From Escherichia coli (GTDB taxonomy: Bacteria; Pseudomonadota; Gammaproteobacteria; Enterobacterales; Enterobacteriaceae): a stretch of DNA of 64,000 nt. Position numbers and translations under genes: made by a program. The notes beneath the pieces are model-generated. The model did not search any database. It saw only the letters and a program-made list of their open reading frames with translations, and was not told where the DNA came from. Where the stretch lies: the NCBI RefSeq assembly GCF_003018115.1, contig NZ_CP027457.1. One strand, given 5' to 3'. Of the stretch, positions 1 through 64,000 are shown in pieces. Every line of letters starts with the position of its first letter. Position 1 is the stretch's first letter.

Positions 1-849
1 TGACGGTCCCACGCCAATATTCACCAGAGTAATACCCTGACCATCGGCGGTAATTAAATGCCATGCTGGCATCTGGTGTTTTTTCCATGCAAGGTCGGAA
101 ATGGCTTCTTCTGGCGCTTCGGTTTCGGCGGTGATCCAGTTCCCGCCAGCACAAGAAAGGGCAATGTAGGGACTATCAGGATCGAGGATCTGGCTGCATC
201 CCCAACGAACGAATTCATCCACATAACGTGTATAGTTGGTAAACAAGACGAACGGCTGAAAATGTTCAACTGGCGTACCGGTATAATGGCGCAACCGTGC
301 GAGGGAAAAATCGACGCGGCGCGCATCAAAATGCGATAGCGGGGAGAATTCAGTTGGATGATAAATGCCGTCTGCAGTTTCATCGCCAATTTGCGCCAGT
401 TCTGTTGTCGGGAAATAGCGAGTTAACCCAGCGCTCATTGAGCGATCAAGTGTCAATTCAGAGCCATCGATGACATAAGGATAAGGGATTTCATGCTGCG
501 AGGGTTGCACCGAGATATGCGCACCATAATCCTGATACAGCAACGTAAGTTGTTCATTGAGATACGAACGAAAGAGAGTAGGGCGAGTAATCGTGGTGGT
601 GTAGCTGCCTGCGTGAGTAAAACGACCAAATGCGCGCGTTTTAGGGGGATTGGTTGTGCTACCATCCCAGGTTACGGTCAGTGATGGATAGACAAAAAGA
701 CCTTGTTTGCGGGCGTTTTCATCAGGTAATTCGCCACTTGTAATATATTTGCCAATGGCGTTGCGTAAAGCGACTACAGATTGCTCATACAGCGCGTCGA
801 GTTTATCCAGTGCCTGAGCTGGGGTCAGACCGGAGCCCTTATTATTCAT
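1..849 (-). CDS. amn: AMP nucleosidase, N-terminal part (3-prime end lies beyond the window start)
   Basis: Reverse-complement translation from ATG at 847-849 reads MNNKGSGLTPAQALDKLDALYEQSVVALRNAIG..., matching my recollection of Amn; the frame stays open to position 1. Missing from the ORF track because it is truncated by the window edge. Confidence 0.85.
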   Translation of the reverse strand, partial: MNNKGSGLTPAQALDKLDALYEQSVVALRNAIGKYITSGELPDENARKQGLFVYPSLTVTWDGSTTNPPKTRAFGRFTHAGSYTTTITRPTLFRSYLNEQLTLLYQDYGAHISVQPSQHEIPYPYVIDGSELTLDRSMSAGLTRYFPTTELAQIGDETADGIYHPTEFSPLSHFDARRVDFSLARLRHYTGTPVEHFQPFVLFTNYTRYVDEFVRWGCSQILDPDSPYIALSCAGGNWITAETEAPEEAISDLAWKKHQMPAWHLITADGQGITLVNIGVGPS

Positions 850-950
850 GTGTGTCTCCTGTTCCATACAATTACCGCACATCCGATAGTATGTCACAGA
901 AATGTGAAACAAAAGTGTAAGGCGAAGATCGGATGATCTTCGCCAGGCTA

Positions 951-2267
951 TCAAGCGCGTTGACTGTCTTTCATCAACAAAGCGGTCATTGCGGAAATCA
1001 GGCATCCAGCCAGCAAATAAATGGCGACGCTATGCCAGTTCCCGGCAAAGTAAGTGATGAGTGCAGCGGCAATAAAAGGTGTAAATCCACCGCCAACCAC
1101 ACTGGCAACCTGATAACCGACTCCAGCGCCACTATAGCGATAACTGGCACCAAACATTTCGGTAAACATCGGTTGTTGCACACACACCACCATGTCATGC
1201 GCAATGTTTGCCAGCATTATGGAGAAGAAAACTATCCAGAAAATAGATTGTGCTTCAAGCGCCATAAAGAAAGGAAATGCGCTCAACGTTCCGATTAACG
1301 CACCTGTGATATAAACCCTGCGGCGACCAAAACGATCGGCAAGCCAGGCAAAACAGGGAATTGTCAGGCAGCTTAATCCACCTACCAGCAAACCAATATT
1401 AAGGAAAAGTTCGCGCGGTAACCCCATATTCTGGGTTGAATAATTAAGTGCAAAGGCGGTAACGATGTACATCGTCAGCAACTCGCACAGCCGTAGCGCA
1501 ATAATCTTCAGGAAAGCACCAGGATGTCGTAACAGCGCTTCGATAACCGGGATGCGTTTTTTCGCGGCAGCTTGATTATGTTGCTGTTGTTCAAATTCCG
1601 CGGACTCTTCCATGCCATTGCGCACCCACAATGCTCCCAGTACCAGTACGATGCTAAACAGGAAAGGAATGCGCCAGCCCCAGCTTAAAAACTGTTCGTC
1701 AGTCGTCATTATACTGATCAATGAAACCAGTCCGGTTGAAAGCAGTAAACCTACTCCGTAGCCAACTTGTACACCGCTACTGTAAAAGGCTTTTTTATTT
1801 TCCGGCGCACTTTCAACGGAAAGCAACGCCGCGCCTCCCCATTCGCCGCCGACGGCAAATCCCTGAATGGCACGCAGTGTCACCAGCAAAATAGGTGCCC
1901 ACCACCCAATGGTCGAGAATGAAGGAAGAATACCAATCAAGGCTGTCGCGATGCCCATCATCCAGACGGTCAGCATTAACATGCGCTTACGTCCCAGTCG
2001 GTCGCCAAAGTGACCGAAAATGACACCGCCGAGCGGACGGAAAAGGAATCCGACGCCAAAGGTGGCAAATGCGGCGAGCGTTCCCATAGCCGGGCTTACT
2101 TGCGGGAAAAACTCGCGATTAAAAACCAGTGCGGCGGTAATGCCATAGAGTAAAAAATCATACCAGTCGACGACGGCACCAGCGAAACTGCCTAACGCAG
2201 CTCGTCGGGCGCGACTTAACGAAAGCGTCCCTTCATCGGGACGAGTGGAGATGAGCGTGGAGTCCAT
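951..2267 (-). CDS. shiA: Shikimate transporter, MFS family (438 aa)
   Basis: 438-aa ORF with multi-TM MFS character (N-terminus MDSTLISTRPDEG...); length and position next to amn fit ShiA. Confidence 0.9.
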   Translation of the reverse strand: MDSTLISTRPDEGTLSLSRARRAALGSFAGAVVDWYDFLLYGITAALVFNREFFPQVSPAMGTLAAFATFGVGFLFRPLGGVIFGHFGDRLGRKRMLMLTVWMMGIATALIGILPSFSTIGWWAPILLVTLRAIQGFAVGGEWGGAALLSVESAPENKKAFYSSGVQVGYGVGLLLSTGLVSLISIMTTDEQFLSWGWRIPFLFSIVLVLGALWVRNGMEESAEFEQQQHNQAAAKKRIPVIEALLRHPGAFLKIIALRLCELLTMYIVTAFALNYSTQNMGLPRELFLNIGLLVGGLSCLTIPCFAWLADRFGRRRVYITGALIGTLSAFPFFMALEAQSIFWIVFFSIMLANIAHDMVVCVQQPMFTEMFGASYRYSGAGVGYQVASVVGGGFTPFIAAALITYFAGNWHSVAIYLLAGCLISAMTALLMKDSQRA

Positions 2268-2581
2268 AATGATCCTGTTTGTACTGTCTTTTTATAATTA
2301 GTATGGAAAAGGTAACTCACATTGCTGTCGATCTATAAACGAACCTTATGAGACTACCTCGACAGAGCGCATCTGCAAATGATTTTATGGCTGATGAGCA
2401 GCAACATGAAAAATTCGCTGGAAGATGAAAGCGCAGGAGTTGCTGGTGTTGTTTAAGGATTAAGCAGAGGCCCCACAGGTTCGAGATATGAAACATAAAA
2501 GTCCGCATATGCACAAAATTGCACCCTGATGATTCTGATAGACTGCATTGCATTATAACCAGTAGGGAGGCGAGGTTAGTT

Positions 2582-3634
2582 ATGTTTTTAGCATCATTGT
2601 TGAGACGTATTGTATTTAGTTACTACGATTATAAAGCTTATAATTTCAATATTGAAAAAACAGAGTTTGTTGTTATCCATATTCCCGATCAGATTGGCGA
2701 TGCTATGGCCATCTTTCCTGTTATTCGGGGGCTTGAATTGCATAAAATTAAGCATCTTTTAATTGTAACGTCGACAATTAATTTAGAAGTCTTTAATGCG
2801 CTCAAACTTGAACAGACTAAATTAACATTAGTCACAATGACTATGCAGGATCACGCAACATTAAAAGAAATAAAAGATTTAGCGAAGAACATAACACAGC
2901 AATACGGTACGCCGGATCTTTGTATAGAGGCGATGCGTAAAAAGAACCTGAAAACGATGTTATTTATCAGTCAGTTGAAAGCAAAAACGAATTTTCAGGT
3001 TGTTGGTTTAACCATGAAGTGCTATTCCCCTTTGTGTAAGAACGCGTCCCGGATGGATCAGAATCTCCGGGCTCCTGTACCCATGACATGGGCATTTATG
3101 ATGCGGGAGGCGGGTTTTCCAGCAGTCAGGCCAATATATGAATTGCCACTAAGTGAGGATGTACTCGATGAGGTGCGCGAGGAAATGCGATCGTTAGGAG
3201 CTTACATTGCGCTCAATTTAGAAGGTAGCTCGCAGGAACGTACATTTTCACTATCGATTGCAGAAAATCTAATAGAAAAAATTCAAAGTGAAACAGATAT
3301 ACCAATAGTGATCGTTCATGGACCAAAAGGGGAAGGTAAAGCCAGGGCATTAGTGGATTGTTATAATAATGTCTACCGTTTATCCTTATCACCCTCGATT
3401 AAACGTTCAGCAGCAATCATAAAAGATGCTTATATCGCAATAACTCCTGACACCTCAATATTACATATGGCAAGTGCCTATAATACCCCCGTTGTTGCAA
3501 TTTATGCTGATTACAAAACGCGATGGCCCGCAATGGCCGATGTTTCGGAGTCAGTCGTCGTTGGGCAAAAAATTGACAATATAAGTCTGGATGAATTCGC
3601 AAAGGCATTAAAAAGTGTTTTGGCGAGAATATGA
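2582..3634 (+). CDS. yeeL: Putative glycosyltransferase, GT9 (heptosyltransferase-like) family, apparently intact (~350 aa)
   Basis: Continuous ORF; ATG at 2582 preceded by GGGAGG; C-terminal motif region ...TPDTSILHMASAYNTPVVAIYADY... resembles GT9 enzymes. Position between shiA and yeeJ fits yeeL. Start could instead be the upstream in-frame codon at 2519. Confidence 0.6.
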   Translation: MFLASLLRRIVFSYYDYKAYNFNIEKTEFVVIHIPDQIGDAMAIFPVIRGLELHKIKHLLIVTSTINLEVFNALKLEQTKLTLVTMTMQDHATLKEIKDLAKNITQQYGTPDLCIEAMRKKNLKTMLFISQLKAKTNFQVVGLTMKCYSPLCKNASRMDQNLRAPVPMTWAFMMREAGFPAVRPIYELPLSEDVLDEVREEMRSLGAYIALNLEGSSQERTFSLSIAENLIEKIQSETDIPIVIVHGPKGEGKARALVDCYNNVYRLSLSPSIKRSAAIIKDAYIAITPDTSILHMASAYNTPVVAIYADYKTRWPAMADVSESVVVGQKIDNISLDEFAKALKSVLARI

Positions 3635-3850
3635 GGCAGTACTTATGAATAGTAATGCCGATCTGTTATGAACGGTGGTGTCATCAATACTCTGAGGCTG
3701 GTCAATCATCACAGAAAACCAGCCTTTAGATCAAAGCAGTACTCACCGAAAATGATCATAGTCACATCGAACGCGATTCTGGCGGTGCAGCATTTTTATT
3801 TATTCATTTTCTGTGAGAGAAGGGCAAGCTCTATAGAGGGAATGTAAAAA

Positions 3851-3876
3851 AGAGTGCCCCGAATGGAGCACTCTTT
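3851..3876. terminator. Hairpin between convergent yeeL and yeeJ (possible bidirectional terminator)
   Basis: Inverted repeat AGAGTGC...GCACTCT flanked by A/T runs, sitting between the two convergent stop codons. Confidence 0.4.
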
Positions 3877-3895
3877 AAGAAATTATAACGGAAAA

Positions 3896-11878
<7,983 letters not shown>

Positions 11879-12191
11879 GCTTACCTTCCCTGAACGAGCT
11901 AACATAAATGCGCCCTTTCTAGCACAGCGAAAAAATGTAAATCCTGATAGCAATATGATTGAAAATTAATAACTTTTCGTTAGGCAGTTTTGGGGGTGAG
12001 TTGCAAGAGGGGAGACTACTGAATAACTCAAGTTTTATAATCGAGGGGAAAATGGTGATGGCGTTCATAGCAAAACGCCCTCAACCATAAAGGTCGAGGG
12101 CGCTTAAGATGTTAAAAACCCGCTATCCGTTAAAAAACAATGTTCAACTAAGGTCAGTGACATTGCGCTAAAAAAGCGAATTTTTAGAATT

Positions 12192-12267
12192 TGGCTCCTC
12201 TGACTGGACTCGAACCAGTGACATACGGATTAACAGTCCGCCGTTCTACCGACTGAACTACAGAGGA
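12192..12267 (-). tRNA. asnT: tRNA-Asn (GTT)
   Basis: Reverse complement reads TCCTCTGTAGTTCAGTCGGTAGAACGGCGGACTGTTAATCCGTATGTCACTGGTTCGAGTCCAGTCAGAGGAGCCA, the canonical E. coli tRNA-Asn with CCA end. Confidence 0.9.
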
Positions 12268-12367
12268 ATCGTGTGAACGGGGCGCATATTACTTAGCGGT
12301 ACCTTGTCTGTCAACACTAAATTTCATAAGTCATTTCAATTGGTTAATTAATCTGCAAAGTTGTTAA

Positions 12368-13165
12368 TTAATGAACATTCGTCGCCGAAAACGAGTCTGT
12401 ATCATTAGCGTGATGCAGTCTCTGCAAAGGATCTTGTTGATAAAATTGGCAGAAACGTTGCCACAATGAAGGGAAACGAGGAGCAAAAAGTTCTGGGGCG
12501 CTAAAGAAATATTCAGAAAGTACGGCAAAACATTCAGCAGGATCACTGGCAGCATAAGCATCAATGCTCGCCGCATTCTCGCCAACCAATTCGATTTCTT
12601 CCTGAATGTTGTTCATTGCAGCATGAAGATCGTGTTCCCAGCCAGCAACCTCACGCAACGGAATAAAGGGAACACCGCTGGCGCGATCGCCGTTACGGGT
12701 GTCCAGCTTATGAGCGACTTCATGAATAATCAGGTTAAAACCAGAAGCATCAAAAGAATCTTGTATATCCAACCAGTTCAAAACGATAGGCCCTTGCTGC
12801 CAGCTCTGACCTGACTGAACAATACGTTGGTTATGCACCAGACCGATATCGTCTTCCCATTCATCATCGACCACAAATGGCGCAGGATAAATTAAGACTT
12901 CATGAAAACCATCCAGCCATTCCAGTCCTAACTCCAGAACGGGTAGGCAAAATAGAAGTGCTATCCGGCAGCTTCTTAATGAATCCAGTTCAAAGCCCTG
13001 TAAAGGAACAAGCCGCTTTTGCTGTAAAAAACGTTCGGCAAGAGTGACTAATTTGCTTTGTTCCTGTTCCGTCAGACACGTTAAAAGGGGGATCGATAGT
13101 GCTTCCTGCCAGGGAAGGGCAGTTTGATGTGCTGATTCTTGTACTTTCCAGGGCCACTTAATCAT
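12368..13165 (-). CDS. mtfA: Mlc titration factor A (zinc-dependent peptidase-like), ~265 aa
   Basis: ORF with N-terminus [23 protein letters not shown]... after trimming the track's upstream extension; contains an HEXXH-like motif (IHEVAHKLD). Confidence 0.85.
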
Positions 13166-13258
13166 CGTTTTGCTCGCAAACTCGTCACTTGAACAAAATT
13201 GCACGGACAGGGACTGTTAAAATGCCAAATTTCCTGGCATCATGGCAACCATCTGAAC

Positions 13259-13348
13259 GGAGAGATGCCGGAGCGGCTGAACGGACCGGTCTCGAAAACC
13301 GGAGTAGGGGCAACTCTACCGGGGGTTCAAATCCCCCTCTCTCCGCCA
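13259..13348 (+). tRNA. serU: tRNA-Ser (long variable arm; CGA anticodon type)
   Basis: Sequence GGAGAGATGCCGGAGCGGCTGAACGGACCGGTCTCGAAAACCGGAGTAGGGGCAACTCTACCGGGGGTTCAAATCCCCCTCTCTCCGCCA matches E. coli tRNA-Ser. Confidence 0.9.
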
Positions 13349-13917
13349 CTTTATCAATGACTTATCTCCCGACTTCCCGCCTTGCTTTTCCTAAACAGAA
13401 CAATCGTAGAATATTCTTGAAGGGTTAGATCGTCACTGTTTTCTGTTCGATACTGTGACATTCAGCACTTGATTCGCTATGGATCTGACAGGAAGCTTTC
13501 GAGCGAAAATGTGCAGTTATTCAGTCGTTTTCTTATCGCTCACCATTCTTCTTTTAGACATTCATCCTATGAAACTGCCGCAAAGTTGGTGGTGGGAACT
13601 GAAGTTGCGTAGAGAAGGGGTCAATAATTGAGTCAAAAAAGGAACGCGGCCGTCAGATTAAAGCCGCGGGACAAAGTCCATAATTTCCAAGAGTTGTTGA
13701 ATTTCCCAGCTTTTTTGAAAGCCTTTGTATCATACTAACAAGTAAAAAAGGTTTAAATACCAAAATTAACCTGTATTTTTGATAAGTCTTACCATTGTAC
13801 GATTTACACAGTTTCTGCTCCTCCTTGTTGATAGTGGAAAGGGTGCATTGTGCACTTGCGTAAACATTTATGACGCGTTGATGTCCATGGTTCACATTTC
13901 CTTGTCAGGGGATCGAC

Positions 13918-14448
13918 TTATTTGCGGCGAGGCATCATTCGTAACAGAGTATTATCTTTCTGAATGTAGTGATGAAAGAGTGCTGCGCCAGCGTGAGCTG
14001 CGATTAAAAAGTAGCCTATATTTGCCCAGGTTTCGTGAATATTTTTTATCAGTGCTTTAATTTCGCTGTTTGGGGTAACAAAGGGAGACACATTGAAACC
14101 AAGGAAACTCCACGATTTTCCACTGTAAGCCATTAAAGCAATCCCCAGCAGAGGAAGCGCAAGGAAGGTTATATAAAGCATGATGTGCATTAGCGAAGCC
14201 GCTTTCATTTGCCAGGCAGGTGGCGGTGGCACAATAGAAGGATCACTATAACGGTGTTTTATAATCAGGCGTGAAAACATTAACACCCAAACGAATATAC
14301 CCGCATTGTAATGTGTTTCTCGCATCAGCAGATAAGTACTACTACCTTTAGGAAACCAGCCACGGAGTTCCATCGCGGCATAGGTTATTGCAACGAAAAG
14401 CAGCGTTATCCAATGTAAATAAATTTGAGTTTTTGAGAATCGGTTCAT
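13918..14448 (-). CDS. yodB: Cytochrome b561 family membrane protein (~176 aa)
   Basis: ORF with N-terminus MNRFSKTQIYLHWITLLFVAITYAAMELRGW...; multiple TM helices and conserved His residues. Confidence 0.8.
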   Translation of the reverse strand: MNRFSKTQIYLHWITLLFVAITYAAMELRGWFPKGSSTYLLMRETHYNAGIFVWVLMFSRLIIKHRYSDPSIVPPPPAWQMKAASLMHIMLYITFLALPLLGIALMAYSGKSWSFLGFNVSPFVTPNSEIKALIKNIHETWANIGYFLIAAHAGAALFHHYIQKDNTLLRMMPRRK

Positions 14449-14790
14449 TTTTGTAGCTCCTGTAATTTTCACAGTCAAGCTATCCCACGAACCTTAAAAA
14501 TTCCTTATACAGATGTGGTTTTAAGAATTTGTTATTTAAAAAATTGATAGTGCACATTGTAACCAGCCAATATAAGCAATGTCGTGAGCACAGGTATCTT
14601 TCTCTGTTGGCCGTATTGTGTATGGAATCCGTTATTGGTTAACTCAATGCGGGTTAGCTTATTAATATACAGACACGTCATAGTGATGAGCGTGTCTGTA
14701 GCTAGCTTGCGTTCAGTGGCGTTTGTGGATGGACCAGTGGCAGTTATGATGACTTACTAAAGCGGCATCGAGGCGTTATCATGAGAATAC

Positions 14791-15441
14791 TCAATGAGAC
14801 ATCATTTCCTCGACCACTTCTTCGCTACTCAACTGATATGGATAATACGTTGGCCAGTTTTCCATTTCATTTAATAAAGATTGCTGTGAATCATTACCCA
14901 TAAAAATGTGAAAATGAGATGATTTTCGTGGTGCAATTATATGATCGCTAAATTGTATATATTTAGGGGCTTTGCTTTCAGGATCTTTACATTCGAATAA
15001 GTAACGAACGCCTTTCTTGCCTGATTTATAGGTGAGTATTTTGTATCCATCGTAATCATATTTACAGGATGTTGTTTCATTATTTCTATGGAATTCAACA
15101 ATGCCGTCCTCAATGCCAATCATCTCGATATCTGTTGCATAACCTTTGTGATAATAATCTTTAATTTCAGCAAATGTTTTAGTTTTATCTGCATCCGCTT
15201 TCTTCTGAAAGACGGGGTCAAGTTTGCCACTTTGCAGTAAAGGATAAACGGATTGCCAGACTCCATCCCAGTCACTGAGCGTTCGGTTTTGTACATTGGC
15301 ATCATCAAAAACACCATTAGCAGCTTTTTGTTCGACCTCTGTTAAGGGGTTGCCGTGTGAGTGATGACCATGCGAAAAGGCAGGAGCGCTAACAATAAAG
15401 ACACCTAAAGCAACAGCCAGTTTATGAAGACGAATCGCCAA
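14791..15441 (-). CDS. zinT: Periplasmic zinc/cadmium-binding protein ZinT (216 aa)
   Basis: Signal peptide followed by a His-rich stretch (HGHHSHG); full-length agreement with recalled ZinT/YodA. Confidence 0.9.
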
Positions 15442-15619
15442 AACAGTTTCCTCCAGAGTTAATGTATATGATGTGTAATGTTATATTGTAACATATAACA
15501 AAATGCAACAACTCTTAGGAAACGAGAGCATGGCTTTCTCAGTTCTACTTATCTATCTTATTGAAATAAAATAAATTATTTTTGTGATTTGAGGTTGATG
15601 ACAAACGAAACATAACCTG

Positions 15620-15672
15620 ATGTGAGCTGCGTAGGCCGGATAGGGCGCTCGCGCCACATCCGGCAGGGATAA
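15620..15672. repeat. REP (repetitive extragenic palindromic) element
   Basis: GTAGGCCGGATAGGGCGCTCGCGCCACATCCGGCAGGG in the zinT-msrQ intergenic region matches the REP consensus family. Confidence 0.5.
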
Positions 15673-15697
15673 CGCGTACTTTGTCGGCAATATGAAG

Positions 15698-16333
15698 TTA
15701 TACAGATAATTTGTTGTGAACCTGCTTGCGTAACCGGTTAAAAAGGGAACGCAACTTCTTATACCGTAAGGCTAAAAGCAGTACAGCCAGCCCAGCGTAG
15801 ATGAGCGGCTGCGGTGAAATAATCTTCACTGACCACAGATAATGTATTGGGGACAGGATCGCGACAAGATAGACGAAATTATGCAACTGTTGCCAGTGCT
15901 TGCCGAGTTTTCGCTGCATCGCCTGGGTTGAAGTAAACGCTAAAGCAAGCAAAATAACCCAGCTGATAATTCCTAACGTTAAATAAGGCCGGGTAATTAA
16001 CTCCTTGCCTAATAACGCCAGATTATTCACGCCCAGCTCCAGCAATGCGTAACTGGTTAAATGCAGTGTCGCCCAGGCAAAGCACCATAAGCCTAACAGG
16101 CGGCGAGTGCGTATCAATAACGGCTGTTTTGCGTAGCGTGCCAGAGGTGTGATTAACAAGGTCGCCAGCAAAAATTTCAGTGCAGTGCGACCAGTAAAAT
16201 GCTGAATATCTTTCACCGGATCGGCACCCAGTCCACCGTGATTGATTGCCCAGACCAGCCAGAGAAACGGCAACAATCCGGCAAGATGCAGGCAAACTTT
16301 CAGCCATGTCACCTGTTTTGCTGTCAGACGCAT
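15698..16333 (-). CDS. msrQ: Methionine sulfoxide reductase heme-binding membrane subunit (211 aa)
   Basis: Multi-TM ORF immediately downstream of msrP with start/stop junction; matches recalled YedZ/MsrQ. Confidence 0.9.
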
Positions 16334-17344
<1,011 letters not shown>

Positions 17345-17446
17345 TCACACTTTTTTGTCGTTAGCCAGCAAGAGCCGTTTACTGCTAATCTGTCAGGGAG
17401 TGTCCTCCCTAACAGTAGCAGAGATCTGCTTTTACATATTTATGCA

Positions 17447-17860
17447 TTAACTGCCACGATAGGTTGAATACCCATATTGGCTAAGTAATAAAGGCACATG
17501 ATAATGCTCGTTCACTTTATTAATATGAAATTCAACGGGGATCTCAGGGAAGAAACTTTCAAGATTTTGTTTCTTGAAATAGTCCCCGGTTTTAAATACG
17601 ACACGGTAATCGCCCGTAGTTGCAGTTTGCTCGGGCCACAGTGCCTTAATTCGTCCATCCTTATCTGTTTTGGCGGTATTAAGTTGTAACCAGCCGTTAT
17701 CCGCTTTCTTTTCAAGAGTGACTGTCACGTCGGCAGCGGGTTTTCCTGTTTGCTGGTTCAAAATGTGCACGCTAAGAATGTTTTGTTGTGCAGCATAGAC
17801 CAAAGAAGGTAATGAAAATGCAGCCGTTACTACGGAGAGTACTAAATAACGCTTTAACAT
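17447..17860 (-). CDS. hiuH: 5-hydroxyisourate hydrolase, transthyretin-like periplasmic protein (137 aa)
   Basis: Signal peptide plus transthyretin-family C-terminus (...[18 protein letters not shown]). Confidence 0.85.
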
Positions 17861-17992
17861 GTTTATATCCTTGTCATGTGAATGAGTTTTGAGGATAGCG
17901 AAAAAGCGTCCAGGGTAACCTTACAGCAGCATTACAATTTTGTAATGAACCAGGCTGTTTCTATAACATATGATTTATGGCATATTATTTTC

Positions 17993-18664
17993 ATGAAGAT
18001 TTTACTTATTGAAGATAATCAAAGGACCCAGGAGTGGGTAACGCAGGGGCTTTCCGAAGCGGGTTATGTCATCGATGCCGTTTCTGATGGCAGAGATGGG
18101 CTTTATCTTGCGCTGAAGGATGATTATGCATTGATCATTCTGGATATTATGCTTCCGGGTATGGATGGCTGGCAGATCTTACAAACGTTAAGAACGGCAA
18201 AGCAAACCCCTGTTATTTGCCTTACTGCAAGGGATTCTGTCGATGACAGAGTCAGAGGGCTGGACAGTGGAGCAAATGATTATCTGGTAAAACCTTTTTC
18301 ATTTTCTGAGTTGCTGGCAAGGGTTCGGGCACAATTAAGGCAACATCACGCTTTGAATTCAACATTAGAAATCAGCGGCTTAAGAATGGACTCTGTTAGT
18401 CAAAGTGTGAGCAGGGACAATATCAGTATTACACTGACGCGCAAGGAGTTTCAGTTACTTTGGCTACTGGCCTCCAGAGCTGGCGAAATTATACCCAGAA
18501 CGGTTATTGCGAGTGAAATTTGGGGAATCAACTTTGATAGTGATACCAATACGGTGGACGTCGCCATTCGCAGGCTCCGCGCAAAAGTTGATGATCCTTT
18601 TCCTGAAAAGCTAATCGCCACAATCCGGGGGATGGGCTATTCATTCGTAGCGGTAAAAAAATAA
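17993..18664 (+). CDS. hprR: Two-component response regulator, OmpR family (223 aa)
   Basis: Receiver domain (MKILLIEDNQRTQEW...DIMLPGMDGW) plus winged-helix output domain; start trimmed from the track ORF to the MKILLIED methionine. Confidence 0.85.
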   Translation: MKILLIEDNQRTQEWVTQGLSEAGYVIDAVSDGRDGLYLALKDDYALIILDIMLPGMDGWQILQTLRTAKQTPVICLTARDSVDDRVRGLDSGANDYLVKPFSFSELLARVRAQLRQHHALNSTLEISGLRMDSVSQSVSRDNISITLTRKEFQLLWLLASRAGEIIPRTVIASEIWGINFDSDTNTVDVAIRRLRAKVDDPFPEKLIATIRGMGYSFVAVKK

Positions 18665-20022
18665 TGAAAAGATTATCTATAACCGTCCGTTTAACCTTGC
18701 TTTTTATATTGCTGCTGTCTGTTGCTGGCGCTGGAATTGTATGGACTCTCTATAATGGCCTGGCAAATGAGTTGAAATGGCGCGATGATACAACACTCAT
18801 TAACCGGACAGCACAGATCAAGCAGTTGTTAATTGATGGGGTAAATCCAGATACGTTACCTGTGTACTTTAACCGGATGATGGATGTTAGTCAGGATATC
18901 TTGATCATTCATGGTGATAGCATCAATAAAATTGTTAACCGGACAAATGTCAGTGATGGCATGTTAAATAACATACCTGCTAGTGAGACAATCAGCGCAG
19001 CTGGCATTTACAGAAGCATTATTAATGATACAGAGATAGATGCTTTACGAATTAATATTGATGAAGTTTCGCCATCATTAACGGTTACTGTGGCTAAATT
19101 GGCTTCAGCCAGACATAACATGCTTGAACAGTATAAAATCAATAGCATTATAATTTGCATTGTCGCCATTATACTGTGCTCAGTATTAAGTCCGCTGTTA
19201 ATCCGGACGGGGTTACGAGAGATCAAAAAGTTGAGTGGTGTAACGGAAGCGCTGAATTATAACGATAGCCGAGAGCCTGTTGAGGTTAGCGCATTACCGA
19301 GAGAACTAAAACCTCTTGGGCAGGCGTTGAATAAAATGCATCATGCTTTAGTCAAAGATTTTGAGCGTCTAAGTCAGTTTGCTGACGATCTCGCTCATGA
19401 ACTTAGAACGCCAATTAATGCATTACTGGGTCAGAATCAGGTTACGCTCAGTCAAACCAGAAGTATCGCTGAATATCAAAAAACAATTGCCGGAAACATT
19501 GAAGAGCTGGAAAATATTTCGCGGTTAACAGAGAACATACTGTTTCTTGCCAGGGCAGATAAAAACAATGTTTTGGTGAAACTGGACTCGCTTTCTCTCA
19601 ATAAGGAAGTCGAAAATTTGTTGGACTATCTTGAATACCTTTCAGACGAGAAAGAGATTTGCTTTAAGGTCGAGTGCAATCAGCAAATCTTTGCGGATAA
19701 AATTTTACTACAACGAATGTTATCGAATCTTATTGTTAACGCTATTCGATATTCGCCAGAAAAATCGCGTATTCATATAACCAGTTTTCTTGATACCAAC
19801 AGCTATCTTAATATTGATATCGCCAGCCCTGGAACGAAAATTAATGAGCCTGAAAAACTCTTCCGTAGATTTTGGCGGGGAGATAATTCGCGTCATTCCG
19901 TAGGTCAGGGACTAGGCCTTTCTTTAGTCAAAGCGATTGCCGAATTACATGGGGGAAGTGCTACGTATCACTATCTCAATAAGCATAATGTGTTCCGGAT
20001 TACGTTGCCGCAAAGAAATTAA
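18664..20022 (+). CDS. hprS: Two-component sensor histidine kinase (452 aa)
   Basis: TM regions, HAMP, H-box (DLAHELRTPINAL) and ATPase motifs; start overlaps the hprR stop. Confidence 0.85.
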   Translation: MKRLSITVRLTLLFILLLSVAGAGIVWTLYNGLANELKWRDDTTLINRTAQIKQLLIDGVNPDTLPVYFNRMMDVSQDILIIHGDSINKIVNRTNVSDGMLNNIPASETISAAGIYRSIINDTEIDALRINIDEVSPSLTVTVAKLASARHNMLEQYKINSIIICIVAIILCSVLSPLLIRTGLREIKKLSGVTEALNYNDSREPVEVSALPRELKPLGQALNKMHHALVKDFERLSQFADDLAHELRTPINALLGQNQVTLSQTRSIAEYQKTIAGNIEELENISRLTENILFLARADKNNVLVKLDSLSLNKEVENLLDYLEYLSDEKEICFKVECNQQIFADKILLQRMLSNLIVNAIRYSPEKSRIHITSFLDTNSYLNIDIASPGTKINEPEKLFRRFWRGDNSRHSVGQGLGLSLVKAIAELHGGSATYHYLNKHNVFRITLPQRN

Positions 20023-20118
20023 CATAGGCTTCAGTACGCCCGTTAAAAAACGCAGCCACGTCGTGAGTACTAACGCGGCTGCGATTGATTATGCGCTTAC
20101 ATTCAAACGTAACAGGGA

Positions 20119-20970
20119 TTAACCCGCGTAAGCTGCCAGCATTTCCTGCGCCGCCAGTTTACCCAACGCATTCGCTGCAAAAGGACTGTCGCCGGTGAAA
20201 AGTTTACGGTCCTTATGTACTCGCCCGGTGATGTCGTCATTAATGATGTTCATGCCCATTTTCTTCAGCTCTTCGCCGAAGTACCAGGTGAGATGACCCG
20301 GCATATAGCCAATCTCTGGCGTTTGTTTGTCTGCGGCGTCTGGGAATGCGCAAATGGAATAACCATTCAGTGGGTTATCGCCGTGGCGAAGCGCCAGAAA
20401 AGCCGCCGGGCCGTGGCAAAGGGAGATAACAAAACGGTCATTTTTGATTGCCCACTGTAAAGCGGCAGCTACGTCCTGGCTTTCAGGTAAACCAATAAGT
20501 GCGCCATGACCACCAGGAACAAAGATTGCTGCATATTCGCTATCAGCGTTGAGGCTGGCGACAACATCCGCGAGTTTCTTCGGATTGCGGAACAACGATT
20601 TATGCTGCTCAAAGAATGGCATTACTTTTTCATCTTTGTGCGGCATAGCCCAGTATTCAAACTTGGTCATCAGACCGGAAATGGTCGCCACTTCGAATTC
20701 GAAACCTGCAGCATGGAGATGATACAACGGCAGCAACGTTTCAATCGGATGGTTACCGGTCGAGAACAGCTTTCCGTTATCGGTCGGCAAATAACGTTCG
20801 TCCGCGGCGATCACCAGAATTTTATGTTTACCGCGATACGGTTTTGGATAGTCCACGCCATCAAGATCAGAGACAGGACTGGTATATTGGCTAAGCGAAT
20901 ATTCTGAAGGGAAGAATGCATTATCTTCAGCAATATCGACCTGCGGATTTTTACTTGTTTGAACAGTCAT
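20119..20970 (-). CDS. hchA: Hsp31 glyoxalase III / molecular chaperone (283 aa)
   Basis: DJ-1/PfpI family with catalytic Cys context (ISLCHGPAAFL); full-length agreement with recalled HchA. Confidence 0.9.
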   Translation of the reverse strand: MTVQTSKNPQVDIAEDNAFFPSEYSLSQYTSPVSDLDGVDYPKPYRGKHKILVIAADERYLPTDNGKLFSTGNHPIETLLPLYHLHAAGFEFEVATISGLMTKFEYWAMPHKDEKVMPFFEQHKSLFRNPKKLADVVASLNADSEYAAIFVPGGHGALIGLPESQDVAAALQWAIKNDRFVISLCHGPAAFLALRHGDNPLNGYSICAFPDAADKQTPEIGYMPGHLTWYFGEELKKMGMNIINDDITGRVHKDRKLFTGDSPFAANALGKLAAQEMLAAYAG

Positions 20971-21482
20971 AGTGTATTCCTTATTGTTGCTTAGTTAGGG
21001 TAGTCACTATATTTGCGACTGAGCTGGTCGCTATTTTTAACCAGGCTGGAAAATTGAGTCAATATATCGAAAGCGGTAGTCGGCGGGTGTAAGTATGTAA
21101 TGATGATGCTGCACTGGTGTTGAATATTATTCACGCCAAATTTTCCTTATTGAGCAACGTCGTCGCAAGTGGCCTCAATGATTTTAGACCATTATCAAAG
21201 GTACGGGGCGGCGGGGAGAGATTTAGTGCTGTGGAATATTGTGGTGCTGATGAATATTTATATCCCGGATTGGTAGAGAAAAAGCTTTTTCCATGCACTA
21301 TTTTTGCAAATATTTCTATATGGGAGGCGTGTTTGTTGCGGATTAATTCATAAAGAAATGTATTTGGAGTGTTGGCTGGAAGAGTAGCTGGTAGAAGATA
21401 TTGTGCCAGGAGGGGCAGGGTAAGGGGCTGTATCGATATGCATTGACAATTGCGTGTGCCGGAGATGGAGATGAAATGCCAA

Positions 21483-21519
21483 TAAAAAAGCCTGAGTTCG
21501 ATGAGGGACGAACTCAGGC
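21483..21519 (-). terminator. Rho-independent terminator downstream of yedS
   Basis: On the minus strand, GC-rich hairpin GCCTGAGTTCG...CGAACTCAGGC followed by a T-run, just past the yedS stop. Confidence 0.5.
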
Positions 21520-21562
21520 TAGTGTTCAGTTTTACAGTAACACGCCGCGGCGCGTTGACTGA

Positions 21563-22756
21563 TTAGAACTGGTAGACTAAGCCCACAGCAACGATATCAT
21601 CGGTAGCGATGCCGTTTGCTTCGTAGAAGTCATCGTCGTTGTCCAGCAGGTTGATTTTGTAATCAACATAGGTGGACATGTTTTTGTTGAAGTAGTAGGT
21701 CGCACCAATATCAACGTATTTAACCAGATCTTTATTGGTGTAACGTGGGTCGCCGTTGCCGTCATGAGCCCAACCGCCTAAATCCTTACCTTTAGATTGC
21801 AGGTAAGCGATGGACGGGCGCAGGCCAAAGTCGAACTGATACTGAGCAACAACTTCAAAGTTTTGGGTTTTGTTAGCGATGGCTGATCTTGATTCACCAT
21901 TATCAAACTCGCCACCACCATATGGGGTCATATTGCGAGTTTCAGCGTACATAGCTGCTAAATACACATTATTAGCATCATATTTTGCACCAACAGTCCA
22001 TGCTTCAGCGGTTTCACCACCAGCATTTCTGTTGCTATGGTTACGATCATTTAAACCAACTCCAACCTGACGATCTGAACGATCAGAGTTTGAATATGCA
22101 GCACCCAGACTTAAACCGAAGTCGAAGTCATAGGAAGTGGACATACCGAAACCATCACCATTTTCTTGAGCAATGTCCCGACCCTTACCCTTACCAGAAC
22201 CTTCCTGACCGAATGGACCACCGTTTTCGTTATTACTCTGATATTGCAGAGCAAAGTTCAGGCCATCGACCTGACCAAAGAAGCCATTGTTACGGTAGGT
22301 TGCAACACCATTAGCACGACCGTTCATGAAGTTGTCAGCGCCAGCATAGGTATCGCCACCAAATTCTGGCAGCATATCGGTCCATGCTTCTACGTCATAT
22401 ACGACACCGTAGTTACGACCATAGTCGAAAGTACCATTCTGACCAAAGCCTAAACCTGCAAATGCCAGACGCGTTGCAGTATTACCTTTGTCGCTTTCAG
22501 TACCGTTTGCGCCAATGTTAAATTCCCACTGACCGTAACCAGTGAATTGATCAGCGATCTGAGTTTCACCTTTGAAACCGATACGGGCATATGACATGTC
22601 GCCATCGCTGCCAGAATCATCAGAGAAGTAGTGCAGACCCACTACTTTTCCGTACAAATCCAGTTTATTACCATCTTTATTATAGACTTCAGCCGCATTT
22701 GCTGCGCCAGCAACTAATAACGCCGGGACCAGCATTGCCAGAACTTTTCTTTTCAT
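21563..22756 (-). CDS. yedS: General bacterial porin, OmpC/OmpF family, apparently intact (~397 aa)
   Basis: Signal peptide [21 protein letters not shown], porin N-terminal motif [16 protein letters not shown] and C-terminal ...[18 protein letters not shown] upstream of ATG at 22756. Confidence 0.8.
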
Positions 22757-23321
22757 TATGTATTCCCTTGTGATTATAATCTTCATGAATATATCAATAA
22801 GTGCCGTTATCCAAAAAAAGCACATTTGGATACTATTCTATGAAGTTCATTTTATTTTAAGGATTGCATGTAACAAATGTATTTAAAAGATTTCAAAATG
22901 TTTCTAATCTATTTAATATAATTCAGGATTATGAATTCTGAATATAAACATTCATGAAGATTATAAATGCATATCAATATGTTATGAGTTGAGCGGAAAC
23001 ATAGGGGGTATCAATGATTGTTGCGCCAAACGGCTGGTGTGATCAGGCGCACATTAATGAAGGCATAAAAAAAAGCCGGCATCATGCCGGCCCAAAAAAT
23101 ATAAACAAGACGATAAAAGGCTAATAACGGTAGCATCATGACACAGAATAATAAAAAGGTATAATTGTAATCAGTGCTAATATATTGATTAAATGAATTA
23201 ATAAAGCCGATATCAAAGATAAATAAAATCGCTCAAAACGATTTTTCCTGTATTCACTGCCGTTGCGCAAAATTTATCTATTTGTTCAAAAAATGATTGA
23301 GTCTTGACTGGCTCATCCAAT

Positions 23322-23687
23322 GTGGAAAAATGTGACTTTTATCACATAATAGTACTAAGTCTGAATTTTCCGGGTTATCTCAAAATGGAATACGGTTCGA
23401 CAAAGATGGAAGAGAGACTCTCTCGCAGCCCTGGCGGCAAACTGGCTTTGTGGGCTTTCTATACATGGTGTGGCTATTTCGTCTGGGCAATGGCGCGTTA
23501 CATCTGGGTGATGAGCCGGATCCCCGATGCCCCCGTGTCGGGATTTGAAAGCGATTTAGGCTCTACCGCGGGAAAGTGGTTAGGGGCACTGGTCGGATTT
23601 TTATTTATGGCTCTGGTCGGGGCATTGTTAGGCAGCATTGCCTGGTACACCCGACCTCGTCCCGCACGTAGCAGACGCTATGAATAA
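23322..23687 (+). CDS. yedR: Small inner-membrane protein (two predicted TM helices)
   Basis: ORF ending ...LGSIAWYTRPRPARSRRYE; the exact start is uncertain (GTG at 23322, TTG at 23304 or ATG at 23385). Confidence 0.55.
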   Translation: MEKCDFYHIIVLSLNFPGYLKMEYGSTKMEERLSRSPGGKLALWAFYTWCGYFVWAMARYIWVMSRIPDAPVSGFESDLGSTAGKWLGALVGFLFMALVGALLGSIAWYTRPRPARSRRYE

Positions 23688-23726
23688 AAACTGCTAAGGT
23701 GGCGACTCTTTGGCAACGGAGCGCGT

Positions 23727-24422
23727 ATGGACTTACAACACTGGCAGGCACAGTTCGAAAACTGGTTGAAAAACCATCATCAGCACCAGGACGCGGCCCA
23801 TGACGTGTGTCATTTTCGCCGCGTCTGGGCTACGGCACAGAAGCTGGCGGCAGATGACGATGTCGATATGCTGGTGATTTTGACCGCCTGTTATTTTCAC
23901 GATATTGTGAGCCTGGCGAAAAATCATCCGCAAAGGCAGCGTTCTTCAATCCTGGCGGCAGAAGAGACGCGTCGCCTGCTCCGTGAAGAGTTCGAGCAAT
24001 TTCCGGCGGAGAAAATCGAGGCCGTTTGTCATGCCATTGCCGCTCACAGTTTCAGCGCGCAAATCGCCCCCTTAACAACGGAAGCTAAAATCGTCCAGGA
24101 TGCGGATCGGCTGGAAGCCCTGGGGGCGATTGGCCTGGCGCGCGTGTTTGCCGTTTCAGGGGCATTGGGCGTGGCGCTGTTTGATGGTGAAGATCCGTTC
24201 GCACAGCATCGCCCGCTTGATGATAAACGCTACGCGCTGGATCATTTCCAGACTAAGTTGCTGAAGCTACCGCAAACCATGCAAACCGCAAGAGGCAAGC
24301 AGCTGGCGCAGCACAACGCGCATTTTTTAGTCGAGTTTATGGCGAAGCTCAGTGCCGAACTGGCGGGGGAGAATGAAGGTGTCGATCACAAGGTAATAGA
24401 TGCGTTTTCATCCGCTGGCTGA
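23727..24422 (+). CDS. yedJ: HD-domain phosphohydrolase (231 aa)
   Basis: HD motif region (HDVCHFRRV...YFHDIV) and full-length agreement with recalled YedJ. Confidence 0.85.
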
Positions 24423-24488
24423 GCGCGTGGCCCTAAATGGCTGTAATTATGTTAACCTGTCGGCCATCTCAGATGGCCGGTGAAATCT

Positions 24489-25907
24489 ATGCAGGAAAAT
24501 ATATCAGTAACCGATTCATACAGCACCGGGAATGCCGCACAGGCAATGCTGGAGAAACTGCTGCAAATTTATGATGTTAAAACGCTGGTGGCGCAGCTTA
24601 ATGGTGTGGGTGAGAATCACTGGAGCGCGGCAATTTTAAAACGTGCGCTGGCGAATGACTCGGCATGGCACCGTTTAAGTGAGAAAGAGTTCGCCCATCT
24701 GCAAACGTTGTTACCCAAACCACCGGCACATCATCCGCATTATGCGTTTCGCTTTATCGATCTATTTGCCGGAATTGGCGGCATCCGTCGCGGTTTTGAA
24801 TCGATTGGCGGACAATGCGTGTTTACCAGCGAATGGAACAAACATGCGGTACGCACTTATAAAGCCAATCATTATTGCGACCCGGCGACGCATCATTTTA
24901 ATGAAGATATCCGCGACATCACCCTCAGCCATAAAGAAGGCGTGAGTGATGAGGCGGCGGCGGAACATATTCGTCAACACATTCCTGAACACGATGTTTT
25001 ACTGGCCGGTTTCCCTTGTCAGCCATTTTCGCTGGCTGGCGTATCGAAAAAGAACTCGCTCGGGCGGGCGCACGGTTTTGCCTGCGATACTCAGGGCACG
25101 CTGTTCTTTGATGTGGTGCGCATTATCGACGCGCGTCGTCCGGCGATGTTTGTGCTCGAAAACGTCAAAAACCTGAAAAGCCACGACCAGGGTAAAACGT
25201 TCCGCATCATCATGCAGACGCTGGACGAACTGGGCTATGACGTGGCTGATGCAGAAGATAACGGGCCGGACGATCCGAAAATCATCGATGGTAAACATTT
25301 TCTGCCGCAGCACCGTGAACGCATCGTGCTGGTGGGTTTTCGTCGCGATCTGAATCTGAAAGCCGATTTTACCCTGCGTGATATCAGCGGATGTTTCCCT
25401 GCGCAGCGAGTGACGCTGGCGCAGCTGCTGGACCCGATGGTCGAGGCGAAATATATCCTGACGCCGGTGCTGTGGAAGTACCTCTATCGTTATGCGAAAA
25501 AACATCAGGCGCGCGGTAACGGCTTCGGTTATGGAATGGTTTATCCGAACAATCCGCAAAGCGTCACGCGTACGCTGTCTGCGCGTTATTACAAAGATGG
25601 CGCGGAAATTTTAATCGATCGCGGATGGGATATGGCCACGGGTGAAAAAGACTTTGACGATCCGCTGAATCAGCAACATCGTCCACGTCGGTTAACGCCT
25701 CGGGAATGCGCGCGCTTAATGGGTTTTGAAGCGCCGGGAGAAGCGAAATTCCGCATTCCGGTTTCGGACACTCAGGCCTATCGCCAGTTCGGTAACTCGG
25801 TGGTCGTGCCAGTCTTTGCCGCGGTGGCAAAACTGCTTGAGCCAAAAATCAAACAGGCGGTGGCGTTGCGTCAGCAAGAGGCACAACATGGCCGACGTTC
25901 ACGATAA
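24489..25907 (+). CDS. dcm: DNA cytosine-5 methyltransferase (CCWGG), 472 aa
   Basis: C5-MTase motifs FAGIGG (motif I) and GFPCQPFS (PC motif), ENV motif; N-terminus [11 protein letters not shown]... Confidence 0.9.
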
Positions 25908-26358
25908 GGCCACGCGCAGCAAAAATATGCGCGCGATTGCCACGCGTGATACGGCGATTGAGAAGCGCCTCGCCAGTTTGTTAACCGGGCAGGGCCTGGC
26001 GTTTCGCGTTCAGGACGCCAGTCTGCCCGGACGCCCGGATTTTGTCGTTGATGAATATCGCTGCGTGATATTTACCCACGGCTGCTTCTGGCATCATCAT
26101 CACTGCTATCTGTTTAAAGTGCCTGCGACTCGAACCGAGTTCTGGCTGGAGAAGATAGGTAAAAATGTTGAGCGCGATCGCCGCGATATCAGTCGCTTGC
26201 AGGAACTCGGCTGGCGCGTATTGATTGTCTGGGAGTGCGCGTTACGTGGGCGCGAGAAGCTGACGGATGAAGCGCTTAGCGAGCGTCTGGAAGAGTGGAT
26301 CTGCGGCGAAGGTGCCAGCGCGCAGATCGACACGCAGGGGATTCATTTACTCGCTTGA
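25888..26358 (+). CDS. vsr: Very-short-patch repair endonuclease (156 aa); start overlaps the dcm 3-prime end in a different frame
   Basis: ATG at 25888 inside dcm; protein [28 protein letters not shown]... matches Vsr. Confidence 0.9.
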
Positions 26359-27267
26359 TGCGTCCTGAATAACTGGCGCAACTACGGGTTTTGCCGGGAA
26401 GAGATATTTTCCCAACGTTACCAGTACCACCGCGAAGACAATTACGCCGAGCGCCAGCCATTCAATCTTCGACAGTGTTTCTCCACCCAGTCCCGTACCC
26501 AGCAAGACCGCGACCACCGGGTTAACGTAAGCGTAGCTGGTGGCGAGAGCCGGACTGACATTACGGATTAAATACATATAAGCGTTGATGGCGATAATCG
26601 AACCAAACAGCGCCAGATAGCCGACCGCAAGGAAGCCTGAAAGGGAAGGGAGCGCCGTCAGTTTTTCACCCGCAATCATCGACGCGATCATTAACACCAC
26701 GCCTGCCGCCAGCATCTCAATCGCACCCGCCATCATCCCTACAGGTAAGGTAATGCGCGAGCCATAAACTGAGCCAAACGCCCAGCTAATCGAGCCGATT
26801 AAAATCAGAATCGCGCCCCACGGATTGCCGCTTAAATTTCCACCGCTATTGAGCATGATGATTCCGGCAAGCCCAATGGCAATACCCACCCATTCCAGTT
26901 TGCGCGTTTTAATGCCAAACAGGCGGCTGAAGCACAGGGTAAAGAGGGGCACGGTTGCAACCACTACGGCGGCGATGCCGGAAGGAACATTTTGATGTTC
27001 GGCAACCGTCACCATGCCATTACCGACAGCCAGCAATAACAGGCCAATCAGCGCGGCATTGAGCAGCGGACGTAGCGGGGGGAGTTTGTGTCCGCGCAGT
27101 AGCAAAAATGCCAGCAATAAAATACCGGCTGCCAGGAATCGAACGCCCGCCATCATTAACGGAGGCCAGCTTTCCACGCCAATCCGAATGACAAAATAGG
27201 TTGAGCCCCAAATGATATACAACGCAAACAGCGCGCCAAAAAGCGGTAACAACTGGCGGAAACGCAT
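26347..27267 (-). CDS. yedA: EamA/DMT family transporter (306 aa)
   Basis: Ten predicted TM helices with two EamA repeats; position after vsr fits yedA. Confidence 0.85.
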   Translation of the reverse strand: MRFRQLLPLFGALFALYIIWGSTYFVIRIGVESWPPLMMAGVRFLAAGILLLAFLLLRGHKLPPLRPLLNAALIGLLLLAVGNGMVTVAEHQNVPSGIAAVVVATVPLFTLCFSRLFGIKTRKLEWVGIAIGLAGIIMLNSGGNLSGNPWGAILILIGSISWAFGSVYGSRITLPVGMMAGAIEMLAAGVVLMIASMIAGEKLTALPSLSGFLAVGYLALFGSIIAINAYMYLIRNVSPALATSYAYVNPVVAVLLGTGLGGETLSKIEWLALGVIVFAVVLVTLGKYLFPAKPVVAPVIQDASSE

Positions 27268-27439
27268 AATCCCTCACGGTGGAAATAAAAAGGTGGTTCA
27301 TAGTAAACGTGAAAATCATTCTGCTGGCGAGAGATATAATTGCACTTGATTGTTAAAAAAATGTTGACCTGTGAAGCAAGTATCAGAGCTGCCGTTTTTG
27401 CTTCATACTTACACCCTTCAACAATAAAAATGAGAGGGA

Positions 27440-28357
27440 ATGCTTTTGGCCGGGAGTAGTTTACTGACGTTGCTCGATGATATCGCCACACTACTGGACG
27501 ATATCTCCGTGATGGGCAAACTGGCGGCGAAGAAAACCGCCGGTGTATTAGGGGATGACTTATCGCTCAATGCGCAACAAGTTTCAGGCGTGCGGGCCAA
27601 CCGGGAACTTCCCGTGGTCTGGGGCGTGGCGAAAGGATCGCTGATTAATAAAGTGATTCTGGTGCCGCTGGCGCTGATCATCAGTGCGTTTATCCCGTGG
27701 GCGATTACGCCTCTGTTGATGATTGGTGGCGCGTTTCTCTGCTTTGAAGGAGTAGAGAAAGTGCTGCATATGCTGGAGGCGCGTAAACATAAAGAAGATC
27801 CGGCGCAGAGCCAGCAGCGTCTGGAGAAGCTGGCGGCGCAGGATCCGCTGAAGTTTGAAAAGGACAAAATAAAAGGGGCGATTCGTACCGATTTTATATT
27901 GTCTGCCGAAATCGTCGCCATCACGCTGGGGATTGTGGCCGAAGCGCCGTTGCTTAATCAGGTGCTGGTGCTTTCAGGCATCGCGCTGGTAGTGACCGTG
28001 GGCGTCTACGGTCTGGTAGGGGTTATCGTGAAGATTGATGACCTGGGGTATTGGCTGGCGGAAAAATCCAGCGCGCTGATGCAGGCATTAGGTAAAGGAT
28101 TATTGATTATCGCGCCCTGGCTGATGAAAGCGTTATCGATTGTCGGCACGCTGGCGATGTTCCTCGTCGGCGGCGGGATTGTGGTACATGGTATTGCGCC
28201 GCTGCATCACGCCATTGAACATTTCGCCGGGCAGCAAAGTGCAGTGGTGGCGATGATATTACCGACTGTTTTAAATCTGATTCTTGGATTTATCATCGGC
28301 GGCATCGTGGTGCTGGGAGTGAAAGCCGTAGCGAAAATGCGCGGTCAGGCACATTAA
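27440..28357 (+). CDS. yedI: DUF808 inner-membrane protein (305 aa)
   Basis: Full-length ORF with multiple TM segments matching recalled YedI. Confidence 0.85.
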
Positions 28358-28435
28358 TACTCGCACAGGCTATTATGCAAAATTCGCCATCTTCAACTAA
28401 GGTGAACAAGTTTCACTCGAAAAAAGGAGGCGAGT

Positions 28436-28618
28436 ATGAGCTTTATGGTTAGTGAGGAAGTTACGGTTAAAGAGGGCGGCCCGCGGATGATTGTCACCGG
28501 ATACTCCAGCGGTATGGTTGAGTGTCGTTGGTATGACGGTTACGGGGTCAAGCGGGAAGCTTTTCATGAAACCGAGCTTGTTCCGGGGGAGGGGAGTCGT
28601 TCTGCGGAAGAAGTTTGA
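28436..28618 (+). CDS. yodC: Small protein YodC (60 aa)
   Basis: AGGAGG RBS upstream; sequence MSFMVSEEVTVKEGGPRMIVTGYSSGMVECRWYDGYGVKREAF... matches YodC. Confidence 0.7.
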   Translation: MSFMVSEEVTVKEGGPRMIVTGYSSGMVECRWYDGYGVKREAFHETELVPGEGSRSAEEV

Positions 28619-28788
28619 AAGGGTATCATTAACACCAGGCCGGATCACTTCCGGCCTGGTGTGCCAATGCCTGCAATGAATGATAGTCGCGTCTTATCAT
28701 GCCACCATTATAAAATTATCGCTGTTTTGCGGTACGCTATCGCCAGGTTATGCCAGAATCATAAAAAAGCAGGTTGGGAGTCGTCAGG

Positions 28789-31313
<2,525 letters not shown>

Positions 31314-31492
31314 TTACCAGGATGATTCTCAAAACAGCACAAATTATCAAAGATGATTTTTTCGGGAGCGATCCCGCTGACGCCAGAGCCACCAAGGGGT
31401 GACGTGCGTCACATTTCTATTCATAAGTAGCGTTAATCATTCATATGGCGAATATTTTCTTGTCAGCGAAAAAAATTGCGGATAAGGTGATG

Positions 31493-31579
31493 AACACATC
31501 AGATTTCCTGGTGTAACGAATTTTTTAAGTGCTTCTTGCTTAAGCAAGTTTCATCCCGACCCCCTCAGGGTCGGGATTT
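31493..31579 (+). ncRNA. dsrA: DsrA small regulatory RNA (Hfq-dependent; acts on rpoS and hns mRNAs)
   Basis: Sequence AACACATCAGATTTCCTGGTGTAACGAATTTTTTAAGTGCTTCTTGCTTAAGCAAGTTTCATCCCGACCCCCTCAGGGTCGGGATTT matches DsrA including its terminal stem-loop and U-tract. Confidence 0.85.
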
Positions 31580-31592
31580 TTTTATTGTGCAT

Positions 31593-31820
31593 TCAACGAT
31601 TCACTTCAGAGACGCTGAAGTCATGAATATCCAGTTCGAAGGCATCCGCCAATTCACGCCATGTATGATATTCACGTCCATCGACGCTAACGTGTTCAGA
31701 ATCGTTCTGGCTGCGATGAACTTCGCTTTCGCTAATTTCATTGATCGCCGCCAGCAGGGCATCGACATCGACGCTGACCTCACGTTTTGCGGTATCGCTG
31801 TACTCTTTTGCGGTTTTCAT
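31593..31820 (-). CDS. yodD: Small stress-induced protein YodD (75 aa)
   Basis: Sequence MKTAKEYSDTAKREVSVDVDALLAAINEISESE... matches YodD; the track ORF carries a short upstream extension. Confidence 0.7.
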   Translation of the reverse strand: MKTAKEYSDTAKREVSVDVDALLAAINEISESEVHRSQNDSEHVSVDGREYHTWRELADAFELDIHDFSVSEVNR

Positions 31821-31892
31821 CATCTTTCCTCGCAACCGTTACTCTGTTGTTGCCGCCAGTCGTTAAGTCCGCCTGGCATCTCTTAAGTATAG

Positions 31893-32171
<279 letters not shown>

Positions 32172-32214
32172 TCTTATTCAGCCTGACTGGTGGGAAACCA
32201 CCAGTCAGAATGTG

Positions 32215-32838
32215 TTAGCGCATGTTGACAAAAATACCATTAGTCACATTATCCGTCAGTCGGACGACATGGTAGATAACCTGTTTATTATGCGTTTTGA
32301 TCTTACGTTTAATATTACCTTTATGAGATGAAACGGTCTTGGCTTTGATATTCATTTGGTCAGAGATTTGAATGGTTCCCTGACCTGCCATCCACATTCG
32401 CAACATACTCGATTCGGTTCGGCTCAATGATAACGTCGGCATATTTAAAAAAGAGGTTATCGTTGTCTCTTTTTTCAGAATATCGCCAAGGATATCGTCG
32501 AGAGATTCCGGTTTAATCGATTTAGAACTGATCAATAAATTTTTTCTGACCAATAGATATTCATCAAAATGAACATTGGCAATTGCCATAAAAACGATAA
32601 ATAACGTATTGGGATGTTGATTAATGATGTGCTTGATGCGCTGACTGTTAGAAGCATCATGGATGAAACAGTCCTCATTAATAAACACCACTGAAGGGCG
32701 CTGTGAATCACAAGCTATGGCAAGGTCATCAACGGTTTCAATGTCGTTGATTTCTCTTTTTTTAACCCCTCTACTCAACAGATACCCGGTTAAACCTAGT
32801 CGGGTGTAACTACATAAATCCATAATAATCGTTGACAT
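32215..32838 (-). CDS. rcsA: Capsule (colanic acid) synthesis co-regulator, LuxR-type (207 aa)
   Basis: C-terminal LuxR-type HTH; full-length agreement with recalled RcsA. Confidence 0.9.
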
Positions 32839-33127
32839 GGCATACCCTCACTCAATGCGTAACGATAATTCCCCTTACCTGAATATTTCATCATGACTAA
32901 ACGGAACAACATGGGTCACCTAATGCGCCACTCTCGCGATTTTTCAGGCGGACTTACTATCCCGTAAAGTGTTGTATAATTTGCCTGGAATTGTCTTAAA
33001 GTAAAGTAAATGTTGCGATATGTGAGTGAGCTTAAAACAAATATTTCGCCGCAGGAGTATCCTGGAAGATGTTCGTAGGTATTATTTTTCGGATAATCCT
33101 TAGGATAACATGATAAACATTACGGAA

Positions 33128-33913
33128 TTATATTAATGGCAATTCACTAATAATATCAGCCAGCAAATTAAACATCTCACTGAATAAATGTTCGCAAAAA
33201 GGTGCAATTAACGGCATTAATGCCGCCATTAAAGAGATACCGACAGTCAGAGTTAATGGAAATCCAATAACAAAAATGGATAATTGCGGGGCCATACGAT
33301 TAAGTAAGCCTAATGCCAGATTCAGGGTCAGCAGCAGAGTAATGAGCGGTAATGCCAGCATCAGCCCGTTAAGGAAAATCAAACTCCCTGCTTTGGTGAG
33401 TGCCAGAAACGCATTGCTGTTCAACGGTTCGCCACCAATTGGCAGGGTGTGAAAGGTATCGACCAGCAGTGAAATCAACCATAAATGACCGTTAAATGTC
33501 AGGAACAGCAGTAACGCCAGCATATCCATGATACGCGCTAAAACGGGCATATTGAGATGGCTGGCCGGATCGACAAACGTCGCAAATGACAGCCCCATTT
33601 GCAGACCGATAATTTCGCCAGCGGTTCGTACAGCGGCAAAGGCAAATTGCATGGTAAAACCAAGCGCAATGCCGATCAGGATCTGCTGCACGGCCAGCCA
33701 CAGAGCAAAGAACGAAAAAACAGGAACATCGTTGGCAGGTAATGATGGGGCAATGGCGAACGTGATCATCATTGCCAGACCCAGTTTTACCCGTTTCGGT
33801 ACGCTGCGTTCGCTCAGAATCGGCGCGGTGGAGATCAGCGCCAGCACGCGCAGTAACGGCCAGAAGTACAGGTTTAACCAGGATAGCCATTGTTCGCTTG
33901 TCACCTGCAACAT
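33128..33913 (-). CDS. fliR: Flagellar export apparatus protein FliR (261 aa)
   Basis: N-terminus [33 protein letters not shown] after trimming the track extension; last gene of the fliL-R operon. Confidence 0.9.
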
Positions 33914-33920
33914 AGTACGG

Positions 33921-34190
33921 CTACCCGATGATATACGGCAGGTTAGTGAACAAGGTGCGGACGTAATCCAGCAACAGATTGAGCATCCACGGTCCGGCAA
34001 TAATAATGGCGATAAATACGGCGATGATTTTCGGAATAAACGACAGCGTCATTTCGTTAATCTGCGTGGCGGCCTGCAAAATACTGATGATAAGGCCCGT
34101 GACCAACGCTACCAACAATAGCGGGGCAGCCAGTGCCAGCGCGACTTTCATCGCTTCAGTCCCCATCATCATGACCGATTCAGGTGTCAT
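33921..34190 (-). CDS. fliQ: Flagellar export apparatus protein FliQ (89 aa)
   Basis: Sequence [33 protein letters not shown]... matches FliQ. Confidence 0.9.
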
Positions 34191-34199
34191 TTTGCCTCT

Positions 34200-34937
34200 C
34201 TAGCTGTAAAAGCTCTGCGCCAGCGAACCGACCAGCAATTGCCAGCCATCCACCAGTACAAACAGCATCAGTTTAAAGGGCAGAGCAATGGTGGCTGGGG
34301 GAACCATCATCATCCCCAATGCCATCAACACGCTGGCTATCACCAGGTCGATAATCAAAAAAGGGATGAAAATCGTGAAGCCTATCTGAAATGCGGTTTT
34401 CAACTCGCTGGTCACGTAGGCCGGGAGCAAAATGCGCATCGGCACGGCTTCAGGTCCCTGCAACGGGCCGGTATTCGCCAGTCTGGCAAACAACCCTAAA
34501 TCTGCCTCACGGGTCTGACGCAGCATAAACTCACGCAGCGGCTGCGCCCCTTTTTCCAGCGCCTCCTGCATTGATATTTTCTCTTCGCTAAATGGCTGGT
34601 ACGCATCGACATAAATTTTGTCGATCACCGGTGACATAATAAAAAAGGTCAAAAATAGTGCCAGCCCCAGCAATACCTGGTTAGGTGGCGCGGAGGGCGT
34701 TCCCAGCGCGTTACGCAATAAACCAAAAACAATGATGATGCGGGTGAAACTGGTCATCATCAGTAAAATTGCCGGAATAAACGTCAACGAGGTGATGAAC
34801 ACCAGCGTCTGCACCGGGAGCGACCAGCTTTGTCCACCGCCAGGCAGCGGCTGGCTGGTGATACCCGGCAGTTGCGCGAAGGCGAGGGGCGTAACCAGCC
34901 AGAGAAGGACAGGTGCGACAGACAACAAACGACGCAT
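34200..34937 (-). CDS. fliP: Flagellar export apparatus protein FliP (245 aa)
   Basis: Signal peptide plus conserved FliP core; full-length match. Confidence 0.9.
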
Positions 34938-35305
34938 CAGGATCTCCCGCTACGCTTAAGCAAATTTTTCATGACCGACTGAAAATCGGTCTGCGGTATC
35001 TCTTCCGTTGGTGCAGAAGGGGGAAGTTTATGCAGCAGATTGATTTGCCCTGCGGTAACGCCGAGCACCAGCCGTGCATCTTCCACATCGACCACCACAA
35101 CCCGTTCACGCGCGCCCAGTGAAGCACTGGCGCTAATTTTCAGACCGTTAACGCCAGTGCGTTTAGGAGCAAATCCCAACCGTTTTATCAGCCAGGCAGC
35201 AGCGAGGATCAGGGCAATAATGGCGATGAGTGCGCCGCTCACCTGCAGCAGTGGCGCAGTAGAAACCGGCGCGGAAGATTGCACAGTAGCGTGGTTATTC
35301 ATCAC
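34937..35305 (-). CDS. fliO: Flagellar protein FliO (~121 aa)
   Basis: Single-TM small protein [15 protein letters not shown]...; start may be the first or second Met. Confidence 0.85.
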
Positions 35306-35718
35306 TAACGGCTCAGGCGGCGCATTCGCTCAGACGGAGTAATGATATCGGTGATCCGCACGCCATATTTATCGGCAACGACCACCACTTCGCCCTGGGC
35401 GATTAAATAACCGTTGATCAGAATATCCAGTGGTTCGCCCGCCAGACCGTCCAGCGCCACGACGGACCCTTGCGTCAGACGCAACAGTTCTTTGATGGTC
35501 ATCCGCGTACGGCCCAGTTCGACGGTCAGCTTGACCGGAATATCCATAATCAGGTCGATATCCTGCAACGTTCCGCTGACATCACCACCGCCAAATTGCT
35601 GGAACACCGCGTCGGCAGCGCTTTTGCTACTGGTTGATTTTTGTTCGCTCAACGCTTCAGCCCACAGATCGTCCATTGCGCCGTTGTTGTCATCGGCCGG
35701 ATTATTCATGTCACTCAT
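35305..35718 (-). CDS. fliN: Flagellar motor switch protein FliN (137 aa)
   Basis: SpoA-type C-terminal domain; full-length match to FliN. Confidence 0.9.
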   Translation of the reverse strand: MSDMNNPADDNNGAMDDLWAEALSEQKSTSSKSAADAVFQQFGGGDVSGTLQDIDLIMDIPVKLTVELGRTRMTIKELLRLTQGSVVALDGLAGEPLDILINGYLIAQGEVVVVADKYGVRITDIITPSERMRRLSR

Positions 35719-36719
35719 TTGGGCTGTTCCTCGTTCAGAGAATTTAAAATCGGGTTAATCAAATGTTCTATCCGTAACGCATACTGACCGTTGAGAGTGC
35801 CGTACTGACTGGTCAGCACCGGGACGCCGTCAACATGGGCGATGATGCGGTCGGGTTTTTCTATCGGCAGGACGTCACCGGGTTTCAGTTTTAAAATCTG
35901 CGACAGGCGTAGCGAGATATCGGCAAAGTTGGCGACCAACTCCAGCTGTGAATGCTGCACCTGGCGCACCAGGTTATCGCGCCAGTTCTGATCTTCATTA
36001 CGCGAGTTTTCCAGCGGTGGGTTAACCAACAATTCCCGTAGCGGCTCGATCATGCTGAATGGCAGGCAGATATTAAATTCGCCGGTCAGATTGCCAATCT
36101 CCACATGGAACGGCGTGTTAACCACAATGTCGTTCGGCGAGGTGGTGATATTGGTAAATTTCACCTGCATTTCCGAACGCACGTACTCAACTTCCAGCGG
36201 ATTAATCGCCTTCCATGCGTCGCTATAGCCTTCTAGCGCCAGTTTTAACATGCGGTTGATGACGCGCTGTTCGGTATGGGTAAACTCGCGACCTTCCACT
36301 TTGGTCGGGAAGCGTCCATCGCCGCCAAACAGGTTATCCACGGCGATAAACACCAGACTCGGCGAGAACACCACCAGCCCTGTGCCGCGCAGCGGTTTCA
36401 GATGGATAAGGTTCAGGTTGGTCGGCACCGGCAGGTTGCGGGCAAATTCATGGTACGGCTGAATGCGGATGGCCCCGACGGTTATATCCGGGCTACGACG
36501 CAGCAGGTTGAACAGCCCCATACGAAAATGGCGGGCAAAGCGCTCATTAATGATTTCCAGCGCCTGCAAACGTTCGCGCACAACCCGTCGTTGGGTATTC
36601 GGATCGTACGGACGAATGTCACTTTCGCCGCTAACACTGGCTGTCGGTTCGTCTTTGACTTCGCTGTCGCCATTCAACAGCGCATCAATTTCAGCTTGAG
36701 AAAGAATACTATCGCCCAT
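35715..36719 (-). CDS. fliM: Flagellar motor switch protein FliM (334 aa)
   Basis: N-terminus MGDSILSQAEIDALLNGD (CheY-P binding motif) after trimming the 34-codon track extension. Confidence 0.9.
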   Translation of the reverse strand: MGDSILSQAEIDALLNGDSEVKDEPTASVSGESDIRPYDPNTQRRVVRERLQALEIINERFARHFRMGLFNLLRRSPDITVGAIRIQPYHEFARNLPVPTNLNLIHLKPLRGTGLVVFSPSLVFIAVDNLFGGDGRFPTKVEGREFTHTEQRVINRMLKLALEGYSDAWKAINPLEVEYVRSEMQVKFTNITTSPNDIVVNTPFHVEIGNLTGEFNICLPFSMIEPLRELLVNPPLENSRNEDQNWRDNLVRQVQHSQLELVANFADISLRLSQILKLKPGDVLPIEKPDRIIAHVDGVPVLTSQYGTLNGQYALRIEHLINPILNSLNEEQPK

Positions 36720-36723
36720 GTCG

Positions 36724-37188
36724 TTATCGCAGAATAAAAGCGGTATACAGCACGTCGGTGACATCCTGTTTCGGTTGCCCGGCAACAAGCGGGGTGGAAA
36801 GTGTGGTTTTAATCTCGGCAATCAGGTTTTTCTTGCCTTCTTCTGTCGCCAGTACGGCAGCATCCTGACGCGAAAACAGTAACAGCAAACGGCTACGGAC
36901 TTCCGGCAAATACTCACTCAGCCGCGAGCGGGTAGCTTCATCTTTCAGGCGCAGGGTTATGCCAATATAAAGCACGCGATCCGCATCGCCCAAATTGACC
37001 GTGAAGGTATCCAGCGCATAGAAGACCGGTGAGGGCACGACGCGTTGCTGCGCTTTGTCGTCAGCGGCAACCTGATGCGAATGCCAGTAGCTGTAACCTG
37101 CGCTGGCACAGGCCGCGAGGGTAATGAATACCAGAATCGGGATCCAAAGCGATCGCTTGCTTTTCTTGCTTATCGCGTAATCAGTCAT
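36724..37188 (-). CDS. fliL: Flagellar basal-body-associated protein FliL (154 aa)
   Basis: Single N-terminal TM helix; first gene of the fliL-R operon. Confidence 0.9.
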
Positions 37189-37292
37189 GTGTTGCGGTCT
37201 TCCTGTGTCGCTACTGCTTATCGGCTAATTATCCTGCGTCTTGAGCGCAACAAAGCGGGGAAAAGACGCGGATTACGGTGCTACCTCTGACG

Positions 37293-38420
37293 TTAGGCGA
37301 AAATATCAACGCCGCTGTTGCCTGTTACGCGCCCTTGTAAAGAGACGGGAACCGGAAGCATATCGTCGTCTTCCCCCGCCAGAGGTTCATGGTTTGCTGT
37401 GCGTTGGCTTTGCTGTTGCTGGGAAGCGGCCTGCTGCTGACCACTAAAGCTTTCGCCACTGATGTTGCTTTGCCCTAACTGAATGCCACTTTCGGCCAGC
37501 TGCGTACGCAGTACCGGCAGCGCTGCTTCCAGGGCGGCGCGTACGTGCTGATGTGGTGAAACCATCTGGATTTGCGCCTGGTTATCATCCACTTTGAGGG
37601 AGATTTGCACTTCACCTAAATCCTGTGGGTGCAGTCGCAACTCTGCACTTTGTTGCCCCTGGCGGGTGAACAGCGAAATATGCTGGCTTAATGATTGTTG
37701 CCATTCGTGAGAACCCAGCGGTGCACTCAAAACAGGTGCGGCGACGGTGGGCAGTGGCTGTGTCTGGTGTGGAGTGATTAGCGGGCTGGCGGCAGCGGTC
37801 ACCGGTGAAGGTGTGCTGATGACTTCCGCTTTACTCTGGGCTTCTGCTACCAGCGGTGTTAATGGCTGAGCTGGTGTGCCGGGGGCGTCATCAGGCTGTG
37901 CTGTTGTGAGTTGCGCAGAAGTCAGTTTTGTGAAGAGCGTTGGTTTCTCTGTCGGTAACACGGTTGACGGCGCATCAGTCACTTTGGGCGTATTGTCAAA
38001 ACCCGGCAACATCGCAAAAAGGGCACTCAGGCTTGCGGTGACGTCTTCATTCAGATCATCCGCTTTTTCGTCTTTTGCCGTATTGTTGCCAGCCACCGCA
38101 GCCAACGTCATCGTCTGAGCGGTGGTTAACGGTGTTGATGTGGATTGTTCGTCGTTGATGACAGGCGGTGTTTCATCCACAGGGATCAGTAAATCCGCTT
38201 GTTGCGCGTCGGCAAGAATCTCGCTGACCAGCGGCTCGCCTTTTGCCGAGGGCTTATCTGTTGCCACCAGCAACTGGGGGGCCGCTTTGTCGGTTGTTGT
38301 CTCGCCTGCTAATGCTTCGCTCAACAACGCGAGAAAATCTTGTGCAGCATCGCTGGCTTTGCCGCCAGGCAATGTGGTGGTGTCAACGTCGGCGGTAATC
38401 AAGGGCGCTAAGCGAATCAT
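37293..38420 (-). CDS. fliK: Flagellar hook-length control protein FliK (375 aa)
   Basis: Pro/Ala/Thr/Gln-rich central region and conserved C-terminal domain. Confidence 0.9.
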
Positions 38421-38860
38421 TCAGGTTTCCTCATGGCGGCGCGCTGGGCGAACTCATCCATCTTTTTCTGATCGAGGCGGTTTTCTGCAAGCAGTGCCGC
38501 CGTGGATTGCCGTTCCTGCAGTGTCTGCCAGGCCTGCAAACGTTGTTTCTTTTCTCGCCAGCTGTTCAGGGCAATGTCAACTTTCTGCGTCCACTGATTA
38601 AGTTGCTGGCGATGCTGAGTAATGGCTTTTTCCAGCGTCTGGATAAACTGCTGATAGTTGATCCAGCGGTTGCTGGTCATCCCGGCACTCATATCGCTGT
38701 TGAGGTTATTGCGATATTCATTCTGATAATCGATCAGCATTTTGAGCTGTTCTTCCGCCTGCTGACACCCGCGACGCATTTCACCCAGCAGGCGCGCGGC
38801 ATCCTCTACCTCTTTTTCTGCCAGATCTTTCAGGGTCGCCAGCGCACCATGTTCTGCCAT
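38417..38860 (-). CDS. fliJ: Flagellar export chaperone/stalk protein FliJ (147 aa)
   Basis: Coiled-coil protein [31 protein letters not shown]... Confidence 0.9.
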
Positions 38861-38878
38861 CTGCCGTTATCTCCTGGG

Positions 38879-40251
38879 TTATGATACTGTCGGGAAAATA
38901 CGCTCCAGCCCCTGGAGAGACGCTTCCCAGTCCGCGCGTTCAAAAATGCCTTGTTGCAAATAGCCCTCCAGCTGCGGCCACAGGGCGATGGCTTTATCGA
39001 GCATCGGATCGCTGCCTTTGGCATACGCGCCGACGCTAACCAGATCTCGGTTACGCTGAAAACTCGACAACAGCTGTTTGAAGGTGCGCACTCGCGCGTA
39101 ATGTTGCTCGCTGATCAACGTCGTCATTGCGCGGCTGATCGACGCTTCAATATCGATAGCCGGATAGTGCCCGGCTTCCGCCAGTCGGCGAGACAGCACA
39201 ATGTGACCGTCGAGGATCGCCCGCGCGGAGTCGGCAATCGGATCCTGCTGGTCATCGCCTTCAGTGAGCACGGTATAAAATGCAGTAATCGATCCGCCGC
39301 CGCTAATGCCATTTCCGGCACGCTCGACCAGTGCCGGTAATTTGGCAAACACCGACGGTGGATAACCTTTGGTGGCGGGTGGTTCGCCAATCGCCAGCGC
39401 AATTTCACGCTGGGCCATCGCGTAGCGGGTGAGGGAGTCCATAATCAGCAACACATGCTGACCACGATCGCGAAAATCTTCGGCAATGCGCGTGGCATAG
39501 GCGGCACCTTGCATTCGCAGAAGCGGAGAGACATCCGCCGGAGCGGCAATCACCACGGAGCGTGCACGCCCTTCGGCACCGAGGATATTCTCAATAAAAT
39601 CTTTTACTTCGCGCCCACGTTCACCAATCAAACCCACGACAATGACATCGGCGCGGGTGTAACGTGCCATCATCCCCAGCAGCACACTTTTACCAACGCC
39701 GGACCCGGCAAACAGCCCCATACGCTGCCCACGCCCAACGGTAAGCAGGGCATTGATTGGGCGCACGCCGGTGTCCAGCACATGTTCAATCGGTGTACGT
39801 TGCAACGGGTTAAATGGTGGGGTAATCAGCGCACCGGTTTCCGTCGTATCGGGGGAGGGCAGGCCATCGAGCGGTTTACCGCTGCCGTCCAGAACGCGAC
39901 CTAATAACGCCGGACCGAGCGGCAACTGCTTGCCGCTTTGCAGTCCTTCAGCCGAAATGTTTTTGGCATAAACACGCGCGCCGGGCAGGACACCTTCCAC
40001 TTCCTCCAGCGGCATTAAAAACAGCCGTTGACCGTTAAAGCCAACGACTTCGCTTTCTACTTCGTGCGTTTCGCTGCCGTTCTGGCGCTCAATGACACAG
40101 GTTGCGCCGAGCGGCAATTGTAATCCGGTGGCTTCCAGCACCAGTCCGGTAGCGCGGGTTAATCGCCCGTAGCGACGTACCGCAGGCAACTGCGCCATTT
40201 TGGCTTCAAAGTTATCCAGCGTGGTTAGCCAGCGAGTCAGGCGCGTGGTCA

Positions 40252-40252
<1 letters not shown>
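38879..40252 (-). CDS. fliI: Flagellum-specific ATPase FliI (457 aa)
   Basis: Walker [12 protein letters not shown] and F1/T3SS ATPase fold. Confidence 0.9.
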
Positions 40253-43577
<3,325 letters not shown>

Positions 43578-43791
43578 CGCGCACCTCGTGGCTGATTATG
43601 GACGGCGTTATTGGCAAAGTGGAACAAGACTCACTCCCGGGTCAGCAAACTCGAAAAATTGACGCTCCCATTATTTGTGCTTTCGTTTTTTTCTATCCGC
43701 CAATAAACCCGTTTTTTTGTTGCTATTTAGCGCCTTTGTCTTATTGACTTACTGGTAGGCTTTGCTATCAGAAATTATCCAGGAGATGAAA
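43578..43791. promoter_or_regulatory. Divergent fliE / fliF class II flagellar promoter region
   Basis: Intergenic region between divergently oriented fliF and fliE. Assigned from established flagellar regulon architecture; no binding site was mapped by eye. Confidence 0.4.
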
Positions 43792-44106
43792 ATGTCAGCG
43801 ATACAGGGGATTGAAGGGGTTATCAGCCAGTTACAGGCTACGGCGATGAGTGCGCGTGCGCAGGAATCACTGCCGCAACCGACCATTAGTTTTGCCGGGC
43901 AGCTGCACGCCGCTCTCGATCGCATAAGCGATACACAAACAGCCGCCCGCACGCAGGCAGAAAAATTCACTCTCGGTGAACCCGGCGTGGCGTTAAACGA
44001 TGTGATGACCGATATGCAAAAAGCCTCAGTTTCTATGCAAATGGGGATTCAGGTGCGTAATAAGCTGGTGGCGGCGTATCAGGAAGTGATGAGCATGCAG
44101 GTGTAG
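43792..44106 (+). CDS. fliE: Flagellar hook-basal body protein FliE (104 aa)
   Basis: Sequence [29 protein letters not shown]...; start trimmed from the track ORF. Confidence 0.85.
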
Positions 44107-44439
44107 GTTTTGTAACCTGTTGTTGATTACATCCGATCTCACCGCGTGGGGCATGGATGGGGCAAATTCACTCATTTTCTGGTTTAAAATGGATACCTGA
44201 TCCTGAAAGTTTTCTGCCATCCACGATCTGTATACGCGATAACATGTTTTGTCTTCGCTTTGCTCATAGGAAGAGTGAACTCTTTTGTTAGCCTGGGGTT
44301 CCTTCTGATCATTATTGTTCCTGCCTTTATCTCTTGCCACGCCAGAGCCCCCTGGATACACATACACCAGGATGAAAACGGTGAGTTGTGTTCAAACTGT
44401 AGTACAATTCTCTCCAGTATGAACAGGAAAGAATATGCT

Positions 44440-44772
44440 ATGAACCCTTATATTTATCTTGGTGGCGCAATACTTGCAGAGGTCATTGGTACAACCTTAA
44501 TGAAGTTTTCAGAGGGGTTTACACGGTTATGGCCCTCTGTTGGCACAATTATTTGCTATTGTGCATCATTCTGGTTATTAGCTCAGACACTGGCTTATAT
44601 ACCTACAGGGATTGCTTATGCTATCTGGTCAGGAGTCGGTATCGTTCTGATTAGTTTGCTTTCCTGGGGATTTTTTGGTCAACGACTGGACCTGCCAGCC
44701 ATCATAGGCATGATGTTGATTTGTGCCGGTGTGTTAGTCATTAACTTGTTGTCACGAAGTGCACCGCATTAA
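44440..44772 (+). CDS. emrE: SMR-family multidrug efflux transporter (EmrE-like, 110 aa)
   Basis: Sequence MNPYIYLGGAILAEVIGTTLMKFSEGFTRLW... with the conserved membrane-embedded Glu (AEV); near-identical to my recollection of K-12 EmrE. Track ORF is over-extended upstream. Confidence 0.8.
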   Translation: MNPYIYLGGAILAEVIGTTLMKFSEGFTRLWPSVGTIICYCASFWLLAQTLAYIPTGIAYAIWSGVGIVLISLLSWGFFGQRLDLPAIIGMMLICAGVLVINLLSRSAPH

Positions 44773-44940
44773 AAAATAATCATCCTTGAGATAACAGGAA
44801 TCTGATTTGTGCATATTATGGCTAATGTTCGGGGCAACTTTATAATTATGATTGCATTTGCGCGATCATTGCGCCTTTTTGCATAATGAGATCAAGGCAC
44901 ATCAAATAAAATAACGATAGGTCACAACAAAGAGGTTTTT

Positions 44941-45492
44941 ATGAAAAAACTTATCGTTTCAAGTGTATTGGCATTCATAACATTTTCTGCGCAGGCCGCA
45001 GCATTTCAGGTCACTAGTAATGAAATAAAAACAGGAGAGCAACTTACAACGTCTCATGTATTTTCTGGATTTGGGTGTGAGGGGGGTAATACATCGCCCT
45101 CATTAACCTGGTCTGGTGCTCCAGAAGGCACCAAAAGCTTTGCCGTAACTGTGTATGATCCAGATGCGCCTACAGGCAGTGGATGGTGGCACTGGACTGT
45201 TGCTAATATTCCAGCAACGGTAACATATTTGCCCGCTGATGCAGGAAGACGTGATGGTACAAAACTTCCGACTGGTGCTGTCCAAGGCCGAAATGATTTT
45301 GGCTATGCGGGATTTGGTGGAGCATGTCCTCCCAAAGGAGATAAACCCCATCATTACCAGTTTAAAATATGGGCTCTAAAAACTGATAAGATTCCTGTGG
45401 ATTCTAATTCCAGCGGAGCGTTAGTTGGTTATATGCTTAATGCCAATAAAATTGCAACCGCTGAGATAACACCCGTTTATGAGGTAAAGTAG
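44941..45492 (+). CDS. Periplasmic PEBP/RKIP-family protein (YbcL-like, 183 aa)
   Basis: Signal peptide MKKLIVSSVLAFITFSAQA and PEBP core (DPDAP...HHY); resembles the DLP12-encoded YbcL. Confidence 0.75.
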   Translation: MKKLIVSSVLAFITFSAQAAAFQVTSNEIKTGEQLTTSHVFSGFGCEGGNTSPSLTWSGAPEGTKSFAVTVYDPDAPTGSGWWHWTVANIPATVTYLPADAGRRDGTKLPTGAVQGRNDFGYAGFGGACPPKGDKPHHYQFKIWALKTDKIPVDSNSSGALVGYMLNANKIATAEITPVYEVK

Positions 45493-45501
45493 GATAAGAG
45501 T

Positions 45502-46299
45502 ATGCTGGCAAAAGATAGGACTAACCTAAAGATTGAAGAAATACGGATGCATAAACATCATGAGATTCACAGGGTTAAGCCTCTTATGCCAGCTTTATGT
45601 CGTATCCGTCAGGGAAAAAAAGTTATCAATTGGGAGACGCATAGTCTAACTGTTGATAATAATCAGATAATATTATTTCCCTGTGGATATGAATTTTATA
45701 TTGCGAATTACCCAGAAGCAGGTCTTTATCTTGCAGAAATGCTTTATTATCCCATTGATCTAATTGAAAAGTTCCAAAATCTTTATGCGATAACCGATCA
45801 AATTCGTAACACGACAGGTTTCTGCTTACCTCAGAATCCCGAGTTAATATATTGTTGGGAGCAACTAAAAACATCTATTTCCCGAGGCTTCTCAACGCAA
45901 ATTCAGGAACACTTAGCAATGGGCGTTCTACTTTCATTAGGAGCACATCATGTTAATTGTTTACTTTTATCAGATAGTAAACAATCATTAATAAGTCGTT
46001 GTTATAACCTAATGCTATCCGAACCTGGAACAAAATGGACAGCAAACAAGGTAGCGAGATATCTCTACATTTCTGTTTCCACATTGCATCGCCGTCTGGC
46101 AAGCGAGGGAGTAAGTTTTCAAAGTATATTGGACGACGTGAGGTTAAATAATGCGTTGTCTGCTATACAAACGACAGTAAAACCCATCAGCGAGATTGCC
46201 AGAGAAAGTGGTTACAAGTGTCCTTCTCGTTTTACTGAAAGGTTCCATAATCGTTTTAAGATAACACCAAGAGAGCTAAGAAAAGCGTCCAGAGAGTAA
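45502..46299 (+). CDS. AraC/XylS-family transcriptional regulator (YbcM-like, 265 aa)
   Basis: C-terminal AraC-type HTH (...[30 protein letters not shown]); AGGA RBS 9 nt upstream; starts 10 bp after the PEBP gene stop (operon-like). Confidence 0.7.
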
Positions 46300-46800
46300 A
46301 AGTATTTTATGAAGGAGCAACAGCATCGATTTTTATTTTGGAAAATAAATACGGCATACTCAACCTATTGGAGCCTGAACAATCCGGTGACTTCTGCGCT
46401 AATCGGGGACGTTTATAAGCACATATAATTGATACTATCTTCCTCCATCACAATTTCAGAAATGCACGTGTGATTTTTTTGCATCCGGCGTTTGGACTAT
46501 GTGGAGTTCAAGAGTGGGAAAGTTACAAGAGGTTGAGGGGATAATTAAAGGGATGCTTATGACATTAGATATCCGGTTAGGTACGGATATCGTTGTTATT
46601 AAATCTAATTGATACGTTAATTGTTCACTGAGTATTATTAAAAATGGGGCGTTGAAACGCCCCAGAAAATAAAGGGTAATATATAACAGAAGGTTTATAT
46701 AGTCAGAAGCAAGATAGTGCTTCTAAGGAAAGTGGTTTGAGGGCGCCACTTATATGTTGGGGAGGCAAAGCCTCCCACAACATATCTTTGAGTAATCAGA

Positions 46801-47883
46801 TTAGAACTGGTAAACCAATCCTACAGCAACGATATCATCGGTAGCAACGCCAGATGCTTTCGTGAAATCGCTCTTATCAATCAGGTTGATTTTGTAATCA
46901 ACAAAAGTGGACATATTTTTGTTGAAGTAATAGGTTGCACCTACATCAATATATTCAACCAGGTCCTGATCACCCCACGCACCCAAGTCTTTTCCTTTAG
47001 ATTGCAGGTAAGCAACGGACGGACGCAGACCGAAGTCGAACTGATATTGTGCAACTACTTCAAAGTTTTGTGCTTTGTTGGCAATATGGTTATTACCAAA
47101 AACAGTCATGTTCTGGGTTTCAGAATAGGTGGTAGCCAGATAGATGTTGTTCGCATCATATTTCAGACCAGCTGCCCATACTTCAGCATTTTGACCAGAT
47201 GCATTCAGGCTGTTGTTACCGTAGATAACCTGATCATTAGTGCGGTCAGATTTAGCATAGGTTGCACCTACACCGAATCCTTCATACTCATAAGTAGTGG
47301 AGAAACCGAAACCATCACCGTTAGCTTCAGTTACGTCAGTGCGGTCATTTTTACCCTGATACTGAGCAGCAAAGTTCAGACCATCAACCAGACCAAAGAA
47401 GTCGTTGTTACGATAAGTTGCAACACCTGTGGTGCGACCAGTCATGAACACATCTGTTTGGGTCCAGGTATCGCCACCGAATTCTGGCAGAACGTCGGTC
47501 CATGCACCGATATCGTATGCTACACCGTAGTTACGGCCATAATCGATGGAGCCGTAGTCACCGAATTTCAGGCCAGCGAAGGCAAGACGGGTTTTATCTT
47601 TGGAAGAACCTTGAGATTCAGCACGGTTGCCTTTGAATTCATATTCCCACTGACCGAAACCAGTCAGTTGATCGTTGATTTGAGTTTCGCCTTTGAAGCC
47701 CAGACGAACATAAGTTGTGTCGCCATCATCTGCATCGTTAGAAGAGAAGTAGTGCTTAGCATTAACTTTTCCGTACAGATCCAGCTTGTTACTGTCTTTA
47801 TTGTAAATCTCTGCTGCCTGAGCAGACATCGCCATCAGTACTGATGCAGCTACAGCAGAAATTGCCACTGTTAATTTTTTCAT
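46801..47883 (-). CDS. General bacterial porin, OmpC/OmpF family, NmpC/Lc-like (360 aa)
   Basis: Signal peptide [23 protein letters not shown], motif [17 protein letters not shown]-terminal ...[10 protein letters not shown]-terminus matches my recollection of NmpC-type porins. Confidence 0.8.
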
Positions 47884-48394
47884 CGTGAGCCCTTTTATTT
47901 GAACTATTATTTAAAAATGATGTCACTGCACCACAAATATTCATCTAATCAATGAGATTATTTCAAGATGTAAGTTTTAGTTTCTCATTTAAATTGTGAA
48001 GTAGATCCCTATTTTTATCTGAACTGTTTCTATTGCACACAATGCATGACTATTTTGTGAACGAATATAAATTTGGTAGTCAAATTATATTAAAGGTTGT
48101 TATTTATGATTGACTCATAATTTATTTTTTTAATTTAAATAGCCTGAAAATAACTATAGAAATTATTTGTATGATATTTGTTTAGATTTATTAATGTAAT
48201 TTAGGTGGTTTTATTTAATACGCAATATAGCGCCGCTTGATATTAGTTCTATTTTTTTGCGTAAGATAGATGAGACAAAACTGAGACGCATAATGGTTTG
48301 CAAGGCTCTAATACTTTGATGTTGAGGATGTGATGGGGCATGTACGGGCATAGTACAATGATGTCCATGCAGGTGTAGATAATCTCCAGGCTTA

Positions 48395-49063
48395 TCAAAC
48401 AGGTTGAATTAACGCTGCGCCCTGGTTTTTAACATTACCCACCGCGCGCGATACCGGGTGCCAGGAGAACTGGTTTGCTGGAACACAGCCACTGGCCGCG
48501 ATTTCTGAGGCTTCTTTACCGCTAATCTCTTGCCGCATCCATTCCCGCGCAGCTTCTGGCGACAGTACCAGTGGGCGGCGGTCATGAATATCTACCAGAC
48601 CTTGATCTGCCGCAGCAGTGACGATCAAAAATCCTTCGGCTTCGTCACCACGCTCAAATGGTGTGCTACCTATCGCGGCCATAAAAATAGGTTGTCCATC
48701 AGCACGATAGATAAAAAAAGGCTGTTTTTTGTCGCCTTCTTTTTTCCACTCAAACCAGCCATCGGCAAAACAGATTGCCCGACCATGTTGCCAGAGCGGT
48801 TTAAACATGCGACTGGTTGCGGCAGTTTCTACGCGGGCGTTAATCAGCGGCGGTTTATCCCACCATCCCGGAGCATATCCCCAGAAAACCGGATCCAGAT
48901 GAAGGTGTTCATCACGTTCACTGAGCAGAAGAACTTTGGTTCCCGGCGCGACGTTGTATCTGCTAATGGGTTCGGGATCGTAGGGAATATCGCGTTCAAT
49001 ATCTTCCGCGAGAAGCGCAAGGTAATCTTCACGCGTTTGGGATTGGGCAAAGCGTCCACACAT
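48395..49063 (-). CDS. yedK: SOS-response-associated peptidase (abasic-site processing protein), 222 aa
   Basis: N-terminal MCGRF (catalytic Cys2) hallmark of the SRAP family. Confidence 0.85.
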   Translation of the reverse strand: MCGRFAQSQTREDYLALLAEDIERDIPYDPEPISRYNVAPGTKVLLLSERDEHLHLDPVFWGYAPGWWDKPPLINARVETAATSRMFKPLWQHGRAICFADGWFEWKKEGDKKQPFFIYRADGQPIFMAAIGSTPFERGDEAEGFLIVTAAADQGLVDIHDRRPLVLSPEAAREWMRQEISGKEASEIAASGCVPANQFSWHPVSRAVGNVKNQGAALIQPV

Positions 49064-49169
49064 AGAAACCTCCTGAGATCATACTGAAAAGAATAGGAGA
49101 GGGGGCGGGTAAAATCTATGTGTCAGAGGCAACGATGTTCCCGCTGTGGGCCACAGCGGGAATGAGGGA

Positions 49170-49403
49170 TTACTTCTGAATTAAATAACGAATGGTCGGC
49201 CCGTCTTGCTGAATATCCAGCACCGTATAGCCGTGATTACGCGCATCCAGTGGAATATTATTGATCGACTGCGGACAGTCGCTCACCACTTCCAGGATCT
49301 CACCTTTTTTTAATTGCGGCATCGCCTCAAGAGTTGCGACTGCCGGATAAGGGCAGGGTTCACCCACCATATCAAGGCGGTAATCAGGAACGATATTTTT
49401 CAT
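49170..49403 (-). CDS. yedF: TusA-like sulfurtransferase-fold protein (77 aa)
   Basis: CPxP motif (EPCPYP) typical of TusA-like proteins; overlaps the yedE stop. Confidence 0.85.
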   Translation of the reverse strand: MKNIVPDYRLDMVGEPCPYPAVATLEAMPQLKKGEILEVVSDCPQSINNIPLDARNHGYTVLDIQQDGPTIRYLIQK

Positions 49404-50605
49404 GCGATCTCCTTAGCAGTCTGCGGTGCCGCACGGCGGAAGAAGCGTTTTTCCCAGCCGATAATCAACATCAGCGCAGTAAACAACAGCAAATATGTCA
49501 CCAGCAGGCCACCCATCGGGCCAAAGGTTTTCAGCAGGTTTATTTTGTCCCAGTCGGTGGCCAGCGCTGGAGCGAAATCATCCCAGTAATACGCCAGAAT
49601 CGTTGAGCCGATCACATTGCCCAGACCGACCCACCAGTAGTGCACCTGGCCTTCTACCGCGCGGTACATCCAGCCGGTTTCGCAGCCGCCAGCCAGCACG
49701 ATGCCAAAACCAAACAGTAAACCACCAATTACCGCGTTTGGTCCCGCCCACATGATTTTGGGTTCAACGCCTAACTGTACGTAACTGAAGATCCCGATGG
49801 CACTCACCGCCATACCGATAATGATTGCTTTCGCCATATGAGTACGTCCGGTGATCCACATATCGCGGAACGCCGAAGTAAAGCAGATTTGCGCACGTTC
49901 AATCAGTAAACCAAAGCCGACGCCAAACAGCATTGCCAGCCCCAGTTTGGGTTGGTTCATCGCCGTGAGCAGCGCCCAGCCCAGCATGCCGAAAAAGACC
50001 AGCATCCCGAGACGAAAACGACGTCGCGCCTGATCCGGTTTTTGCGTCAGCGGTGAGGCGGCAGAAACTTTCTGCATTTTCACGGGAATACGGAAGATGG
50101 GCAGCAGGGTAAAGCGCGCGCCAAACCATGAACCAATGGCAGTGGCGATGGCAAAGAACCAGGCATGCAGCGAGAACTGAGGAATACCGGTAAAGAACGC
50201 CGCCAGGTTACAGCCCATTGCCAGACGCGCGCCAAAACCGGCGATAATGCCGCCAATGATGGCCTGCATAATGCGGATACGGCTGCGCGGCATTCGCAGT
50301 TTGACATTGTTGGCCCACAGCGCTGCGGCAAAGCAGCCGCCAAACATACCGAGGATCATCATCCCGTCGATGCGGGTTAATGGCGATCCTTCCAGATGGA
50401 TAATTTTAAAGTAACCCCACTCTTCAGCATGGACGCCGAACAGTTGCAGGAGCTGGCCGCCCCAACGGGTAAATTCACCCGTGACAGCCCAAAAGGTGCC
50501 AGTAATGCCAAAATAGTAAGTGGAGAGAATACCCGCCGCGATGACCGCGGGGATGGGCGCCCAGAATTTAATCAACCAGGCGTGTTTGAATTGCTGCCAT
50601 GACAT
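49400..50605 (-). CDS. yedE: YedE/YeeE-family inner-membrane transporter (401 aa)
   Basis: Polytopic membrane protein with duplicated YeeE/YedE domain; paired with yedF. Confidence 0.85.
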   Translation of the reverse strand: MSWQQFKHAWLIKFWAPIPAVIAAGILSTYYFGITGTFWAVTGEFTRWGGQLLQLFGVHAEEWGYFKIIHLEGSPLTRIDGMMILGMFGGCFAAALWANNVKLRMPRSRIRIMQAIIGGIIAGFGARLAMGCNLAAFFTGIPQFSLHAWFFAIATAIGSWFGARFTLLPIFRIPVKMQKVSAASPLTQKPDQARRRFRLGMLVFFGMLGWALLTAMNQPKLGLAMLFGVGFGLLIERAQICFTSAFRDMWITGRTHMAKAIIIGMAVSAIGIFSYVQLGVEPKIMWAGPNAVIGGLLFGFGIVLAGGCETGWMYRAVEGQVHYWWVGLGNVIGSTILAYYWDDFAPALATDWDKINLLKTFGPMGGLLVTYLLLFTALMLIIGWEKRFFRRAAPQTAKEIA

Positions 50606-50791
50606 GAATGTAGCCTCTGAACTCAGAAGGTTTGAAACAAGAGTCGCGAATCATACACCATGCAAATTTATTTTCGGGGTAATAATTCACAAAAATAATA
50701 GTTAGATCAAATTTCTCTCTGAACCTGGAAAGGCTGGCGACATCAGGGCTTTAATGCCACAATCCTCTTTTCTTCTCATGCAGGACGAATG

Positions 50792-51205
50792 ATGAAAAAA
50801 CTCGCAATTGCAGGCGCGCTCATGTTGCTGGCGGGCTGTGCCGAAGTCGAAAACTATAACAATGTCGTGAAAACCCCCGCGCCGGACTGGCTGGCGGGCT
50901 ACTGGCAGACCAAAGGGCCGCAACGTGCGCTGGTCAGCCCGGAAGCGATAGGCAGCCTGATTGTCACTAAAGAGGGCGATACCCTGGATTGCCGTCAGTG
51001 GCAGCGGGTGATTGCTGTGCCGGGCAAGTTGACATTGATGTCTGATGATCTCACTAACGTTACCGTAAAACGTGAGCTGTACGAGGTTGAGCGTGACGGT
51101 AACACCATTGAGTACGATGGTATGACGATGGAGCGTGTGGATCGCCCGACAGCAGAGTGTGCCGCCGCGCTGGATAAAGCGCCGTTACCGACGCCACTGC
51201 CGTAA
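50792..51205 (+). CDS. yedD: Lipoprotein YedD (~137 aa)
   Basis: Lipobox LLAGC near the N-terminus; start could be 50789 or 50792. Confidence 0.75.
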   Translation: MKKLAIAGALMLLAGCAEVENYNNVVKTPAPDWLAGYWQTKGPQRALVSPEAIGSLIVTKEGDTLDCRQWQRVIAVPGKLTLMSDDLTNVTVKRELYEVERDGNTIEYDGMTMERVDRPTAECAAALDKAPLPTPLP

Positions 51206-51238
51206 TGAAATCTCCCCGGCTTGCTGCCGGGGATGAAT

Positions 51239-52726
51239 TTAAATCACCTCTTCGATAACCCACACGCTAACGCTGCCGCCGTTGCAAAAGAAGGTCGCTT
51301 CGCCGTTTTCGTCGGTTACTACACTCTCTTGCCGGTTCCCAAGAAAATCACGCCAGGTTTTATTGCCGTAATTCTCTCCCAGATGAATGGTTTTTTCGCC
51401 ATCATCCCCGTTCGACATGACCACCACGCAGCCGGGATATTCGTCAGTGCCACTGCGGCTAAAGGCAATGCAGTTCGGATGGTCGAAAAATAACGTCTGT
51501 ACACCGTGGGCGAAACGCTGACGGGCGAGAATTAACTCATCAAGCTGTTCGATTATTGGCATATCTATCGGATAGGTTTGCCCGTCACCACCGACATCTT
51601 CGTAATGCGCACCGTAGAGGTCCGGATAGAATACCGAAGGAACGCCATTTTCCCGCAACAAAATTAAGGCGTACGCCAGCGGTTTAAACCACGGTTCGAC
51701 CGGCGCTTCGAGGGCTTGCAACGGTTGGGTGTCATGGTTGGCAACGAGGGTTACGGCGTGAAAAGGATCGGCTTCCACCAGCGTCCCAGTGAAAATCTGC
51801 GTCATGTCGTAGTCGCGTCCCATGCGCGATGCTTCATGGAATTTCATCTGCAGCGGTGCATCGAACAGCATGGTTTTGCCTTCCACCTGATCAATATACG
51901 TTTGCAGTTTATCAACTTCATGCGACCAGTACTCCGCCACAATAAACAGCGGCTTTGGCGCAACTTCCTGTACGTGTTCGATCCACTCTTTATAAAACCA
52001 GGCTGGAATATGTTTGACCGCATCAAGACGAAAACCGTCGCATTGCGTTTGTTCCATCACCCAGCGCGCCCAGTATTTAATCTCTTCCGTCACGGCATGA
52101 TTGCGAAAATCGATATTCTCGCCCATCAGATAATCGAAATTACCTAATTCATCATCAACCTGATCGTTCCAGCCTTCGCCGGTGTAGTCGTTAACAATTT
52201 TAAATATGCCATCTTCATCAGGGTTTTCGATATGGTCGATACCGCTAAAACATTTGAAATCCCAGATAAACTGTGAGTATTGCCCGGCACGGGCGGGGAA
52301 GGTGTAACGCGTCCAGCCTTCGCACTCAATGATTTCTTCATCAATTTGCGTACGGTCGTCAGCATTTACACGCTGCACGCGAATAGCTTCTTTTTCATCC
52401 GCGCCCATTTTGTGGTTGACTACCACGTCCAACAGCACCGCAATGTCATTACGTTTCAGGGCGTCAATGGCGGCCAGCAGTTGTACTTTATCGCCATATT
52501 TAGTAGGGATGCTGCCTTTCTGATCAAACTCACCTAAATCAAATAAATCATAGGAGTCGTAGCCGACCGAATACCCGCCCGATGCGCCTTTATAGGCGGG
52601 CGGCAACCAGACCATATTGATACCAATATCATTAAAACCGTCGGCGCGCTCGGCCAGTTCAGGCCAGAGCTTACCGCCTTCCGGGTAATACCAGTGAAAA
52701 CATTGTAACAGCGTGGGATTACGCAT
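51239..52726 (-). CDS. amyA: Cytoplasmic alpha-amylase (495 aa)
   Basis: GH13 motifs ([15 protein letters not shown]) and no signal peptide. Confidence 0.9.
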
Positions 52727-52803
52727 TCTTCGACTCCATTCAAGGGGAACATTAGAAGCGTAGCCGTAATCGGATTATTCGCGAGCCATCGACTCATTCA
52801 GAT

Positions 52804-53169
52804 TCAAAAGAGGTTATCCTGCGGAGCCAGCACAAAGCCGCCCTGATCGCCATAGGCACTTAACACCGATTTTTGCACCGATGACTGACCGACCAGTTTC
52901 GCCAGTTCATCCATCCGAATCTGTAATAACTGCTTTACCTTGCTTTCGTTGTCGAGAATCAGGCGCAGCATCGGGCGGAGCTGCTCCTGCATCGTGGTGG
53001 ACGGCTCAACCTCTTCAGTCAGGTGTGCAATTTCCTGCACCGCATTCACATACGCCATTTCGCTGGCGATGAGTTCGTCCCACTGTTCTTCTGTTGCCAG
53101 GCGTAACATGAGCTGGCTTTTTTCGACGAGTTGTTGCCAGGCGAAATACAAATGCGGTGCATTGTTCAT
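52804..53169 (-). CDS. fliT: Flagellar chaperone for FliD / anti-FlhDC factor (121 aa)
   Basis: Last gene of fliDST; sequence [22 protein letters not shown]... Confidence 0.85.
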
Positions 53170-53579
53170 CAGACTGGGTCCTGAATCAAAGAAGGGGAGA
53201 GTAAAGACTCTTTCCAGGCATCGGCAATATTACGCATTAATGCTTCCACCTCTTCGACTGCGGAGACATCGTTGCGTAAATTGGCTTGCAGCAAGCGCCT
53301 GACCATATAGCTATAAAGAGCAATCAAGTTTTGGGTTAATTCGTCTTTGCTATCTTCATCAAGACTCACCCGCAGTCCGTTCTCAATGATGTTGATCGCT
53401 TTTGACAAAGAGACGCCTTTGCCTTGCTGATTGTTGTCCTGCATAAACAGGCGCGCTCTAACCAGTGCACTCAGCACTCCATCAAATAGCATGGTGACCA
53501 GCTGCTGCTGGCTGGCGCTCATTACGGCGCTTTCGACGCCAATTTGTGCATAGGCCTGGGTGCCTTTTGCCGCGTACAT
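53169..53579 (-). CDS. fliS: Flagellin-specific chaperone FliS (136 aa)
   Basis: Full-length match to FliS; overlaps the fliT start. Confidence 0.9.
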
Positions 53580-53603
53580 GACCTGTCTCCCGATGAATAT
53601 TGA

Positions 53604-55010
53604 TTACTTGGAATTACTGTTGTTTTCGAACTGCTGCGTTAAGTAGCTGCTTGTGCTGTTTAACGAGGTCATTAAAACGTCCAGTTGGGTAAATTGTTCT
53701 TTGTAGCGCGCGACCTGCGCATCAATGCGATCGCTGGCGGCGTTGTAGTCTTTAGTTAATTTATTCAGGGTCTTACTAACGCCATCGGTAGCGGCTTTAA
53801 TAATGCCCGTTGTCGAAAGCCAACTGGTCAGGTTGCTGCCGATGGTGGTTGTGATGCCGGTTTTTTTACCATCGCCAACAATCAATGCACCTACGCCGCT
53901 GGCATCTTTTTTCAGTGCAGCGGTGAGTTTGTCGGCATCCAGTTCCAGTTTGCCATCGCTGGGATCGGTCGTGATACCAATCTGCGCCAACGTTTTATAG
54001 TTGGAAGAACTAACGGTATTACTCAGCATCGACTTCAACTGCGTCTGAATCGTCCGCAGCGTGGAGTCGCCGAGCAGTGCGCCATTGCTAGAGCTCTGGC
54101 TATCAGCTCCCGCATCTACGGCGGTGTATTTGGTCAGGCTGCTGAAGGTATCTATTAGCGAGTTATAGGCATTCACCCAGTCTTTAATCGCCGTTTGCGC
54201 TTTGGAGGTGTCCTGAGTGATGGTCAGCGTCTGGTTGCCCGTGGTGACATCGTTCAGGTTCAGGGTGATGTTTTCCAGCGCGTCGCTGATAGTGTTGCTG
54301 CTGTTCTCGATGGCGACGTTGTTGACTGTCAGCTGCGCATTCTGGGCGGCGACCGAGACCTCCATGCCGTTGCTGCTGGCACTGGCGTCATAGCCCATAA
54401 AACTTTGTAGCGCATCATCACCGCTGACCGAGAGTGTCATCGCATTATCAAGGCCGGTGTCATTTGATGTGACTGACAGACGATATTCACCGTTACCCAC
54501 GTTAATGATGCTCGCACTTACGCCCGCTTTTGCGTTGTTGATGGCATCACGGATCCCGCTTAACGACGAGTTAGCCGCGCTGATATCAATGGTAATCGGA
54601 TCTTTGTCGCCGCCTTGTTGAATGGTGAGTTTACTGTCGCTGGTGGCGATCGCCGTTTTCGTATCATCTCTGGTGGTGCGCGTGGTCAGGGTTTGCGCCT
54701 GCGCCAGATGGGTGACGCTGATGGTGTATTTCCCGGCGATGGCGTTACCCGCGGTGGTGGCACTGAACGCGGTGGTGCTGCTGGTAGTGCTGGTGGCGGA
54801 AAAAAGATCGGCTTTAGACAATGCAGTATTGGCGGTCTGGAAAGTCGTCAACGCGCTTTTCAGCGTACCGTAGGCGCTAAGTTTAGCGGTAAACGACGAT
54901 TGCTGATTTGAAATAGGGGTTAGCGTCGCTTTTTGCGCGGCGGTGAGGCTATCAAGGATTGAACTTAAATCCAGGCCTGACCCGACTCCCAGCGATGAAA
55001 TACTTGCCAT
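53604..55010 (-). CDS. fliD: Flagellar filament cap protein FliD (468 aa)
   Basis: N-terminus MASISSLGVGSGLDLSSILDSLTAAQK... Confidence 0.9.
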   Translation of the reverse strand: MASISSLGVGSGLDLSSILDSLTAAQKATLTPISNQQSSFTAKLSAYGTLKSALTTFQTANTALSKADLFSATSTTSSTTAFSATTAGNAIAGKYTISVTHLAQAQTLTTRTTRDDTKTAIATSDSKLTIQQGGDKDPITIDISAANSSLSGIRDAINNAKAGVSASIINVGNGEYRLSVTSNDTGLDNAMTLSVSGDDALQSFMGYDASASSNGMEVSVAAQNAQLTVNNVAIENSSNTISDALENITLNLNDVTTGNQTLTITQDTSKAQTAIKDWVNAYNSLIDTFSSLTKYTAVDAGADSQSSSNGALLGDSTLRTIQTQLKSMLSNTVSSSNYKTLAQIGITTDPSDGKLELDADKLTAALKKDASGVGALIVGDGKKTGITTTIGSNLTSWLSTTGIIKAATDGVSKTLNKLTKDYNAASDRIDAQVARYKEQFTQLDVLMTSLNSTSSYLTQQFENNSNSK

Positions 55011-55053
55011 GCGATTTCCTTTTATCTTTCGACACGTAAAACGAATACCGGGG

Positions 55054-55080
55054 TTATCGGCCTGAATTGCGCAAAGTTTA
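55054..55080 (-). promoter_or_regulatory. Sigma-28 (FliA) class III promoter of fliDST
   Basis: Minus-strand sequence TAAACTTTGCGCAATTCAGGCCGATAA matches the sigma-28 consensus TAAAGTTT-N11-GCCGATAA, about 45 bp upstream of the fliD start. Confidence 0.6.
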
Positions 55081-55172
55081 CGTTTAATTGTTTTTTTTAA
55101 TAGCGGGAATAAGGGGCAGAGAAAAGAGTATTTCGGCGACTAACAAAAAATGGTTGTTTGTGAAAAAAATTC

Positions 55173-55199
55173 TAAAGGTTGTTTTACGACAGACGATAA
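55173..55199 (+). promoter_or_regulatory. Sigma-28 (FliA) class III promoter of fliC
   Basis: TAAAGGTTGTTTTACGACAGACGATAA, a near match to the sigma-28 consensus, about 75 bp upstream of the fliC ATG. Confidence 0.55.
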
Positions 55200-55275
55200 C
55201 AGGGTTGACGGCGATTGAGCCGACGGGTGGAAACCCAATACGTAATCAACGACTTGCAATATAGGATAACGAATC

Positions 55276-56955
55276 ATGGCACAAGTCATTAATACCAACA
55301 GCCTCTCGCTGATCACTCAAAATAATATCAACAAGAACCAGTCTGCGCTGTCGAGTTCTATCGAGCGTCTGTCTTCTGGCTTGCGTATCAACAGCGCGAA
55401 GGATGACGCCGCGGGTCAGGCGATTGCTAACCGTTTTACTTCTAACATTAAAGGCCTGACTCAGGCTGCACGTAACGCCAACGACGGTATTTCTGTTGCG
55501 CAGACCACCGAAGGCGCGCTGTCCGAAATCAACAACAACTTACAGCGTATCCGTGAACTGACGGTTCAGGCTTCTACCGGGACTAACTCTGATTCGGATC
55601 TGGACTCCATTCAGGACGAAATCAAATCCCGTCTGGACGAAATTGACCGCGTATCCGGTCAAACCCAGTTCAACGGTGTGAACGTACTGGCGAAAGACGG
55701 TTCGATGAAAATTCAGGTTGGTGCGAATGACGGCCAGACTATCACTATTGATCTGAAGAAAATTGACTCTGATACTCTGGGTTTGAGTGGATTTAATGTG
55801 AATGGCAAAGGGGCTGTGGCTAACGCAAAAGCGACCGAAGCAGATTTAACGGGGGCTGGTTTCTCTCAAGGAGCGGTGGATACAAACGGAAATAGTACTT
55901 GGACAAAATCAACCACCACCAATTACTCAGCTGCAACAACTGCTGACTTGTTATCGACCATTAAGGATGGCTCTACTGTTACATATGCAGGGACAGACAC
56001 CGGATTGGGGGTCGCAGCAGCAGGAAATTATACTTATGATGCGAACAGTAAATCTTATTCCTTCAATGCCAATGGTCTGACGGGCGCAAATACCGCAACT
56101 GCACTCAAAGGTTACTTGGGGACAGGTGCTAACACCGCTAAAATTTCTATCGGTGGTACAGAGCAGGAAGTGAATATTGCCAAAGATGGCACTATTACAG
56201 ATACGAATGGTGATGCGCTCTATCTGGATATTACCGGCAACCTGACTAAGAACTATGCGGGTTCACCACCTGCAGCAACGCTGGATAACGTATTAGCTTC
56301 CGCAACTGTAAATGCCACTATCAAGTTTGATAGCGGTATGACGGTTGATTATACTGCAGGTACTGGCGCGAATATTACAGGTGCATCCATTTCTGCAGAT
56401 GACATGGCCGCAAAACTGAGCGGAAAGGCGTACACTGTTGCCAATGGTGCTGAGTCTTATGACGTTGCTGCAGTTACGGGGGCTGTAACAACTACAGCAG
56501 GTAATTCACCTGTGTATGCCGATGCAGACGGTAAATTAACGACGAGTGCCAGTAATACGGTTACTCAGACTTATCACGAGTTTGCTAATGGTAACATTTA
56601 TGATGACAAAGGCTCGTCACTGTATAAAGCTGCAGATGGCTCTCTGACTTCTGAAGCTAAAGGGAAATCTGAAGCAACCGCCGATCCCCTGAAAGCTCTG
56701 GACGAAGCGATCAGCTCCATCGACAAATTCCGCTCCTCCCTCGGTGCGGTGCAGAACCGTCTGGATTCCGCAGTCACCAACCTGAACAACACCACTACCA
56801 ACCTGTCCGAAGCGCAGTCCCGTATTCAGGACGCCGACTATGCGACCGAAGTGTCCAATATGTCGAAAGCGCAGATCATTCAGCAGGCCGGTAACTCCGT
56901 GCTGGCAAAAGCTAACCAGGTACCGCAGCAGGTTCTGTCTCTGCTGCAGGGTTAA
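55276..56955 (+). CDS. fliC: Flagellin (H antigen), 559 aa, with a long central variable domain
   Basis: Conserved N-terminus ([54 protein letters not shown]) and C-terminus (...[12 protein letters not shown]); the Thr/Gly/Ala-rich middle is allele-specific. Confidence 0.9.
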
Positions 56956-56994
56956 TCGTCGTAAACTGATTAACTGAGACTGACGGCAACGCCA

Positions 56995-57100
<106 letters not shown>

Positions 57101-57128
57101 ATAAAGCGCAATTTGTCAGCAACGTGCT

Positions 57129-57153
57129 TCCCCGCCACCGGCGGGGTTTTTTC
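57129..57153 (+). terminator. Rho-independent terminator downstream of fliC
   Basis: CCCCGCCACCGGCGGGG hairpin followed by TTTTTT. Confidence 0.6.
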
Positions 57154-57274
57154 TGCCTGGAATTTACCTGTAACCCCCAAATAACCCCTCATTTCACCCA
57201 CTAATCGTCCGATTAAAAACCCTGCAGAAACGGATAATCATGCCGATAACTCATATAACGCAGGGCTGTTTATC

Positions 57275-57994
57275 GTGAATTCACTCTATACCGCTGAAGG
57301 TGTAATGGATAAACACTCGCTGTGGCAGCGTTATGTCCCGCTGGTGCGTCACGAAGCATTGCGCCTGCAGGTTCGACTGCCCGCGAGCGTGGAACTTGAC
57401 GATCTGCTACAGGCGGGCGGCATTGGGTTACTTAATGCCGTCGAACGCTATGACGCCCTACAAGGAACGGCATTTACAACTTACGCAGTGCAGCGTATCC
57501 GTGGCGCTATGCTGGATGAACTTCGCAGCCGTGACTGGGTGCCGCGCAGCGTGCGTCGCAACGCGCGTGAAGTGGCACAGGCAATAGGGCAACTGGAGCA
57601 GGAACTTGGCCGCAACGCCACGGAAACTGAGGTAGCGGAACGTTTAGGGATAGATATTGCCGATTATCGCCAAATGTTGCTCGACACCAATAACAGCCAG
57701 CTCTTCTCCTACGATGAGTGGCGCGAAGAGCACGGCGATAGCATCGAACTGGTTACTGATGATCATCAGCGAGAAAACCCGCTACAACAACTGCTGGACA
57801 GTAATTTGCGCCAGCGGGTGATGGAAGCCATCGAAACGTTGCCGGAGCGCGAAAAACTGGTATTAACCCTCTATTACCAGGAAGAGCTGAATCTCAAAGA
57901 GATTGGTGCAGTGCTGGAGGTCGGGGAATCGCGGGTCAGTCAGTTACACAGCCAGGCTATTAAACGGTTACGCACTAAACTGGGTAAGTTATAA
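57275..57994 (+). CDS. fliA: Flagellar sigma factor sigma-28 (239 aa)
   Basis: GTG start; sigma-70-family regions 2 to 4; N-terminus MNSLYTAEGVMDKHSLWQRYVPLV... Confidence 0.9.
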   Translation: MNSLYTAEGVMDKHSLWQRYVPLVRHEALRLQVRLPASVELDDLLQAGGIGLLNAVERYDALQGTAFTTYAVQRIRGAMLDELRSRDWVPRSVRRNAREVAQAIGQLEQELGRNATETEVAERLGIDIADYRQMLLDTNNSQLFSYDEWREEHGDSIELVTDDHQRENPLQQLLDSNLRQRVMEAIETLPEREKLVLTLYYQEELNLKEIGAVLEVGESRVSQLHSQAIKRLRTKLGKL

Positions 57995-58039
57995 CGTCAG
58001 TAAATGCCGCACTTTAACTTTGACTACCAGGAGTTCTTA

Positions 58040-58591
58040 ATGATGGTGCAGCACCTGAAAAGACGGCCATTAAGCCGCTATCTTAAAGACTTTAAACACA
58101 GCCAGACCCATTGCGCGCATTGCCGTAAATTACTCGATCGCATTACCTTAGTTCGCGACGGCAAAATAGTGAATAAAATCGAGATTTCCCGCCTGGACAC
58201 GCTGCTTGATGAAAATGGCTGGCAAACGGAACAAAAATCATGGGCGGCATTGTGCCGATTTTGCGGTGATTTACACTGCAAAACGCAGAGTGATTTTTTC
58301 GATATTATCGGCTTTAAGCAATTTCTTTTTGAGCAAACTGAAATGAGCCCTGGTACGGTGCGTGAATATGTCGTTCGTTTGCGCCGTTTGGGGAATCATC
58401 TACACGAGCAAAATATTTCCCTCGATCAGCTGCAGGACGGTTTCCTTGATGAAATCCTCGCCCCGTGGCTGCCTACCACCAGCACCAACAATTACCGCAT
58501 TGCGTTACGGAAGTATCAACACTATCAGCGTCAAACGTGTACCGGACTTGTGCAGAAATCCTCCAGCCAGCCTGCTTCTGATATATATTAA
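58040..58591 (+). CDS. fliZ: FliZ regulator (183 aa)
   Basis: N-terminus MMVQHLKRRPLSRYLKDFKHSQTHCAHC... after trimming the track extension; immediately downstream of fliA. Confidence 0.85.
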   Translation: MMVQHLKRRPLSRYLKDFKHSQTHCAHCRKLLDRITLVRDGKIVNKIEISRLDTLLDENGWQTEQKSWAALCRFCGDLHCKTQSDFFDIIGFKQFLFEQTEMSPGTVREYVVRLRRLGNHLHEQNISLDQLQDGFLDEILAPWLPTTSTNNYRIALRKYQHYQRQTCTGLVQKSSSQPASDIY

Positions 58592-58678
58592 ATAAGAATA
58601 AGATGTAGCGGAGTTGTTTTTGTGTTTACAAACAATGGCTCTACACTGCAAACAGACATAACAACATTCGGGGTGAAT

Positions 58679-60570
<1,892 letters not shown>

Positions 60571-60584
60571 CTCCGGAAACGCTC

Positions 60585-61253
60585 ATGCAAGAAAGTATAC
60601 AACTGGTTATTGATTCCTTGCCGTTCCTGCTGAAAGGGGCTGGGTATACGCTGCAACTCAGTATCGGCGGCATGTTTTTTGGCTTATTACTCGGGTTTAT
60701 TCTCGCGCTGATGCGCCTGTCGCCAATCTGGCCCGTGCGCTGGCTGGCGCGTTTTTATATCTCTATTTTTCGTGGTACGCCGCTCATCGCACAACTGTTT
60801 ATGATCTATTACGGCCTGCCGCAGTTTGGCATCGAATTAGATCCCATTCCGTCAGCAATGATTGGTCTGTCGCTGAACACTGCCGCCTATGCTGCCGAAA
60901 CGCTGCGCGCCGCCATTTCTTCTATTGATAAAGGTCAGTGGGAAGCAGCTGCCAGTATTGGTATGACGCCATGGCAGACCATGCGTCGCGCGATTTTGCC
61001 ACAGGCGGCGCGGGTGGCGTTGCCGCCGCTGTCGAACAGCTTTATCAGCCTGGTAAAAGATACGTCGCTGGCCGCGACAATCCAGGTGCCGGAGCTGTTC
61101 CGTCAAGCGCAGTTGATTACCTCGCGCACGCTGGAGGTGTTCACCATGTACCTGGCGGCTTCGCTCATCTACTGGATCATGGCGACAGTATTATCGACGT
61201 TGCAGAACCATTTTGAGAATCAACTTAATCGCCAGGAGAGAGAACCAAAATGA
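60585..61253 (+). CDS. tcyL: L-cystine ABC transporter permease (222 aa)
   Basis: Polar amino acid ABC permease with EAA loop; matches YecS/TcyL. Confidence 0.85.
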   Translation: MQESIQLVIDSLPFLLKGAGYTLQLSIGGMFFGLLLGFILALMRLSPIWPVRWLARFYISIFRGTPLIAQLFMIYYGLPQFGIELDPIPSAMIGLSLNTAAYAAETLRAAISSIDKGQWEAAASIGMTPWQTMRRAILPQAARVALPPLSNSFISLVKDTSLAATIQVPELFRQAQLITSRTLEVFTMYLAASLIYWIMATVLSTLQNHFENQLNRQEREPK

Positions 61254-62002
61254 GTGCCATTGAAGTTAAGAACCTGGTGAAAAAATTTCACGGTCAGACG
61301 GTGCTGCACGGTATCGACCTTGAGGTAAAGCCTGGCGAAGTGGTGGCAATTATCGGTCCGAGTGGTTCCGGCAAAACCACGTTGCTACGTAGCATAAATC
61401 TGCTGGAACAACCGGAAGCGGGAACGATCACCGTTGGCGATATCACTATTGATACTGCACGTTCATTAAGTCAGCAAAAATCGCTGATTCGCCAGTTGCG
61501 TCAGCACGTCGGGTTTGTCTTCCAGAACTTTAATTTGTTTCCGCATCGTACGGTGCTGGAGAACATTATTGAAGGGCCGGTGATCGTCAAAGGCGAACCG
61601 AAAGAAGAGGCCACGGCGCGCGCTCGCGAGCTACTGGCAAAAGTTGGGCTGGCCGGTAAAGAAACCAGCTATCCACGTCGTTTGTCTGGCGGTCAACAGC
61701 AGCGTGTTGCGATTGCGCGTGCGCTGGCAATGCGTCCTGAGGTGATTTTGTTTGACGAGCCAACGTCAGCACTGGATCCAGAGCTGGTGGGCGAAGTCCT
61801 GAACACCATCCGTCAGCTGGCGCAGGAAAAGCGCACGATGGTGATTGTGACACACGAAATGAGCTTTGCCCGGGATGTTGCGGACCGGGCGATCTTTATG
61901 GACCAGGGGCGGATAGTCGAGCAGGGGGCCGCAAAAGCGTTATTTGCCGATCCCAAGCAGCCTCGCACCCGCCAGTTCCTCGAGAAGTTTCTGCTGCAAT
62001 AA
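61250..62002 (+). CDS. tcyN: L-cystine ABC transporter ATP-binding protein (250 aa)
   Basis: Walker A GPSGSGKTT, ABC signature LSGGQQQR, Walker B ILFDEPTSALD. Confidence 0.85.
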   Translation: MSAIEVKNLVKKFHGQTVLHGIDLEVKPGEVVAIIGPSGSGKTTLLRSINLLEQPEAGTITVGDITIDTARSLSQQKSLIRQLRQHVGFVFQNFNLFPHRTVLENIIEGPVIVKGEPKEEATARARELLAKVGLAGKETSYPRRLSGGQQQRVAIARALAMRPEVILFDEPTSALDPELVGEVLNTIRQLAQEKRTMVIVTHEMSFARDVADRAIFMDQGRIVEQGAAKALFADPKQPRTRQFLEKFLLQ

Positions 62003-62231
62003 TAAGAAAAAATCAGCCCCGACGATTCACCTGTCGGGGCGGGACGCCATTTCAAGCGTGATAAAACTGCTTAACAAATCAGCATAACTCATTAATAACA
62101 TAAGAGAATGCGATGGCTTGCAAAAGTAATTCATTGCCTGAATAATATAAATTATATATAAATCTTATTTATGTGATAGTTTGAATTATCATTATAAATG
62201 GTACTCACTCTCAGGGGCGTTGCGGTTTACT

Positions 62232-62954
62232 ATGCAGGATACGGATTTTTTCAGCTGGCGTCGCACGATGCTGTTGCGTTTTCAGAGGATGGAGACCGCA
62301 GAAGAGGTCTACCATGAAATTGAGCTTCAGGCTCAGCAGCTGGAGTACGATTACTATTCGTTATGTGTCCGCCACCCGGTACCATTCACTCGACCTAAAG
62401 TGGCTTTCTACACCAATTACCCTGAGGCGTGGGTTAGTTATTATCAGGCAAAAAACTTTCTCGCAATTGATCCGGTACTGAACCCTGAAAACTTTAGTCA
62501 GGGCCATCTAATGTGGAATGATGACTTATTCAACGAAGCACAGCCGTTATGGGAAGCCGCGCGCGCACATGGTTTACGCCGCGGTGTCACTCAGTATTTA
62601 ATGCTGCCAAACCGGGCGCTGGGCTTTTTGTCCTTTTCCCGTTGCAGCGCGCGCGAAATACCCATTCTTAGTGATGAACTGCAATTAAAAATGCAGTTAC
62701 TGGTGCGCGAAAGTCTGATGGCTCTGATGCGTTTAAATGATGAAATAGTGATGACGCCAGAGATGAATTTCAGCAAGCGCGAAAAAGAAATTCTGAGGTG
62801 GACGGCGGAAGGGAAGACATCAGCAGAGATAGCGATGATTTTGTCAATCTCTGAGAATACGGTCAATTTCCACCAGAAAAACATGCAGAAAAAAATTAAT
62901 GCACCAAATAAGACCCAGGTTGCCTGTTACGCGGCCGCTACTGGCTTAATTTGA
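62232..62954 (+). CDS. sdiA: LuxR-family quorum-sensing regulator SdiA (240 aa)
   Basis: N-terminus MQDTDFFSWRRTMLLRFQ..., autoinducer-binding domain and C-terminal LuxR HTH. Confidence 0.85.
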   Translation: MQDTDFFSWRRTMLLRFQRMETAEEVYHEIELQAQQLEYDYYSLCVRHPVPFTRPKVAFYTNYPEAWVSYYQAKNFLAIDPVLNPENFSQGHLMWNDDLFNEAQPLWEAARAHGLRRGVTQYLMLPNRALGFLSFSRCSAREIPILSDELQLKMQLLVRESLMALMRLNDEIVMTPEMNFSKREKEILRWTAEGKTSAEIAMILSISENTVNFHQKNMQKKINAPNKTQVACYAAATGLI

Positions 62955-62983
62955 TCTCTTTTCTGTCCTGCGTGCCAGATGCA

Positions 62984-63019
62984 AAAACCGGCTGAAAGGC
63001 ACGCTATCAGCCGGTTTTA
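62984..63019. terminator. Bidirectional hairpin terminator between sdiA and yecF
   Basis: AAAAACCGGCTGA...TCAGCCGGTTTT with A-run and T-run on the two sides, between convergent stops. Confidence 0.55.
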
Positions 63020-63021
63020 TA

Positions 63022-63246
63022 TTACTGACGGTAGGCTTGTTTAATTTGCTTAACCGTTTTGGAAAATACTGCAGCCTGGGTTTCGTCTTCGATCAGCGCA
63101 AGCTGTTTTTCCATCTTTAACATCACGCGGCCCGCGTCAGCTTGTCCCATCGCCTGCAGCATCAGCGTCAGCATCGCTTTCAGGCAGGAGACTTCATTTG
63201 CCAGTTCTTGATTATTCTCGGCAGTAGAAAAATCAGGCGTACTCAT
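63022..63246 (-). CDS. yecF: Small protein YecF (74 aa)
   Basis: Sequence [34 protein letters not shown]...; conserved position next to sdiA. Confidence 0.75.
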
Positions 63247-63704
63247 TTATTTTCCTCGTCATGTTGCAATGAAAATTTGCGGTGAAAAATGTTAAGGCGG
63301 CGGAGTATACCATAAGCTTTGTTAAAAATAGCAGTGGTTGTTTTTTGAGCGTGTCGTCAACGGTGCTATTAAATGCGTTAATATAATGACCAATAAATAT
63401 TTTTATCATGAATGTTTTTTGCCCGTATTGTTCGGGTTAATTAATGTTACATATTCAGCGGGCTGATTTTCATTTTTGCTGAATAAAGGTAATTTTTGTC
63501 ACATTTCGTCGCAGGGCTTACTGTGAAACGATCCGGTAAGCCGTTGGTGACGGGCGTGACCATAACTGTGGACAATCGAATTGACAAAAACGAGAGAAAA
63601 ATCGAATACCCACCATTTTTAACGTTTCAAAGTTGCAATAAAAACCGCTAATATACGAATGACTAACTATCAGTAGCGTTATCCCTATTTCTGGAGATAT
63701 TCCT

Positions 63705-64000
63705 TTGATCAACGTTCTACTTGTTGATGACCACGAACTGGTGCGCGCAGGGATACGACGCATTCTGGAAGATATAAAGGGTATAAAAGTCGTCGGTGAG
63801 GCATCGTGCGGTGAAGACGCCGTTAAGTGGTGCCGGGCAAATGCCGTTGACGTGGTGCTAATGGACATGAGTATGCCGGGCATTGGCGGTCTTGAGGCGA
63901 CGCGTAAAATCGCGCGTTCCACAGCTGATGTCAAAATCATCATGCTTACCGTCCATACAGAAAACCCTTTACCAGCGAAAGTCATGCAGGCCGGTGCTGC
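63705..64000 (+). CDS. uvrY: Response regulator UvrY (BarA partner), N-terminal receiver domain only; 3-prime end beyond the window
   Basis: TTG start with GGAG RBS; translation INVLLVDDHELVRAGIRRILEDIKGIKVVGEASCGEDAVKWCR... matches UvrY. Missing from the ORF track because it runs off the window end. Confidence 0.8.
   Translation, partial: MINVLLVDDHELVRAGIRRILEDIKGIKVVGEASCGEDAVKWCRANAVDVVLMDMSMPGIGGLEATRKIARSTADVKIIMLTVHTENPLPAKVMQAGA

Follow-up and report, generated by a model that had tools for sequence, protein, structure and literature searches.

The fliC locus and its expression signals

The window analysed here, a stretch of 64,000 nucleotides from an Escherichia coli chromosome, carries an intact fliC gene on the plus strand, whose ORF of 1680 nt runs without an internal stop and codes for a flagellin of 559 residues with the C-terminus QVLSLLQG. 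According to the ORF map, amyA-fliT-fliS-fliD lie to the left on the minus strand, and fliC-fliA-fliZ-tcyJ-dcyD to the right on the plus strand. This order, with fliDST pointing away from fliC and fliAZ following it, matches the annotated O169:H41, C4, and K-12 records. The features around the gene are the following.

53002 to 55027, minus strand: fliT (3' part), fliS, and fliD, forming a tract of about 2 kb of different ancestry that abuts the fliC promoter region
55173 to 55199, plus strand: predicted FliA (sigma-28) class-3 promoter of fliC, with TAAA (55173-55176), 15 nt, and GACGATAA (55192-55199)
55276 to 56955, plus strand: fliC, H41 allele, an uninterrupted ORF of 559 codons plus stop with Pfam and NCBIfam flagellin matches
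56961 to 57152, plus strand: fliC 3' UTR, equivalent to the region of the K-12 FliX sRNA, with REP-like repeats and, after them, an intrinsic terminator

The protein holds the conserved flagellin helical ends around a variable middle, as seen with both Pfam and NCBIfam. Flagellin_N covers residues 5-140 (E 1.4e-46) and Flagellin_C residues 472-557 (E 4.7e-32); between them, residues 338-462 match PF12445, the enterobacterial 'FliC' middle domain (E 1.9e-30). NCBIfam NF005953, 'FliC/FljB family flagellin', matches from end to end with 744.9 bits (cut-off of 619 bits). A previous sequence-only reading of this DNA had described a fliC allele with canonical ends, a description borne out by the ORF, the Pfam domains, and the amino acid identities of the two arms.

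Sigma-28 promoters follow the consensus TAAA-N15-GCCGATAA. On the basis of this established consensus, we take the string at 55173-55199 to be a sigma-28 promoter; the whole 27-nt string, TAAAGGTTGTTTTACGACAGACGATAA, is found identical upstream of K-12 fliC. Sigma-70 promoter-like sites inside fliC are no commoner than in shuffled sequence. Downstream of the gene, K-12 fliX (b4827) aligns to 56961-57152 at 97.9%, and a terminator scan finds a strong hairpin with its stem at 57130-57146 plus a T run. FliX has no Rfam match at the fliC 3' UTR and was placed by this alignment to K-12; the only Rfam matches around fliC are sub-threshold ones of REP type in the 3' UTR (naRNA4, at 56957-57107, and ES036). 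A query covering 56686-57274, spacer included, has a median of 27 matching places per genome.

There is no sign that fliC is silent, and the gene is presumably expressed. FliA (sigma-28) would transcribe it from the class-3 promoter, and the flagellin would be exported via the flagellar type III system and polymerise under the FliD cap to build the filament. It is very unlikely that this intact gene is not the expressed flagellin, either in a non-motile strain or in one relying on another locus, such as flkA, fllA, flmA, or flnA. Some E. coli do use flagellins from other loci (PMC7018530), and the window is only 64 kb of the genome. Nevertheless, strains with other-locus flagellins have been reported with an inactivated fliC (PMC7018530), whereas fliC, its sigma-28 promoter, fliA, fliZ, fliD, fliS, and fliT are all intact in the window, and H41 is a fliC-encoded type.

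The variable core and the H41 type

Comparison with other alleles divides the gene into two conserved arms and a variable core, in which a short motif is also considered below.

55276 to 55815, plus strand: conserved 5' arm (N-terminal D0/D1 helices), whose residues 1-178 are 92-97% identical in amino acids to those of five other H types
55816 to 56685, plus strand: variable, serotype-specific core of 870 nt (outer domains D2-D3-D4)
56236 to 56253, plus strand: GNLTKN, codons 321-326, counterpart of the EHEC H7 D4 dimer-site motif in the HMMER alignment to 7sn4
56686 to 56955, plus strand: conserved 3' arm (C-terminal D1/D0 helices), whose residues 471-559 are 96-98% identical in amino acids to those of other H types

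A 60-nt profile compares the gene with five other fliC alleles. Nucleotide identity stays at 90-100% up to approximately gene nt 420, drops to 58-77% at nt 481-540, ranges across the centre from 45-85% for four long alleles to 5-47% for K-12, and returns to at least 85% from nt 1441. The drop places the central block at about codons 170-480, so that the boundaries proposed in the sequence-only reading, codons 180-470 or so, are good to about ten codons. That reading had also called the centre rich in Thr, Gly, Ala, and Asn, rightly so, since Ala (17.5%), Thr (15.8%), Gly (11.6%), and Asn (7.5%) are all abundant in residues 179-470, where Ser (8.6%) and Asp (7.5%) are enriched too. The nearest other alleles reach only 64-66% nucleotide and 59-64% amino acid identity in the core, and K-12 reaches 27% amino acid identity. 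For the 5' arm, 100% nucleotide identity is confined to five O169:H41-like genomes, the next best value being 98.9%.

The impression that the product is longer than the K-12 flagellin was likewise correct, as its 559 residues compare with 498 for K-12 MG1655 (fliC of 1497 nt), a difference of 61. Internal repeat expansion as the source of this extra length was ruled out, as Tandem Repeats Finder detected no tandem repeats at a score of at least 30 in 55000-57300. The extra residues come instead from a different, larger outer-domain architecture. In the filament, the helices of the two conserved ends (D0/D1) form the core and bear the region recognised by TLR5, and the central block of approximately 300 residues is exposed at the surface. 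This block determines the H41 antigen and accounts for the 61 residues that K-12 H48 lacks.

The assignment to H41 comes from searches of 5,426 complete E. coli genomes. With the whole gene as the megablast query, the conserved arms are found in 4,519 of them, and full-length coverage in only 11. Megablast with the 870-nt core recovers these 11 genomes (0.2%), each at no less than 99% identity, and no further one, and a more sensitive blastn search of this collection with the core returned nothing between 99% and approximately 66% identity, so that the type is sharply bounded. Two groups can be distinguished among the carriers. The O169:H41-like group comprises F6326-C1, 2014EL-1345-2, F9792, F8111-1SC3, and LR882990, with 99.9% identity in both gene and core, and the C4-like group comprises C4, three ST2747 records, HYM1, and T-HYM1, with 98.5% identity in the gene and 99.3% in the core.

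Among the first group, F6326-C1 and 2014EL-1345-2 are O169:H41 by name in their own genome records, and F8111-1SC3 is described as an ETEC O169:H41 strain (PMC8085198). The two former belong to ST182, phylogroup E, and a study that typed all of its genomes found 93% of 130 ST182 genomes to be O169:H41 by SerotypeFinder (PMC8454413). Among ETEC outbreak serotypes, O169:H41 is a classical one, defined by serology (PMC3322800), and the gene of the H41 type strain, RVC1787, is AY250020.1 (PMC4753304). The fliC of the window lies at the same locus as that of the five O169:H41-like genomes, has the same length, and is identical to it in 1679 of 1680 nt. The one mismatch, the same against all five, is at 56352 (T vs C, TAT vs TAC), a synonymous change in the third position of Tyr359, and the protein is consequently 100% identical. 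In the ST182 ETEC strains F6326-C1 and 2014EL-1345-2 this protein is WP_001613314.1; the exact 559-residue sequence is UniProt Q842B3 and is present on 466 public contigs. The FliC of the C4 group (WP_000079709.1) differs from it solely by I319T, and this T319 variant is found on 358 contigs, which brings both H41 variants together to more than 800 public contigs.

These identities, read through the labelled O169:H41 genomes and the literature, make the ORF, with high confidence, the chromosomal fliC in its H41 form; this confidence extends to the reading as a whole, in which recombination is the origin of the allele in its hosts and a sheath is the likeliest filament form, as discussed in the following sections. 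A name can thereby be given to the H type that the sequence-only reading could not assign, as the gene is 99.9% identical in DNA and 100% identical in protein to those of genomes named O169:H41. By the same comparison, it appears as an already catalogued fliC-H41 with one silent base change rather than a new allele. The earlier reading had added that the allele would lose interest if its H type proved to be common and well described; H41 counts among the classical H antigens and is indeed well described, although, with 11 of 5,426 genomes, it is uncommon.

H37 and H41 are serologically so close that cross-absorbed antisera are required to tell them apart (PMC4753304), which raises the question of whether the allele could be H37 or another type cross-reacting with H41. 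This is highly improbable, and confusion with H37 was rejected on sequence grounds. Strains that were serotyped and labelled as O169:H41 have exactly this protein, the H37 flagellin falls in cluster C143, apart from C14 and C84, the two main clusters of E. coli flagellins (PMC7018530), and the empty interval between 99% and about 66% core identity leaves no confusable near neighbour among the 5,426 complete genomes.

With the allele named as H41, the flagellar part of the serotype is given for the strain, and this stretch of chromosome is tied to the ETEC O169:H41/ST182 lineage, which is useful in typing and epidemiology.

Recombination at fliC and the surrounding chromosome

Alignment to the chromosome of O169:H41 shows the window to be mosaic: blocks that have 0-2 differences per kb are interspersed with others that have 10-50. 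Positions 1-44242 are 98.9% identical to that chromosome, and an island of approximately 4.1 kb at 44243-48379, next to fliE, stands where O169:H41 has about 1.4 kb. The fliC gene itself is within a near-identical block, with 4 differences over 55028-64000. On its left, the tract at 53002-55027, whose right edge is in the fliD-fliC intergenic region, contains 35 of the 44 positions at which the window and the O169:H41 chromosome differ over 49276-62955, and is about equally distant (1.7-2.0%) from O169:H41, C4, and K-12; FliD has no amino acid change with respect to O169:H41. In no complete E. coli genome does this tract find a match above 98.9%, nor do the blocks 1-12000 and 34000-49300 find one above 98.8%.

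Judged by these comparisons, the strain of the window is a relative of the ST182 lineage at the fliC locus and not that clone, from which it differs in the fliT-fliD tract and in the island by fliE, and its own lineage is absent from the complete genomes. Since the surrounding chromosome is clearly not that of the ST182 clone, H41 alone should not be read as 'ETEC O169:H41'.

The position of fliC in a mosaic region with many recombination tracts might also suggest a new or hybrid H type, generated by recombination inside the variable region. The chance of this is minimal. The gene differs from existing H41 genes by one synonymous change over 1680 nt, its protein is in UniProt and on hundreds of contigs, and the 60-nt identity profile shows no segment switching to another allele; a new or hybrid allele was accordingly rejected on this near-identity.

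A more informative pattern emerges when the two H41 backgrounds, that of the window and O169:H41 on the one hand and that of C4 on the other, are contrasted. Divergence between them is 2.6% in the amyA flank, 2.0% in fliA-tcyN, 3.8% in the fliC-fliA spacer, 3.7% in the fliC 3' arm, and 1.7% in the 5' arm, but only 0.6-0.7% in the fliC core. Within the gene there are 25 differences from C4, all synonymous but one. The arms, 810 nt in total, hold 19 of them, against 6 in the 870-nt core (Fisher p = 0.0075). The antigenic core would thus be three- to five-fold younger than the backbones carrying it. This pattern fits a transfer of H41 by homologous recombination whose end-points lie within or close to the conserved arms, a route by which the allele probably reached its present hosts, whatever the direction and timing of that transfer may have been. 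From 25 differences between two lineages, the exchange can be bounded only roughly, at gene nt ~500-730 on the left and ~1360-1435 on the right.

The same pattern and interpretation have been published for H7 by Hu and Reeves (PMC7018530), and the locus constitutes a clean, small example of that effect, with a core far less diverged than the lineage backbones. The sequence-only reading had pointed to this region as a hotspot of horizontal exchange and had suggested looking for breakpoints at the junctions between conserved and variable segments. The contrast between arms and core upholds the first point locally and, for the second, points to ends in or near the arms, at the rough positions just given. 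The significance of the locus goes little beyond annotation, and the recombination signature is real but a textbook pattern.

Outer-domain fold and comparison with known flagellins

The closest solved structures by sequence are those of EPEC O127:H6 (7SQJ/7SN7; E 1e-184, residues 1 to 559), followed by EHEC O157:H7 (7SN4; E 1e-151), and then by K-12 H48 (8CXM) and Achromobacter (7SQD). A full-length AlphaFold model has pLDDT below 50 in many D0/D1 stretches and global TM scores of only 0.34-0.41; because of this weakness, the outer region was re-modelled alone (residues 172-472), with a mean pLDDT of 85.8 and a pTM of 0.69. A Foldseek search of the PDB with this model gives five significant chains, all from four sheath-forming flagellins: Azotobacter 9n59, H7 7sn4 (two chains), H6 7sn7, and Achromobacter 7sqd, with E-values from 4e-18 to 2e-8. 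TMq is 0.50-0.56 for four of these chains and 0.35 for Achromobacter 7sqd, and the identity in the outer-domain alignments is 34% to H6 and 22-24% to H7. Apart from these five chains, nothing in the PDB falls below E 0.03, and there is no match to the Salmonella D2/D3 domains. The variable region is therefore modelled with three outer domains, D2-D3-D4, folded as in H6 and H7, both of which form sheaths.

The outer domains of H6 and H7 have a fold unrelated to Salmonella D2/D3, and pair through 'up' and 'down' conformers, rotated by 180 degrees, to form an outer-domain sheath (PMC8931119, Kreutzberger et al. 2022). In H7, this sheath stabilises an intermediate waveform and prolongs tumbles, and the D4 dimer on which it depends requires N319 and N323, whose mutation disrupts the sheath and lowers soft-agar motility (PMC8931119). 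In the HMMER alignment to 7sn4, N322 and N326 of H41 align with these two residues (G321-N322-L-T-K-N326 vs G318-N319-L-T-T-N323), and the GNLTKN motif is invariant in the five aligned alleles, namely H41, H6, and three other long alleles. At the position of Asp316, a residue of the H7 dimer interface, there is Ile319 in the H41 protein of the window, Thr in the other common H41 variant, and Ala in H6; residue 319 is thus polymorphic within H41, two residues ahead of the motif.

By its modelled fold and its motif, H41 is assigned to the sheath-forming class, of which only few structures are available. The likeliest form of the H41 filament is probably one whose outer domains pair into an outer-domain sheath, by analogy with H6 and H7; as in H7, such a sheath would stabilise an intermediate waveform and prolong tumbles. 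A less probable form, although one to be taken seriously, is an ordinary filament with unpaired outer domains, as in K-12 H48 or Salmonella FliC, in which the extra length would be antigenic only. The PDB searches returned no structure of an H41 filament, nor was a micrograph of one found, H41 and H6 share just 39% identity in the outer region, and Asp316 of the H7 dimer site is replaced in both H41 variants, all of which count in favour of unpaired domains. However, the outer-domain fold matches sheath-forming flagellins only, the GNLTxN motif with the two Asn needed for the H7 sheath and motility is kept, and H6, with Ala at the Asp316 position, still makes D4 dimers (PMC8931119).

There is a small probability, on a speculative reading, that the H41 sheath has its own lattice, whether dimeric as in H7, tetrameric with a seam as in H6, or of a third kind, and that the I319/T319 polymorphism tunes it, since this position aligns with Asp316 in the D4 dimer interface of H7. 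Were this the case, the two H41 variants, while sharing a serotype, would differ in waveform stability or tumbling.

Set beside the known systems, the fliC of the window is closest to that of the O169:H41 genomes, with which it shares the protein, and next to the second H41 sub-allele (C4, ST2747, and HYM1), which has the same core at 99.3% nucleotide identity and concentrates most of its differences in the conserved arms, on a background that is ~2-2.6% divergent. The other long alleles with cores that can be aligned, which include those labelled H32 and H10 in their records (570 aa), the ETEC1720 type (561 aa), and the NCTC9038 type (557 aa), exhibit the same domain layout and the GNLTKN motif. 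They are distinct antigenic types, however, with a core nucleotide identity of 64-66%, far below the 99% or more found within H41.

Among the flagellins of known structure, EPEC H6 (7SN7, 7SQJ) is identical to H41 over FliC residues 1-169, but diverges in the outer region. With both H6 (548 aa) and H7 (585 aa), H41 (559 aa) has full-length homology, three outer domains of the same predicted fold, and a conserved GNLTxN D4 dimer motif, whereas it differs from H7 (7SN4) in holding Ile319 in place of Asp316. K-12 FliC (H48; 8CXM), the non-sheath comparator of the structural work (PMC8931119), occupies the same locus, with the same promoter string and 3' UTR and with arms at 92% and 97% amino acid identity. 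Its central region, on the contrary, is only 27% identical to that of H41, with 77 gap positions, and leaves the K-12 protein 61 residues shorter.

Mosaicism against the O169:H41 chromosome

Compared with the chromosome of the ETEC serotype O169:H41 (strain F6326-C1 type), the window (1-64000) is a mosaic, comprising near-identical blocks (for example, at 13-18 kb, 23-34 kb, 50-53 kb, and 55-64 kb) together with blocks that hold 10-50 differences per kb (for example, at 6-9 kb, 19-23 kb, and 35-42 kb). None of the complete genomes in the collection matches the divergent blocks at more than 98.8%, so the lineage of the window is absent from that collection. Divergence from O169:H41 peaks, with up to 52 differences per kb, at the following gene:

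Window ~6000-9000, large Ig-like-domain/inverse-autotransporter (YeeJ-like) gene, site of peak divergence

This gene holds internal self-similar repeats, as 7453-8843 aligns to shifted positions at 85-89% in secondary BLAST alignments. At 12166-12291, a segment of approximately 110 nt has three further matches (93-99%) in the O169:H41 region. Since four tRNA-Asn genes are annotated in that region, around mtfA, yeeO, and cbl-nac, these matches probably represent multiple tRNA-Asn copies.

fliC and the adjoining fliT-fliS-fliD tract

The protein encoded by fliC (H41 flagellin) is identical to that of O169:H41, and two sites were noted in and beside this gene:

53002-55027, minus strand, divergent tract of ~2 kb directly left of the fliC promoter, comprising the 3' part of fliT, fliS, and fliD
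56232-56234, fliC codon 319, Ile/Thr variable within H41

Over 49276-62955, the window shows 44 differences relative to the O169:H41 chromosome, and 35 of these lie in the tract. Its distance of 1.7-2.0% is roughly the same to O169:H41, to C4 (a strain with a second H41 sub-allele), and to K-12, and no match above 98.9% was found among 5,426 complete genomes. At the protein level, the tract carries three amino-acid changes in FliT, one in FliS, and none in FliD.

Codon 319 is the sole common protein polymorphism within H41, with Ile319 (O169:H41-type) present on 466 contigs versus 358 for Thr319 (C4-type). The residue lies two positions ahead of the conserved GNLTKN motif, and is aligned to Asp316 of the sheath-forming H7 flagellin, which is located at the D4 dimer interface.

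The fliE-yedK island and the fliC 3' UTR

Two further features were compared with known strains:

44243-48379, island of ~4.1 kb between fliE and yedK
56957-57152, fliC 3' UTR, with REP-like palindromic units followed by a GC-rich terminator

The island carries genes for a transporter of the SMR family, a protein of the PEBP family, an AraC-type regulator, and a general porin of 360 aa. It is probably common, given that 80% or more of 34000-49300 is covered in one stretch by ~2,476 complete genomes. In O169:H41 strain F6326-C1, the site is occupied by just ~1.4 kb, where a DUF5503 gene with a frameshift lies together with a fragment of an integrase.

Regarding the 3' UTR, its Rfam matches to naRNA4 and ES036 are both sub-threshold, and a query taking in the fliC 3' spacer found a median of 27 matching places per genome. 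The FliX sRNA annotated in K-12 aligns with this UTR at 97.9%.
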